Shown here piece after piece: positions 1 through 64,000 of a stretch of 64,000 nucleotides of DNA. The stretch comes from Carpediemonas membranifera BICM (taxonomy: Eukaryota > Protista > Fornicata). The translations under genes were made by a program, and so were the position numbers. How positions within the stretch are numbered: position 1 is the first letter of the stretch; each line of letters begins with the position of its first letter. The DNA is taken from positions 602,829-666,828 of the forward strand of contig JAHDYR010000005.1 in NCBI GenBank assembly GCA_019828565.1. The letters are read 5' to 3'. Under the pieces are notes generated by a model, which was not told the origin of the DNA, did not search any database, and saw only the letters and a list, made by a program, of their open reading frames with translations.

Positions 1-1
1 G

Positions 2-328
2 AGGTTCGGCCTCGAAGATGAGGCCAGATTCGTATACAAGACCATGAATAGGATCGAGAACGGCGCAAAGATGAAGGAGATCGGGAACATTCTCTTTGCA
101 AGAATCCAGTACCTTCTAATCAAGGACGTGTACACTGACGCTACTGCAGAGCGGTTCGAGAACTATTGCAAGGCGAAGGGCGTGCCTGATCGCGACGAGG
201 TCCTGGAACTGGCGGCCCGCGCCAAGTCTAAGGGCGATAAGCGCGACGCTAATTTTCGCCGCGGTGGCCGCGCTCAGGACCGAGGTCGCACTCAGACAGG
301 ATCCTCCGGCAAGAGAGCCCACACCTAA
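2..328 (+). CDS. C-terminal part of the gag-like ORF1 of the YR retrotransposon
   Basis: Frame is open from the window start to TAA at 328, has a basic RG-rich C-terminus and lies directly upstream of the RT ORF. Confidence 0.65.
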   Translation, partial: RFGLEDEARFVYKTMNRIENGAKMKEIGNILFARIQYLLIKDVYTDATAERFENYCKAKGVPDRDEVLELAARAKSKGDKRDANFRRGGRAQDRGRTQTGSSGKRAHT

Positions 329-3014
329 CCCTCTTTCCATGCATGAACGCGGCGTGGAGGGAGTGGCAGAGGTTGGGAGCATCACAACGGGTGATCAACT
401 GGTTACGATACGGGGTCGAGATCCGTCTGAGAAGTCAACCACCAGCACCAAGGCAACAGCCGACAGTCGACCCATTCATTGTCCAGCAGATTCCTTCCTT
501 GATAGAGACAGGCGTCATAGAGCAAGTGAATCCCTCTTCCCTGCGACACACCGCCTCGCTGTTTACTGTGCCGAAGGGCGAGTCGAAGAGGATCATTCAC
601 AACCTCACGATACTGAACGACTGCTCGGCAGAGCGCTCATCCTTCCGGCTCTACGGTCTGCGCAGAGCTCTCTCCCTTCTCCAGAGGGGCGACTGGATGG
701 TCAAGTTCGACCTCAAGTCCGGGTACCATCAAGTACCAGTACGGAAGGAGGACCGCAAGCTGCTAGGAGTCTATCTTCCAGACGGACGAGCGTTTCAGTA
801 CAGAGTGCTAGGCTTCGGCTGGCGCGCATCGCCGTTCGTGTTTCAGACGATCACCAACCAACTCGCCAAGATACTAGCCCTTCGGACGGGTCTTACCATC
901 GTTGTCTACCTCGACGACTTCCTCTTATTTCACCGCGACCGAGAAATCCTGAGGAGGGCGGTGCCGCGCATCAGGCGGACTCTAGCCGACCTCTGTGTCC
1001 TCACCTCAGAGGAGAAGTCAGAATGGGCACCGACTCAGTCATTGGTCTATCTGGGGCTCGTGATAGACTCCGCGAGTTTTACAATACGCCTCCCGGCGGA
1101 CAAGGCCAAACGTTACTCCTCTCACATTCATCAGGCTCTGGCAGGCAAGACCATCGATCAGGAGACTTGGGCCAAGATCCTCGGGAGACTGACTTACTTC
1201 GCTACAACCGCCCACGGGGCTTTCCTCCGGCTGAGACACCTTCAACAGGACCCACTCTCCAAGGAGCTACTGCAAGAGTGGCTGCTACTGCTAAGAGAGC
1301 GCCCAGTCCGAGACATCAGAGAACTTCAGTCGCTTTGGGGCGCTCACCCCTCCTTAGACCTCGTCGTATCGACAGACGCATCTGGAGTCAAGTGGGGAGC
1401 AGCCGTGCACGGCGAGTATGGGACCTCAGCCTCGGGCACGTTCACTCCAGAACTAAGAGCAGAATCTATCAACGTGAAGGAGCTCGCGGGAATCCTACAG
1501 GGCATCCGTCTGATCGGCAGACAGAGTTCCCAACGCGAGCTATCGATCTTCTCAGACAACACATCAGCTCTGGCCTGGCTCAACAAGGCGGGGTCTACGA
1601 AGGCTCCACCTCAGGCCCTGCACATTCTAGCCCAGATCCAGAAGGAGGCGGAGGACCGGAACCTGACACTCCGTGGACTACACACTCCGGGCATCATCAA
1701 CCTGGCAGCAGATCGGCTGTCCAGAGGCTTCTCACGACTCCCTTCCTCTCTGGAGTCCAGCATGGAATCTGTCCTCGCGGAGTGGGGTCCAGTCCAGACA
1801 GTCTCAACGGACGTAGACGTAAGGCTTGGATGTCGCGTCCTCTGGGCCCCCAATTCGTCTATGGCAGCCATAGTCCAGAAGATAGCGACAGCGAGAGTTC
1901 AGACTCAGACTGGACACCCGAGGTCTTGGACCTCAGCAGTCTTTCTCCTCTACCCAGAGGTTCAAGCGCCGGAGATGAGACTCCTCAAGAGTTGGACGCC
2001 CTGGAAACTCCGTCTCTCCGTCCCGGCTTCGAGCTCAGATCTGGCCCACCTACTTCACCTACAGGACAGAGGACGCCTACGGTTCAATGTGATGGCGTTC
2101 AGGACGTTTTCCACAGAGTCCTCAGGTCGGACAGAGTGATTCACCTTAATCACGCGTCTGCTCGGACGGTGGCCGGCTGGGTGGCCAGGTTCGAAGGCTC
2201 TCGCGATCGCAGCCTGTCGGATCGAGACCAGCTTGTAGCCTTCCTCAAGGACGAAGGCTCCTTCTGCGGGCCATCGAACGTGGCGAGGAAGGGCTACTGG
2301 ATTGTTCAGCTACAGGAGTTCCTCAAAGACTGGCATCCGCCCGCCAACTCCAAGTACATCGTTAAGCAGGCGGCTAAGGGCGCCAGCACGGCGGGAACTA
2401 CCGGCGGCTCGCGCGCCATCACCAAGGCTGAGATGATCGAGGCACTGGGGCGCCGGAGTGACGACTTTGAGTCATATCAGGCATGTCTCTTTGGGGCAGT
2501 CGCCTATCTGACGGTGTCCAGAGGCATCGAGATACTCTCCCTATGCCCGGCCGACCTGGAGCTACTCAAGAACGGCGACATTCTCCTACACATTCAGCGG
2601 ACCAAGACCATCCTAACGGGAGTTAAGAAGCGCGTACCATACGTATGGCTATCAGCCGCCTTCAACCCGGCCTTGGCACTTAGACGCTGGGTCGAGGGCA
2701 CACACTACCTGGCTGATGACACCCCCATCTGGCGAGTCATAATCAACGGGCGCCTGAGCAGAGACAAACCGCTCACAGCCGCACACCTCCGACGAGTCGT
2801 GAAGGCGTTGTTCGGTCCACGGACGGGTCTCCACAGCTTCCGTAAGGGGGCAGCGTCGGAGATGGCTCTATCAGGAGTCCCGCTGGAGGTGATCCTCTCA
2901 ATGGGCACATGGAAGGACGTCACCTCCCTCCGCAGCTATGTCGCTGACGCCATCAGAACAAACGAGGACCTCACCAGGAGGATGAACCTCAGCCTTCTCG
3001 GGCCCCACTTTTAA
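264..3014 (+). CDS. Tyrosine recombinase ORF. The recognisable YR domain is roughly the last 220 aa; the frame is open across the whole RT ORF and the true start is uncertain.
   Basis: Catalytic set SRGIE (R), RTKT (K), HSFR (H-x-x-R), MGTW (W) and RSY (Y). Confidence 0.88.
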   Translation: MAALRTEVALRQDPPAREPTPNPLSMHERGVEGVAEVGSITTGDQLVTIRGRDPSEKSTTSTKATADSRPIHCPADSFLDRDRRHRASESLFPATHRLAVYCAEGRVEEDHSQPHDTERLLGRALILPALRSAQSSLPSPEGRLDGQVRPQVRVPSSTSTEGGPQAARSLSSRRTSVSVQSARLRLARIAVRVSDDHQPTRQDTSPSDGSYHRCLPRRLPLISPRPRNPEEGGAAHQADSSRPLCPHLRGEVRMGTDSVIGLSGARDRLREFYNTPPGGQGQTLLLSHSSGSGRQDHRSGDLGQDPRETDLLRYNRPRGFPPAETPSTGPTLQGATARVAATAKRAPSPRHQRTSVALGRSPLLRPRRIDRRIWSQVGSSRARRVWDLSLGHVHSRTKSRIYQREGARGNPTGHPSDRQTEFPTRAIDLLRQHISSGLAQQGGVYEGSTSGPAHSSPDPEGGGGPEPDTPWTTHSGHHQPGSRSAVQRLLTTPFLSGVQHGICPRGVGSSPDSLNGRRRKAWMSRPLGPQFVYGSHSPEDSDSESSDSDWTPEVLDLSSLSPLPRGSSAGDETPQELDALETPSLRPGFELRSGPPTSPTGQRTPTVQCDGVQDVFHRVLRSDRVIHLNHASARTVAGWVARFEGSRDRSLSDRDQLVAFLKDEGSFCGPSNVARKGYWIVQLQEFLKDWHPPANSKYIVKQAAKGASTAGTTGGSRAITKAEMIEALGRRSDDFESYQACLFGAVAYLTVSRGIEILSLCPADLELLKNGDILLHIQRTKTILTGVKKRVPYVWLSAAFNPALALRRWVEGTHYLADDTPIWRVIINGRLSRDKPLTAAHLRRVVKALFGPRTGLHSFRKGAASEMALSGVPLEVILSMGTWKDVTSLRSYVADAIRTNEDLTRRMNLSLLGPHF
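343..2139 (+). CDS. Reverse transcriptase-RNase H of DIRS type with a degenerate C-terminal methyltransferase-like domain
   Basis: KFDLKSGYHQ, LGFGWRASP and YLDD RT motifs. RNase H motifs TDAS, INVKEL, FSDN and ADRLSR. C-terminal WGP...QKI...LLYP remnant. Confidence 0.93.
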   Translation: MNAAWREWQRLGASQRVINWLRYGVEIRLRSQPPAPRQQPTVDPFIVQQIPSLIETGVIEQVNPSSLRHTASLFTVPKGESKRIIHNLTILNDCSAERSSFRLYGLRRALSLLQRGDWMVKFDLKSGYHQVPVRKEDRKLLGVYLPDGRAFQYRVLGFGWRASPFVFQTITNQLAKILALRTGLTIVVYLDDFLLFHRDREILRRAVPRIRRTLADLCVLTSEEKSEWAPTQSLVYLGLVIDSASFTIRLPADKAKRYSSHIHQALAGKTIDQETWAKILGRLTYFATTAHGAFLRLRHLQQDPLSKELLQEWLLLLRERPVRDIRELQSLWGAHPSLDLVVSTDASGVKWGAAVHGEYGTSASGTFTPELRAESINVKELAGILQGIRLIGRQSSQRELSIFSDNTSALAWLNKAGSTKAPPQALHILAQIQKEAEDRNLTLRGLHTPGIINLAADRLSRGFSRLPSSLESSMESVLAEWGPVQTVSTDVDVRLGCRVLWAPNSSMAAIVQKIATARVQTQTGHPRSWTSAVFLLYPEVQAPEMRLLKSWTPWKLRLSVPASSSDLAHLLHLQDRGRLRFNVMAFRTFSTESSGRTE

Positions 3015-3170
3015 CCACCCCCTCCATTAAACATCCGCGTTCGAGGGGGAACGGCCGAGGCGAGACGGACTCGCCGGCCTGGATTCATCATTAATTCTTA
3101 ACTCTGGTCGAGGCGAGATAGACTCGCCGGCCCAAAGCTTTAGTCCCACAGGGACGTCTTGCGGGATTGT

Positions 3171-3464
3171 CCCATTTTGGTTGGATTTAAGAGGAGGGCT
3201 CTCTGTTATAGAGCCACACTTTGTGGATCCTGTCACAGGACCATCACTGGCACCTGCGCGCGCCGATCAATGTGCACTTTAGGTCACACTTCGAAACGCA
3301 TCGGCAGGTGTCGGAGCCGTTTCGGACCTGACCGGATCGCGAGACGAGGATTTACCCGGGTCTGTCATAAGAGCTCGGGGAAGCCACCCGAAGTAAATAC
3401 TCGCCCCCCCATTTTGGTTGGATTTAAGAGGAGGGCTCTCTGTTATAGAGCCACACTTTGTGGA
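3171..3464 (+). repeat. Split direct repeat terminus: B1 (3171-3227), A (3228-3407), B2 (3408-3464)
   Basis: Exact 57-bp direct repeat around a 180-bp segment. A+B recurs at 11346-11585. Confidence 0.9.
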
Positions 3465-3539
3465 CCGCCATATTGGCCTGTGGACGGCGCTTGGCGCCGG
3501 GGGTAGCTTGATGAGGCAGTCAACCATGTGTGAGAAAAA

Positions 3540-3612
3540 TGGTCCACGTGGGGCTCGAACCCACGACCTTTGGCTTATCAGACCAACGATCTACCGACTG
3601 ATCTAGCAGACC
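3540..3612 (-). tRNA. tRNA-Ile, anticodon GAU
   Basis: Minus strand reads GGTCTGC TA GATC-AGTCGGTA-GATC G TTGGT-CTGATAA-GCCAA AGGTC GTGGG-TTCGAGC-CCCAC GTGGACC A. This is a full cloverleaf followed directly by TTTTT (3535-3539, Pol III terminator). Confidence 0.93.
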
Positions 3613-3985
3613 AATATGCTCACGCAGGTTGTCATGCAGCCATATGAGGTCCGGACTATGCCACGAACCCGTACGTGGCTCCAGGCGGGTCTATGACTCA
3701 TTCCAGCTCACTACAACCGTTATGTGCTGCGGTGCTCCCTGGGGCAGATCTGAGTTCATCGATACTGCTTCGGAATCCCGGAAGAATGGAACAAATAGAC
3801 ATCCGTTTGCTTAGTTCTTTCTCCGGGTGGATCAAGTTGGGGTATAGATCAGGATGAAGGTTGGCTAGAGGTGTCTTAGGACATAGAGCCCCGCGCTCGT
3901 TACCCAGCCTGATTGCACCACCGATCTCAGCCTACTTGTCTAATTCATTGCCGGCATCTGTTTGTGACATTTACATTGCTATCCA

Positions 3986-4802
3986 CTAGTGAGGTGTGCC
4001 GCCGCCCGAAGAATTGAGTAGGTCGAACCGCCGGGCTCGGTCAGGAGTCGTTGACCGGGGCAGCATCTTGGCAGCGCTGAGCCGTGGGGTCTGCGCTGGT
4101 GTCATTCGACCGAGGTTCATTGTTCCCATGGAGAACTGAGGCATCATGTTCTCCTTCCTTAGGATGGGGGTGTTGAGGCGGGGCGTGCCGGGCATCGCAT
4201 GGCTCGACGACTGGAGCAGCTTGCCCTGCATGCTGAACGGCTTGCGGACGGGTGTAGCGGGCGTCTGACGGGATGATGGTTCTGCTGAGAGAAGGCGCTC
4301 CTGAGACCGGCTGCGACTGTGACTGGACTGGAGAACGTCGGACAGTTTCTGCCGGAGTGACGACACCTCGCGCTGCATCTCTACCATGCTCGCCTTAGCC
4401 TCTTGCAGTTGTCGCTTTAGCTGAGCGTTTTCTTCTTGGATCTGGGCGGCAGCAGTTAGCTGCTGCTTGATGAACGTCTCTCGGTTGTTCTGGTGAGCAC
4501 GCTGGAACTTAAGGACGTCGATGCCCTGCATAATGAGTGTCGCGGGATCCTGGAAGAAGTGTCTGACGGAGGAGGGCATGCGCATGGGCTGAGTGAGGGG
4601 ATCGGCGTGAGCTGGAACAAACATCATCTTGGATTTCAAGTGTACCTGCGCTAGCTCTACAGACCGGGCATGATATTTCGTCACCAGGGTTGAAACTTCT
4701 GCAAGAATCGCAGATGAAGTGACCACAGCTTGTGAAGCAGTTACAAACGCCAGACCGAAGAGTTCTACCGCATAAGGAGCAATAGAACTTGAGTTTCGCC
4801 AT
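3986..4802 (-). CDS. RNF212/Zip3-like RING finger and coiled-coil protein (meiotic crossover E3 family); 34-nt intron at 4589-4622
   Basis: N-terminal CSLC...TSCGHFICDSC...CPVC RING. Removing GTTTGT...CTCACTCAG joins it in frame to FFQDP...VLKFQ, a coiled coil and an S/T/P-rich tail, which is the RNF212/ZHP-3 architecture. Confidence 0.8.
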
Positions 4803-5234
4803 TTGAAATTGGATCTGCGGCCGCTTTACGGATCTTTTCGGCCTTTGCGCCTGAGGAGCCTTGTGAGCATCACACGCCGGAAAACCACTCAAAACTCATC
4901 TGATTAGTTCAGCGCGATTCTCCCCGGGGGGCACACACCACGTCCTCGTAATGGTCTTGCTCACCGCAAGCCTCCTCTTTCTCTGCGCGATGCTGGTCAT
5001 TACCAACAAAAATGCCAACTGCCAGGCAGCAAATTTTATGCAGAGAAAACACCACTGAAGGCTGCATCATCGTGTAGACCGGCAGTAGTATAGCCAGCAG
5101 TGACTGTGGCTAGCCCTGTTTTTATTTGAACCATTTTTGCCATCAGCTTTTCTCCCTTTGCGAACCTCCATCCTTTGCGTCGTCATCTGCATCGTTTGTG
5201 CACGAGCACTTGCTTCTAATGGTTCTTACACAGC

Positions 5235-5636
5235 ATGGGTCACGTTCGTACTAAGACTATCAAGAGGGCCGCTCGTCTTATCGTCGAGAAGTACTACTCC
5301 CGTCTTGGCACCGATTTCCACATGAACAAGGCCATCTGCGAGGAGGTTGCCGTCATCCCTTCCAAGCGCATGCGCAACAAGATCGCTGGCTTCGTCACCC
5401 ACATCATGGTCCGCATTGAGGACGGTGAGCAGGTCCGTGGCGTTTCCCTTAAGCTTCAGGAGGAGGAGCGTGAGCGCCGTGATAACTACGTCCCCAAGCA
5501 GTCTGTCCTCGATGTTGAGAAGCTCGAGATTGACCCCGTTGCCAGCAAGATGCTCGAGAGCATCGGCTTCGGCGACATGGAGAAGATCGAGATTGTCGAG
5601 CCCACCACTCGTCGCGAGCGCCGCCAGCGCTATTAA
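5235..5636 (+). CDS. RPS17: 40S ribosomal protein S17 (eS17)
   Basis: [21 protein letters not shown]...[14 protein letters not shown]...[15 protein letters not shown]. Confidence 0.98.
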
Positions 5637-5866
5637 ACGCTTCGGCATAAAGGATACTCATGCTATTGGAAGGGGAGGATGGCTTGGGTAAACATTTGTC
5701 TCTGTGTTGTCCAGTGAGACGGGTAATCCTTTCAGCTTGCTTCATGTCTCCTGTCATCACGGTACCCATCATCACCTGTGCGATAACGTGTAGTTTATAG
5801 GTGCTTGAGGTCCATTTGCATGATCCACGCCTGGAGTGGTCGGCCGTGTATATCCTGGGCTAAGCC

Positions 5867-6959
5867 CGACCCACTTGCGCCGCATTTCTGCTGCTGTGGC
5901 CACCAGAAAGCGGCATAGAGCACACATGAGCCATCGCAAAGCGCTGTTTACTGTTGAGGTCGTGTGCCAGCCTCATCGGCGGCGACGAAGCTTGCCGGGG
6001 AGCGCGTGGACGCGGTTCACGGTACGTGCAACCCTCATGAGCGTGTATAGTCTGAGCAAAAGCATTTTCTGTCGGTTATTCCGGCTGCGGGCAGTTCTGT
6101 CGTGTCAGGGCGCGTTCGCAGAGGCGTTCGTGAAGGCGCTGAGCAGGATACAGCGAGTGCCCCGTTAGATGGCCGCTGCACGCGAGCAGTCAACGTCTAT
6201 TGGTGCAGTGCCAGCCTTCCGCCGCGTCCTGCCTTCTCATGCGCACGATCGGCGTTTTTGCCAGGAAAGGCCACGCCACAGCGGCGGGTGCAGCCGCGCA
6301 GCAGGCGGTCTGCCGGCCCCGCCCGCCTCCTGCCGCACCCTTCGACGCCTGGCTGTGCGATAATGCTGCCCCCGCGTGTCTCCGCGCCGCGCACACCTCC
6401 GCCCACCGCGCCAGCCGGCATAGCATCTGGCCGGCTATACGCTGTCAACGAGCAATCGTGGCCGCAGCGAACGAAGTTGAGCGTGTGGAAGGCACTGTCC
6501 CAGTTGAGCAGCCCTTCGGCATGGTACCGCGCGAGGAATCGGCGGCCCCAGGTCGATGGTGAGGGCTGGATCGGGCGAGGGTGGGAACACAGCAGCCAGC
6601 AGGCCCCGAGGGCGGTGGCAACTGGGACGGCAGTGCTGAGCGCGAGGCGACGAGAGCTTTTGCCGTCCTGTGGCGCGGCGTGCGGGCTGGGCATGCGTCG
6701 GCACCGAGTGATTCTGTTTGCGTGTGGAATGTGCGGGAGTAAGGCTGTTTATCGGCGTGCGGGCGTGTCATGGTTTTGCACGCTGGGCAGGCGTTCGAGG
6801 TCGCTGTCACTCGCGCGAGCATTCCACCTCTCAGAAACGGCATGGGACGTCGATCGGCTTGGTCTAGGGCGCGTTGTTACTGTCCCCGCCACGCAACTCA
6901 CTCGTGGCGACTCGGACGCAATCCTGCGCAAGGACGTCTCATCTGCATCCCTCGATCAG
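5867..6959 (+). repeat. 1.09-kb repeat, copy 1 (inverted copy at 11072-12403)
   Basis: Near-identical reverse-complement match. No convincing protein, TIR or TSD. Confidence 0.9.
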
Positions 6960-7019
6960 GCGTGGCGACTCGGACGACTGCGACGATTCAGGACATATTC
7001 GACTTCGGCGAAAGAAGCA

Positions 7020-8544
7020 ATGCGCGGCGAGGATAACAGCACAGCGGATGCAAGAGCCACTCTCATCGCGGCTTATTGTGCTGCAGTTACAGCAACCGCC
7101 TCCATCCCCGGAGACGTGCCCTCGCTCCTCCTCCACGCCTTCTCGCGACACTTCCAGCAAAGAATGCCCTCGATCAGCGATAGAGCTCATACAATTATCG
7201 TCCAGCAGTGATTCCCCCTCTCGAGCCACCTGCGCAAGTCCTCCTCGACCGCGCCCGCTCGATCCTCACCAGCGGCCCCCCGCTGTCAATGAACTTCGAG
7301 CTCGCGGAGGGTGAGGAGCTTCCGGTCGCCCTGCACACCCTGCTCCAGGGCACGCTGTGGGCCTGTCTCATGGGTGGCGGGGCCAACCCCGACCTGGAGA
7401 GGAGCGACGAGCATGACAAGGAGCACAAAACCGCCTGTGGGCAGATGGGATTGTCGCTCTGGTTCCTCTGTCGGAAGTTCTTCTTCACCCGCACCGTCGC
7501 TGCGAATGACGGTGAGAGCACGCCCTCGACATGGCTGTACCACGGCCGCGTGTTCCAACACCCGCCCTCTGCCCCATATGCCCACATCCGCACCCCCCGG
7601 CGGTGAGGCTGTTCGTCGTCAGCCCCGAGACCCTTGTGCTGCAGACGGTCCGGGGCCTCTTCGGACTAGACCGGACACAGGTTCCGTTCCACTTCGACGA
7701 GAGTCCCACTCTCACGCAGGCCTTGCACACGAGGATGGAGTCCGCGGCCCGGGTCCGCTTCTCCTGCTGCCCGAGGGTCGCCGAGTTCGAGCGCCACCTG
7801 CCGCCTTGGGAGAAGCATCGTCTGGTGGATGGGCTGTGGGCCAACGAGCGCAGCATTGTCCTCCTGACCCCCGCCGGCCTCGTGGCGCTGGGTTGGATCG
7901 CGTAGTTCCTCGTGGGGGCCGGCGTTCGACGGATTGACCTGCTCAAGTTCCACCCCGTGCTGATACCGGACGGCGTTGTCCCAGATCAGGTCATGTTCGA
8001 GGGCGACTGCCTAGTGGCCGGTGTGGGTGATCGCCAGCTGATTGGGGGCGACGTCCACAGCATACAACTTGGACCATCGCCCGCCCCTCAAACCAGGACC
8101 GTCGTCGACCTGCCATTCCGGGTCGACCGCATCCTGTGCAGTGGCCGGGGGTCGACCGTCTTCCGATGTGGCCGCCAGCTGCTCCTCTGCGGCCTCGTCC
8201 CCGCGACCATGGCGGCTGCAGGCCTGGTGCCCGACATCGCCCCCGGCACCCGCATCGGCCCGGTATCGCTCAGCCTGCCATGGCCGGTCTCCCGCTTCTT
8301 CTATCGTGCTGAGCTCATCGCCAGCTCTGAGACCGAGACCCTGTGTACCAAGGGGATGCTGCGACGGGCCCTCCCGTTCGAGACGGTCGAGGCGGCACTG
8401 TCGGTGTTTGGGACGGTCATGTATCTCCGTCCAGCAGCGGGGTCGTGGGTCATGACCGACCTCGCGACAGAGGGGCAGCCCGAGCCCGTCCCGACGTACC
8501 CTGCGGGGTTCCTGCCTTATACTATAGCACATGTAAACAATTAA
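7020..8544 (+). pseudogene. Disrupted gene of unknown family, with two frameshifts (about 7203 and 7597) and an in-frame TAG at 7903-7905
   Basis: Consecutive ORF pieces 7020-7211, 7208-7606, 7531-7905 and 7912-8544 have host-like codon usage. They join if one C is added in each of two C-runs and one stop is read through. Confidence 0.6.
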
Positions 8545-8553
8545 ACCGGAGCT

Positions 8554-10035
8554 TTACTCGACGTGGTTGTACAGCTGCAGGCTCGTGCTGTTGGGCGTGT
8601 GGACGAGCACGTACTGCCCGTCCGCCCGGCCCCGCACGTCGTCGACAACGGCCTTGAGCACGCCCCAGCAGGACTCCGCCTCCATCATGACGTTCTTGGC
8701 GTACTTCTCCATCGTCTCGTCGTGGGCGCCGACCACGTGGTGGTGCTTGCTGGCGTCCTTGGGGTTGTTGCGGGCCACAAAGCCCATCTTGAAGGCATCC
8801 GCACCCGCGAGCAGGCCCTCGATCGCCCAGCGGTCCGTCAGGGCGCTGTTCTTGATGATGATCTCACCAAAGATGGTCGCCTTCATCGACTGCCACTTGC
8901 TGAGCCAGGTGCCGTGGTCGGCGGTCTCGACGACGGCCTTGACGATGGCGGGGACCGTCTCCTCGACAATCTCGACCCGCTCCATGGGCTCCCCGTCGGG
9001 CCCGACCGCCTCGACCTGCACGCGGCGCTTCTGCTTCACCTCGGCGTCGACGTGGGTCTTGACGATGACGTCGATCTCGTCGTCCACGGCGATCTTACGC
9101 CACCGCACCTGGCCCTTGCTGCCGTCAGTCGCAGCCGCCCTGTACTCGGCGATGGCTGCGGCGGCCTCGGCGTACGTGGCGAGGGGGTCCTCGGTCATGG
9201 TCGTGCTCGACTCGTCCAGCGGCACCAGGTCCGCGAACTCGTTCTCAGGGCGGTAGTCTAGGGTGATCGCCTTGCCCTGCTTCGTCACAAGGACGTCCCA
9301 GCCGTTGTGGGTGCGGAGGGCGGCCATCACGAGGGACAGAGCAGAGGCGGACGCCACGACGGTCGTCTTGCCCTCGGGATCGATCTTCTCGATGATGCTC
9401 TTGGCGGTCTTGTCGCTGCGGATGCTGTTTGTGCGGCGGGGTGCGTCGGCCGGGAGGCGGGTGGGCTTGCGGGGGACGTGCCTCTCGATGGCCTCGTTGT
9501 ACTTCGGGAGCGTGCCCTCAGTGGCAACCTCCTCGGACGAAAACTGGGCGGCGTAATCGTTCTTGTCGGCCTTCTCGGCGGCGAGGATGGTGTGCTTCGC
9601 GTTCTTGAGGTTCTGCCAGGAAAGGTCAGTGATGGGAAGCCACTCGGGACGGATCATGATGGACTCGGGGCGGGTCACGCGGTTCGTGCGGACGTAGTTG
9701 TAGCGGGCAGCGTTCCTGCCGAAGTACTGGCGCTGGGGCTCGGCCTCGTACTTCTTCACGGGCGCACTCTCCTTCTTGACAGCGTCAAGAGGCGTAACAG
9801 AAAGAATGGCCGTACGCTCAATCAAGTACTGATCATCCTCGTCAGTATGCTTGAATGCATAGCCGTGACGCTCGGCCTTTGAGCGAGAAAGGAAAACATC
9901 GTAGAAACGGGATTTCTGAAGGAGTTCAGCGCGGTCCTTCTCGAAAGCCGCAAAGGGAGCACCTTCGTACTCACTCTCATGGCGACCCCAGGGCTGCTCA
10001 ACAGTCTGTTCGACGTCTTCGACCATTTCAACCAT
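8554..10035 (-). CDS. EIF3D: Eukaryotic translation initiation factor 3 subunit D
   Basis: RPESIMIRPEW, LVMAALRTHNGWDVLVTKQG and KNSALTDRWAIEGLLAGADAFKMGFVAR match eIF3d conserved blocks. Confidence 0.88.
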   Translation of the reverse strand: MVEMVEDVEQTVEQPWGRHESEYEGAPFAAFEKDRAELLQKSRFYDVFLSRSKAERHGYAFKHTDEDDQYLIERTAILSVTPLDAVKKESAPVKKYEAEPQRQYFGRNAARYNYVRTNRVTRPESIMIRPEWLPITDLSWQNLKNAKHTILAAEKADKNDYAAQFSSEEVATEGTLPKYNEAIERHVPRKPTRLPADAPRRTNSIRSDKTAKSIIEKIDPEGKTTVVASASALSLVMAALRTHNGWDVLVTKQGKAITLDYRPENEFADLVPLDESSTTMTEDPLATYAEAAAAIAEYRAAATDGSKGQVRWRKIAVDDEIDVIVKTHVDAEVKQKRRVQVEAVGPDGEPMERVEIVEETVPAIVKAVVETADHGTWLSKWQSMKATIFGEIIIKNSALTDRWAIEGLLAGADAFKMGFVARNNPKDASKHHHVVGAHDETMEKYAKNVMMEAESCWGVLKAVVDDVRGRADGQYVLVHTPNSTSLQLYNHVE

Positions 10036-10214
10036 AACGATTTACACGTATACATTCCTCTCAATGTACCGGCCCGCACCGGTCCTATTTGATCAACTCT
10101 GACAAATCAAAAAGAAAACGTCACCTGTCCTACACGAGTCCATGGTGTGTGCTGGAAATACAGCCTTGTGGTGGCCAGGAAGGAACCATCCGACCTAAAA
10201 AGTCAGCCATTTAC

Positions 10215-11063
10215 TCAGAAGCCCTGCAGACTGTCGTTGAGGAACTGCTCAGCGATGAGTCGCAGCGCCATGGGTTCGAGAGGGCCAAACTCCGAGACCA
10301 CGTCGCTCTTCTCGTATGCGAACTCGATGCGACTGATCTCGGGGTCCGCGAGCAGCTTCTCCATGTCGAAGTCAGGTGGCAGCAGGCCCTGAGCGGCCCC
10401 GGATTCCACGAAGTCGATAAACTGCTCCTTGGTCTCCTCGGGTCCATAATCGCCCGCATGCTGGCCGTATGTGCCGATGAGCTCACCGCGCCAGACGTAG
10501 CTGTCCTCTACCCGCATTACAAAGGCCATGATGAGCTTCATGTGGACCTGGGCGGGGGTCAGGCCCTTGTACCACCAGGACGGGTCGCCACTGCTGGCCT
10601 GCACCAGGGGAACATCCTTGGCCTTATGGATAGCGATGCCGCTCGTGCTTACCCTGGGCTTGAGGTCCTTCAGCATCATCGTAATCACGGGGTATGTCTT
10701 AGTGGCGCTCGCGGGGAGGGCGCTGAGGATATCATACGCCTCCTTGTAGCTCGAACGCTTGTCCAGGATGATGGCAAGGCGGACCTGGGCTTTGAGGTTA
10801 TCCGCCTGCACCGCAAGGCACTCGCGGACATCCTTCTCGGCCATCGGGAAGTCCTTGCGGAGAAGATAGAGTTGGGACCGGTTAAGGTACAACGTTGCCT
10901 TCAGATCATCGTCAGGGCACACCTTAATGCCGTCAGAGTAGTGCTTGAGCGCCAGGTCGAATCTCTTCTGCGCATAGGCCTTGTTTCCCTTTTCCTTCAA
11001 GGAAAATGCGAGAACGACGTCACTCTGGGCTGAATCGTCAGGGAGCTGAACTGGCTGCGACAT
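10215..11063 (-). CDS. TPR-repeat protein with a C-terminal domain resembling the uncharacterised domain that follows MYND fingers in fungal SamB-like proteins
   Basis: LKEKGNKAYAQKRFDLALKHYSDGI...LYLNRSQ TPR triplet. C-terminal FVMRVEDSY...GLLPP...EKSDV...PMALRLIAE. The ATG at 11063 lies just outside the repeat. Confidence 0.8.
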   Translation of the reverse strand: MSQPVQLPDDSAQSDVVLAFSLKEKGNKAYAQKRFDLALKHYSDGIKVCPDDDLKATLYLNRSQLYLLRKDFPMAEKDVRECLAVQADNLKAQVRLAIILDKRSSYKEAYDILSALPASATKTYPVITMMLKDLKPRVSTSGIAIHKAKDVPLVQASSGDPSWWYKGLTPAQVHMKLIMAFVMRVEDSYVWRGELIGTYGQHAGDYGPEETKEQFIDFVESGAAQGLLPPDFDMEKLLADPEISRIEFAYEKSDVVSEFGPLEPMALRLIAEQFLNDSLQGF

Positions 11064-11071
11064 TAATGCGG

Positions 11072-12403
11072 CTGATCGAGGGATGCAGATGAGACGTCCT
11101 TGCGCAGGATTGCGTCCGAGTCGCCACGAGTGAGTTGCGTGGCGGGGACAGTAACAACGCGCCCTAGACCAAGCCGATCGACGTCCCATGCCGTTTCTGA
11201 GAGGTGGAATGCTCGCGCGAGTGACAGCGACCTCGAACGCCTGCCCAGCGTGCAAAACCATGACACGCCCGCACGCCGATAAACAGCCTTACTCCCGCAC
11301 ATTCCACACGCAAACAGAATCACTCGGTGCCGACGCATGCCCAGCTCCTGTCACAGGACCATCACTGGCACCTGCGCGCGCCGATCAATGTGCACTTTAG
11401 GTCACACTTCGAAACGCATCGGCAGGTGTCGGAGCCGTTTCGGACCTGACCGGATCGCGAGACGAGGATTTACCCGGGTCTGTCATAAGAGCTCGGGGAA
11501 GCCACCCGAAGTAAATACTCGCCCCCCCCCCATTTTGGTTGGACTTAAGAGGAGGGCTCTCTGTTATAGAGCCACACTTTGTGGACCGCACGCCGCGCCA
11601 CAGGACGGCAAAAGCTCTCGTCGCCTCGCGCTCAGCACTGCCGTCCCAGTTGCCACCGCCCTCGGGGCCTGCTGGCTGCTGTGTTCCCACCCTCGCCCGA
11701 TCCAGCCCTCACCATCGACCTGGGGCCGCCGATTCCTCGCGCGGTACCATGCCGAAGGGCTGCTCAACTGGGACAGTGCCTTCCACACGCTCAACTTCGT
11801 TCGCTGCGGCCACGATTGCTCGTTGACAGCGTATAGCCGGCCAGATGCTATGCCGGCTGGCGCGGTGGGCGGAGGTGTGCGCGGCGCGGAGACACGCGGG
11901 GGCAGCATTATCGCACAGCCAGGCGTCGAAGGGTGCGGCAGGAGGCGGGCGGGGCCGGCAGACCGCCTGCTGCGCGGCTGCACCCGCCGCTGTGGCGTGG
12001 CCTTTCCTGGCAAAACGCCGATCGTGCGCATGAGAAGGCAGGACGCGGCGGAAGGCTGGCACTGCACCAATAGACGTTGACTGCTCGCGTGCAGCGGCCA
12101 TCTAACGGGGCACTCGCTGTATCCTGCTCAGCGCCTTCACGAACGCCTCTGCGAACGCGCCCTGACACGACAGAACTGCCCGCAGCCGGAATAACCGACA
12201 GAAAATGCTTTTGCTCAGACTATACACGCTCATGAGGGTTGCACGTACCGTGAACCGCGTCCACGCGCTCCCCGGCAAGCTTCGTCGCCGCCGATGAGGC
12301 TGGCACACGACCTCAACAGTAAACAGCGCTTTGCGATGGCTCATGTGTGCTCTATGCCGCTTTCTGGTGGCCACAGCAGCAGAAATGCGGCGCAAGTGGG
12401 TCG
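11072..12403 (-). repeat. 1.09-kb repeat, copy 2 (inverted), interrupted by a 240-bp insertion
   Basis: Reverse complement of 5867-6959, with the extra segment 11346-11585. Confidence 0.9.
11346..11585 (+). mobile_element. Solo A-B terminal-repeat remnant of the YR retrotransposon
   Basis: Matches 3228-3464 apart from one substitution and a longer C-run. Comparison with the empty site in repeat copy 1 shows a clean insertion at cccagc|ccgcac with no TSD. Confidence 0.9.
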
Positions 12404-12457
12404 AGATTGGCTAAGCGTTTACAAGGTGCATCAAGCTAGGCTCTAGGGGCCAATAAA

Positions 12458-13204
12458 CTACACGTTATCGCGGAGGAGCTGCTCCACACGGGCCAGCTCT
12501 GCGTCCCCCAGCCCCACCGACGCCCTGCTGCGACCAGCGCTACCCCCGCTGGCCTCAGCGAACCAGGGCGACACGATGATGCTACCGATTGGGTTCCACA
12601 GGAACGCATAGGCCCGCTCGTCAATGGAGATGACGCGATCGTACCCCAGGGGGTTGAACATGCTCGTAGGCTTGATAAAGTGCGACCGCAGGCCGGCCTT
12701 GGTGAGGCGTCGGTGTCGGATTGCGAAGGTCCGATCGAGTGTCGCGATCACGTTGTTGCCCGAATCACCGAACACACACCGCACCGCCGTGGCCAGTGCA
12801 TCCGCGTTGAGGGTCGACCAGACCGCGATGTCGAACCCCAGCTCGCCGAGTGCCGTTAGCAGCTGGTCGACCCCGGGCCTGAGGGCGGGGGGCTGCTGGG
12901 TCGGGTCCAGGAGGACGTGGCGGACCTCGAGGACGGCCAACTTGGTCGAGGCCTTCTTCTGCAGGATGGACTGCTGTTCGATCATTACTCGGAACTGCTT
13001 ACTGCGGGGACCAAAGCCCGAGTCGTTCGTCGGGCGGGGGGCAGGGAAGCAGTGTTCCAGCCGCTCCACGAAATGGATGTCGGGCTCATCGTTGAACGTC
13101 ACACTGCGGGTGCGGCGTAGTTCGCACTTGCTCTGCTTTTCTGCACTCTTTCGTGGTTCGCTGTTCGAAGGGGCCTTCAGAATCGAGTTCATCTCTTTCC
13201 CCAT
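12458..13204 (-). CDS. NIF/FCP1-SCP family HAD phosphatase-like protein, probably catalytically inactive
   Basis: LRPGVDQLL...FDIAVWST, FIKP and RVISIDE...NPIGSIIVSPWF match the NIF fold. The DxDxT motif is replaced by EVRHV. Confidence 0.78.
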   Translation of the reverse strand: MGKEMNSILKAPSNSEPRKSAEKQSKCELRRTRSVTFNDEPDIHFVERLEHCFPAPRPTNDSGFGPRSKQFRVMIEQQSILQKKASTKLAVLEVRHVLLDPTQQPPALRPGVDQLLTALGELGFDIAVWSTLNADALATAVRCVFGDSGNNVIATLDRTFAIRHRRLTKAGLRSHFIKPTSMFNPLGYDRVISIDERAYAFLWNPIGSIIVSPWFAEASGGSAGRSRASVGLGDAELARVEQLLRDNV

Positions 13205-13491
13205 GCGATTATTGCTGTTGATTGTTTCGCGTTGCGGTCTCTCAGCGCTATCTGTAGCAGATTCCCATGCGAACTGTGAGTCCAGCTTACAGCGGTGCCG
13301 TGACTGAGCAAGATGAGACTGTAAACAGCACTATTACGAGCATAAGGCCCGTTCAAAGGAGATGTAGTGTCAAATGGGCCCACAGGCACCCATCACCATG
13401 TCCAACGTTCTGAACCATAAGCGGAACTCGCCCGCTGAGTGGATCAATTTGAACCTCAAGCACAGTATAAAGGCAACACTTACCGCATTGT

Positions 13492-16308
13492 TTACCGCGC
13501 CTTGCGCTTACCAGGCCCCACAGCCTCCTTCTCGGCGACCCTGGTCCGGCTGATGGCGTGCATCGCCCGGAGCCCGGCGACGTTGACCCCGACAGTCTCG
13601 CGGCGTCGGGCCAGCTGTGCCCGACCCGCCTTCTGGATGTCATTGAGCAGCTTGCGGGTGTCGTCGTTGAGTCTAAACTGCTCCTGGTGGTGTTGCAGCA
13701 TCATGAGCACCATGACCAGGCCGGGCTCGACCCCGGACCCGGCCCGCACCCAGTCCAGCACGTACTGCAGCACAGAGGTGGCCAGACCGAGGGGGAGGTG
13801 GCTGATGACCGTCTCCCGGTTGGCCGGCGTGATCTGATCCCATCGGAACCGGACGTACCCGGCCGGGGACCGGCCTAGGAGTATAGGCGAGTCCATGTCC
13901 CCTGAGGCTACAAGAGCGTCGGCCTGCTGGATGCTCTCCTGGAAGATGTCGGACGCATCGAGGGACGAGATGTTGTCGACACGCACCCGGGCCGCGAACT
14001 GCCCCACCGCACGCAGCCCGCCGACTGCCCGCTTCCGCATCTCCTCCTCCTCCTCGAGGGCCTGCTGCTCGAGCCTCAGGTCGTCCAGGACGACGGGAGT
14101 CTCCGACTCCACCCAGAGTCGAATAGACCGGTCCTCGCCGGCCGTGACGACGACGCGGCCCGTGTGGAGGACGGTCATCGCACGGACGGGGGCGTCGTGG
14201 CCGTACAGCCGCTGGTACTCGGTGAACCCGTCGGCGTCCCACAGCCGGAGCACGCCCTCGCCCCCGGCCGACGCGACGTGGTGGGTGCCAGGGAGGAAGC
14301 AGACCGCGAACACGGCCTTGAGGGCGTTGAACGACTTGAGACACTCACCCGTGCGGGGGTCCCACAGGTTGACCCGACGATCCTGCGACCCGGTCGCCAG
14401 CAGGTCCCCGTCGCTGCTGTAGTCCATCGCCTGCACCGGCGTCGTCTGCCGGCCGTACAGCGTCAGACGGGGCTGTAGACTGGTCACGCCGTCCTCCTCG
14501 ACCGGGGCGGCGATACGGACGGTGCCGTCGAGCAGGGCGATGGCGACGGCACCCCTACTGGATACAGCGAGGGCCGTCACGGGGTCGGTCACGCGGTACT
14601 CCCACGCCAGCGCCAGGCCGTGTGTCTCGACGCCCTTGTGCACGCGACGCTCGACCACCCACTTCCGGACGCTGTTGTCGGCACTCCCGCTGACGAACCC
14701 GTCCGCGGTGGGAACGAGAGAGCTGACCCTGCCGTTGTGGGCCTTGCCATCGTCCAGGGGCCAGACGGTGTCGAGGGTCGCGGCGCTGACGAGACGCACG
14801 TGGCCCTCCTCGAACCCCACCGCAACGTGGGACGAGTCAGGGGTGAAGGCGACGTTGAGCGCCTTGCCGGAGCTGAACGAGACGGTTCCCCTCAGCCGGC
14901 CGAGCCCCGTGTCGCCGAGGGACCACAGCCGCAGTTCCCGGGCGCTGATCGTCGCGGCCAGCGTGCCCTGGGGCGCGACGGCCACACCACTGATGGTGGC
15001 ACGGTGACCCTGTCGGGAGAGCCCATCGAGGTCGGTCTCCTCGAAGTCCAGGCGCCTGTCGCCGTCCTCCTCGACCTCCTCCACCTGCAGCCGCTGGTTC
15101 TTGGTGATCTTAAAGTGCACCGTCGTTCTTGTGACGCTGTTGCGGTCAGTGGCGAGGTAGGCGGTGGCGGTCGCACGCTGATGCCTCATGACCATCGTCG
15201 TCGCCGCCCCGTTCAGCTTCTCTCTCGTCTCCAGCTTCAACCGGCGGCCGGGCGCGGGGTCGATAAGCCCAGCCTCCGCCTCGTCCAGCAGCTCGCTGTC
15301 GGGCCGGGCGTCGTCCGGGCGGCGTGTGACCTTGGGGTCGACGAGCTGCAGCAGGTCCAGCCCCTGTTCCCGTGTCACAGAGAGCAGGGTGGCGGGGCCG
15401 GCACCGCTGACGGCCATGGCCACGACCCTGCCGCTGCTGAGGGTGCAGGGGACGGGCATGACGTCGACAATGGCCCCTGCCCTCTCTGGGGCGTCGTCCA
15501 GCGTGGACCGGGCCCGCTTGGCCGAGGCGGGGAGCTCGATGCGGTGGAGCTGCAGGTCCCTGTCGGTCTCGCTGCCGGTGAGCACGTAATGGCGGGTGTG
15601 GTGGGTCTGGACGTCCTTCCCGCCCCTCTTGGAGTTGACCGTGAACCGGGCTGTGAACACCGCGGCCGCAGTAACCCCGCTCATGTGCACAGTGGCCTTG
15701 GTGGCGACACACCGCTCGGGCTGAACCGCAATGTCCCACAGCTTGAGGGCGCGGTCCCGGGAGCCGCTAAGGATCGTCGTCGGCGTCACGAAGCGCACCA
15801 CATGCACCTTGTCGGTGTGGCCGACGAGTCTAGCCTGCCCAGGCTGGTCTGGGTTGCCTAGGTCCCACAGAATGATGTCGCCATTCATAGAGGCCGACAC
15901 CAGGCGGGTCCCGTCGGGGGAGAACGCGAGGTCCAGCACCCGGGAGACGTGCATCGAGAACAAGTGACGTTCCTCAAAGCAGAAACCACACGCATTGTCG
16001 CTGGGCGTGGCCTCAACCATCCTGATCGTGCCTCGGTCATAGCCAACGGCGAAAAGGGCGTTCGAATCACTCTTGGGGTCACTTGGAAGCCACATACGAA
16101 CAATAGAGACAGTCTCACGCCCCTCTGAGAAACTGGCAACCTCTGTAGAAGTCTGCAGGTCCCAGGCAATCAACTTCTTGAGCGCACCGGTCACCAGAAA
16201 TGACTTCTTCGCCTTACCTTCACCCCGTGTGTACAGACAGGGATTAGACGAAGAAACGACGCCAAACTCATCCTCTTGAGCGAAGCTCAAGTACTGTCTG
16301 GCCACCAT
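13492..16308 (-). CDS. WDR3: WD40 SSU-processome protein Utp12/Dip2/WDR3
   Basis: N-terminal MVARQYLSF...FGVVSS, many WD40 repeats, DRSIRLW...PVVL-D/E-rich block and a Utp12-type C-terminal domain. Confidence 0.85.
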   Translation of the reverse strand: MVARQYLSFAQEDEFGVVSSSNPCLYTRGEGKAKKSFLVTGALKKLIAWDLQTSTEVASFSEGRETVSIVRMWLPSDPKSDSNALFAVGYDRGTIRMVEATPSDNACGFCFEERHLFSMHVSRVLDLAFSPDGTRLVSASMNGDIILWDLGNPDQPGQARLVGHTDKVHVVRFVTPTTILSGSRDRALKLWDIAVQPERCVATKATVHMSGVTAAAVFTARFTVNSKRGGKDVQTHHTRHYVLTGSETDRDLQLHRIELPASAKRARSTLDDAPERAGAIVDVMPVPCTLSSGRVVAMAVSGAGPATLLSVTREQGLDLLQLVDPKVTRRPDDARPDSELLDEAEAGLIDPAPGRRLKLETREKLNGAATTMVMRHQRATATAYLATDRNSVTRTTVHFKITKNQRLQVEEVEEDGDRRLDFEETDLDGLSRQGHRATISGVAVAPQGTLAATISARELRLWSLGDTGLGRLRGTVSFSSGKALNVAFTPDSSHVAVGFEEGHVRLVSAATLDTVWPLDDGKAHNGRVSSLVPTADGFVSGSADNSVRKWVVERRVHKGVETHGLALAWEYRVTDPVTALAVSSRGAVAIALLDGTVRIAAPVEEDGVTSLQPRLTLYGRQTTPVQAMDYSSDGDLLATGSQDRRVNLWDPRTGECLKSFNALKAVFAVCFLPGTHHVASAGGEGVLRLWDADGFTEYQRLYGHDAPVRAMTVLHTGRVVVTAGEDRSIRLWVESETPVVLDDLRLEQQALEEEEEMRKRAVGGLRAVGQFAARVRVDNISSLDASDIFQESIQQADALVASGDMDSPILLGRSPAGYVRFRWDQITPANRETVISHLPLGLATSVLQYVLDWVRAGSGVEPGLVMVLMMLQHHQEQFRLNDDTRKLLNDIQKAGRAQLARRRETVGVNVAGLRAMHAISRTRVAEKEAVGPGKRKAR

Positions 16309-16461
16309 TTCCCTTTCGCGCAGATTAAGACCCATGTCGATGATCCGGGCCGAAAACGCGTTTACCGCATGTGTTGGGGGCAGCCAGTGCCCCATCTTCC
16401 CCGTTGGGTGGCCTGCAGACATTTTTGGGCGAAATCCTTGGTAGTTCAAACACAACGAACA

Positions 16462-18624
16462 ATGAATGAAAAGGCCTCCAGCTCGCACGTGACGCCTGTA
16501 ATGAGGTCACTTAGCGTTATAACTGAAGGACCGATGCGCCGTAGATCGATTTCGCCGGCGCCGAAGAGTGCCACAGATCAGTCCCACGCCAAGTTTTCCC
16601 TATCCGCCAGCTCCTCGTCTGAAATGCGGCGTAACAGCACGGCAGCGATGCTCCAGCAGCTGCGAAGGAACAGCATGCTTATGACCGGCGTGATCAGCCC
16701 GTCAGCGAGGTCTGAGACGCCCCAGAGCGACGTGCCCCAGAGCCCTGTCCAAGAGGAGCTCCACTCCGACAACGACGGCGACAACCTCGCAGAGGAGAGC
16801 AAGGTACGCGAGGCAGTGCGGGCGTCGATCGAGGGTCTGCGGGAGAAGGACAAGCGGGCGAACCCGTACACGAAGCTCGTCGGCACTCTGGGCGAGGGGG
16901 GAACGAAGGCCAGTACTCTGGTGGCCCTCAGCACCCTGCAGGCCTCAGACTTCACCCAGAGCCGCAACCAAGCACTGTTCCTGCATGCGGATGGGCTGAA
17001 GCGACTGGTCCGCATGATCGGGTCGAGTGACGACGTCAAGGCAAGGGTCGAGGCCCTTACCCTCATGGCCGCACTGGCCCAGACGCCTGAGATGCGGACT
17101 TCCATCATCGACCAGGACGGCATGGAGACCGTCGTGGCGCTGCTGGGGGACGAGCGGACTCCCGCCCCCGTCATCGATAGGGCCTTGGCCGTGACGGCAG
17201 AGTGTGCCGTGCAGCACAGCCTGCGCCGCGAGGTCCGCCTGAAACATGGCCTACCCCTCGTGCTCGGATTCCTCAAGCCCAAGTCGAAGCGCCATGCCAC
17301 GCTGCCCCTCGAGGCGTCCCGGGCGATGGCGGCGCTGCTCGAGTCCAAGGCCAACCGGTCTGTGGTGATCGGGCTGGGCGGGGTGGCTACGATCACGGGG
17401 CTGGCCAACGGGGCCATGCATGACCTCACAGACGAGCGGAAGCAGGTCGTCGCCCACTGCATGCGGTGTCTGCGCCAGTTCATCGTGACCCACCCCGACG
17501 CCCTCTCCTCCACCGCTGTCAGCGACACCGTGCTCAGCGTGCTCAGTCAGGTCGACTACCCCCCGGCCCTCGAGCACGCTGCGGCCCTCATGGCCGACCT
17601 CTCGAAGCACACCGAGGTCCAGGGCATCGTACACCGCAGCAAGGGCGTGTCGTCGCTGTGCAGGCTGGTTGACCGGCCCGGCCCCCTGACGTCCCAGGCG
17701 CTGACGGCGCTGACCCACCTCGCCGAGTACCCGCCCAACCGGAAGGCCATGATCCAGAACAAGCTGCCCCCCACCCTCGCCTCCCTGCTCAAGCACCACG
17801 ACGAGGTGCTCGTCGGCAACGCCGCGCTGCTAATCTCCGCGCTCGCCCAGAACGAGGAGGGCCGGAACGCCATCAAGCGGTCCGGCAGCCTCTCGATGCT
17901 CGTCGGCCACCTCAAGGCGATCAACCCAAAGCTCCTCAGCGACGTCTCGACTGCCCTGGCAACGATGGGACGCGACCCAAAGGCTGCCGACGAGATCGTC
18001 AAGGCGGACGGCATCCGGCTGCTGTGGTCCCTGCTGAAGATGGAGGACCCCGCTGTCGTCGCCGCAGCGGCCTCTGCCCTCGTGCCGCTGCTCGAGCCCG
18101 TCGCCCGCAGCGCCATGGTCGGCCGCACCTTCCACGGCGGGCCCTTCATCGTGGCTTCGTTGTTCAAGAGCACGAACGAGGCCGTGCTGGGCTATGCCTG
18201 CGCCCTCGTGTCGCAGCTGGTGAAGGACCCTGAGAACTGCCTGATCATGACCGAGCTTGGGGTTATTGATGATCTCTGCAGATTGGTCCGTATCACAAAA
18301 TCTGATCTGATACGGCAGCATGCGGCGAATGCTCTGGGCTATATGGCCGATTCTGGGTCTAACCGCGAGTACATCGGCCAGCAGGACGTGCTGCAGCCGC
18401 TGGTCCGCTTCCTCACGGACACAGCAGACGAGGCGGTTCACAGGGCAACCGCCCACGCCCTCAGCAGCCTCGCGTCGAACGCGGACAACGCCATGGTGCT
18501 GCGGGACGTCGGGGCGCACATCCCGCTGGTGAAGCTGATGGCGTGCGACGACGAGGTCGCCCAGATGGCGGCGGCCGACGCTGTGCGGCAGCTCAGGATC
18601 CACTACGTCGCCAGGATGCACTAA
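16462..18624 (+). CDS. ODAD2: Armadillo-repeat outer dynein arm docking protein, ODAD2/ARMC4-like
   Basis: ARM repeats. DGIRLLWSLLK...MVGRTFHGG...KDPENCLIMTELGV resembles the ARMC4 C-terminal block. Confidence 0.75.
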   Translation: MNEKASSSHVTPVMRSLSVITEGPMRRRSISPAPKSATDQSHAKFSLSASSSSEMRRNSTAAMLQQLRRNSMLMTGVISPSARSETPQSDVPQSPVQEELHSDNDGDNLAEESKVREAVRASIEGLREKDKRANPYTKLVGTLGEGGTKASTLVALSTLQASDFTQSRNQALFLHADGLKRLVRMIGSSDDVKARVEALTLMAALAQTPEMRTSIIDQDGMETVVALLGDERTPAPVIDRALAVTAECAVQHSLRREVRLKHGLPLVLGFLKPKSKRHATLPLEASRAMAALLESKANRSVVIGLGGVATITGLANGAMHDLTDERKQVVAHCMRCLRQFIVTHPDALSSTAVSDTVLSVLSQVDYPPALEHAAALMADLSKHTEVQGIVHRSKGVSSLCRLVDRPGPLTSQALTALTHLAEYPPNRKAMIQNKLPPTLASLLKHHDEVLVGNAALLISALAQNEEGRNAIKRSGSLSMLVGHLKAINPKLLSDVSTALATMGRDPKAADEIVKADGIRLLWSLLKMEDPAVVAAAASALVPLLEPVARSAMVGRTFHGGPFIVASLFKSTNEAVLGYACALVSQLVKDPENCLIMTELGVIDDLCRLVRITKSDLIRQHAANALGYMADSGSNREYIGQQDVLQPLVRFLTDTADEAVHRATAHALSSLASNADNAMVLRDVGAHIPLVKLMACDDEVAQMAAADAVRQLRIHYVARMH

Positions 18625-18672
18625 TTACTGACTAAATATCGGATAGGCACCGTATTTACTATGCGGGTCGAC

Positions 18673-21600
18673 TCACTCGACGGTCTCTGCCATCTCTATG
18701 GCGGCCCACTCGATCTCTGGCAGCTCGACCAGCTCTCCAAGGTCTGCGACGAGCGTCCTGAGTCCCTTCACACACTCGACGTGGAAGGGAACACGATCGG
18801 GCGGGACGATGGCCTTGCCGACCTTGAGCGTCTCGAAGGACACCGTGACGAGCTCCACCAACCGAGTCTTGAGGTCAGCAAGCCTCTCATCCCCGTCAGG
18901 AGACTTCAGGAACGCCCTCGCCGTCTCCGCCGGCCCGGCGTTGACCTGGACCCGGACGGACCCTGCGACGATGATCTGGAGCGAGTCGATCTCTGGGGGC
19001 TCGCGTTCAGCCTCGCCCCGCAGCTTAGCGATCTGTGCCTCAAGCGTGCTGATGGACGTCTGGAGGGGGTCGATCGTCAGCGAGAACTTCGCCTCTACGA
19101 CAGACCGCTTGCTGATGGCCGGCAGCGACACGGTCGTGCGTAGCACGGTGAGGATCGACCCTAGATTACTCGGGGTGGCAGTTGACAGCTTGCCACCACC
19201 GACGACGTAGGGGTTCTCGTAGAAGAAGTGCGTCACGCCCGTCTTGGCCTCGAACGCGTTCCGGGGCTGCGGAATGGTGGTCCCGTCGACAGTGCCGAAA
19301 AAGGGCTTGACTGTCGTCAGCTGGAGATAGGCTTTGTCGGGGTCGAGCTCAGCGGGGTTGAGCGGCTTGCCCTCGGTCACCATGACCAGTTTGGGACCAA
19401 GCTGCTGCCCCCAGAAGTCCTGCAAACGGCCCTTGATCTCCGGCAGCCGGCACAGGCCGGACTCGCGGTATATGTACTCCTTGCCGTCGTTGAGGGGTCC
19501 GAAGGCCGCGCCGAAGAAGCCAACGCGGTAGAACGTGCCGATCGGCCGCTCGCCGTGCAGCCCCGCGACCGCCCGGATGTGCGTGGCGACGCCGACGAGG
19601 TCCGTCTGGACGCGGACGAGCTCGTCGAAGCGGCCGAAGTGCATGCAGAGCTGGGCGGCCGTCGTCAGCACCGTGTGGGCGAACTCGTACAGCTGGCTGT
19701 CCGAGAACCGGCGTGCGGCCTGGGACAGCAGGGCCACGACGGTGCCCTCGTCCGAGCCCTCGCTCAGGAGCTGGGCGTCCGCCTCGAGCTGCACGGGCAT
19801 GTCGGGGACAACGGGAGAAAGGTGCCGCCGCAGGGCCTCCGCCAGGCTGAGCTCGTCCCCGAAGGCGCTCATGGCGGGCGGAGCGGGCACGGAAAGCATC
19901 TCCGCGGTGAGGGCGGCGACGTACAGTACCGCGATGCCAGCCTCGACCATGGGGCGCTTTGTAGTGACCTCGAGGTGGCGGTTGAGCTCGTCCTCGGGCA
20001 TCTTGGCGATCTTCTCGAGCTCGGCGGCGGTCGGAGTCGGGTCGAGGTGCTCGACGAGCATGTTAAGGTTGGCTGCCCTCAGGGCTGGGGTCGCGCTGTA
20101 CCCATCCGCGATCCTCAGATACATGTCGGCCAGCGTCTCCGGGTCTTGGGCGCCGCCGCTCTCGACGACGACCGTATCGTGGACGATGGTGGCGAGGGTC
20201 TCCGTCATTGACCGCACGGCCGCCTGGAACAGCGGGTGATTGGGCAGCTTCGTGTCGACCTCGCTGTACGCCGACAGCGCTGCGAAGCTGGCCCGGACTT
20301 GGTCGTCCGCGTCCGTGATGAGGCTGCTGAGGGCACTGAGGCCTGTGATCATCTGGAACTTGACGCGGTTGATCTGCCGCATCTCACGGTAGTTGCCCCG
20401 CACCAGCGTGTACAGCAGCTGCACGCCGGCCCGACGGTGGTCTGCTGACTTCGACCCCAGTAGCCGCAGTCCCACGCCAACCAGCGTCCGGGTGTACTCA
20501 GCACCCGCACCCCGGAAGAGCTGATCACTGGCGACGTCGCACAGCTGCTGGATGAGGATGGGCAGACGTCGGGCTGCGATGTCGGATAGCTCGGCACCGG
20601 CGACGACGCAAACAGTGTCCAGCACGACCGTGGCGACGGCGGGGGTGGCCATGGCGGGGCCTGTAGCAGTGAGGATCTCGGACATCACGTGCATCACGCT
20701 CAGCAGCGCCTCGCCCGCGGGGGACTCGGTGCGGTCCGCGGGGACAAGCGCCCCGTTGACGGTGCCCATCTGGGTCGTGTGCATCGAGAGCGTCGGCCGG
20801 GACTGCTTGCTAGACCTCGACCCCCGCAGTGTGGACTGGGAGCCGCGGGAGAGTGTGCCGCGGCCCCGGACCATGTTTCGGTACTTGGCCTCGAGCTCGG
20901 CCTTGGCGTCAAGGGCTGCTGGTACGCCGTCGCCGATCCGTGACTCGCGCTTGACGGCCTGCTGCCTGCTGTAGGAGAAGAGGCGGACGCTGTCTGTGAG
21001 GATTCGGGAGACGGATGCGAGCTGGGCTGGGCTGGCCTGTGCCAGCGTGTCCCAGAGCAGTTGCTGCTCGATGCTTGTCAGGATCCACAGGGCGGACTGC
21101 AAAACCAGCTCCTGCGACTCCACTAACGACTGCGAGATGTCCCGAGCAAAGGCCGTCGTATAGTGGTCCAGAATGGTCAACAGGATCGGGTAGAAGAGCG
21201 TCGCCACGCTCGCCTTGAGCGGCAGCATCACGATGTCGTTGCCGTAGCGGACGTCCGCGCGATGCAGCACCTCGTGGAGCAGGTGGGCGCTGCCCAGACG
21301 GACTGTGGTCTTCGTCGACAGCAAACCCCTCTTGACCTCCTCGGCCAGGATTCCGGGCAGCCTCTGGTCCTGAGAGAGCACGGAGACGGCGTTCCTGACG
21401 GACACGACGGCGCCCTTGACTTTGGTGTGCCCGAGCCGGAGGGGCACCGGGTGAGACAGCTGGACGAGCAGGGGGTGGCTGAATATGACGCGGAGGAATT
21501 CAGACCGGGAGTCGCTGATACCAGACGCCTCTCCGTCGTCCCAGACACCGCGTTGGTTGAGGACGTCCGCGATGAGGCCGAAGATCTTGCCGTGGTCGCA

Positions 21601-24264
21601 CGTGTACATGAGATCGTACAGGAAGAGCGCCGTAGACGTCGCCAGTGCCTTGAGGTCCGTCAGGCCGAGCGTCACCTTGCCCCCACTGCCCTTGCTGCCG
21701 CCAATGCATGCGATGAGGGCAGTGACGAGGTTCCCGAGGCACATGTAGAGCGCCTGGCCGAACCAGCCCGACCGGTCCGAGTTCCAGTCGGGCCACCCGC
21801 CGTGCTGGCTGTGGAGGTCGAGGCGGATGCTCTTGACGATGGCGTCCATGAAGACCCAACCGGTTCTCACCGTGTCGACGACGGCCCTGGAGTACTGCTT
21901 GTCCGTCAGCACGGCCGTCCACGTGTTGATCACGGCGATGTACGATGCCATGCGGTCGCCCCCGAATCCCGTGAGATCGAGCACGTGCTTGAGATAGGTA
22001 TCCACGACGCCCACCCGCTCGCCCCCCTCGAGCACCATGCCGTCGACCGTCGAGACAAAGTTGGCGATGGCGATGAGCGCCTCGGCGGCCAGCGGCAGGC
22101 CGTTGGGCAGCCCATGGAAGCTAACAACGAGCTTGAACAGCACCGTCATGATTACGGGCAGCGACTCGACCAGCTCCGGGTCTGGGCGCCGCGTCAGGTT
22201 GCGGAGAGTCTCGCGGGCGTGCGTGTCGAAGGTCTTGCGGTCACCGATGGCGCTGTGGCCGACGGAGACTATATCGAACAGGCGGTAGAGCCCGGCGATG
22301 GCGCCCGAGCTCGTGTGCATCGTCGAAACGGAGGCGGCGCTGAGCTCTACGATGGGCTGGCCCCTGTCGTGGAACTGGAGCTCCTCGGGCGGGGTCCGGC
22401 CCGTGAATGCGGCCAGATAGCCGGAGACTGGCTCGACGGCGAGGGGGAACCCGGCCAGCTCCGTGTCGGTGAGCCGGTCGTCCTGCATGAGGGGGAATGC
22501 GGTGAACCCGATGGGCGTCATGATGTCGCCGGGCTTGTCCTTGACGGTGATGTGGTAGAAGGTGATGCGGACGTGGTGGCTTTCAGTGCAGGGGAACGGT
22601 AGCTGGATGCGGGCCTCGTCGCTGAAGAACCTCGTCTTGGCGTGGTAGACCGTCGCCGAGTAGTGCTCCGTCCGGTATCCGCTGATGCCCTCCTTGGGCA
22701 GGATCAACTTCAGCGGCTCGGCATCGACGTCGTCTGTGGCGAACAGCTGGATCTTGGCGATGATGTTGCGGCACGCCACCCTCTTGACTCGGTTGAAGTC
22801 GACCTTGAGCAGTCGGACGAACATGAGCTCCATGTACCGCAGGGCCGGCTGGACGACGGCGCTGAACGACTCGCTAACCTTGACGCGCTCATTCGCAAGC
22901 CCGACCTCGTCGCCGCACTTCGACACGTCCACGCCGCTCAGGGACAGGATGGTGGGCAGACTCGCCGAGCAGGGCCCCTCCTGGCATGCGCTGACATCGG
23001 TGGCGGCGTCCTTCAGGGGGATCAGGTCGGGTGTCACCCGGAGCTTGGGAATGAGAGTCACGTGCTTGTCATCTTCGGGGTCCGCGGCCGGGACGAGCGG
23101 GGAGCCTGACACCGTACTGGATCTCGAGGACGCATACCGGTTAGGGTATGCCTTGGGCTTGCGGGGTGACCCGGCGAAGTGAGCCCGGACAGTGCTAAGC
23201 GGCATCGTCAGCGCGGCCCCGATCACGGCGACGGAGGCCTTGGTCGGCCTGAGACGCTGAGTGTGGGTTGGGCTAAGCATCTCCTTGGACGCCGCGATGA
23301 TGGCGGCGTCGGTGAGGTCCGCGGGGGTCTTGGGTCGCATCAGGGGGAGCTGGTTGAGCCCGGCGAGGTCGAACGTCGGGACCTCCTGGCGCCGCACCAA
23401 GGAGTACACGGGCATTGCGGACCACAGGATGCACTGGCGGCACTGCCGCAGTCGGGTGAAGTGCGCCGCATTCTTGGTGCGGTGCTTGGCCACGCGGTCT
23501 GCGCTGGGGCGGGTCATCAGGTCGAGCGTGGCGTCGTCGCCCTGGATGACGCGGAAGAGGCGGCACACGAGGAAGATGTCGATGCTCGGCTCGGCGACAG
23601 TGAAGATCGTCGTGTGGGACGGCGATGGGTCCTCGCAGACCAGCATCCGGTCCTCCTCCCCGTTCAGGGGCACACTGAACTCCTCGCTGAGTCGCTTCCC
23701 CGTGCGGCCGTTGACGAGGACAAAAGACCCCCACAACGGCTCGATCGGGCCGTCCTTCAGCATCAGGCCCGCTACGTGCAGCAGGAAGGACGTGCCGTCG
23801 TTGGTTTGGAAGGGCGCGATGGCAGGGTGATCCCGGAAGCACAGGTTGCTGACAATGTTGGCGGGCTCGGTCGGCTTGAAGGCCACCAGAAGTGGCTGGC
23901 GACTATTGTCGTTGAGCTTTGTCAGCTCAGCGATGTTTGGTCTGTCGAGGGCCATGGCTGGGTCGCACAGGTCTGTCTGCACGGCGTCGGGGAACAGGGC
24001 GTTGACACCAGCACGGGACTCCTTGCGGGCCTCCGCGGGGAAGACGTGCTTCACATCAGGAGGAACTACTGGTGGATACGGTTCATCGCGGATCTCCACC
24101 GTCCTGTAGGGCGTCGAGTAGAACTGGCCGAATTCCTGGACATACGCCGAATCAGCTTCCTCTTTGTACTTAAGAGGCAGCGATGGACGCAAGCAATCAT
24201 TCTCCTTGTCGTGTTGTTCTAGGCGAAGCTCGTCCGGTTGAATCTGACCGAGCACAGACGCCAT
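18673..24264 (-). CDS. DOCK-family Rho GEF (DOCK-C/D, zizimin-like) with DHR-1 (C2) and DHR-2
   Basis: IEPLWGSF; HYSATVYH...FSDEARIQLP...HHVRITFYHI (DHR-1); GTFYRVGFFG...KEYIYRE and GSVRVQVNAGP (DHR-2). Confidence 0.92.
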   Translation of the reverse strand: MASVLGQIQPDELRLEQHDKENDCLRPSLPLKYKEEADSAYVQEFGQFYSTPYRTVEIRDEPYPPVVPPDVKHVFPAEARKESRAGVNALFPDAVQTDLCDPAMALDRPNIAELTKLNDNSRQPLLVAFKPTEPANIVSNLCFRDHPAIAPFQTNDGTSFLLHVAGLMLKDGPIEPLWGSFVLVNGRTGKRLSEEFSVPLNGEEDRMLVCEDPSPSHTTIFTVAEPSIDIFLVCRLFRVIQGDDATLDLMTRPSADRVAKHRTKNAAHFTRLRQCRQCILWSAMPVYSLVRRQEVPTFDLAGLNQLPLMRPKTPADLTDAAIIAASKEMLSPTHTQRLRPTKASVAVIGAALTMPLSTVRAHFAGSPRKPKAYPNRYASSRSSTVSGSPLVPAADPEDDKHVTLIPKLRVTPDLIPLKDAATDVSACQEGPCSASLPTILSLSGVDVSKCGDEVGLANERVKVSESFSAVVQPALRYMELMFVRLLKVDFNRVKRVACRNIIAKIQLFATDDVDAEPLKLILPKEGISGYRTEHYSATVYHAKTRFFSDEARIQLPFPCTESHHVRITFYHITVKDKPGDIMTPIGFTAFPLMQDDRLTDTELAGFPLAVEPVSGYLAAFTGRTPPEELQFHDRGQPIVELSAASVSTMHTSSGAIAGLYRLFDIVSVGHSAIGDRKTFDTHARETLRNLTRRPDPELVESLPVIMTVLFKLVVSFHGLPNGLPLAAEALIAIANFVSTVDGMVLEGGERVGVVDTYLKHVLDLTGFGGDRMASYIAVINTWTAVLTDKQYSRAVVDTVRTGWVFMDAIVKSIRLDLHSQHGGWPDWNSDRSGWFGQALYMCLGNLVTALIACIGGSKGSGGKVTLGLTDLKALATSTALFLYDLMYTCDHGKIFGLIADVLNQRGVWDDGEASGISDSRSEFLRVIFSHPLLVQLSHPVPLRLGHTKVKGAVVSVRNAVSVLSQDQRLPGILAEEVKRGLLSTKTTVRLGSAHLLHEVLHRADVRYGNDIVMLPLKASVATLFYPILLTILDHYTTAFARDISQSLVESQELVLQSALWILTSIEQQLLWDTLAQASPAQLASVSRILTDSVRLFSYSRQQAVKRESRIGDGVPAALDAKAELEAKYRNMVRGRGTLSRGSQSTLRGSRSSKQSRPTLSMHTTQMGTVNGALVPADRTESPAGEALLSVMHVMSEILTATGPAMATPAVATVVLDTVCVVAGAELSDIAARRLPILIQQLCDVASDQLFRGAGAEYTRTLVGVGLRLLGSKSADHRRAGVQLLYTLVRGNYREMRQINRVKFQMITGLSALSSLITDADDQVRASFAALSAYSEVDTKLPNHPLFQAAVRSMTETLATIVHDTVVVESGGAQDPETLADMYLRIADGYSATPALRAANLNMLVEHLDPTPTAAELEKIAKMPEDELNRHLEVTTKRPMVEAGIAVLYVAALTAEMLSVPAPPAMSAFGDELSLAEALRRHLSPVVPDMPVQLEADAQLLSEGSDEGTVVALLSQAARRFSDSQLYEFAHTVLTTAAQLCMHFGRFDELVRVQTDLVGVATHIRAVAGLHGERPIGTFYRVGFFGAAFGPLNDGKEYIYRESGLCRLPEIKGRLQDFWGQQLGPKLVMVTEGKPLNPAELDPDKAYLQLTTVKPFFGTVDGTTIPQPRNAFEAKTGVTHFFYENPYVVGGGKLSTATPSNLGSILTVLRTTVSLPAISKRSVVEAKFSLTIDPLQTSISTLEAQIAKLRGEAEREPPEIDSLQIIVAGSVRVQVNAGPAETARAFLKSPDGDERLADLKTRLVELVTVSFETLKVGKAIVPPDRVPFHVECVKGLRTLVADLGELVELPEIEWAAIEMAETVE

Positions 24265-24416
24265 TGTTGGTGTTTGGGGGGCACATTTATGGCGTTTACG
24301 ACAACGACCGTAAATCGCCTAGTTGGCCAAGAATGGGCACTAGGACGCCCCGCATGGCCCAGGGCAACACACTGTCAACCCCCTGATGGTCACCTATGGT
24401 ACATTTATCGCGGCGT

Positions 24417-25290
24417 CTACTGGGAGAACGGCGACGTCCACCGCCCCGACACACCCAGCCCCGGGCTGCGGACACGGCTCCGCAGCATGCTGACCTGCTG
24501 GGACAAGGCGGCCATCGAGTCCGCGGCCATGGCCTTGCGGGCACTGGCCATACTGTCAGATAGGTCCTGGTTCTCCGAGCGATACGACGCCTCCCGGCCT
24601 GCCTGGTCCATCGCGACGTTGAACGTGATCGTGTCGACCTTCTTGGCGAGGGCCGCTTTGAGGTCGTCGATGATGTTTTCGAGCACCTCGACGTCGACCT
24701 TCCGCTCGAGCACGGTGTTGAGCTCCTTGGGGTCGACGCTGTGTTGCTCGAGGTCCCGCTTGAAGTCCTTGTACAACCCCCGCCACTCGGTGAGCTCGGC
24801 CAACTGGCGGCGGATGACGGCGTCCCTCTCCCGACCGTCCTTGATCTCGCTGTCGATCCGCTTGCACTGGAGCCACGTCTCCTCGGTCCTCTCGCGGAGC
24901 TTGGCCTCCTCCGTCTCGCGCGCCTCCCTCTCCCGCTTGACGTGAACCAGCAGCGCGTCGATCACCTCGTCCTTAGCCGCGGACGGCATCTTGCCGACGT
25001 CCTCTGTGAGCCGGGCGACGGTGAACTGTGTGAGGGTGGGGGAGGGCACGCACGTCTGTGTTAGACAGCCTGCCGTTCACCTCGACAAGATCGCGGGCCA
25101 GCTGGTCAATCATTGCATCCTTGTCGCGAAGTTCAGCCCGGAGGAAGCCCATTTGCTCCTGCAGTCTGGTGACCGTGCGGCCTTGCTTCTCAATAGTCGC
25201 ATAGAATGCCTCAAACTGACTGCGAATCGTGCTTTGGATGTTATACCAATCTTCGCCTCCAAAAGTGCTTTGATTACCACGAAGTGACAT
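24417..25290 (-). CDS. Coiled-coil protein of unknown function; 28-nt intron at 25026-25053
   Basis: ORFs 24973-25290 and 24417-25049 join in frame after removing GTGCGT...CTCACACAG. Confidence 0.75.
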
Positions 25291-25423
25291 TGTTCAATCG
25301 TTGAATGCGGTTTTGTTTTCTGGTGAACGTTTGGGAAGAAAAATTTTCCCATATCGAATAAAATCCCGCATATCTGCGGATCTCATGCCGTTTAGTCGTG
25401 GTATACATGTGCAGTGTCCGTCT

Positions 25424-26958
25424 TCAGTAAAATCCGCCCCGCCCCTTCTCCTCGGGGGTCGCCCGGTGCTTCTGTTTCCTCGAGGCCCGGTTGCCGCCCA
25501 TCTGCGTCTTGCCGTGCTTGCTCTTCAGGGCGTTCCCGGGCAGGTTGTACCCGTGCATGTGCGGCACCGGCCCCGACCCGAACTGCATCACCCGTTGGGA
25601 CACCTGCGGCAGGGACACTCCGGGCAGACCAGCTGGCCCCGGACCGTGATCCGGACTCTGCGCCTTGGGGTGCAGCGGCCGGTGCTGCGAGGTTGGCGTG
25701 GGGTTCTTGCGGCTGACAGGCTTGTACACGGGCGTCTTGTTGCTGGCGTGGGCCTTCTTGGGCCCGTCCAACTGACCGGTCGAGTCCGTCCGCTTCACAC
25801 TCGAGATACTGGGCAGGTCGAACTGCCCCGTGGCCCTCGGCTGTGGCGACCGACCACTCCGGTCGGACGGCGGCCTGAGGGGCTCGACGGCGCTCTCGTC
25901 GTGCCGCCGCCTCGCCTGTTCCGCCCTAATACGTCTGATGTGATCCCGGAACGGCCCTATGACAGTCTCGTCCCTGGCGGCGACGCTGAGTCTGCGCCGC
26001 TCGAGCGCCTCCGCGGACAAGGCGAGGAGGGGGTGCTCCAGCAGCTTGCCCGCTGTCGGCCGCTTGGACGGCTGGAGCGTCAGGCACTGCTTGACAAAGT
26101 CCGCCTCGACCGCGGTGAGGCACGACCTCTCGAGTATGGCGTCGATCTCGAGCGTCGGGCCGGGCTGGGGGCGGGTCGACCACTCTCCGTTAACCATTCG
26201 GGGCATCGGAAGCTTATGGCGGCGGTATATGGGGTTGCATGCGAAGGAGTTGGCCTGCTCTGCGGGGAGTGCCCCCAGTCCTCGGACGATGCGGGCGATC
26301 ATGTCGAGGTCCGAGTTGCCGGGGAAGAGCGGCTGGGCCGTCCGCATCTCGTAGTAGAGACACCCCACTGCCCAGATGTCGACGGCGTGCCCGTAGTTGG
26401 GGTATCCGACGAGCAGCTCGGGGGCGCGGTACCAACGGGTCGAGACGTACTCAGTGAGCAGCGTGATATCAGACTCCAGGCACCGCGCGAAGCCGAAGTC
26501 CGCGATCTTCAGTGACCCGTTGGCGGATATGAGGAGGTTTTCGGGCTTGATGTCACGGTGGACGACGGTCTGGGTGTGGAGGAACTCGAGGCCCTTCAGC
26601 ACCTGCCAGATCATGAAGATCACCGTCTCCTGCGTCATGCCCTGCTGGTTCTCTTCGATCATCTCCAGCACGGTCTTCTCGAGGTACTCGAAGACAAGGT
26701 AGTAGCGACCCCCGCGCCTGAATGCTTCGAGGAGAGTAACAACATTCACGAACCGCAACTTCTTAAGCATTCGGATTTCTCGCAACGCTGTCTTTCTTAC
26801 TAGCGCGTCATCGTCAGTTTCCTTGAATCGTTTGATTGCTACATAGTTATCTGAGTCCTTATGCCGACACTTGATCACAACTCCGTATGTTCTGCATGAA
26901 AATGTGAAATAGTGACTTACCCTTCGCCTATGAGATGAAGTGTATCGTAAAGGTCCAT
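25424..26958 (-). CDS. Cyclin-dependent kinase-like (CDKL) Ser/Thr kinase; 29-nt intron at 26892-26920
   Basis: Splicing GTAAGT...TTCATGCAG restores MDLYDTLHLIGEGTYGVV. Further motifs: VAIKRFK, KTALREIRMLK, HRDIKPEN, DFG, TEYVSTRWYRAPE. Confidence 0.93.
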
Positions 26959-27049
26959 GTTTTGTTAAGTTGGGGACGGTTTTCCGCGCACAGAACGCGG
27001 CTATCAGTTTCGCCAAAAAACGCAGAATAAGGCACCGGTCGGTGTGCTA

Positions 27050-28605
27050 TTGAAGGGTCAAACAATGTGTTTATACTGCGCAACACTGCCCTGTCTCCCT
27101 CCTACTCACGTCTTAAGTTGGTAGGGGGATCGTCTTCTCCAGGGCTTCCACAAGGCGTCTTCTTGGTGGACGTCAGTACAGCTGCAAACATCACAATCGC
27201 TCACACGTCGTCTCATTGTCTTCTATTCCACATTAAATTCACTTCTACACTTGTATATGCTGGTAATGGTGTTCATCGTCGGCTCTTATATGACATCTTC
27301 ATCAATGACCAGCTGCACACCTGTAGTGCGCAACAAGATGGAGATATATACGATCAAAGCCTCCATCAAGCAAGCTCTCAGACAGAACTACACCGAAGAA
27401 CGGAGAGTGGGGGATTACGCCGCAGCAAAATATCTCTACTCATGCCTGCTGGCCCGGCTCGCGGTTGAATGCTGTGCAGCGCCGGCAACTCCCCCTACAT
27501 GACGCCGACTTCTACAACGGACTGCTCACTCATCTACGCGGCGGTCATCCGGGTCAGGCCTACGCGGCCATCGTGCAGTCGCTATCGGCCACAACATGAT
27601 GCGAGCATGCCTGTTCGAAAGCGAGCGAAATGGCGGGAGAAAGAGCGCCCCCGACTCGGGACCAATAATGCCGAGGCTCCGCCCGCGCCGGATCCTGATG
27701 CCCACCTCATGGGGTTCGACCCGGGCGCGAGGTCCATCGGAGGGTATTACATCAGGCACCCCGATGGCACCACCAGCTCCGGCGTCCTTCCAAAGTGCGG
27801 ATACACTAAGACGCCAAGTTTCGGCTTTGATATGACGGCCGCGTCGTTCAAGAGCACAAGACAGTGAGTATCATCAACTCTATTAGGTTTGTGTTGGACA
27901 ACGCGAACGACATTTTCGAGGCTGGAATGCGTAAGTCTTTCCGCCGAGTGCGCTTTGCGAACCACATCCTTCGCCAGAAGCACTTCGCCCGCTGCGGCCA
28001 ACAGTTGGCTCGGGAGTTCGGTTGGCGTGGCCACCATCCCATCGCCACCCCCATTCGCCTGAAAGTCTTCTACGGGAGCTCGGGATTCACCACGCCTGCT
28101 GGTATGTTCATTCCTTGCGCGCCATATCGAAAGTTCGCGAGAGAGATAGTTCCCCTTCTCAAGAGGTATAACATTGTCGTCGATCTTAACATGGTTAACG
28201 AGGATCGCACCACCGTCGTCTGCCCTCACTGCCACGCCCCCTACAAGCGAGTTCGTCCGCGTGATGACCAGCACGTTCACCCACATCGTGTGATGCTCTG
28301 CGAAAAACCACAGTGCCGTGGTGCTCAGTGGCGCGCAACAGTTCCTGATGCTCTGAATGTTGATCATCGGGACAAGAGTGCTGCAGAAAACATCCTGTGG
28401 CGTTCTCTTGCCACGGAAGATGAGCTCAGTGGCTCTCCGTTCAGTCGCACATCGATCCCGCGCCTTCCAACATCATTCCAGTATCATCAATTGGCTAACC
28501 GCCACCATTCGTCTGCTGACGGATGATATTGTACAGTTTGGTCACTTTGATCGTTCCTTTCAGGCCCTGTCTTGGAGGTTCGAACAATGTTTATACTGCG
28601 CAACA
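27050..28605 (+). repeat. Imperfect direct repeats of about 35 bp (27050-27085 and 28572-28605) bracketing the Fanzor gene
   Basis: ttgaagggtcaaacaatgtgtttatactgcgcaaca versus ttggaggttcgaacaatgtttatactgcgcaaca. The last 18 bp are identical. Confidence 0.85.
27338..28526 (+). pseudogene. Fanzor (eukaryotic TnpB/Cas12-related RNA-guided nuclease), frameshifted and apparently internally deleted
   Basis: RuvC-I GFDPG, RRVRFANHILRQK helix, VFYG...PCAP, RuvC-II VNEDRTT, zinc finger CPHC...HRVMLC...C and RuvC-III HRDKSAAENIL. N-terminal YTIKASIK and LPLHDADFY blocks lie in different frames. Confidence 0.85.
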
Positions 28606-28887
28606 GTCGATCCACTTCACCGCTCAGTCATTACCCGTGGCTCCTTCACCGCAGTCCTTAGATTGTCATTGAATCAAACGCCCATGATCATCGGGGTCGC
28701 CCGGGGGTTGCTGAAGGATGGCGCCGAGGTCCCGAGTTTGACGCCTGATGCATTCGCCACATCAAGCCCATGACCTTATGCGCACTACCGCCCTCATTTA
28801 CATCCCAGGACGTGTACGGCGATAAACGGATTGTCACCACGAGGGGATGACAAGCCGAAGCAGGGGAATCCGGTATCACAAGTGCTG

Positions 28888-31641
28888 ATGCCGTGTTGTC
28901 GAAGTAATATTATCGCAGACTTGCTCTCCATTGACCGTGAGATCCAAATACTGGAGGATCAGCTCGACGAGACCGATGGTGATCTCAATCTTCTCGATAT
29001 TGTCCTCCATGACATCGCCCCGGTTCTCTACTGTGATTTTACACCATCGCTGACCATCTCAGACAGCAACGGGGCCTTCAACCTCCTCTATAACTGCCCT
29101 CCCCCCGCCATGCTCGGCAAGGCCGCATCCCTGACTCACACAGCGCCCTCTACAGTCTGGACTGACAGCATTGAGGTGGGTGGGGTCGGGCATCCGGTGG
29201 TGTGGGTCATCAAAGGTGTGTACGTCCGCGGTCAGCTGACGACCGTGGCGGCCGTCGGGGTTGACACGGCCCAGGCCGTATCTGCTCCTAGCGACGGCAT
29301 GGAGGATATACCGCTGTTCGACCTGCTAGACATCGCGTCCTCGGGCTTCTGGGTGGGTGAGGTTGGCCCTCAGTTCCCTAACGGGGTCCGCATCGTGTAC
29401 GCCAGTAGACGCACCGCTGAGTACAGCGAGATCCCGACCGAGGAGATGTACAGCTCCCCCTCTGCGTGGCTGGACTCAGTGGTGCCCGAGTGCCAGGATG
29501 AGCTGACGCAGGCCTTCTGTTTCGCCTCTGGGCAGCCCGAGTTCGAGGTTTCCTACAGGGTGAGGGGCGTCAAGACCGGTAACACGAGGTGGCTGCGGGC
29601 GAGAGGCGTGAGGGCGGTGTGGGACGGCGTGACGATGGCGTTTGGGACCATCGAGGACGTAACCCCGAAGGTGGAGGCCGAGGCCTTCCGCCAGCGTCTG
29701 CGGCTCATACTGAATGGCATGCAGGCCGGGCAACCCGACATCATCGCCCTGTACGACATCAGCCGGTACAAGGCCCACGGCACGATCGAGCCTCTCTTCC
29801 TGACGCAGGCAATTGAGCGGATCACGGGCATCCCCTGGCGGCCCATGCTCCACAGAGCCCTTGACCCCAAGGACATCGCCGTCTCCTTCCACCCGGATGA
29901 ACGTGGCTGGGCGATGAACAGGCTGCGGCTGTTCCTGGAGGGACAGGGGCCATTCCGCATCGAGCACCGCTTCGTCCACATCCACACGGGTGCCTTGAGA
30001 CACATGGTCACGCAGGGGGCGATAGGGCGCGATAAGGCTGGCCAGCCGGCCAGCGCAATCATCATTGGGTTTGACCGCACCGCCGAGCATGCCGCGGTGA
30101 CAGCGATGCGGCGGACGGAGCAGCTGTTCGAGCGGATGTCCGAGACCATCGAGGACGCCTTCTACATCGCGGATCCGGCGACGATCCTCGAGGAGCGGTA
30201 CAACCCCGATCACCTACAGCACATCTCCGCCGCGGCGTGGAACATCTTCGGTATCTCCGCACCAGTGCTGTGCGACAACCCCGTGTTGTGGCTCGACACA
30301 GTTGTCCCAGAGGACAGGCAGCGCGTGGACGACCAGCTCACCGCCTTCCGCAACGAAGCCCGGGACAACCCCGTGACGGCCCGGTTGGCGATCACATATG
30401 ATATCGACGTCGACGGCGTCCAGAAGCGGATCATGCACAAGAGCCGTATGACAGTGAACATGCGGGGTAGGGCAGTCAACTTCGTCGGGACGTGGACGGA
30501 CATCACGGCGCACGCCCGGGAGGAGATCGCGCTTAATCGGGTCAGACGGCGGTACGAGTTCATGAGCGACAACATCGAGGCCGTATACTACCTGATCTCC
30601 AGGGTGCCCGGCAGCCACGAATTCGAGGTTCTCAACGTCAACCGCTACTACGAGACGCTGACGGGCCGCTCCATCGAGCCCTTGCTCAGTCGGGGTTCGG
30701 CTGAGTGGTTCGAGCTGGTACACCCCGACGACAAGGAGCACATCATAGCTGACGGCCAGGACAAGGTGTTCCGGCTGCTCCTGGACGACGGCCGGGTGCG
30801 CCACGTCGTCGATAGGAGGGTGCAGTTTAAGGTTATTGATGGCAAGGTCGAGTCGGCCGGCCTGATCGTCGACATCACGGAGCTTGTTACCTCGCAGAAC
30901 AGGAAGCTCGAGGCTCAAGCCCAGCTCCACCGCGCACAGCGGCTCGAGAGCCTCGGCGTCCTAGCGGGGGGGGTTGCGCACGAGTTCGGGAACATGACCG
31001 CGGTGATCATGGGGAACGCGGACATGGCGTTCGACATGTGTGATGAGGAAACCGGGGTGCACGCGCTGCTGGAGCCGATCATCGAGGCGTGCACCAGGGC
31101 CAGCGTCTTCACGGGGAAGCTGCTGGCGTACTCGGGCAAGGGAATGAACACCGTCACCCGAGTAAACCTGACTCGGCTCTTGCTAGAGCTCAAGGACTTC
31201 GTCCAGGCCAGCCTGCCGCCCAACGTCAGCGTGGAGTTGGCGCTGGTGCCGGAGGACTCCCTCCCGCCTGTCTGCGGCGACCCTCAGCAGCTCCGACAGG
31301 TGGTGAGCATCCTGGTCAACAACGGCGCCGAGGCCATCGGGGCTGAGCAGGGCCGCCTCATCATCTCGACGCGGCAGTGCTCCTGCGAGACCCAGTGCTG
31401 CGTCATCATGTCGGTGGCGGACACAGGCGTCGGCATGGACGAGCGGACCCGCAGCCGTCTCTTCGACCCGTTCGTCACCCGGGAGGTTGGCAAGGGCATG
31501 AGCCTGGCAGCAGTACACGGAATCGTCTCCAACCACGGCGGGATGGTCAGCGTGCGGTCGGCCTTGGGCGAGGGCGCGGAGTTCACCGTGACCCTGCCCG
31601 CCTCGGAGGGTCGTCGCTGTAGAATAAAGAAACCGTATTAG
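28888..31641 (+). CDS. Multi-PAS sensor histidine kinase (HisKA + HATPase), no receiver domain
   Basis: Four PAS/PAC-like repeats (W..VVPE, FHPDE, VVPED, VHPDD). H-box LGVLAGGVAHEFGN, N-box LVNNGAEA, G1 DTGVGM, F-box LFDPF. Confidence 0.92.
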   Translation: MPCCRSNIIADLLSIDREIQILEDQLDETDGDLNLLDIVLHDIAPVLYCDFTPSLTISDSNGAFNLLYNCPPPAMLGKAASLTHTAPSTVWTDSIEVGGVGHPVVWVIKGVYVRGQLTTVAAVGVDTAQAVSAPSDGMEDIPLFDLLDIASSGFWVGEVGPQFPNGVRIVYASRRTAEYSEIPTEEMYSSPSAWLDSVVPECQDELTQAFCFASGQPEFEVSYRVRGVKTGNTRWLRARGVRAVWDGVTMAFGTIEDVTPKVEAEAFRQRLRLILNGMQAGQPDIIALYDISRYKAHGTIEPLFLTQAIERITGIPWRPMLHRALDPKDIAVSFHPDERGWAMNRLRLFLEGQGPFRIEHRFVHIHTGALRHMVTQGAIGRDKAGQPASAIIIGFDRTAEHAAVTAMRRTEQLFERMSETIEDAFYIADPATILEERYNPDHLQHISAAAWNIFGISAPVLCDNPVLWLDTVVPEDRQRVDDQLTAFRNEARDNPVTARLAITYDIDVDGVQKRIMHKSRMTVNMRGRAVNFVGTWTDITAHAREEIALNRVRRRYEFMSDNIEAVYYLISRVPGSHEFEVLNVNRYYETLTGRSIEPLLSRGSAEWFELVHPDDKEHIIADGQDKVFRLLLDDGRVRHVVDRRVQFKVIDGKVESAGLIVDITELVTSQNRKLEAQAQLHRAQRLESLGVLAGGVAHEFGNMTAVIMGNADMAFDMCDEETGVHALLEPIIEACTRASVFTGKLLAYSGKGMNTVTRVNLTRLLLELKDFVQASLPPNVSVELALVPEDSLPPVCGDPQQLRQVVSILVNNGAEAIGAEQGRLIISTRQCSCETQCCVIMSVADTGVGMDERTRSRLFDPFVTREVGKGMSLAAVHGIVSNHGGMVSVRSALGEGAEFTVTLPASEGRRCRIKKPY

Positions 31642-31688
31642 TGCCAACGGTGCAGTTTAGTAACTAACATGTATACACTGACCGGGAC

Positions 31689-33092
31689 CTACCCGACACG
31701 CTCCAGCTCGGCCTGCTCAAGCTCCAGGTCCGCGAGGCTGGCCGACAGCGACTCGAGCTCCGTGTCAATCGCGGCCACACGACTGAACTGCATGCGCCGG
31801 TCCGCGTGGCTGGGCGTGCACTCGCGCATCTCCTCCTCCTCGAGCTGGCGGCGCCGCTCGTCCATGGCCTGGTCGAGAGCCTCGACCCTATCCTGCGCGT
31901 CCTGGTACAGCGCCGCGAACACCCGGCCCTGGGCTGGGGATCCTGGGGCGTCGGCTGGCACCTCCTTGCGGCGGCCAGCGAGAGCCCTGCTGCGCTTGTT
32001 GATGGCCGGGGAGAAGCAGCATTCGGCGACCTCGCCGTCCTCGCGGGCCGCCGCCAGTGCCGCCACGCGGTCGTCGGCCTGTTTGCGGTAGGCCAGCCTG
32101 TCGACCGTCTGGCGGATCTCGCTGGCCGGGATCTTGCGGGTGGGCGTCTGGGGCTGGGGCTCAGCCTTGGGCCTCGTCTGGGACAACCGGGACCAGACCT
32201 CGGGGCTGAGAACCCGCTTGGGGCTGGGGGCGAACGTGTAGGCGTCCCCGCTGTCCCTGAGCGACGGCGTCCGGGCCAGTGCTTGTGCGACACGCTGCTT
32301 CTCCCTCTGGACAGCCGCCTGGTGGTACAACGACTCGAACGTCATGTCGTGGTCCTCTGTCGGCCGTGTCTGAGTCATCCTCGCGTACTCCCGGGCCCGC
32401 TCCTGCTCGGCCACAAACGCCGCGTGTTGGCGGCGGATGCTGTCGTTATAGAGGCGTGTCGACGCCCCCTCGGTGAACTTCAGCCGCCGGGCCCGCGCGG
32501 TGATGTCTGGTGTGCCCGAGAACTCGTGCTGCTGGCTGGGGCTGAAGTTCCTCTGGAGCTGGTTCTCGACGCTGGCCTGGTAGCGGTCTGCTGACGACGG
32601 GGGGGCGTAGGGCGCCCGGCTGATGAGCTTCTCGGACCTGCTGTTGATCTTGGGGCTGAACGTGAGCTCTGCGGCGTTCTCCTCGTCCTGTCGGGCTCGG
32701 CGTGCGGTGAGGCGCTTCGCCGACATATCCGACCATTGCTCCTGGTACTCCACGAACGACTTCCCGCCGCGGTCTGCTATCTTCGCGGACTTGGGCGTGA
32801 TCTTCGGCTGGAATGTGAGCTCAGCCTGGGCCTCCTCGTCGCGACGGGCCCGCTTTGCCTTGAGCTTGTTCTCGGAAATCTCGGACCATTGCTGCTGGTA
32901 TTCTATGAACGATTTCCCTCCTCTGTCCGCTAGTTTCGCTGACTTCGGTGTGATCTGTGGCTTGAACGTTGCTTGAGCCTCCTCTTCAGCTGCCTGACGC
33001 TCTCGGATCGCCTGCAGCTTCTTTTCCCGCCGTTCTGTCCATAATCTGTTCAATTCGTATATGTTCTCCGGTCTCCCGCTGCTTTCGGCCAT
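31689..33092 (-). CDS. Charged protein with recurring (E)LTF-x-P-x-I repeats, probably cytoskeletal/flagellar
   Basis: Two to three internal repeats of about 51 aa (TFxPKITPKSAK...) and further ECxFxP motifs. Confidence 0.7.
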   Translation of the reverse strand: MAESSGRPENIYELNRLWTERREKKLQAIRERQAAEEEAQATFKPQITPKSAKLADRGGKSFIEYQQQWSEISENKLKAKRARRDEEAQAELTFQPKITPKSAKIADRGGKSFVEYQEQWSDMSAKRLTARRARQDEENAAELTFSPKINSRSEKLISRAPYAPPSSADRYQASVENQLQRNFSPSQQHEFSGTPDITARARRLKFTEGASTRLYNDSIRRQHAAFVAEQERAREYARMTQTRPTEDHDMTFESLYHQAAVQREKQRVAQALARTPSLRDSGDAYTFAPSPKRVLSPEVWSRLSQTRPKAEPQPQTPTRKIPASEIRQTVDRLAYRKQADDRVAALAAAREDGEVAECCFSPAINKRSRALAGRRKEVPADAPGSPAQGRVFAALYQDAQDRVEALDQAMDERRRQLEEEEMRECTPSHADRRMQFSRVAAIDTELESLSASLADLELEQAELERVG

Positions 33093-33218
33093 CTCCGACA
33101 GAATTGCCGCTGATCGGCTTGGAGAAATTTCTTCGACCCACATACCTCGAATTTCACAGTCGATTTCAGCCGATACGACGCATCTAAGCAACTTATTTAG
33201 TGTACAGTCTGCACCATA

Positions 33219-35066
33219 TCACAGCAGACCCTGGTCGTAAACGGGCGCCGAGATCCCGCCGTCGTCTGCCATGGGCTGGACGTGGGTCTGCTCGTTCGGG
33301 TCGGGCTCCTGCAGCCGCCCGATGTGCTCCCCGACGGCTCGGCCGCCCCGGGACTGGGCCTCGTCCACGGCTATGGCCAGCAGCCATGCCGCGCGAGGCT
33401 CAACCTCGTCGCGGAGATCCTCGCTCCCGATGAGCTTGCGGCAGAAGGCCGTGATCTCGCTGGGGGCGGGCTTGCGGGTGGTGAGGTCCAGCAGGGTGTC
33501 CTGGAGCTGCAGCCGGGTCCGGCGCACGTCTGGGGGCAGCCCGTCGAGGGCCCCCGAGTCCGGATCTTGGGTCACTGCAGACACGATCGCCGCAGACAGG
33601 CGCCGGATGTCTGTCAGGATGGTCTCGTGCAACTGGCGGACGTCCATGTCGTCCAGCCCGGCGTCCTGGGCAGGTGCGACCAGGATCCCGCAGTACCGCA
33701 CCGCAAGTACGTCGAGCTCGTTGCGGATGTCCTCAAACAGGTTCGCAAGCTGGGTCAGCTCGTGCTGCCCGAGCCGGTCGGGCGAGTTCCGCTCTTCTCG
33801 GCGGGCCCGTTGCTCGTCCCGGACGCGGCGCTGCTCCCGCTCGCTCGGCCTTCGCTCTGGCTCCCGCTGGGGCTCCGTGAAGGACACCGCTGTCGGCCGG
33901 GGTGAGGCGGTTGACCGGGGCGACCCCGCTGACCGGGGGGACGACAGGGCCGAGTGCGGGGGGGAGACGGCCTCGGGCTGGGGCGGGGCGGCGTCGATGG
34001 ACTGGCCAGACGACTCCGACGAGTAGAGCTCCACGGCCACGGCCAGGAACACAGAGAGCGGGACCCCGTCGGCTGCCGACAGGCGGCCCCTGAGCATCCG
34101 CAGGAAGAACACCACGAGCGGCTCGGACCCGAACACCTTGCGGGCAATCAGCGCGATCGTCTTGGGCGGCACAGTCGGCTCGGGCGAGGCAGCTCCCACC
34201 GTCCGGGGCCGCACGAGTGAGGCGGCGCGGTCCCGGGGCGCCATGGTGCGGGGCGCCTTGGCGAGGTGCTTCGTGGCGACGTTACGGGCGAAGAGGAAGA
34301 AGAGAAGGTCGTCAGTGGACAGCTTGCCGCACAGGAACGAGACAAATGTCGAGGCGAACAGTGACGACGCCCTCAGGGAGTGTAGTGCCAGGAGCAGCTC
34401 CCAGCAGTGCCGCTCGACCAGCGTCCGCAGACCGTACTGCTTCGTGAAACAGTGGATGACGAAGTTGGGCACGCGTCTGATGCTCTCCTTCATGGACAGG
34501 GCCATGTGGTCGTCCGCCGTGGCGTCCCCGTCGGCGATGGTCTGCTCGAGTTCCATCTGCGCCATGTCATGCTCGTACCGCATGTCGTAGATCCCGTTCA
34601 CCATCTTGTACAGCCAGGCCAGGTTGTGCCGTGTGATGTCCCGCGGCCGCGTCCTCAGCTGCGACACGAGCGAGCTGTACGTCTCCTCGATCTCCGCCAT
34701 GTCCACGCGCCCGAACCCTCGCGTCGGGCGGTTGTGTGGCCGTGCTCTGGGACCGGCGGACTTTGCCCGGGACGAGCCCCAGCGCTGGGACTGGGGGCGC
34801 TGGCGGGACGTCGAAGATGACCTCCCGCTCGAACGGCTCGACGCTCTCGGTATGGATGTCCCGGGGCGATCCATTGGCGATTTCCGGCTCACAGGGCCAG
34901 GCTTACTTGCTTTGTTGCGCTGAACTACGATCTTTGCTACATATTCATCAGTTTGCTCGTCATACCGAAAAGAGACGTTGCGCTTTGCAATAAAGTTGTA
35001 ATAGAACTCTTTCTTGGCATCTGTAAGCTCCGAAAAGACTACCAAGCGGTGGTTTTCTGCCGCCAT
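33219..35066 (-). CDS. Hypothetical protein
   Basis: 615-aa ORF with host codon bias and a globular block (FVIHCFTKQYGLRTL...DDLLFFL). Confidence 0.7.
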   Translation of the reverse strand: MAAENHRLVVFSELTDAKKEFYYNFIAKRNVSFRYDEQTDEYVAKIVVQRNKASKPGPVSRKSPMDRPGTSIPRASSRSSGRSSSTSRQRPQSQRWGSSRAKSAGPRARPHNRPTRGFGRVDMAEIEETYSSLVSQLRTRPRDITRHNLAWLYKMVNGIYDMRYEHDMAQMELEQTIADGDATADDHMALSMKESIRRVPNFVIHCFTKQYGLRTLVERHCWELLLALHSLRASSLFASTFVSFLCGKLSTDDLLFFLFARNVATKHLAKAPRTMAPRDRAASLVRPRTVGAASPEPTVPPKTIALIARKVFGSEPLVVFFLRMLRGRLSAADGVPLSVFLAVAVELYSSESSGQSIDAAPPQPEAVSPPHSALSSPRSAGSPRSTASPRPTAVSFTEPQREPERRPSEREQRRVRDEQRARREERNSPDRLGQHELTQLANLFEDIRNELDVLAVRYCGILVAPAQDAGLDDMDVRQLHETILTDIRRLSAAIVSAVTQDPDSGALDGLPPDVRRTRLQLQDTLLDLTTRKPAPSEITAFCRKLIGSEDLRDEVEPRAAWLLAIAVDEAQSRGGRAVGEHIGRLQEPDPNEQTHVQPMADDGGISAPVYDQGLL

Positions 35067-35363
35067 CGAGCCTTATCTGCTCAAGTTGTTCTCTGCCGAC
35101 TTGGAAAATTTCGCCCAGCCACACACTCACGCCGCCCGACAAGTACTGCCATTGTACACAGGAGGTGACTCCAATCACATCTTTGGGCATCATAAGCCGT
35201 TCTCTGAAATTCTTGAGCCGATAATGATGAACAGGGTTGAAAATGCCTGCCATGCCCTGAATGAGCGCCTTATGGGTCAGCAGAACATGTATTGGCTCTG
35301 AAACGGGGATCAGCGGACAACTAGAATTTCCCAAATTTCCCCACCAACCAGCAATCCCCTGAA

Positions 35364-36108
35364 ATGGCAAACCACGCACACCACACATACTCGCAGGTCG
35401 GAGACATCCTTGTACCGAGCAAAGGCATCCGTGACGACATGGTCAGGTTCGTTAGCCCCGTGCATCTCACCCAGGCAAGGGCTACAGCCCCGGGACCACT
35501 CAAAGGACAACAAGGAGCGGCTGGCGAAGATAGCCGCGGAACGGGAACAAAAAGCGAAGAAGGCAGCGGAGGAGAAAGAGCGGAAGAAGCTGCATCAGCC
35601 CGGCGCCATCCCATCATACATGAAGCAGCGGACCCGGACGATTGAGATGGAGAAGAGCACCAACACGGCAAACATCAAGTCCCCGGGTGTCACTGGCGGT
35701 ATCACGGGCCGCGGAGCGAGGCCGCTGTCGTCATCCGTGAAGAAGCCCGCGCCCAAGGACGCCGTCCAGCGGAAGCTGCAGCCCCACCACGAGGCGGGGT
35801 CTGTCCCGGTCTACCTCAAGCGCAGGGTAAAGGCGGCGGAGGAGGCACGGCAGAAGGCGGCGGAGGAGGAGGCGGCGCGGCAGGATTGCCCTGAGGGCAT
35901 GGTGCTGGTGCCTGAGGCCCAGCGCTTGGAGCTCCTGGAGATCATGACCAAGCAGAAGGAGGAGCTGGAGAAGGAGCTCGGGCGGCTGCCGATGAACTGC
36001 GACACGGAGTCTCTCCGCCGCAGGAAGGGTGAGATCGAGAAGAAGCTGACCGGTCTTGACAGGGACATCAGTCAGATGTCCCGGACCAAGGTGTACATCA
36101 AGGTGTAG
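35364..36108 (+). CDS. Enkurin-domain protein (ENKD1-like); 28-nt intron at 35447-35474
   Basis: GSVPVYLKRR...CPEGMVLVPEAQRLELL...RRKGEIEKKL...SRTKVYI. Splicing GTTCGT...CTCACCCAG joins the two ORFs in frame. Confidence 0.88.
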
Positions 36109-36187
36109 GCGCGGTGTTGCACGCTGCGCCAATAAAGACCAACATAACTGGTAGTGGAAGATGGGAACGAAATTCCGTGGCGTGTGA

Positions 36188-37780
36188 ATGGTGCTGGGCC
36201 TATCGCTCCTGCTGTGCGCACTATTAGTAGCGCACACATCAGCTTTTGACGGCTCTGTCGTTCTCACCAACAGCAGCTTCATCGTCTCGCTCAATCCAGT
36301 CGCTCTCGGGTCATCACTCGCCATAGACCTCTCACAGCTGACGCTGAGTAATGGCAGAACCTTTATCTCCAACACTATTACCTCTATGACCCTGACAGTG
36401 CCCGCCGACGCCGTCGCCGTGCCCCTGTCCGAGCCCGTCCCCCTCTACCCCCTCACACTCATCCCAGAGACAGTGCCGTGCGACGGCACTGAGACCTGTC
36501 TGGGAAGTACTGCGTGCACGCGCTATTCCGTGATGAAGGGTGCCCCCATCGAGGCGTATGTTCCCGAGGGCGCCGCAGTCAGTTTCGCGGCCTCCGCGCC
36601 CGATGCTGTCGAAGCCGTCACCGCATCCCCAGCGTCAGCGCCATGGGCAGACTCCATGGTGGCCGCGGACGGCGCACGCGTGGCCCTGGTCCCGCTGTCC
36701 ACGGTGGGCCCCGGTCCCGGTCAACTCGGGATGTCCAACAGCACGCTGCGGGATGGGATCGACTGCGAAGACCCTGCAGCCATCATGGACATGCACGTGG
36801 ACCTGAGTAGCCCCCTGTCCGGCCTGGCCACTGTCTCTGGGGCCATCTCCGCAGGCACACTCACACCGACCGGCGTCCTAGTGTCCTTTGAGATCATCGT
36901 ATCGTCAGCCGCATACGAAGAGGCGGACGCACTCTTCACCACTGTCGACGGCTTTAGAGTGGCTCCCTCGCTGCTGACGTCCGCAGCCCGCCCCGTCCTG
37001 GCGCTGGCGATTGCCGACGAGCACGCCAGCTTCAACACGACTCTCACAGCTGCAGCGACTACAGCCTGCACGGTGGGGGCATTACAGCTGACTGGGACTC
37101 TCCTGTCCGAGCGGCAGCACGCACTGTACCCCTCTTCGTTCGCGGAGGTGTATTACAGTCTGCCCGCCGTGGCCCCCGGGACACTAAGGTGCACAGTCGC
37201 TGTCGAGTCGAACAGTGAGTCCGGGGCCCGCGTGCTGCCGGTGGAGTGGGCAGTGGGGCCGGTGGAGTCCGCAGACTGTCTCCGGCTCGGGAAGGCCCAG
37301 CTCGCCGACCTCAGCGGATGCGGACTGCGCCTCCCCTTCGACCCGATGCCAGTGGAGTGCGGGTCCCTCTGCCTGAGCTACACCGGTCTCGCGCCCGTGT
37401 GCGGCTGCTGCGGCAACAGCACGGGGTCGCACGTCAACCTCATGACAAACCAGCCCGTCGACTGCGGCGGCGGGGTCTCCTCCTCGACCGACTTGTCATC
37501 CCTGCCCGTGCTGGAGCTGGCGAAGGCGACGTACCGGGAGAACACGGGGGTGTTCTGGACCCTGTTCGGCGTGTTCGACCTCGTCATCCTCGTCTCGATG
37601 GTCGTCCTCACCCTCTGTGTCGGCAGCATCGCGTCTGTGGTGTTCCGCAGCAAGGAGCAGGACGAGTTCGACTCCGTCCTGCGACATATCGCCGCCATCG
37701 ACGCCAACCGCGGACTGGGCAAGACCCAGCACCGCATGACCCCCGCGGAGGCCTTCATCCTCGCCGACCCAGGCCTGTGA
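36188..37780 (+). CDS. Putative type I membrane/surface protein
   Basis: N-terminal signal-like MVLGLSLLLCALLVAHTSA, Cys-rich ectodomain, hydrophobic segment near the C-terminus. Confidence 0.75.
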   Translation: MVLGLSLLLCALLVAHTSAFDGSVVLTNSSFIVSLNPVALGSSLAIDLSQLTLSNGRTFISNTITSMTLTVPADAVAVPLSEPVPLYPLTLIPETVPCDGTETCLGSTACTRYSVMKGAPIEAYVPEGAAVSFAASAPDAVEAVTASPASAPWADSMVAADGARVALVPLSTVGPGPGQLGMSNSTLRDGIDCEDPAAIMDMHVDLSSPLSGLATVSGAISAGTLTPTGVLVSFEIIVSSAAYEEADALFTTVDGFRVAPSLLTSAARPVLALAIADEHASFNTTLTAAATTACTVGALQLTGTLLSERQHALYPSSFAEVYYSLPAVAPGTLRCTVAVESNSESGARVLPVEWAVGPVESADCLRLGKAQLADLSGCGLRLPFDPMPVECGSLCLSYTGLAPVCGCCGNSTGSHVNLMTNQPVDCGGGVSSSTDLSSLPVLELAKATYRENTGVFWTLFGVFDLVILVSMVVLTLCVGSIASVVFRSKEQDEFDSVLRHIAAIDANRGLGKTQHRMTPAEAFILADPGL

Positions 37781-38026
37781 CCGCTCTTGTGTATAAAACT
37801 CGCTCTTCCCATGGTGTCTGGGATTTGATCCAATCAAAATATTTCGTCTTCCTGGATAGCGTTCCAGCGCCTCCGGTCGGCGGCAAACGGGGCAGGTATA
37901 AAGCCAAACCCTCTTGGAGAGACCACGTGCTTGAGCGGCGGATAATGTGTAGCTCCTGATAGGGCGAGATCGGAGTCGCTTTTGAGTCACAATCATTGGA
38001 AACCTCTATCTTCTAGTCTCCTGGCG

Positions 38027-39613
38027 ATGAAAGAGACTGAATCCTTGCCGCCAATACCACCTACCAAACCTGTATCGTGGCCTGGATATCGTCTTTACGC
38101 TGCATGCTGCCAACAGCTGAACTTAACTCCGATTGACGCGCTGATGCGTTCCAAACGCCTTCAAACACCAGCTGACTCTATAACCAGTTTCGATTTTTCT
38201 CACCGAGAACTCTCTGTTGACGATTGCAGGGGCATTGTATCTTTTCTCGGATCTCTCAACAACTTAACTCATCTCGCACTCAACCAGATTCCCTTCAACC
38301 CCAAGAGCTTCAAGCTCATCATTGACTTCATAGCCCGCTCCCACATCGACAACCTGGAGTTCTTCGGGCTCCATCCCCCTACGGAGCACATCCCCATGAT
38401 CCTGCGCGTTCTCGAGTGCCCCACGCTCGAGCGGCTCAAGTTGGGCGACAACTCCTTCAGCTCGGAGACGCTTGTCAATATAGCCCAGGCTGTGGTCGAT
38501 TCCCCGGCCCAGATCGTCCAGCTGCACCTGGGGGGCAACCTCCTCGGCAGCGGCGACAGAGAGGCGGTTGAGGACTTCATGAACACCGTCTCGGGCTACA
38601 GGCCGCTCATCTCCATCGGCCTGCGGTCCTGTGGGCTGACCGGCGAGCACGTTCCCGCTCTGGTGGCCCTGCTGCGGCACCCGGCCTGCGAGATCACCGA
38701 CCTCCAGCTGAAGAACAACCCGCTGGGCGAGGCGGGCGGCAGCATAGCCGACTCCTTCTACCACAACGACACCCTGCGCGTGCTGGAACTGCAGTCGACG
38801 TTGCTGAACGCCACAGCGGTCTCCCGCATCGCCCAGGCCCTGCCGAACCTGCCCTCGCTCCGGGCCATCAACCTCAACAACAACCCCATCGGGGACGCCG
38901 GGGCCCAGGCGCTGGCGGACTCCCTCGCGGTGCACTGCTCCATCAGCACGCTCGGGTTGTCGGGCATCCGCTGCACCGCCCTCGGTGCCCGCTACATCGG
39001 CAGCGCCCTGCGGGACAACCCCGTCGTGACCGGGCTCGACCTCTCTCACAACGCCCTTGGAGACCAGGGTGCTGCTGACATCGCTGCCGTGATCCACAGC
39101 TCATCCGTCGTCGAGTCCGTCGACCTCTCCAACAACGGCATCGGCGTCCGGGGCGGCGTCATCCTCGCCAAGGCCGTCGCGTCGTCAGGCACCGTGCGCC
39201 ACATCGACCTCGGCCGGAACCACCTCACTGATACGGCCGCGGCGGAGTGGGGTGCGGCCCTGGCGGCCAACACGGTGCTGCAGCGCCTGTGTCTCACCGA
39301 CAATCAGCTGACCGACCGCGGGGCCGAGGCGCTGTACGTCGGTCTCCGGCAGAACCGGGTCCTCACCAACTTCAGCTACGGCGGACAGTCGACCGGCGCC
39401 AACGTCATCTCCCGCTCCTGGCGCCACGCCATCGACCGCATCGTCCGGGCCAACCGTGGCCGGGGCGGGAGCAGCCCGATGATGCCCGTGGCGCCGTCGT
39501 CGCTGGGGCACGTCCGTTACCACTCGTCGCCCGGCCTGCTCGGGGTCGAGCTGCCCCACCACACGCGCAGCTCCAGCGACGGCGTGCTCGACGTCGGCGG
39601 CTTCATTTACTGA
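38027..39613 (+). CDS. Ribonuclease-inhibitor-type leucine-rich repeat protein
   Basis: 28-aa LRRs, for example LRAINLNNNPIGDAGAQALADSL and LDLSHNALGDQGAADIA. Confidence 0.9.
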   Translation: MKETESLPPIPPTKPVSWPGYRLYAACCQQLNLTPIDALMRSKRLQTPADSITSFDFSHRELSVDDCRGIVSFLGSLNNLTHLALNQIPFNPKSFKLIIDFIARSHIDNLEFFGLHPPTEHIPMILRVLECPTLERLKLGDNSFSSETLVNIAQAVVDSPAQIVQLHLGGNLLGSGDREAVEDFMNTVSGYRPLISIGLRSCGLTGEHVPALVALLRHPACEITDLQLKNNPLGEAGGSIADSFYHNDTLRVLELQSTLLNATAVSRIAQALPNLPSLRAINLNNNPIGDAGAQALADSLAVHCSISTLGLSGIRCTALGARYIGSALRDNPVVTGLDLSHNALGDQGAADIAAVIHSSSVVESVDLSNNGIGVRGGVILAKAVASSGTVRHIDLGRNHLTDTAAAEWGAALAANTVLQRLCLTDNQLTDRGAEALYVGLRQNRVLTNFSYGGQSTGANVISRSWRHAIDRIVRANRGRGGSSPMMPVAPSSLGHVRYHSSPGLLGVELPHHTRSSSDGVLDVGGFIY

Positions 39614-41576
39614 GGGTGTGTCCGGTGCAGATAAACCTGTACCGAGTAAACGCGACTGAGGCTTTCATCATGTCATCGAGGCCCACGAGCGCTTCGCAGC
39701 AGCGGTGGCCTTCTGGGCAACGCAAGCTGGGCGTGGCTCCTGGCCCAGCTGGCATGGAACTGCTCGCGCATCTGGCGTGTGCATTCGTGCTTCTCGCAGC
39801 GTTTGGCTGGTGCGAGCTGGTGCGCTCATGCTCGAAGCCTGCAGTCTTCTGGGCGGTGTCAGCAATAAACCAGCCTCTTGCATGTCGATGGCGAGCATCG
39901 GTGCGATCTTGTCCCGCGCTTTGGCGAATTCTGCAAAGGTAATTAATTAACTATACAGCAAGTGAACATTTCGACTCGACCTTCATATCTCGCCGAATAT
40001 TTAGTGGATATCAGATGTAATTCCAGATTCTTCTTACTTACCCCCGACTACCCCCCGGAGTCATTTGTCAGACCTGGGCTATCTCTATTCGTCGTAAAGT
40101 TCTGAGTAGCCGTTTTGGGGGGTCTGCCCGACCTCCTTGGGCGACTCACGCGACGAGGAGAGTACGCAGAGCCACGCAAATACACCACGATATGTCCCTA
40201 TCCTTCAACATATCAATTCCGAGCTAACTTTTTATAATTCTTAAATCTCCGTTATTTATGACAGTCGGTAAGAGTCATACTCCGGGGTATACCCGACCAG
40301 ACGACACAGAGAAGACTAGCGCAAGCCGGCTCATACACGCATGCACCAACCTATGTGGGCTTGATGGCGGGGGTTGATGGCGAAAATTAATTAACGACGG
40401 GTTGGGTGTGGGTGTCGGGAAGCTCATGGTCGGCGGCGCAGAACTCGGGACTGGGCCATGCGTTCTCTTAGCAACTGGCCACGCTTCTTAGTGGCATAGG
40501 GTGCGGTCGAGGCAGCTACTAAATTTTCGCTAAATACAAGATTTTTTGACACCAAAAAAAACCCTCTCAAACGAATGATGGAAAGAATGTGTAGGTATAG
40601 AACGACGTAGTTTTAGATGTAGATGAAGGTTTGCTATTTCGTTTTTCGATCCGAGTTATGGCCATCGAGTAATCGATAGTGCAATTCTGAAAAATGACGA
40701 CTTTATCTGAAATGAACGTCATGATCACGAAATGCTACGTTATGATGCTGGAACGCGTTATGGTGTTGTACTATGCTTGGTCAGATGATGCATTGTGAGT
40801 TCTGCATGGGAAGCCATAAAGTGCGATGACGAAGTGAGACGACGGTGAGTATTTATGCTGCTTTGAAGGTGAGTGACTGGTTGTGTGTGGCTGGGAGGTC
40901 CGCGGGGGGTCGCAGGGGGGCAGAGAGAGTGACGGAGGCGTAGAGAGGTGTAGCGTAGCGGAGGGCGGGAGGAGCGTAGCGACGAGCGCCCGGAGCGAAG
41001 CGAAGCCGAACGAAGCCGGAGGAGCGACCGGAGCCCCACCGAAATGATAAGGAGGCGCGATTACGTGCGGCGATTAAGGGCGGCGATTGGCTGCGTTCTA
41101 TTGCTCGAGTTTTATGCTCAGTTCGACGGGCTCCGAGTCAGTTTCCTTGCGTGGCGTTGGTTTGGGGGGCTTCGTAGGTTTTAGAACAGTACAGTTTGTA
41201 CATGGCTGTAAGCAGCTTTAGCTTGCTTCACCTAAAAGTGCCTGCCAAATCCCGGATCCGAGCCGGCATTTGGCAATTGACAGAAATCGACGCTCGTGCT
41301 GGGAGTGGCTCCGTTGACGTTTGTGTTGCGCTGTATAGCTTCGTAGTGCGCTCGTGCGCTTGTGAGTCGAGTTCTTGGTGATGTGTCTTAAAGCGCCTGC
41401 CAAAATGATGACTCTGAGTCTGTTGTAACGATGCGCTAATTTATTTCGACACACTGGTGTCGTCTCGGACCAAGTAGGACCAAGACGACACCCATTAAAT
41501 ATATAAATATTAACACGGTATTGCGACACTACCCCTCCCCCCACCGAGAGTATTAAAGCCACTTTGCAAATTGTGT

Positions 41577-41651
41577 CAGAAACCCATCCGATGGTCGAGG
41601 ATCTTCCTTCAGGGTGGAACCGGGTTCGACCCCCGGGGTCACCATATTTTT
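41577..41651 (+). other. Degenerate tRNA-like / Pol III promoter-like sequence inside the 3' non-coding region of Gypsy 1
   Basis: D-arm-like ATCC-GATGGTCGA-GGAT, perfect T-arm CCGGG-TTCGACC-CCCGG, then GGTCACCA and TTTTT. Acceptor and anticodon stems are poor. Confidence 0.5.
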
Positions 41652-42118
41652 CATTGAATGGGTCTTAACCTGCACGACCCAGCGATGAGTCGAAAAGAAG
41701 GAGGAGGCGAAGGACGGAAAAAAAATGGAAAGGGTGTACTCGATATGCCCTTGCAGCGGCCTACCTCCACCTCCTGTCTGAGGTCTGAGTACCTCGTGTG
41801 GTGGCCGAAACACGAGTCGATGGCGAAAGAGTGAACGGGGAAGATGATCGCAACGAGAGCTGAACCCGAGGGAAATGGGGAGATATATAAAGGTGATTGT
41901 ACTGCTGTAGCACTAGGTTCTCACGGGCATTGGTTCCCCCGCAATGCGCAAAAATTTGGAATCAATCGACTATCGATTAACTGGGGAGGTTTGGACCGAA
42001 ATTCCCCGCAAAAGAGGTGTAACAAGCATGTGTAGAGCGATATTGGGCGGAAGAATTACTTCCTGGGGGTAATTGAGCATAATTGGCTGCTCGCCGATTG
42101 AGTTGCCTAATACTGCGG

Positions 42119-45100
42119 CTAGGACCGGGCCCGCCACCTGCGACGAATACGAGCCAGAGTCGGCTCTAGTGCAGGGTTCTCGCGCAAATATTGGTCTAGG
42201 GCCTCCAGCTGGTCGGTGTCTCTGGTAAAACTAATCCAAGAGTCTTCGCTCGGCTCGTAGCCCAGCCAGTGGACTTTGAATTCGACCTTGGACCCCTTGT
42301 TTGAGACCCTGTGCTTGTAGACATTGTCGACCACGTACTCACCGCACTCGGCGGCAAGTCTAGCGATCAGGGCTTGCTCGTCCTCTGGCGTCTCGACAGG
42401 AATGAGTCGCTCATCGCTGACCAGGACCTCTGCCAGCGACACTAAGTCGCGAACCACGTGCGTAGCGGGCGATTCGCCGGCTCGTACAACCTTCATCGGG
42501 CCCCGGAGGCTGGTGAGCAGCTTGGGAGCTCTGCCAACGTAGCGGAGGAGTGCGAAGGAGCCATCCGGGAAGCTCGGAGGTGTGTCGCTGTCCTCGCCGC
42601 TCTTGTTTCGTTCGCTATACCGTTGGAGATGAGCCTTGGCTTGCAGACGGCGGGTATTAAGGGCGTCGCGGAACGCCTTCAGGCAATCGGCTTGGCCCGC
42701 CGACATTTCCTTAAATAGGGCCCACGCCCGCTCGTATTGCGCGACTGAAAACTGCTCGGAGTCGGATCCCGAATTGCCTGTCACTAGGCGTAAGGGGGCT
42801 TGCCCCGTGGCCCGTGTTGGCCGTGTATTAATGATGTACTGCACTAAAGGGAGGAAAGGAACCCAGTCATAGTCCTGGCTGTCAAATAGTAAACCCCGCA
42901 ACAGACGAAGGACTTTTCCATTCGTGCGTTCAACAATTCCGTTGGAGGCTGGGTGATGTGGGGTCGAGTAACGATGCTTGAGGGAGAGGATCCGGTTGAC
43001 TTCAGCGTCCACTTGGTTCCTAAATTCCGGTCCGCCATCAGTTTGAAGTAGCGCTGGTTTCCCAAATAGGGCCCAGACTTCTAGCATTGCTTGGGCTGTC
43101 TCGGCGGCCGTGGTTGATCTCACCGGCTTCAGTACCACGTATTTCGTGAAGACATCTGTGAAGACCAAGACGCCCTTGTACTCACCGCTAGCCCCCAGGG
43201 AGAGAGTGTCGACTTGGACGCATTCAAAGGGCGTGTACCGGTGTGTGCTGTTCTTCGCCGGGGGCGATTCGCTTGTGTGCGCGCAACTTCTGGCATGTCA
43301 AGCACTGCTTGACTACCCGCTTGGCGAGTGCCGAGACGTCGGGCCAAACATGACCCGCCTCCATCGCAAGAGTCGTAAGGCGTACTGCCTTGGGGTGGCC
43401 ATTGGCGCCCTCATGCAGATCTTGAAGTATGCGCAGCTTCTCCTCCTCCGATGGTACGATCTCGGCACTGTTCACAGTCTTAGTCGACGATTCTAGCCGT
43501 GAAGAGCGTCGGCGACCACATTATGCTCGCCTGATATGTGGGCAATGTTGAAATTGAATTCTTGCAAAGCAATCCGCCAGCGCATCACCTTGGGGGATAC
43601 GAGGGAGCGGCGCATGAGGTACACAATATTCCGGTGGTCTGTGTGGATAGTGAGCGAGTTAACCATCTTGAGTAGAGGACTCAAGTCAGGCCGGGTGAGG
43701 GTATGAAGGATTGCGTACAGCTCCTTGTCGTAGGTGGCCCAGCGCCTCTGCGTCGCGTTAAATAATTTCGAAACGAAGGCGACCAGGCGGCGATTCGCGC
43801 CCTCTCCCTGGGTGATTACGGCCCCAAGCCCCCGGTCGCTTGCGTCAGTGTAAACGTCCCATGGCAGGCTGGGATCAGGCTGAGCCAGGACGGTCTCTTG
43901 GGCTACCGCCTCTCTCAGGGCCACGAGGGCTTCCTCTTGGCGTGGTCCCCATACGAATGGCTCACCGGCGTTCCTGATCAGCTCATAGAGGGGGTCCACA
44001 AGGTCCGCCGCGGCTGGGATGAAGTCGATCACGTAATTAAACATCCCTAAGAGTGTTCTGACCCCTGAAACATTGCTCGGAGCCTCTATCGACGTGAGTG
44101 CTTCAATCCGTCGCTTGTCGATGCTCTTCCCCTCGCGGGAAAGGTGGAAGCCCACGATGTCTAACTCCTCCGCGCCGATCACACATTTTGCCGGGCTAAG
44201 CCGAAGGTCATACTTTGTCAGCAACTGGAAGGTTTGCTCTAAGCGTGCTATAAGTTCCTCCTCAGATTGGGCGTAGATTAAGATGTCGTCAATATAGACC
44301 AGCACCCCCCGGTGGAGTACCGGGGCGAGGATGGATTGCATGGTACGCTGGAAATAACTCGGAGCGTTAGTCAGCCCGAATGGGACTCGGTTGAACTCCT
44401 CGTAGTCGTCAGGTGTTACAAACGCCGTCATAGCTCTGTCTTCCTCGTGGAGGGGCATCTGATGGTACCCGGACGTCAAGTCCAAGCTGGCGAAGAATTG
44501 AGCCCCCGCCGCCTCCTGCACGAAGGTTTTCAAGTCGGGAAGGGGAAAATGGTCACGAATGGTGAGAATGTTGAGCTTTGTGTAGTCCACACAGAGGCGT
44601 ATGGCGCCGTTCTTCTTATCCACTACCACGATCGGGGAGGAGAACGGTCCGACGCTGTTCCTGGTGATGCCAAGGTGGCGTAGGCGGGTTACTTCTTCCC
44701 GCACCTGAAGGCGTCGTTCCCCTGATAGTCTCCGGGCTCGTTCCTGGACCAGGGCGTCCGGGTCATTCAATCGGATCCGCATAGGTTCAACCTTGGCTCC
44801 TTGAGCCGGAATGGGGCCGAACAACGTGGAATACTCAGCAAGTAGCGCTCGTACCTCGCTTCGGAGCGTGGCGCTCGCGGATTCGGGAATTTCAACAGCA
44901 CCAACGTCCTCCGAGACGTCTAACTGGTTCAAACTCAGCGGAATGTCGTCCCCGTCCTCCTTGCTCAGATTTTCGGCTACGAGCTGGAGGAATAAGGAAT
45001 CCTTCGTAAGAAGCCCGAGTACACGAAGAATGTCGGTGCCAATAAGGATTTTCTCGCGGTCCCCACTGAGGATTGCGAACTTCGCCTTAAACCGCGTTGG

Positions 45101-46224
45101 GGCTCCCGCCAGCGTGAGGTGTAACCAAGCCTCAGTATAGTGGTTAGTTGTCGAAATGGAACCGTTCGCCATTCTGAAGCGGAGGGTCGGGCCGGTCACT
45201 GTCTGTAGGCCAAGGGCCTCTGCTGACGCAGCGGAGATGATAGATTTTGGTGCTCCAGTGTCAATAATAAAGGAATACTCTTGGTCGTTTATACGACCAG
45301 ACACTTTGAGTGGCTCATCGGGGTCCGTGTCCAGGAGATTAGCCTCGATTGGCTCCTTCTTCTTCGGGTTGGACCGGAGGCCGCCTCCTTCTTGGCGAGA
45401 GCGCATTGGGGCCCCATTGGGGCACTGATTATCCCAATGCCATCCGCCGCACTTGCCACAGGCACGATGGGGAGGCTTCAAAGCTGGGTTGACGTCGTTC
45501 GGCTTGAGAGTGGAAGACTTCTCCGGGGCCCCTGAGGCAACTGCGCCCGGGACCGGGAGGCGAGGCGGTTGGCCTCCTGCGGCCGTTCCTTTCTTTCGGG
45601 TGGAGGACTTTCCGGCCTGGTAGTGACCAAAGCGAATGGCCTTAGCCCGAGCGTCGTCATCTTCTTGAGCGAGGGCAATGCTCAGCTCGTATGCATCGGC
45701 AAGTGACTTCCTCTTAGGATGCTCCTTGAGTTCAAAGTCCAGGACCTTGCGGAAAGTGGATGGGCGGATCCCCTGAAGGAAGATCTTACGCGCGTTCTTC
45801 TCAAAGGGGGAAATGTCTTCTTCGTCCTCTTCTTGTTCCTCTTCGTCCTCGTCCGAGTCGGACTCTTCGATGTCTTCGGCCTTAGAGAAAACTGCTGAGA
45901 ACGCGCTGACGTACGCGCGAATGGAGGTGATTCTTTTTCAGATACCTGGCAGGTGACGGCCTCGAGCTCTTTGACAAGGGACAATTTGTCCACCGGAGCA
46001 AGGAACTTGCTGACGTATTCGTCAATCTTGTCGTCATTTGCCTTCGCCAGGTCTACGTTGAGAGTGTCCTCGATGATGTCCTGCAGGTCATTGGGGAGGA
46101 GGACAGCCAGCTTGGCGGCGGGATACAACGCCTTGATTCGGGCGGCATCCCTCTTAAATGAGCGCCAGGTTTCGCTAGTCAATGTCTCAACGCTCAGAGT
46201 CGGCAGAGAAATATTACCGAACAT
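42119..46224 (-). pseudogene. gag-pol of Gypsy 1, broken by three frameshifts (about 45935, 43502 and 43262)
   Basis: CCHC (CGKCGGWHWDNQC), protease IDTGA, RT YIDD, RNase H TDAS, integrase HHCC/DDE and chromodomain (EYVVDNV...FKVHWLGY...DSW). All three breaks fall in homopolymer runs. Confidence 0.88.
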
Positions 46225-47673
46225 GTAGCCACTAGTGAATTCACTGTTGTAACGATGCGCTAATTTATTTCGACACACTGGTGTCGTCTCGGACCAAGTA
46301 GGACCAAGACGACACCCATTAAATATATAAATATTAACACGGTATTGCGACAAGTCCGCATTTTTGCAACGACGAAACTCGCTGTAGTGACGCAGTTGGT
46401 GTTTATCTAGTACTTCTGAGCTTCGTAGCGCGCTCGTGCGCTTGCGAGTCGAGTTCTGGTGATGTGTCTTAAAGCGCCTGCCAAAATGATGACTCTGAGT
46501 CCGCATTTTTGCAACGACGAAACTCGCTGTAGTGACGCAGTTGGTGTTTATCTAGTACTTCTGAGCTTCGTAGCGCGCTCGTGCGCTTGCGAGTCGAGTT
46601 CTTGGTGATGTGTCTTAAAGCGCCTGCCAAGAAAGAAAGAAATTTAACGTATCCTGTACACCTGTGTAAATCAGGGAATTACCAGTTTGCACCACCCCAT
46701 GTCCCCGGGAACGCCTTAGCGTGTTGACTTCCCTTCGTGAGCGAGCCTGATACTACGTTGGGGGCGTTAGCACCATCACCGTCAGGGTCCAGCTGGTAAG
46801 GCTGGGTAGTCCCTTGCATGTTGACCTATCAACTGGCTGGCCCGATACCCCCAAAGTCGGGATAACCCAGGTCTTACTCTTGGGGGTGTGGTTTGGAAGA
46901 GAAAGAGTTTACGAGTAAAAAGAGGTTTGGACCCTCCCAGGGATATTGGTAGATATTAATACTGACTACACTTCCCCCCCATGGCCAAGCAGTCGCGCGG
47001 CCATCACCACAACCAACATCTGGTATTACGTGGGGCTAGAGCCACCAATCGAACTTGGGATTACGCTCGCTCATGCCGAACCACTATTGGAATTATCGAC
47101 GGGATAACGACAACCAACTTCTGGGATTACGTCTTATTGCAACCTCCAGGTGAGGTATTATGCGTAGTAAGGTGTGACCGAAAGATTCGAGGATGATATC
47201 AAAAAGATTCGGAAAAGATCTATGCAGCGCTGCTAATTAAGATATGGGTTCAGGAGCTCCTGTATAAGTATAAAAAGGACGTACCACAGCCCCGCCCCCT
47301 CGCGGGCACTCTGGGGCTCGCGCTCGACTCGGGAATTCTGGCCCCGAGCATTTTTAGGCATTTCGCCATCGCTCATACAGAAAGTTCTGGTACGTTGGGC
47401 TGATCCGCCCCATTCTTACACAGTGCCCGAAAAAGGGGTTTTCGAGCCCCAATTCGGCTTCGTTGGCGAGTTCTGACTCTTTTTGTTCTGCGCTGTACCG
47501 AAAGTTAACCAACATCATAAGCACTGCTCCACGGACGGTAGAAGTCTCGTGGACTGTGTTTGAGATATAAATATTGTGAATAGTCCGTCATGGGGATCAC
47601 TATGGGCACTTCCATTCGTCATTTGGGAAAAGTGCAGGATATGTCGCTTTTTCCTGAGGAAAAGCGGCCAAAC

Positions 47674-48761
47674 ATGGCGGATACGCGTGCGCTCGACCAA
47701 ATTCGTGAGCTTTCGATGGAGTTAACTGATGACGATTATCGCAAGGTGCTCGAAAATGCCCTTGCGACGATTGCTCGGACGCAACGCTATAAGGCCCGCA
47801 CGATGAGCGCCCTGCAGAAGAGGGCCATCCGCAAGAGCGGCGGGAATGCCTCCCAGATGCCCATGATGCGGTTTGTGCGCCTCTATTCTTCTTACCTAGG
47901 ATCTTCACCGTGCCGGCAACTTCCGCTCGGGAGCTCTGCCGTGTGCCGGTGGGGGGTGTGATGGAGGGGTGCTTCACGAAGCAGGCAGACCAGCTCGCCG
48001 ATGTGGTTCGACGGTGCTTGGCTGGCTACGTTAACTTCGTTGAGGTGCCCCTCGAGGGGATCTTCGATCACCTCTCCACCGGCACGCTGTGGAGCAAGGA
48101 CGCAGGCGGCTTGCTCGATCTGTCAGCCGGCCTGCTGGTCCAGCTCCAGCGAGAGCATCGTGCGCTCCGCTTCCTGCGGGAGGCGTCTCGCAGCCGTGCC
48201 GAAACCGACTCCGGCATAGTCCGCGACGCCGTTGACGCCGGCGTTTTCGATCTCAAGGGCAACGGCTCAAACAGGTACGTCACCCCGGAGACCCTGTTCT
48301 CGCTCTCCCGCGCTCTCGGCTGCGGCCAGAGCCTGGCCCGCCGCACCCTGTACCGGGTCGCCGTCTTGGCCCTCGCCCCAGACTACTACCGCTTGTTCCT
48401 CCACGGGGAGCGTAGCGAGAACGTCTCAGTCACCGCCACTCACTGGGCCGCCCTGGTCGCTAACCTCCGCGCCATGGACGAGCTTCCGTCCCTGCCGGAG
48501 CGGCTCGGTCTGGCCATGCAGGTCTCTGACCCTGAGCGCGAGTACGAGGTCCTTGACGTGCTGGGTCACGAGATCCTGACGGCTGGATCCGACCGCCGAC
48601 TCATTCTTCACGTTCAGTACGCGGGCTACACTGCCCCTACCTGCACTGGTCTGGACGAGACCCTCGCTGCCGTCAGCGTGGCTCGCGAGTATCTGATCGA
48701 CTTTGAGCTCGAGGACTGGATCAAGGGCCCTGACGACGAGTCCGATGACGACTACCAATAA
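47674..48761 (+). CDS. Antisense accessory gene inside Gypsy 2 (about 352 aa), with a 29-nt intron at 47871-47899 and a chromodomain-like C-terminus
   Basis: Removing GTTTGT...CTTACCTAG joins ...QMPMMR to IFTVPATS... in frame. C-terminus is EYEVLDVLGH...LHVQYAGY...AREYL plus an acidic tail. The start could be an upstream in-frame ATG (47590, 47602 or 47641). Confidence 0.75.
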
Positions 48762-48780
48762 ATCTTGATTGAGAATCCGT

Positions 48781-51700
48781 TTACTGCCTGGAGTGCGCAG
48801 CACGGTGTAGTTCTCTCTGCTCAAGAAAGTCCTCAAACTTGTCACAGCCATCGACATTCTCGAATGGCTCCCACGAAGCTTCGTCCGGCTCATAGCCCAG
48901 CCACTCAACCAAGTATTCGCGATTCTCGACCGGACCGGAGTCGGGCCGGGACTTCACAATCTTGCTCGGTATATACTCGGCCGCAACAGTGTTAGCCAAG
49001 CGAGTAACTTGCTCCACGGACATGTCGCCGTGATCGAACGGGAGGACCCGGGAAGCGTCGACCCTGAACTGCTTCAGAGATTCAAGGTCACGCACAGTAT
49101 AGGCAACAACCTTGTTGTACTCCTGGTGCACCGACACTAGTGCCATTGGGCCACGCAGGCCGGCGGCGAATTTGTCGGGTGGTCTGTCGGGGTAAGCCAC
49201 CAGGACGTACGGAGTCGAAACCGTGGCACGGGCGTCCGGCCTGTACTGCTGTAGGAGCCGCTTGCTCTTAATGCGCTCGGCAGCCATGAGCCGGTACGCC
49301 TTGGCCTCGGACAGCCAGTCCTCTTGCTGGTCAACGATATACGTCTCACCCGGCGCGATAACGGTAATGTCCTTTGGCACTCGCATCTCGGTGCCATACA
49401 GGATCTCGGCTGGGGAGAGTCGAGTAGGGACTCGAGGGGTCGAGTTAACAAGGTATTGGGCAATCGGTAAGCTGTGGACCCAATCATTGGATCTAAACTG
49501 GTAACGACGTGCTGTCAGGATGGACTTAACCGACACATTCGCTCGCTCTACTAACCCATTCGACTGGGGATGATGAGCCGTCGTCTTTCTCGTTGTAAAC
49601 CCGAGTCGGGCACTCAGGTCGTTAAAGACTGCGTTGACGAACTGGGATCCTCCATCCGTCTGCAGTACCTTCGGTACGCCGTATCGGAGGACCCAGTTAT
49701 TGACAAACGCCCTGGACGTCTCGACCGCTCGGGTAGTCTGGAGCGGGACAAGCTCAGTCCAACGTGAGCACATGTCTATTACAACGAGGATATACTTATA
49801 GGTCGTGCCGTCGACCGTGCACGAGGTAGCGGACATAGTGTCCATGGCCACTCGGTCGAAGGGGTGCTCGACCGCGGTGTGCAAACCCGCATCGGAAGAG
49901 GCCGGGGGCTTACGCCTTAACTGGCATATTGGGCACTTGGCGATATAGTCGTCCACGTCCTTCTGGCGGACACGTACGCCCCAGTCTCGAAGAAGGTTCT
50001 TGGTCGCCCAGGCGGACAAGTGAGCCCCGGCGAAGTGATGCGCCTTCTGCAGCCTGTCCGCGACTTGGGTATCGAGGGTGTTAGCGAACACGCGAGAAAG
50101 GCCATCTGCTGCCCCGTTGTCAACACCCGGAACGTGACGTATGGTGAAATCGAGGTCAGCTAGTTGGTCGTACCATCTACGGACCTTGGGGTTGATGGAC
50201 TTGGCCATGAACAGCAGGTTGCGGTGATCAGTACGGATGGTAAAGTGCGTCCACGAGAGGAATTTCCGCCAACGCTGGACGGCCAGGATGATTGCGTAGG
50301 CTTCCTGCTCTGTGGTACTCCACCTAGTCTGGACCGCGGAGAATGCGTGGGACATGAAAGCGATCGGCTGCCCGTCCTGTAGTAATACGGCGCCGCATCC
50401 CACGTCTGAGGCATCGGTCATGAGGACATGTGTCGCGTCCGTCTTGAAGTGAACGAGGGAGACCCGCTTAAGGAGCTCGGCGATAACGTCGCCCAGGGCC
50501 GCTTGCTGACCCGGCCCACCGGGTTCGGCCTTGCCAGCCGACACCTGCAACAGAGGATGAGCTCGGGACGCGAAGTTGGGCACGAAGTCACGGAAATAAT
50601 TGAGGAAACCGACGAGTGCCTGTGCGGACCGCTTGCTGGTCGGTAGTTTCAGCTTCTTAATGTCGTCGATGCGGTCTTCGGCAATCCTCACGGTGTCTCC
50701 GGACACGAGTCGACCCAGGAACTCGACCTCAGCCGCGGCGAAGACGCACTTATCGCGACCTAGGTGTAGGTCATACTCTTGGCAACGTTTCAGGACGTCC
50801 CATAGGTTCCTTATGTAGGAAGGCTCGTCCCGACCCATGACAATAATGTCATCGATGTAAATAAGGCACTTCCCTGCCGAGATCAGGTCGGAGAAAGCCT
50901 GCTCCATGGCCCACTGGAAATGAGAACCAGCGTTACGCAGACCAAAGGGCATAGTCGTGTACTCAAACCGTCCAAGGGGAGTCCCGAAGGCGGTCAGAGG
51001 ACGAGAACGGTCCGTCAGTGCCACCTGATGGTAGCCGGCCTTGCAGTCGAGCGTAGCAAAGATGGTATTACCCCTGAGCTTAGCTAGACAATCCTCTATG
51101 ATCGGGATAGGGTAGTTGAACGGGGGAGTCTTCGCGTTGACCAAACGGAAGTCGATAACGAACCGGGTACGGTCCTTCCCCTTTGGGACCAAGAATGCCG
51201 GTGAGGAGTAAGCCGATGCTGATGGCTGGATGAAGCCATGTCGGGACAGGTCGTCAAGGTGTTCCTGGAGAAGTGTCTTCTTCTCCGGCGGCATGAAGAA
51301 CTCGCGGCTAAAGACGGGTTCATCATCAGACAAGACTAGATCGTAAGGGATGAGCTTACTCGGACGCCCTACTCTGTCCTCGAACAGGCCGACAAACCGC
51401 GCGAGCAGTCTGTCCTGAAGGGAAGACGACTTGTCAGACAAGGTGAATAGGCTCAACTTCTGGGGAGTAATGACCGTTGAGACGTCTTCAGCCTGCTCGG
51501 CGTCATTGGCGTCAGACTCCTCGCAGTCGTCAATCTGAGGAAGGATCCCCAGGGTGACCATATCAGGGTACCCAATGATTAGATCGTACTCTGAGGGTAG
51601 GAGGTACGCACGAGTAGTAAAGGTGCACCCACGGGGGACCAGAGCTGATTTGGCAAAGGTTACTTCGGTGGAAATAGTCTGGTCGACTGTGATGACTCCA

Positions 51701-52821
51701 GCCGGTGTCGTCACCTCGACCGGGTCACAATGCAGGATCTTTTCGCCGGACCTCTCGGCCACTTGCGGCGATATGAAGGTTGCTGACGCGCCACAGTCGA
51801 ACAACATCGACTCTGCGCTGGTCCTGTATATGGATCCTGACACAATCGGAAGAGCCTGCGCTCTGCGTTTGCTAGACGCCGCGAAACAAGACAAATAAGA
51901 ATAGTTCTGGACCTTTATACGGTCACAGAACTCTCTCTTGTGGCCCTCGCGCCCGCACTTCTCACACTTGGACTTGGGCTTCCGGCACTCGGGGCTGAAA
52001 TGGCCCTTGCCCCCGCAGTTGTAACAGGTTGGGGTCGTGCTGGTAGGGCGAGCCCGATCGCGGGACCGCTTGTCCGGGCGGTGATGGTCATGCGGGCGGT
52101 CACGACGGTCGTAGGGGCGGTCTCGGCGGTCATCTCGGCGGTCACGACGGTCGCGCTGGTTACGGCTCTGGCCGCGTTGCGGATGGGCGCCTGGCACGGG
52201 CGCTGTCGGACGGCGCGACTGATCGGAGCGGATCGCCTCGGTGAACGGAGCAAGGTACTCAGCCGACTCGGCTACGTCGCGTGCCGTCTTCATGGTGTAT
52301 TGCTGGGTCTCCGCCAGTGAGCAACCCTCAGTCTGCTCCTTCAGTCTGTAGTAGAGGGATTGGCCCTTCACAGCAAAGGCCCGCAAGTAGGCTTCACGAA
52401 TGGTGTCATCCTCGTCCATGTTAAGGCACTCCAACAAGATGTTGAACTGCGAGTTGAGCTTCGACACCTCGAGCGGCGTGAACGCCGCGATGCGCAGCCT
52501 GATAAGGTTCAGGCATTGTTCCTTTCTGGTGGGGCGCAAGGCAGCGGCGAGTCGCTGCATGATGATCTTCTCTCTGAGCTTGCGTGATGAAGTGGAAGGT
52601 TCGTCGTCATGTTGGTCACCCTGAGGAAGCGGAACCTCCTCTAGGGTCTCTAAGCCTAGCACTTGTGATGCATAGGACTGGATCTCCGGGCTTATAAGCT
52701 TGCGGAGCTTCGCCTTACCTCCTCTAGCCTTAAAGTCACGCAGTGACGTCGTAAAAGCTACGAAAGCGCTGAATGTTGCCTCTTTCAGGAGCGGCGCTTG
52801 TTTTTTCTGTTCTCTACCCAT
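48781..52821 (-). CDS. Single gag-pol polyprotein of Gypsy 2
   Basis: Two CCHC knuckles, protease FDCGA, RT LDCKAGYHQ/MPFGL/YIDD, RNase H TDAS, integrase HHCC and DDE, C-terminal chromodomain (EYLVEWLGY...SWEP). Confidence 0.96.
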   Translation of the reverse strand: MGREQKKQAPLLKEATFSAFVAFTTSLRDFKARGGKAKLRKLISPEIQSYASQVLGLETLEEVPLPQGDQHDDEPSTSSRKLREKIIMQRLAAALRPTRKEQCLNLIRLRIAAFTPLEVSKLNSQFNILLECLNMDEDDTIREAYLRAFAVKGQSLYYRLKEQTEGCSLAETQQYTMKTARDVAESAEYLAPFTEAIRSDQSRRPTAPVPGAHPQRGQSRNQRDRRDRRDDRRDRPYDRRDRPHDHHRPDKRSRDRARPTSTTPTCYNCGGKGHFSPECRKPKSKCEKCGREGHKREFCDRIKVQNYSYLSCFAASSKRRAQALPIVSGSIYRTSAESMLFDCGASATFISPQVAERSGEKILHCDPVEVTTPAGVITVDQTISTEVTFAKSALVPRGCTFTTRAYLLPSEYDLIIGYPDMVTLGILPQIDDCEESDANDAEQAEDVSTVITPQKLSLFTLSDKSSSLQDRLLARFVGLFEDRVGRPSKLIPYDLVLSDDEPVFSREFFMPPEKKTLLQEHLDDLSRHGFIQPSASAYSSPAFLVPKGKDRTRFVIDFRLVNAKTPPFNYPIPIIEDCLAKLRGNTIFATLDCKAGYHQVALTDRSRPLTAFGTPLGRFEYTTMPFGLRNAGSHFQWAMEQAFSDLISAGKCLIYIDDIIVMGRDEPSYIRNLWDVLKRCQEYDLHLGRDKCVFAAAEVEFLGRLVSGDTVRIAEDRIDDIKKLKLPTSKRSAQALVGFLNYFRDFVPNFASRAHPLLQVSAGKAEPGGPGQQAALGDVIAELLKRVSLVHFKTDATHVLMTDASDVGCGAVLLQDGQPIAFMSHAFSAVQTRWSTTEQEAYAIILAVQRWRKFLSWTHFTIRTDHRNLLFMAKSINPKVRRWYDQLADLDFTIRHVPGVDNGAADGLSRVFANTLDTQVADRLQKAHHFAGAHLSAWATKNLLRDWGVRVRQKDVDDYIAKCPICQLRRKPPASSDAGLHTAVEHPFDRVAMDTMSATSCTVDGTTYKYILVVIDMCSRWTELVPLQTTRAVETSRAFVNNWVLRYGVPKVLQTDGGSQFVNAVFNDLSARLGFTTRKTTAHHPQSNGLVERANVSVKSILTARRYQFRSNDWVHSLPIAQYLVNSTPRVPTRLSPAEILYGTEMRVPKDITVIAPGETYIVDQQEDWLSEAKAYRLMAAERIKSKRLLQQYRPDARATVSTPYVLVAYPDRPPDKFAAGLRGPMALVSVHQEYNKVVAYTVRDLESLKQFRVDASRVLPFDHGDMSVEQVTRLANTVAAEYIPSKIVKSRPDSGPVENREYLVEWLGYEPDEASWEPFENVDGCDKFEDFLEQRELHRAAHSRQ

Positions 52822-53686
52822 AGGTAAGTACTAGTACTGTGGTTTGGAAGAGAAAGAGTTTACGAGTAAAAAGAGGTTTGGACCCTCCCAGGGATATTGG
52901 TAGATATTAATACTGACTACAGGGGTCCTTCGGGCCCCCGTTCTGCCTGGCACCCGCAAGGCCTTGCCCTGCACACCCGCCACCGGGGCCTTCTGCTCGG
53001 TTTCCCCCTACAGGGCTCCTCTCAGGGATATGTTCTCCATACCATTCGACCCAGTTTGCAATTTTTCAGGCACCCGCCGAAGCGGTTTCGGGCTTGGCGT
53101 TTGCCGTACCACGCAATTGGGCCAGTTATGAAACCCACCGATCATCGCTGGGTAGCTATATGATTCACGGCTGCGTTCGGGCTCTTCCACACTTTCCGTT
53201 CCGGCATGGATCCCCTCCTCAAGGATTTGTTCCCTATAGGGCTTCTTCCTAGCTTCCGGCTGGTTCCAAGTTTTTGGGTGCCGGGCCGTTCGGCGCAGCT
53301 CTGATTTGGTCCAGGTGCCGCCCAGGTGGTATTGTTGCCTTATGGTTACCCTCCTGTTTGGCTGCTGCGCCCCGATACCTCGCACGTACGTGTATACATG
53401 TGCATACGTGCCCCGCCCTATGGCTCTGGGCTATTTCTTATACGTGTGAAGAGTGTGCCGGTTCTGCCGGCTGAATGTTGTCTACGTTCCCAGTATGGGT
53501 GAGCGTTTGTGTGTTAGCGAGATTAGTGTTCGGGGTTGAGTCCCCCTTCCGCGGCTGGGTGCTACCGGGATACGTGGGGCTTGCGTCCCCCGCTGATCCC
53601 AGGAGCGCTCCGCTTCGGTTGAGGCGGGGGGTTGGATCCCAGTTTGACCCTGGTCCCAGAGGTCATAGGATTCTGGGATGGTGTAC

Positions 53687-56600
53687 TTACCCGTCTTTCC
53701 GGAGGTTCAGAAGGGCACGTCTGCCGTTCTGCAGTCCCTCTCTGACGGTATGGTCCTCGCTGCGGAGGAGCCAGAGCATTTCCAGGATTGCCCTTGAGTT
53801 GTACCACTCCGCCTCCTGCCCTTGCCTTAGGGCGTGGTACTGTGTGCGTAGATGCGCCTCTGCCAGGATGTCATTCCATCCTTCTGGGCGTTCTACCGCC
53901 TTGCATTGGCAGATGATGTGGCTTTGTGTTCCCAGGGGCTGGTTGTATGCCCATTCTGAGAGGATTTTGGTGGTTTCCGCCGCGGTTCTGGTGACAGTGT
54001 ACAGGCGAGTAATGGTGTCACCTTCTGAGTCCAGGGTACATAGGGGGCAACACCGCTTGATCCTGCTCAGGAGGGCCTGGGGCTGGCCGATCGCGCTCCC
54101 AAGTATGGCTCTGCTTCTGCCACTGTTGCTGGGGGAGGGGAGTGTGTTGGATGCAGTCATGATTACTCTCTTGACTTCCCGTCTGGTTATCATCTCACCC
54201 TTGATCATTCCTCCGGGAGGGGGCGCAGCCATGAGGCTGATGAATGGATGGGTGGACCTCCAGGCACACATGGAATGGCTGGCAGTCAAAAGGATAGTCA
54301 ACTACAGGGACCAGGATATACCAGTCAGAAACAGAGAATGGGGGCGGGGCACGGTTATGTGGGAAGCTAGGGAGAGAGTGCAGCATCTACTGGAGGGCAC
54401 CAGAGAGGGAGCCCCTAAACCAGCGCTACTGGATTATGGCATGGAAACGATCAGGAGGGGGTGGATGAAGCGGTGCAAAAGCCGTACGGCACTAGGACTA
54501 ATGGAAATCATGGGGACAAGGAAATTAAGCAAGTGTCTGCAAGGTAAGCCTACGGTAGACCGAAAGGCTGGGAAGGGGCAAAGCAGGGCGGAATGGAAGA
54601 GAATTGTATCCATTGCAGCCAATGTCAGCCCATCCCCATCGTCGGCAGAGAGAGGGGAGGGCCCTATGAGAGCCATCACAGAGCTGGCCCAAGGCGCTGA
54701 CCTGAAGAGAGAAATTAGCAGACTATGCCCCCTATGCTCGGAGGAGTCGGAGGTGAGCCTGTTCTACAGGATCATTAGGGAAAAGCCAGGACCAGCAAGG
54801 AAGCAGGAAATGATCAGGGGAGTGGGCAGAGGGCCAGAGGCTAGGATCGGCAGCGCACATAATCTGTGAATGCCCGGCAGTAGACAGGGGAGAAGCTTGG
54901 ACAAAGCTGTGGACAGCAGCGAAGCACAAAACTAAGGACTTGGAAGTAAGGCAGGGCCCCCAGGGCGAATGGTACCAGGAAAGACCCATCCTAGAATTAC
55001 AGCAACTAATAATATGGGGCTCGGAGGACATTTGGGAAGGCCTCACGGCAGGACTACGGGAACTGGCAAAGGTTTACAACAGCTTCAAGGTGGAATAGAA
55101 GCATGTCATGAACCCCTGACTCCAGGACCGGGAAGGGATGGACAAGGAATCAGCCATGGACCACCCTCGCTGGGTGCTAAGCTCCTGGGATCAGTGAGGA
55201 AAGGCCCCACGTATCCCGGTAGCCAGGAACCAAAGCAAGGGAAGGAACGACTGCAAGGAAATAACAGGAAGGACAGACCAGAAATAAGAAAGAAAGGACA
55301 TGCAACAAGGACAGAGCAAGGATAAGGTCAAGGAAATCCATATTCATATGGTTGCACCACTCGTTGGGACCCCAAGGAAACTGCAGGGACTGGCCACGGG
55401 GGTCGGAGGGGCACAGGTGCCCCTGCCGCCCTGTTAACGACATGGGAAACCAAGGACATGTAGTGCAAGCGAAATGTTGTAAGGGGTAACAGGGACAACC
55501 AGGCCTAGTGCCTGGGGCTGCCGCTGACCCACGCCACCTAACCGGGGTAGACAGCATGGACTTAGTCACTTTCCCCGCCTTCGGGTAGGCTTCTTAACAG
55601 AGTCGAGGGGGCATGGAATTGGGGAACCGGACAGACGAGAGGGTGCCGTGGCTGAACGGCTCTACAAGGACTGCAGGGAAGCAAGGAGTGTCATAGTCAA
55701 GGTCCTGCAGGACGATCCTGCCTGTCAATGCCCCGAGGACAGACCCCCAGGCTCCCCGGATAGTTGCCGGACTTTCAGGGAGACAGGAAAGCATATTTGC
55801 ACGGAGATGGCCGCAGGGCCTCTGGGGCGATTGGAATCGGCTTTCCGCGGAGACAGTAGCACCGAAAGCCCAAGGCAAACGCTGCTGACCAGTTTGCCAC
55901 GGGAAATAGGCAGTACCCCGGGGCACTCAGCTCCAAGACAACGGGAAACAAGCTCAGTCCGGGGTCAGAATCCAAGCACCATAAATTTCTTTCTTTCTTT
56001 CACCCTTGATCATTCCTGGTTTCTTGGGTCTCTTCCCTTGCTGCATGCTGAGGATGACTTCCGGGGCTAGTACTGTTGCCACCCCTTTGGCCGTTCGGCT
56101 CCCGGTGTGCAGTAGTTCTTCTGCTGTGAGGGTCCAGCCTCCCCTCTTTGCTCTTTCCCTGGCGGGCATCTCCTCCTGTGTGCCCTGGAGGACGCTCCGT
56201 CGCCATTGGTAGAGGCGATGTAAGACCGATCCTCTCTCCGCTGTCGCCCAGTCCAGATTCCCTAGGGGGGTCGGACGGTCCGGGTCGTGCGCAGACTCAT
56301 AGAGCCTCACCGCTCTCTGCCCCATATCTGCCTCCCAGCACATCCATCCCATTAGTACACGGGCGGCTCCTCCTCCCCCTGGTCCTGTGCCTGCCATTAG
56401 GCCGCGCCAGTTGTTCCAGATGGCTCTTCCCCTGGCGCTTGGCCCCAGATCTCGATCCCGAACTCGATCTTGGGCCAGAGGAAGGTTCTGAGGATGGATT
56501 CCGAGGTGGCGGCCGGGGTGGATCCTTTGGTCCACCCTGCTCTCCTTGCCAGGGCTAGGTATTTCCGGGATTGTGACGTCTTCATTTTGATGCATGCTGC

Positions 56601-58867
56601 CAACGGATTCTTCCCGCTGGCTAGCCAGAGTCCCAGATACCTTGCTGAGTCTGACGCCAGTGTGGGAGTTCCTTGGATGCTGACCGCTGCAGTTACGTCG
56701 GTACTTATCACCACACTTTTGCCTGGGCTGGTCTGGAGTCCATGGGCTTCAATTACCCTGACCACTGCGTCTGTGCCTTCTTCGGCGAGCTGTGGGGTCT
56801 CGGCTGAGATGCTTGTATCATCTACAAACATTGCAATGAGGCAGTTTTTGGGCCTATCGTCCGTTGGAGGGAGGCAGGGGTCCGGGATCTCTCTATGCCG
56901 GAGGTACAGTGCCGCCTGGCTTAGCCAGTTAGCTGTGAAGAGAATGAACAGAGTGGGGGCCACCACACATCCTTGCTTGACCCCCATGTTTGTTCTGGAC
57001 CATGTGCTTGCCCCTCGTACCGAGATGTACGTTTCTGTAAGTGTATTTCGGATGGCCCTCGTCAGTCTTGGGTGTACCCCCATGAGCGTCAACTTGTTCA
57101 CCAGCAGGTCCCTTGGGACCGTATCATATGCTTTTGCTATGTCAAGTAGGACGCTGGTACGGTTTCCGGACTGGTGGAGTTGGGCTAGGAGGGCTATGTG
57201 ATCCACTACAGTTTTCCCTTTCATGAACCCAACTTGCTCTCTGGGGATGAACTTCTCCACCGTCGGCCTGAGGCGCCATTTCAGTATCCTCCCGTAGGCT
57301 CTGTATAGGAGGGGGGGTGAGGGAGATCGGTCTGTACGAGCTGGGCGTGAGCTTGTCCTTCCCAACCTTGTGGATAGGCGACACCGCTGCATACTTCCAT
57401 GTGGTTGGCATGGTCCCGTTGTCGTATACTTTCGCGAGCAGGACTGTGATTGCCTCGTACGCTGACTCGGGGAGGTCCCTCAGACAATCTCCAATAATCC
57501 CGTCCGGGCCTCCGGCCGAGGACTTCCTTATGGACTTGACCGCCGCTGTCACTTCTTCAAGCGATGGCGGATGGTCCTCCATGTCCGTTTCCGGCTCGGT
57601 TTCCCAGGTGGGTTCCCAGGTGGGTTCCTTCCCGGAGCTTACCTTCGCGTACTGTTCCTGGAGGGAGTCTGCAATCTCCCTCTGCCTTGCTAGAATCTTG
57701 TTTCCAGCCTTCAGCATCACCGGGAGACCGGCGTGCTGCTTCTCGTTCCAGAAGCGGAACACTTGGTTTGCGAGGATCCTTTTTGTCGTTTTGTACCCAT
57801 CACGGGATCCAACCTCAACCTGCTCATTCCAGTCCTGTTGGAAGGTCCTCCATGATCTGCTCAGTGCTCCGTTGAGGGACTTTTTTGATATCTTTGGCGG
57901 CGGTTTTTGCTCCAGGTGGAGGCTTTGGCCAGCCGTTCCCATACCTCACTAGGGATACGTTCCTGGTTTTCTACAGCGAATGGGTGCCTTCTGGAGGTAG
58001 CAAACCCGGTGGACAACCATTTCCTTATGAGAGTCTCCATCTCGTCCACTGGTATTTTTGCTGTCTAGTGGTGGCCACTCTTCTAGCTTGGGCCCTGTTC
58101 TCCTGGGTTTGACCAGCCACGTATCGATCCGTGGGATTTCCAGTCTCTTTGATATCTCTGGTTTCCCTGTCGGGTTGCTATCCCAGGTGAGCTCTATGGC
58201 TTTTGTGTGCCGACCCCCAGTGCCCGATTGTGGTCTTGTCTATTACCCTAACAACCGGGTTTTGGATACCCCCTGTTACCGCTGCATAGTCTATTGTGGA
58301 CGTTCGGGAGTTAGTCCCGTACGTCGGTGCAGTTGGTGCTATTGGGGTGAGGTTCCATCGCTGGAGGGTCATCGCAGTTGCTTGCCTGAGTTTCCCTGGC
58401 CTCCTGTTCCAGTCCCCGATGATGATGATGTCACACCCCTCATAGTTCGCGACGGTTTGCTCTAGCATCCGGTCGAACTCCTCAATCTCGGGTCGTGCAC
58501 ATCCACTATCGGGAGCGTAGATATTGATGACTGCCGTGGCCCTCGATGCTTTGAGGATGCTTACTTGGATTCGTGGGTTCGTCCCGTCGGACACGCCTAC
58601 GTCCCATTCCGCTTTGGAGTGCGGGCTAATCAGTGTGGCCAGTCCCTTTGTGGGTCGCTTGCGCGTTGCCTCTAATGGCTTGACCTCTCCTGCACAGGCG
58701 TACTGGAGATCTACCCAGCAAGGGATGGTGGTATTACCGTACCGCTTGGTTTCCTGGAGGAGGATCGCATCAGTCCTTATCCTCTTGCGGATGGATAAAG
58801 CTATGGATCCGCTGTAATCGTTTGCGCCCGCTAGGTGCCCTTCGCTGTTTAGCGATATTATTCTCAT
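53687..58867 (-). pseudogene. LINE A ORF2 (AP endonuclease-RT-Cys/His domain), frameshifted and interrupted at 54213-56000
   Basis: APE: ISLN, LLQET, NIYAP, IIIGDWN, STIDY. RT: GPDGI, YRPISL, LDIAKAYD, GVKQG, FVDD, YLG. C-terminal CPLC...HIICQC. Confidence 0.88.
54213..56000 (+). mobile_element. 5'-truncated LINE family B copy, inserted antisense into LINE A ORF2
   Basis: 17-bp TSD CACCCTTGATCATTCCT (54196-54212 and 56001-56017) and tail TAAATTTCTTTCTTTCTTT. Reverse complement of about 61394-63182. Confidence 0.93.
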
Positions 58868-59441
58868 TCAGGTTGTTCTGACATAAACTGCGGGAGTTAC
58901 CCTGCGCGCACTAATCTGCTCTTTGTAGACATTCCCTTTTTGGGCGTACCTTTTTGGTGGGTTGCTGAGGCCTCTAACCGAGCAGTCGTTTCCTTTTGGG
59001 CAGGCTTGTGCCTGTATTCCCTTAGTTCCCGGCCTAGGGCATACCATTCCCTTTCACAGTCGGGGCCTCACGATGCTTGTCGGCATTGCTGCCGGTCTCC
59101 GCTTAGCTTCCTTCCTCGCCGCATGGCAGGACCATTACCTAACGAGCTTAGGTGGGAGCGACAGTGGTTGTTGCCCCCTCCCAAGGCTGGAGTTACAGCC
59201 TGCCGGACAGGCAGGGCTCTTTTTACCTTTTGGTAACCCTGCCCCCGGCCCCTGTGGGGCACAGGGGTTTGTTGAAAAGGAATGTGTTGCATTTTTGCTC
59301 CCGCCGGAATGGTTCGCCGGTGTCCATTTGGACTTTAAGGCCCTACTAGTCACAGCCTGGCCATACATGCTGGTTCATATATACACTTTTAGCTCAGACT
59401 TATATCACACTACCCTCTGCACCTCTTACTTATGATTGTTT

Positions 59442-61393
59442 CTACTCTCCTTCCTTCTCCTCGCCTCTCTTCCTTCTCAGGTCAGACCTGAAGTTATCCA
59501 TCTTGGCTGCTAGGGTGAAGCTGAGGGCTTCGTTGGTTGCCGAGAGTCGGGCCGCGCGGCTGAGTAAGTCCTCGTTCTCTTCGGTTAGAGACGAGCACTT
59601 CTCCGTTGTCTTCCTGAGGTCCTTCCGCATCTCGTCCAACGCAGCTTGGGCTGCTCTCCGGGCTTCCCGTTCTTCCTCCAGCTCCTGGCTTTTGGCCTTG
59701 AGCTCGTTGATGGTTCTGGCTGCAGCTTCTTCCAGCTGTTGTCTGACCTCTGCTTCTCGCCGGGCCATGGCTTGGTCCAGCAGGGCCGCTATGCCTCTGC
59801 CCAGGTCGGTGTCCTCCTGTCGTGCTCTTTTTGGGCTGCAGGTCCTCTTGGTCCACCTGTCTGACCTGGCGGGTCTTGGCTGATGGGTTGGGGGGTATGG
59901 GGGGCATAGCTCTTAGTTGGAGGGGGCCCGGGCTCTGTTCGCTCTGTCCTGCTACTTTGCGGTTGTTCAGTGACAATTTGCCCGCGTGGAGGGCCATATA
60001 GGCCCCCTATGCCGCCATTCGGCAGGTAGACCTCCGTCCTCCTGTGGAGCATCTTGGCGAGTTCAGTAGCCCTTCGTCTCACCTTTGTTCGAAGCGCCTG
60101 CTTCCTCTCGGTCCTCAGTCTGTTCTTGGCGTTAGTGCTGGCGCCTTCCGGGAAAACACAGTTCAGCGTGTCCCATGGCTTCCCCCCTTTTGGGTGTTCC
60201 ACGCCTGAGCCCGCCAGGGCGAGTTTGCCTATCCAGGAGGCGCTCCTCAAGGTGCCCACTCGCCTCTTCCCTCTTTCTGCTGGTTCATCCGTGATACCCC
60301 CAGTCCCGGGGGAGGAACGAGGGGAGGAAGTTGATGGAGCCTGTCTCCGGGTCGACACACATGTTGGCCAGGAGTTCTCGATCGTCGGCTGGGACCTCCG
60401 TGAAGTAGTTGAAGATCTTCTTCCTGGCTTCTCTGCCCATGTGGCCTCCAGCTATGTCGAATTTGTGGACGGGCATCAAAGACGCCGCTTGGGATAGGGT
60501 CATCGTTTTGGTGTCGCTGACGTCTAGAGTAAGCATCTTTTCCGCGTCTATTTCCGTGGGCTCCCCCCTCAGGTTCGCCCAAGGGAAACCGTCTTGGACA
60601 GCGCGGCGGCGCCCGTTCCACTCCGAGTGGATTTCCAGGAGGATGGGTCGCGCTGGTTCGCCTACTCTCGCGAGCGATTCTGGGTTTCCGATGATCACGG
60701 CTGTTCCTTCCAGGGCTCTGGTGATACCCTTTCCGGAGCTGAAATCGTTTTCCTCCCAGTTGGTCATGATAATCTGGCCCCGTTTGGGGTTCTTGGTGCC
60801 AAAGAGGTTGACTTGTTGGGACAATGGGGTTAGGCGACCGGCCGCCACGGTGCCGAGGCCGTGTCTGGCGTTGACTTTGGTCGCCAGGTCCTTGTATTCA
60901 TCATGGTACGGCGACTCCCTGCCCATGAGCATGCTTCCTAGGGCTGTGAGGTGGGCTTCTACCTGCCCCCAGTCCCAGCCTGGGTTGTCTCTCATCCAGA
61001 ACGCTGTTGCTAGTCTGGCGTAGAATATGGAGACATCTGCTAGGGCGCAGTGGCAGTGGTGGGGTGCGTGCTTGTGATAGGGGCACACCAATTTTGCCTC
61101 CGGGCGCTGTTGGTACCTTCTGGTCCAGGTCCGGCCCAGTTCGGACTGGGGTCGGGAGGGGAGGCCGGTGAGGCTCTTCTCCCCACTATTGGGGTAGAAC
61201 CAGGTCAGCGTGTCGAGGATGTTGGGGAAGATCGTGTTGAGGTCAGTTTCATCCATGAGGCGTAAGCTTAGCCAGGTGCGGAGGTTCCCGTCTGGGACGA
61301 ACTTCTCACTGGTCAGGATGCTTCTCTCAGCCTCGACTCCCTTAGCCACGATGTGGACGTGGGTCTTCTGTGGCCCCGAGTCGTCTTCCAGTC
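59442..61393 (-). pseudogene. LINE A ORF1-like region (frameshifted), with a Cys/His cluster and C-terminal coiled coil
   Basis: ORF pieces 60285-61349, 59789-60358 and 59442-59768 lie upstream of ORF2 on the same strand. Motif CPYHKHAPHHCHC. Confidence 0.6.
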
Positions 61394-64000
61394 AGAAAGA
61401 AATTTATGGTGCTTGGATTCTGACCCCGGACTGAGCTTGTTTCCCGTTGTCTTGGAGCTGAGTGCCCCGGGGTACTGCCTATTTCCCGTGGCAAACTGGT
61501 CAGCAGCGTTTGCCTTGGGCTTTCGGTGCTACTGTCTCCGCGGAAAGCCGATTCCAATCGCCCCAGAGGCCCTGCGGCCATCTCCGTGCAAATATGCTTT
61601 CCTGTCTCCCTGAAAGTCCGGCAACTATCCGGGGAGCCTGGGGGTCTGTCCTCGGGGCATTGACAGGCAGGATCGTCCTGCAGGACCTTGACTATGACAC
61701 TCCTTGCTTCCCTGCAGTCCTTGTAGAGCCGTTCAGCCACGGCACCCTCTCGTCTGTCCGGTTCCCCAATTCCATGCCCCCTCGACTCTGTTAGGAAGCC
61801 TACCCGAAGGCGGGGAAAGTGACTAAGTCCATGCTGTCTACCCCGGTTAGGTGGCGTGGGTCAGGGCATGGGTGGTGTTACCCCAGGCACTAGGCCTGGT
61901 TGTCCTGTTACCCCTTACAACATTTCGCTTGCACTACATGTCCTTGGTTTCCCATGTCGTTAACAAGGGCGGCAGGGGCACCTGTGCCCCTCCGACCCCC
62001 GTGGCCAGTCCCTGCAGTTTCCTTGGGGTCCCAACGAGTGGTGCAACCATATGAATATGGATTTCCTTGACCTTATCCTTGCTCTGTCCTTGTTGCATGT
62101 CCTTTCTTTCTTATTTCTGGTCTGTCCTTCCTGTTCTTTCCTTGCAGTCGTTCCTTCCCTTGCTTTGGTTCCTGGCTACCGGGATACGTGGGGCCTTTCC
62201 TCACTGATCCCAGGAGCTTAGCACCAGCGAGGGTGGTCCATAGCTGATTCCTTGTCCATCCCTTCCCGGTCCTGGAGTCAGGGGTTCATGACATGCTTCT
62301 ATTCCACCTTGAAGCTGTTGTAAACCTTTGCCAGTTCCCGTAGTCCTGCCGTGAGGCCTTCCCAAATGTCCTCCGAGCCCCATATTATTAGTTGCTGTAA
62401 TTCTAGGATGGGTCTTTCCTGGTACCATTCGCCCTGGGGGCCCTGCCTTACTTCCAAGTCCTTAGTTTTGTGCTTCGCTGCTGTCCACAGCTTTGTCCAA
62501 GCTTCTCCCCTGTCTACTGCCGGGCATTCACAGATTATGTGCGCTGCCGATCCTAGCCTCTGGCCCTCTGCCCACTCCCTGATCATTTCCTGCTTCCTTG
62601 CTGGTCCTGGCTTTTCCCTAATGATCCTGTAGAACAGGCTCACCTCCGACTCCTCCGAGCATAGGGGGCATAGTCTGCTAATTTCTCTCTTCAGGTCAGC
62701 GCCTTGGGCCAGCTCTGTGATGGCTCTCATAGGGCCCTCCCCTCTCTCTGCCGACGATGGGGATGGGCTGACATTGGCTGCAATGGATACAATTCTCTTC
62801 CATTCCGCCCTGCTTTGCCCCTTCCCAGCCTTTCGGTCTACCGTAGGCTTACCTTGCAGACACTTGCTTAATTTCCTTGTCCCCATGATTTCCATTAGTC
62901 CTAGTGCCGTACGGCTTTTGCACCGCTTCATCCACCCCCTCCTGATCGTTTCCATGCCATAATCCAGTAGCGCTGGTTTAGGGGCTCCCTCTCTGGTGCC
63001 CTCCAGTAGATGCTGCACTCTCTCCCTAGCTTCCCACATAACCGTGCCCCGCCCCCATTCTCTGTTTCTGACTGGTATATCCTGGTCCCTGTAGTTGACT
63101 ATCCTTTTGACTGCCAGCCATTCCATGTGTGCCTGGAGGTCCACCCATCCATTCATCAGCCTCATGGCTGCGCCCCCTCCGGTCCTGTTCCTGCCATGAT
63201 TCTCTGCCAGTCATTCCAGATCCTTCTACCTCCCGGTGCGTTCCCCCACACCTCGACTCCGAAGAGGATCCTGGGCCATATATATATTTCCAGTAGTAGC
63301 CTGCTCGCTAGTGCTGGCATGTTTGCCCTGGTCCACCCTGCCCATCTCACCAGTCTCTTGTACCTTTCGCTCTGCTCCTGTTTCCGCCTTATGCAGGCCG
63401 ACATAGGGTCCTTCCCACTTGCGATCCATAATCCCAGGTATCTCGCCTCCTTCTCTGGCAGTAGTGTTACCCCCTCGATCCTGACTAGGGCTGTTCTGTC
63501 CACGCTAATCATTACATTCTTCTGGGCGTTCACCCTCATTTCATGCTCTCTGATTATGTCCACCATTATGTTGGCGACCATCTGGCTATGCTCCGGCTTG
63601 CTCCCTGTGACCGCAGTGTCATCCACAAACATGGTAAGTGCTGCCGGTAGTCGGTCGCTGAGGGTGGCTCGTGGTCCTTGGCGGTTCTCTGATGTCGTAC
63701 CGTTCTCCCTTGATTTTTCTTTCTGGCCAGGTGGGGCCAGTTAGCCATGAACAGCACAAACAGTGTCGGTGCCAGGACGCGCCCTTGCTTTCCCTGTTGG
63801 TTCACCCGTGCCTTTTGCTCGTTGTCGGGTTTGTTGCGGTTTGCCTGATCCGGTTGACATCACTTTACTTTCGCGGCAGCCGATTCCGTGGGTGCGGCAT
63901 TTCGTTATTGCGGGAGGTTTGATGATTCCTTAACAGCGCCGCCGCCCGCTATGGTCATATCTCCGCCCAGCGCCATCTGTCCCTTCCATTCTTCGTTTAG
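61394..64000 (-). mobile_element. Second LINE family B copy (RT C-terminal part, Cys/His domain, 3' UTR); sequence degrades beyond about 63780
   Basis: LAPTLFVLF, MFVDD, YLGLW and CPLC...HIICEC. The tail TAAATTTCTTTCT ends at 61394. Confidence 0.88.

Follow-up and report, generated by a model that had tools for sequence, protein, structure and literature searches.

Two chromodomain Ty3/Gypsy retrotransposons, E1 and E2, on the minus strand of a 64,000-nucleotide stretch of DNA (the window) from the free-living protist Carpediemonas membranifera carry a perfect 12-bp palindrome at the primer-binding site (PBS) position. As the initial annotation had described, and as the sequence confirms, the palindromes, AGTGAATTCACT in E1 and AGTACTAGTACT in E2, have the final A of the 5′ LTR as their first base. 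The same layout, i.e. the LTR-terminal A, a self-complementary core and a T, recurs with varying sequence at 71 of 91 related loci; 37 different cores were identified in 63 non-redundant elements, so that the claim that symmetry and register are conserved, rather than sequence, holds well beyond the original pair. We are evenly balanced between belief and doubt that this is a self-matching primer site, at which two genomic RNAs would pair and one, once cut, would prime the other. The parts of the two elements are as follows (positions in the window).

41421 to 46352, minus strand: E1, complete element; LTRs of 108 bp, pair identical
46245 to 46352, minus strand: E1 5′ LTR, 108 bp, TG...CA; a TATA-like tract, then a strong predicted hairpin
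46234 to 46245, minus strand: 12-bp palindrome of E1 where a PBS would lie: final LTR A + core GTGAATTCAC + T; single copy in the element and in the window
45682 to 46224, minus strand: E1 gag start, ATG 20 nt past the LTR; a frameshift leads into the following ORF
43493 to 45937, minus strand: remaining E1 gag, protease, RT and RNase H, with a frame break at the RNase H end (Pfam and translations)
42119 to 43297, minus strand: E1 integrase core with chromodomain, encoded past a further break in a frame of their own (Pfam and translations)
41529 to 41545, minus strand: E1 polypurine tract, TAG at the end adjoining the 3′ LTR
41421 to 41528, minus strand: E1 3′ LTR, same sequence as the E1 5′ LTR
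41417 to 41420, plus strand: E1 target-site duplication AGTC, 4 bp; second copy at 46353 to 46356
46887 to 52921, minus strand: E2, complete element; LTRs of 84 bp, pair identical
52838 to 52921, minus strand: E2 5′ LTR, 84 bp, TG...CA
52827 to 52838, minus strand: 12-bp palindrome of E2 where a PBS would lie: final LTR A + core GTACTAGTAC + T; single exact copy
48781 to 52821, minus strand: E2 single gag-pol ORF with zinc knuckle, protease, RT, RNase H, integrase and chromodomain (Pfam); ATG 16 nt past the LTR
47793 to 48761, plus strand: E2 antisense ORF, located between pol and the 3′ LTR; 322 codons from stop to stop
46971 to 46980, minus strand: E2 polypurine tract, AAG at the end adjoining the 3′ LTR
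46887 to 46970, minus strand: E2 3′ LTR, same sequence as the E2 5′ LTR
46883 to 46886, plus strand: E2 target-site duplication GGGG, 4 bp; second copy at 52922 to 52925

Both elements show TG...CA LTRs, a target-site duplication, a polypurine tract (PPT) and the Ty3/Gypsy domain order protease, reverse transcriptase (RT), RNase H, integrase; a chromodomain (PF00385) at the integrase C-terminus scores above the Pfam cut-off in each, the RNase H acidic motifs were found in each, and the best relative with a solved structure is Ty3 Gag-Pol/RT. The two are only 33% identical in the RT-RNase H region, which in E2 matches a C. membranifera protein at 100%. The gag-pol of E2 is one open frame of 1346 codons, and the reading frames of E1 are broken at three or more places. 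The identical LTR pairs and target-site duplications had been read as signs of recent transposition; both are present, but the dating has to be softened because zero differences over 84–108 bp, a weak clock, are compatible with about 3% divergence and because the frames of E1 are broken. The antisense ORF of E2 has no family match in Pfam or Atlas and is absent from E1 and from the related loci fetched.

The TGG expected for a tRNA primer is missing at the junctions of E1 and E2, as first noted, and within +1 to +5 of the LTR end it was found at none of 73 junctions, relatives included; the outgroup L098 has TGG. The distances from LTR to gag ATG (20 and 16 nt) were also confirmed. By way of background, the window contains 16 perfect palindromes of at least 12 bp, and 9 of its 8,316 CA sites (both strands, the E1 and E2 sites counted in) are followed by the A + core + T symmetry. 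The motif ACTAGT is indeed present in both leaders; its significance did not stand, given that only 3 of 63 elements have it, and it was rejected as a leader motif.

Among the 91 related loci, curated because automatic counting upstream of the ATG mis-chained ORFs in read-through and permuted contigs, the palindrome was probable in two besides the 71 and imperfect in one frameshifted copy (L085), and 17 are without the junction. In all 11 elements with an LTR end fixed independently of the palindrome, it is perfect (64 pairs, no G-U and no mismatch), compared with symmetry at 7 of the 4,850 remaining CA sites of these sequences; the junctions of the other 62 relatives were located partly via the palindrome, and their perfection is biased. 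The core measures 8 nt in 14 of the 63 elements, 10 nt in 41, and 12 and 14 nt in four each; longer palindromes are richer in A+T (Spearman −0.42 vs. GC, relatives not being independent). Among the 41 elements whose core measures 10 nt, three to four Watson-Crick pair types were seen at each pair position apart from the outer A:T, and this includes the central pair, which is impossible in a hairpin; just beyond the palindrome, symmetry drops to chance level (8, 5 and 9 of 41). Further into the LTR, an extra pair was seen in 17 of 63 elements, close to chance, and the dinucleotide preceding TG mirrored that following CA in 0 of 23.

The core can change while its surroundings do not: the sisters L054 and L060 (87% DNA identity) differ at 0 of 20 positions of the LTR end, at 10 of 10 in the core and at 1 of 20 downstream, and sisters with more than 90% RT identity carry four different cores. 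Fast turnover was seen in one lineage only, the same core being retained at 70–74% DNA identity in the pairs L030/L050, L037/L045 and L022/L024. An assembly or adaptor artefact was rejected, the palindrome recurring with different letters in many unrelated assemblies. One repeat pair in L083, with no palindrome after its end, lies inside gag and was dropped from the set, and scans of viral contigs returned only Tf1-type elements or no match.

In an unrooted tree of RT-RNase H, a branch with 95/88 support separates 22 palindrome rows from the Tf1-type loci, the TGG-type elements and a plant element; six Tf1-type rows form their own 100/99 group, the control labels being inferred by the analyst. 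The tree held no named chromovirus reference and no Skipper sequence.

No other primer site turned up. For a Tf1-type self-primer, i.e. a 5′ LTR complement of the PBS, the longest Watson-Crick run is 4 nt in both E1 and E2; in 60 elements, the mean run was 5.4 vs. 5.6 in shuffled sequences, and runs of at least 10 with G-U allowed occur in 2 of 63 palindrome elements vs. 9 of 12 control loci. In a scan of 60 of the loci, ARAGORN detected no tRNA, and Rfam gave one sub-threshold tRNA-like match over 40500–54000. A tRNA-like stretch in the E1 3′ region was rejected as an element-encoded primer: it pairs with the site for only 7 nt, folds no better than shuffles and has no match in the loci. A downstream inverse partner of the palindrome was found in 0 of 62 elements at one mismatch or fewer (1.3 expected by chance); the best such partner in E1 and E2 has four mismatches.

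Under the cross-priming reading, two genomic RNAs in a packaged dimer would align antiparallel at the palindrome. The RNase H encoded by the element would, in analogy to Tf1, cut one of them near the palindrome end, and the 5′ fragment so released would serve on the other RNA as primer for minus-strand DNA. With a 10-nt core, the pairing would span 11 bp if the cut fell at the core end and 9 bp if it fell 2 nt earlier. The primer would then be copied into plus-strand strong-stop DNA, such that progeny would receive the site once directly and once as its reverse complement; this re-copying would hold the site strictly Watson-Crick symmetric while its letters drift. [quoted passage not shown] The initial annotation had placed the primer end at the U5 boundary. 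However, in 22 of the 23 elements where the PPT was located, its last two bases before TG are AG, likely a 2-nt end extension, which suggests that the cut may fall 2 nt within the core, with the primer 3′ end 2 nt outside the LTR. Predicted cofold energies give a dimer gain of −11.8 kcal/mol for E1 and −16.8 kcal/mol for E2, the weakest predicted duplexes reaching down to −6.2 kcal/mol. The earlier proposal of pairing between two molecules is partly supported, in that the covarying central bases fit it better than a hairpin and a Tf1-type self-primer was not found. Counting against cross-priming are the weakness of some duplexes, the restriction of fast turnover to one lineage, the imperfect copy L085 and the loss of its own PBS that the cut RNA would suffer; moreover, a role in dimerisation only predicts much of the same pattern.

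That the palindrome is solely a dimerisation or packaging signal, with priming by another RNA, a protein or a site elsewhere, appears unlikely, albeit the least so among the alternatives. Ty3 RNA dimerises via a 5′ palindrome (PMC11381356), the palindromes of E1 and E2 cap a predicted U5-leader stem, and across the family the flanks do pair, if weakly (mean z −0.55; 8 of 61 below −2). However, known dimer signals, as presented in PMC5445492, come besides a PBS and are not tied to the last base of the LTR, whereas here the register is exact and the 16–20-nt leader leaves no other primer site; moreover, RNA pairing alone should tolerate G-U, which is missing from the 64 unbiased pairs. The same strictness suits pairing of DNA, such that minus- or plus-strand 3′ ends or earlier cDNA would anneal or prime with the genomic RNA uncut, and the Tf1 cDNA 3′ end is reported to keep a single-stranded PBS copy (PMC11042837). 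Symmetry acting at the DNA level is nonetheless improbable: it leaves the start of the first minus strand unexplained, and in the established retroelement scheme a plus-strand PBS copy requires a copied primer of that sequence.

Slightly less probable still is snap-back in cis, whereby an RNA cut past the palindrome would fold on itself (3–4-bp stem, 4-nt loop) and self-prime. When folded together with its flanks, the palindrome adopts this hairpin in 36 of 61 minimum-energy structures, but on its own the hairpin has hardly any stability (0 to −3.7 kcal/mol), the cut template would have no PBS for the second strand transfer, and the four loop bases would be free to vary, yet the central tetramers, 13 different ones, are always self-complementary. 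Priming by host tRNA fragments or other small RNAs, with symmetry secondary, we consider very improbable. Half-tRNA priming is common among Copia elements according to PMC10886601 and PMC6317226, fungal GalEa elements hold essentially one sequence (PMC5445492), and a 9-nt run of the E1 site, including three G-U pairs, can pair with the T arm of the sole host tRNA in the window, the one tRNA compared. Against this stand the 6-nt run that is all E2 gives with that tRNA and the 37 cores, palindromic throughout and of four kinds among close sisters.

Among the closest parallels to the cross-priming candidates is GalEa, a group of fungal Ty1/copia elements in which a Conserved Hairpin Site, CHSeq1, was proposed as a PBS replacement (Donnart et al. 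2017; PMC5445492). As described there, GalEa likewise has no tRNA PBS, no U5 complement was found, and the palindrome abuts the 5′ LTR, takes in its final A and ends in T. GalEa is Copia, whereas E1 and E2 are Gypsy, with integrase after RNase H; its core is 8 nt in two main versions, CTGATCAG and CTAATTAG (PMC5445492), compared with 37 cores of 8–14 nt here. The second version, mostly in low-GC families (PMC5445492, supplementary file 3), may be a RIP product. Most GalEa families have the downstream partner, CHSeq2 (PMC5445492), that the Gypsy elements lack. Tf1, Sushi and Tcn1 are also chromodomain Gypsy elements without a tRNA PBS (PMC4600332, PMC6317226); their primer comes from the element RNA, duplexes flank the PBS and the primer is copied into the cDNA end, but that primer is the transcript 5′ end, complementary in cis to a non-palindromic PBS (PMC4600332, PMC6317226, bioRxiv 10.1101/2022.12.06.519325, PMC11042837), and the palindrome elements are without such a complement and form a separate RT lineage. 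The retroviral DIS and the Ty3 DS/PAL6 site resemble the palindrome as short 5′ sequences predicted to join two genomic RNAs; they differ in being about 6 nt, in loops, besides a tRNA PBS and not fixed at the LTR end (PMC11381356). The dictyostelid Skipper chromoviruses, protist chromodomain Gypsy elements without TGG or an LTR complement, for which a novel priming mode was suggested, have a polypyrimidine stretch instead of a palindrome (PMC5006619). A literature search found no report of the A + core + T layout in Gypsy; it is published for fungal GalEa Copia.

The priming of minus-strand synthesis is a constant of LTR-element biology, the known modes being tRNA priming and Tf1 cis self-priming. 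More tentatively, doubt here slightly outweighing belief, we propose a third mode for a Gypsy lineage that is deeply branched and widespread: the two packaged genomes would cross-prime at a self-complementary site that primer copying re-mirrors each cycle; the palindrome would be a drifting self-recognition key against cross-family priming, reached independently by GalEa Copia. Such a primer site, defined by symmetry and position without a fixed sequence, would need no host RNA and lends itself to a clean test (break, restore, complement in trans), for which E2, given its single open frame and short LTRs, offers a compact substrate. It would also supply a mechanism for GalEa, whose site is unexplained, and give a simple annotation rule for elements now listed without a PBS.

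Two neighbouring LTR retrotransposons, the chromodomain Ty3/Gypsy elements E1 and E2, lie within the window together with the following features:

41421-46352, minus strand: E1, identical 108-bp LTRs, TSD AGTC
46887-52921, minus strand: E2, identical 84-bp LTRs, TSD GGGG
47793-48761, plus strand: ORF antisense in E2, between pol and the 3' LTR
41590-41643, plus strand: tRNA-like T arm, ACCA and T run, antisense in the E1 3' untranslated region
120-3468: DIRS-type retroelement (RT and tyrosine recombinase ORFs, short split repeats)
3539-3613, minus strand: tRNA-Ile gene, GAT anticodon

Both elements encode protease, RT, RNase H, integrase and chromodomain in Gypsy order, with only 33% identity between their RT-RNase H regions. 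E2 is one open frame, and its RT-RNase H region matches a protein recorded for Carpediemonas membranifera at 100% identity; the E1 frame is broken in at least three places, through either decay or assembly error. The initial annotation took the identical LTRs as a sign of recent transposition; the identity stands, and LTRs so short date the insertions only loosely. The antisense ORF of E2 had no match in Pfam, Atlas or the fetched loci, and its C-terminal part resembles a chromodomain by eye. The tRNA-like stretch of E1 has a sub-threshold Rfam match and no ARAGORN call, and may be what is left of a Pol III promoter. E1 interrupts a tandem array with a 145-bp repeat unit (41271-41420 and 46353-46642), and 534 bp beyond E1 comes E2, followed by non-LTR retroelement-like sequence; the elements and their repeat neighbourhood possibly form a heterochromatic cluster. 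Elsewhere, about 1.7 kb in the non-LTR retroelement region is, by eye, repeated in inverted orientation (54300-55990 and 61400-63180). The DIRS-type element ends about 70 bp from the tRNA-Ile gene, whose GAT anticodon is unusual for a eukaryote, and its 240-bp end piece (3228-3468) recurs at 11346-11589, 8.1 kb away, with host genes in between.

As the initial annotation had proposed, TGG is absent after the 5' LTRs of E1 and E2, and each LTR runs into a perfect 12-bp palindrome (46234-46245 and 52827-52838) made up of the LTR-terminal A, a 10-nt core and T, with the gag ATG 20 nt (E1) and 16 nt (E2) after the LTR. Equivalent symmetry follows 9 of the 8,316 CA sites in the window. The ACTAGT common to both leaders is indeed present, but it is incidental (3/63 elements).

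E2 aligned with 12 homologues served as the query for relatives, and we fetched 11 viral-collection loci, 18 genome-collection loci and, of 533 metagenome loci in the 38 of 64 parts scanned, the 80 best; since the search peptide pattern does not match E1, the sample excludes its close kin. Seven of the loci L012-L109 fell outside the group (FastTree, RT-RNase H) and 91 were retained, including L089 and L107, which were too short for FastTree; L107 is 99% identical to L060. L092-L109 are eukaryote-type Gypsy elements in contigs labelled bacterial or archaeal MAGs, probably through binning contamination. A palindrome after the LTR was perfect over at least 10 bp in 71/91 loci, starting on or just before the last LTR A, and probable with a non-CA anchor in two (L069, L091); it was imperfect in the frameshifted copy L085, and 17 loci lacked a junction (in three, the 3' LTR gives way to flanking DNA; the other 14 stop short of the junction or have no recognisable LTR). 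Four of the 71 perfect palindromes follow TA, not CA: in L015, L041, L082 and L083 the LTR apparently ends in TA, and the palindrome still runs from the final A.

Because the palindrome itself had helped to place most junctions, an unbiased set was drawn up in which the LTR end was fixed by divergence between the two LTR copies (E1, E2, L013, L018, L024, L052, L053, L087, L090 and L104) or, for L099, via its sister L100. All 11 palindromes were perfect (64 pairs, no G-U), and 7 of 4,850 other CA sites in these sequences had such symmetry. A repeat pair in L083, considered as a further LTR pair, was dropped for its position inside gag.

After removal of near-copies (RT identity of at least 85%), 63 elements had 37 different cores of 8, 10, 12 or 14 nt, bearing out the claim that symmetry and register are kept rather than sequence. 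Among the 41 elements with a 10-nt core, the outer A:T is invariant, each inner pair occurs as three or four Watson-Crick types, and pairing just beyond the palindrome is at chance level. Four loci with RT identity of 91-97% (L054, L060, L063, L074) have four different cores; L054 and L060 differ at 10/10 core bases and at 0/20 upstream positions. However, three other pairs retain their core at 70-74% DNA identity, which speaks against fast turnover as a general rule.

The site resembles neither a tRNA-type nor a Tf1-type PBS. TGG was found at 0/73 junctions, and comparison with a single host tRNA gave E1 a weak 9-nt match with three G-U pairs and E2 one of 6 nt. A tRNA fragment as primer is rated highly improbable. 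The upstream complement of Tf1-type elements, self-primed from their own 5' RNA end, is absent (at best 4 nt in E1 and E2; family mean at shuffle level), whereas 9/12 control loci, labelled Tf1-type by this very property and not by a named reference, have complement runs of 10-11 nt with G-U. An unrooted IQ-TREE tree, with two long rows among its 36, comprises 22 of the 73 palindrome elements, 6 Tf1-type rows and 8 others; a branch with 95/88 support has all the palindrome rows on the same side.

We favour, with middling confidence, cross-priming within an RNA dimer, an inference that is directly testable. The palindrome would join two genomic RNAs in a duplex (predicted gain −11.8 kcal/mol for E1 and −16.8 for E2), and a cut in one of them would leave a 5' piece to be extended on the partner; the cutter may be the element's own RNase H, by analogy with Tf1, for which Levin reportedly described this in 1996. 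The outer A:T pair would be the far end of the primer duplex. The primer may be cut 2 nt inside the core, since the last PPT bases before TG are AG in 22/23 elements and, in the control loci, CA is followed by a gap of 2 nt. If the primer were copied into the cDNA end, as PMC11042837 describes for Tf1, progeny would receive the site in both its original and its reverse-complemented form, and this would account for the strict symmetry and block-wise change.

The central four core bases, the would-be hairpin loop, are self-complementary in every case, which suggests that two molecules pair; snap-back priming in cis, which needs only one, is accordingly doubtful, slightly more so than annealing at the palindrome at the DNA level, itself improbable. 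Two-molecule pairing would also suit a dimer signal and nothing more, an unlikely reading but the best placed of these alternatives. Cross-priming is preferred because the site occupies the primer position, the 16-20-nt leader offers no alternative, and the sole certain carrier of every site's complement is the other copy of the same RNA.

For Gypsy elements, a search that reached few subscription journals or Repbase reports turned up no description of a palindromic PBS; comparison drew on PMC5006619, PMC10886601, PMC4600332, PMC11381356, PMC6317226, PMC6934838 and bioRxiv 10.1101/2022.12.06.519325. The fungal Ty1/copia GalEa elements share the layout, their palindrome including the final A of the LTR, with no mechanism proposed in the relevant passages of PMC5445492. 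The GalEa core hardly varies and usually has a downstream inverse partner (CHSeq2), whereas the Gypsy elements have 37 cores and no such partner (62/62 elements). The palindrome is real, lineage-wide and neither tRNA-like nor Tf1-like; judged from sequence, it corresponds in Gypsy elements to the GalEa site and covaries far more strongly.

Follow-up and report, generated by a model that had tools for sequence, protein, structure and literature searches.

An intron-bearing antisense gene with a predicted chromodomain between pol and the 3' LTR of a Ty3/gypsy element in Carpediemonas membranifera

Antisense open reading frames between pol and the 3' LTR are known from the plant retrotransposons Grande, RIRE2, Retand and PvRetro13 and from the fungal element Boty; their function is unknown (PMC7264820, PMC11963269, PMC8365987). 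Grande gene23 of maize has its own promoter and a nuclear product (PMC7264820). In plants these frames, the aORF-3R class (Grande gene23, rice RIRE2, TRP28 of Silene Retand and bean PvRetro13), occur in most copies of a family and are conserved like the core proteins. Retrotransposons are also known to encode a chromatin reader fold: the chromodomains of chromovirus integrases and the readers of EpiLTRs are described as parts of the polyprotein (10.64898/2026.05.21.726589, PMC12477816). Extra ORFs are carried by rotifer elements as well (PMC5408684).

We analysed 64,000 nucleotides from the genome of C. membranifera, an anaerobic, free-living metamonad protist (contig JAHDYR010000005.1; the window), which hold a Ty3/gypsy element, Gypsy 2.

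46887-52921, minus strand: Gypsy 2, intact Ty3/gypsy element of 6 kb with an LTR pair
46883-46886 (left) and 52922-52925 (right): 4-bp target duplication GGGG
46887-46970, minus strand: 3' LTR, 84 nt, TG...CA, 100% identical to the 5' LTR
46971-46980, minus strand: polypurine tract, GGGGGGGAAG, abutting the 3' LTR
48781-52821, minus strand: gag-pol, 1346 aa in a single frame
about 48820-48975, minus strand: integrase chromodomain (Pfam Chromo 38.4 bits, cut-off 25.1)
52838-52921, minus strand: 5' LTR, 84 nt

Gypsy 2 has the two LTRs, target duplication, polypurine tract and domain order PR-RT-RH-INT of Ty3/gypsy elements. As in chromoviruses, a chromodomain lies at the C-terminus of the integrase; gypsy lineages with a chromodomain also exist outside the chromoviruses (PMC12477816). 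The gag-pol frame contains zinc knuckle, protease, RT, RNase H, integrase and Chromo domains, of which RVT_1, RT_RNaseH, rve, zf-CCHC and Chromo exceed their own Pfam cut-offs, and its stop is at 48781-48783 on the minus strand. Because the LTRs are identical, the insertion is recent. Further mobile elements cluster around it.

Between pol and the 3' LTR, Gypsy 2 carries a gene in the slot and orientation of plant aORF-3R, and likewise conserved across its group. A preliminary description of this DNA had pointed to antisense extra ORFs in some plant elements, which the published cases bear out (Grande gene23, RIRE2, Retand, PvRetro13; PMC7264820, PMC11963269) and Boty brtn extends to fungi. 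That gene, reported in 2011 from a fungal gypsy element, is also antisense between pol and the 3' LTR (via PMC7264820, PMC8365987); the comparison here is by description. Spacers of Retand often hold tandem repeats, as does that of Gypsy 2. Other features set it apart from the plant class: the Gypsy 2 antisense family has no TRP28 (PF04195) or SMC match, its protein being unrelated to plant aORF-3R, and its product has a recognisable predicted chromo fold. Retand, furthermore, is not a chromovirus, whereas Gypsy 2 has an integrase chromodomain, a metamonad host, a length of 6 kb and 84-nt LTRs. Compared with chromoviruses and EpiLTRs, Gypsy 2 has the integrase-fused reader too, but adds a highly diverged one on a separate, antisense, intron-bearing gene. 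Unlike methyltransferase-bearing EpiLTRs it has no detected methyltransferase domain, nor was a DNA methyltransferase cargo as in DAM-LTRs detected.

The layout is already known, and a chromodomain protein in the antisense slot is apparently new within the literature searched. Among papers readable without subscription we found no description of this gene or of any chromodomain-coding antisense ORF, and the supplements of PMC8516963 that were searched contain no transposon terms. The locus extends the pol/3' LTR antisense layout from plants and fungi to Metamonada, a spread that points to repeated independent invention.

47674-48761, plus strand: antisense gene, convergent to pol, between pol and the 3' LTR
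47674-47870, plus strand: exon 1, encoding a long basic helix; alternative starts at 47641 and 47716
47871-47899, plus strand: predicted 29-nt spliceosomal-type intron, phase 2, GT-AG, GTTTGT...CTTACCTAG
47900-48761, plus strand: exon 2, ending at the TAA 48759-48761
26920-26892, minus strand: intron of a host kinase gene, 29 nt, GTAAGT...CAG

Removal of the 29-nt intron leaves one open frame of 352 aa, whose stop is separated from the gag-pol stop by 19 nt. Since 38 GT-AG pairs would open the frame, openness alone is insufficient to fix the intron. Support for the junction comes from other copies and from the host: (i) P0005, a 78% identical paralogue, aligns gap-free across it; (ii) the public models P0003 (on 2 contigs) and P0004 use the identical junction; (iii) the intron has the length and the GTnnGT...YAG form of the host kinase intron, whose removal restores GEGTYGVV, which we take to be the kinase glycine loop. 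Within the window there are 186 GTnnGT...YAG pairs of 24-40 nt, 11 of which joined open frames; among these 11 the antisense intron had the best upstream coding score, in a type of scan that is weak and insensitive, the host kinase intron (found by eye) having been missed. Under a host codon model the proposed frame scores best for both exons, and exon 2 has a host-like GC3 of 0.80. Public C. membranifera models come from a pipeline trained with RNA-seq hints, which does not imply reads at this junction (PMC8516963). Published descriptions have the introns of this organism as short and rich in pyrimidines, their branch point lying at the 3' end (PMC1201135). We rejected an assembly frameshift in place of the intron, given the same junction in other copies and independent intron-shaped gaps in two related elements, L001 and L002. 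In-frame ATG codons occur at 47590, 47602, 47641, 47674 and 47716, and the choice of start is uncertain: P0005 favours 47641, distant homologues align with 47674.

We regard the existence of a protein-coding accessory gene as close to certain, and very probably it is spliced as drawn. What the preliminary description had stated of the layout holds throughout, namely an intact LTR retrotransposon (here seen to have identical LTRs, a GGGG duplication and a single gag-pol frame), a convergent gene with its stop 19 bp from that of pol, and a frame that needs a host-type 29-nt intron to be open. A candidate 28-nt host intron was also seen at 25053-25026 on the minus strand, upstream of a DOCK gene.

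Protein searches of 5.8 billion and 1.84 billion sequences returned only C. membranifera proteins, bar one repetitive false match (P0010), which was discarded as a homologue. The matches from this organism are 12 distinct sequences, covered here at the protein level; they fall into at least four subfamilies, with 30-78% identity from one subfamily to another. Cluster-mates of the window protein are 97-100% identical to it, and identical proteins occur on several contigs. One public model, P0008, named 'Aspartyl protease', joins the N-terminal part of the antisense family to 390 unrelated residues with no Pfam match, and is probably a fused gene model.

Genomic context came from a gag-pol search of metagenome contigs, which located 22 loci independently of the antisense gene itself. 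Two of the 22 carry a homologous antisense gene, and these are the two closest relatives, L001 and L002: their gag-pol is 43-45% identical to that of the window, and their antisense proteins, encoded in the same slot and orientation, are 23-28% identical to the window's. L002 is complete: its LTRs measure 75 nt, and its antisense gene is intact and encodes 391 aa. The gene has introns of 29 and 28 nt, which follow from the only one of five splice solutions to place GTnnGT at each donor. In L001, a circularly permuted contig on which one LTR is present, the introns measure 30 and 29 nt; they share positions and phases with those of L002, and one contains an in-frame stop. The L001 gene is broken in the chromodomain by a 129-nt TG...CA insertion (L001 1-129) with a 4-bp duplication, related to the LTRs of two further elements, L003 and L004. 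The window intron lies at alignment column 78 in phase 2 and intron 1 of L001 and L002 at column 70 in phase 0, a difference that intron turnover, or misalignment of the linker, may explain.

Residues 277-300 of P0007, at the protein end, are the Gypsy 2 LTR read backwards. In both the P0007 and the L001 gene an LTR, oriented opposite to the gene, breaks the sequence at almost one and the same point, the first chromodomain strand; from these two cases only, an insertion hot spot is possible. An alignment scan of metagenome and viral contigs with the antisense protein, of low sensitivity, gave no match although homologues are present there. Searches for gag-pol in viral contigs and for the LTR pattern among prokaryote genomes were both empty. 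For neither exon 2 nor P0014 did the ESM Atlas return a usable match, which points neither to absence nor to novelty.

A second element of the window enters the comparison:

41421-46352: Gypsy 1, distant chromodomain-bearing element with identical 108-nt LTRs and an AGTC duplication

The RT-RNase H tree has 17 rows (12 of 23 matches plus 5 proteins, 11 with fewer than 300 aligned columns having been dropped), and is a midpoint drawing without reference elements. In it the window element, L001 and L002 form one branch (100/100), which L003 and L004 adjoin. All three elements of this RT group carry the antisense gene. Outside it, the complete elements L003, L004 and Gypsy 1 have no profile match to the gene in their spacers, which measure 506-590 nt against about 1,800 nt in carriers. 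As sister elements with near-identical LTR pairs lack it, the gene is not needed for transposition in general. A single gain in the ancestor of the carrier group is the simplest reading of this distribution.

Between L001 and L002, where synonymous sites are almost saturated (pS 0.65-0.69), rough NG86 dN/dS is 0.33 and 0.22 for the two parts of the antisense gene and 0.32 for gag-pol. Judged by these rough ratios of 0.2-0.3, the antisense gene is under purifying selection. Between the window and L002 the ratios are 0.64 for the antisense gene and 0.21 for gag-pol, which shows a faster divergence of the antisense gene than of gag-pol, though the alignment, at 29% identity, is unreliable. Conservation of the frame among element copies, which the preliminary description had made a test, is borne out by L001 and L002, which keep it with introns and at the ratios just given.

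48117-48386, plus strand: central helical domain, three-helix, HTH/homeodomain-like, weakly supported (residues 125-214, pLDDT mostly 50-81)
48534-48707, plus strand: predicted chromodomain, with cage-position tyrosines at 48543, 48618 and 48627, then an acidic tail to 48758

An AF2 model of the C-terminal 78 residues, from a four-sequence alignment, has pLDDT 78 and shows three strands followed by helices. The top Foldseek match is the chromodomain of Oxpecker (probability 0.99, E 0.17), and 33 of the 40 matches listed are chromo-bearing proteins as counted from titles, with E-values above 0.1. VIA-align against 48,161 chains gave 21 at Z >= 5, and its first 24 rows are all chromo- or chromoshadow-bearing; the best is Chp1 (Z 6.1, rmsd 1.9, 52 of 55 residues), on a level with Oxpecker, with Chd1 and with the shadow domain of HP1. 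By the guidance of that tool a Z below 8 can mean a common arrangement, and the weight rests on the agreement of the lists and on full coverage. Members of the HP1 family (Chp1, Oxpecker, Rhino, HP1) superpose at about 2 A over 51-53 residues and share the aromatic cage positions. They differ from the antisense domain in sequence (14-24% identity) and in the second cage residue, which is Trp in the HP1 family and Tyr or Phe in antisense domains; the antisense domain is C-terminal, with no second chromo-type domain detected.

Profile-profile comparison with integrase chromodomains aligned 55-56 columns end to end (probability 47, score reached by 0 of 197 shuffles), and deeper profiles raised the probability to 68 (0 of 500 column shuffles). 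Identity to those domains is only 14-17%. An HMM built from five integrase chromodomains scores the antisense family at no more than 1.2 bits, below shuffled sequences, and Pfam PF00385 has no match up to E 10. The PDB sequence search of the family returned no chromodomain; its matches to IF-2, a methyltransferase, UBLCP1, XopD and an epimerase (E 0.04-1.5) were rejected as chance. No member scanned received a Pfam, PHROGs or NCBIfam assignment. No family library searched recognises the protein, which the preliminary description had not recognised either. The likeness to the integrase chromodomain noted there from the letters holds by profile and by fold but is remote and invisible to single-sequence search, and the chromo fold it pointed to is what structure prediction returned. 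We consider it very likely, on the strength of the models, that the C-terminal domain has this fold.

All six aligned domains have Y at the first and third cage positions and Y or F at the second, and L001, though split by its insertion, shows these residues too; the columns were assigned by profile alignment, anchored via the integrase domain to HP1-family chains. For SUV39H1, methyl-lysine binding is reported to require the complete three-residue cage (PMC3532415). We lean slightly towards the view that the predicted chromodomain binds methyl-lysine. With three named cage residues and a reader fold, a role of antisense ORFs as chromatin regulators becomes directly testable, and the domain can serve to probe the histone marks of a lineage from which E(z) and several core DNA-processing complexes are reported missing.

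The rest of the protein is modelled poorly (full-length pLDDT 42, except residues about 120-210), and a Foldseek search of PDB and BFVD with the full-length model was empty at E up to 0.001. Homology links exon 1 to the N-terminal ends of P0005, P0007 and P0014 (score reached by 0, 0 and 2 of 1000 shuffles, respectively), and the low-confidence model has an N-terminal helix at residues 5-40. The central domain's best matches are mostly HTH/homeodomain proteins at Z <= 5.7, within the tool's common range and from a low-confidence model; an HTH-like bundle in the centre is suggestive only.

47566-47571, plus strand: TATAAA box, candidate promoter of the antisense gene
47269-47274, plus strand: second TATAAA
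47000-47170, plus strand: five imperfect repeats of about 34 nt with a GGnATTA core (at 47022, 47057, 47089, 47123 and 47154), possible cis sites
48757-48762, plus strand: AATAAA, overlapping the antisense gene stop

The window contains 30 occurrences of TATAWA where 6.35 are expected, a count reached by 0 of 100 shuffles; the motif is also found upstream of host genes. A near-identical GAGATATAAA motif precedes the antisense gene in both the window and L002. The preliminary description had placed a promoter of the gene's own within 46981-47670; the box at 47566-47571 and the motif common to L002 fall in with this, and the promoter keeps the status of a candidate. At the other end, AATAAA overlaps the stop in all three antisense genes for which DNA is at hand (window, L001, L002), and a TAAA overlaps the stops of both the antisense gene and pol in the window and in L002. 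TAAA may be the host polyadenylation signal; if so, full-length RNA of the element has to pass such a signal at the stop of pol. The same tetranucleotide often overlaps or closely trails host and element stops (window 8554, 13492, 48761 and 48781; L002 4081). As for the spacer repeats, five copies of any such motif were reached in 3 of 200 Markov resamples, the GGnATTA motif having been picked after looking, and Tandem Repeats Finder reports no array in the Gypsy 2 spacer.

52827-52838, minus strand: perfect 12-bp palindrome that takes in the last A of the 5' LTR and occupies the primer-binding position

A 12-bp palindrome stands at the 5' LTR's end in six of six elements (Gypsy 2, Gypsy 1 at 46234-46245, and L001-L004). 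The six sequences all differ, each still perfectly palindromic, and no TGG start was seen at the primer-binding position of the elements examined. A similar palindrome is described for the fungal GalEa copia elements (PMC5445492). These palindromes suggest tRNA-independent priming or dimer initiation.

We propose that the antisense gene most likely encodes a separately transcribed, chromatin-binding regulator of the element. Its basic helix, helical bundle, reader fold and acidic tail together give it the make-up of a nuclear chromatin factor. A TATA-driven plus-strand mRNA would be spliced and would end at the AATAAA on its own stop, tail to tail with pol. In the genomic RNA the gene runs backwards; by an established principle each round then copies introns and promoter unchanged, and the introns would survive. 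The basic N-terminal helix would direct the protein to the nucleus. The central bundle might contact DNA, possibly at the GGnATTA repeats beside the 3' LTR, which is the weak step. The chromodomain would bind methyl-lysine-marked chromatin on or near the element, and expression would be regulated, most likely sustained, through competition with or recruitment of host chromatin readers, compensating for the scant regulatory room of an 84-nt LTR. Taken whole, the proposal of a conserved, spliced antisense accessory gene whose chromodomain product binds methyl-lysine chromatin and regulates element expression stands, in our judgement, evenly balanced. That regulation of the element's own expression is the main job is a shade less probable; we favour it since a canonical chromodomain is already present in the integrase and the LTR measures only 84 nt. 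We know of no genetics for C. membranifera. E(z) is reported absent from metamonads (10.1101/2021.07.16.452543), and the literature searched yielded nothing on H3K9 methylation in C. membranifera.

The preliminary description had suggested an accessory factor acting as chromatin reader, targeting helper or anti-silencing decoy. The accessory factor stands, as a conserved element-borne gene with a chromo fold; the choice among the three is one we infer. A bolder version of our proposal, which we hold to be doubtful, has the DNA-binding bundle and the methyl-lysine reader together recognise the element's repeats and displace host heterochromatin readers, with reverse transcription primed by the palindrome instead of a tRNA. 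If true, it would amount to a sequence-specific anti-silencing protein in an LTR retrotransposon, and to the first case of a defined biochemical activity for an antisense accessory ORF.

Alternatively, the protein could act in the pre-integration complex, its chromodomain steering insertion to marked, repeat-rich chromatin and supplementing or altering the specificity that the integrase's own chromodomain provides. Such domains in integrases direct insertion to heterochromatin (10.64898/2026.05.21.726589), Gypsy 2 lies within a mobile-element cluster, and a copy of its LTR interrupts P0007. Yet the integrase already carries a canonical, full-cage chromodomain, and elements lacking the gene nest too (Gypsy 1 in a repeat, an L003-like LTR in the L001 gene), which leaves a targeting role unlikely.

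Somewhat less likely still is that the chromo fold serves dimerisation or a non-histone partner, as in chromoshadow domains, making the protein an adaptor or decoy and not a histone reader. High among the structural matches stand chromoshadow domains (3p7j at Foldseek ranks 2-3; 9cea at Z 6.0, level with the best), and the post-cage tryptophan, present in 8 of 8 integrase domains, is absent from four of the six antisense domains and shifted in the other two. Three cage positions that stay aromatic across 23-33% identity would, however, be needless in a pure dimer module.

Self-limitation, a further step down in probability, would have the protein or a convergent antisense RNA hold down the transcription of the element or its copy number, for instance through a block to read-through from the pol stop as far as the 3' LTR. 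The abutting 3' ends (gaps of 19 nt in the window and 34 nt in L002) and the TAAA shared by both stops would suit it, and antisense RNA regulation has been discussed for such genes (PMC7264820). But a role of the RNA alone leaves purifying selection on the protein and the conserved cage unexplained, and the family is young and multi-copy, with identical LTRs and identical proteins on several contigs. A captured host gene or chance frame without function for the element is highly improbable: GC3, TATA box and intron form are host-like, but no homologue was found beyond these elements and the C. membranifera paralogues, and one slot is kept across the RT group with dN/dS like that of gag-pol.

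Elsewhere in the window, Gypsy 1 has an RT 32% identical to that of Gypsy 2 and a coding region in three frames; its 590-nt spacer is without the antisense gene but has TATATAAA on the plus strand at 41884. Between the two elements lies a 145-nt tandem duplication (46353-46630) related to 41271-41420 on the far side of Gypsy 1, and Gypsy 1 appears to have inserted in another repeat. A long ORF at 120-3014 with a tyrosine recombinase domain, overlapped by a second long ORF at 253-2139, is likely a DIRS-type retroelement. Inverted repeats of about 99% identity (54216-55994/61394-63180 and 5859-6962/11069-12411) flank 4-5 kb each; the first pair is strongly AT-skewed, with no Pfam match in the one ORF scanned. 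A 240-nt direct repeat, with copies 8.1 kb apart (3167-3468 and 11346-11589), adjoins a tRNA-Ile gene at 3539-3613.
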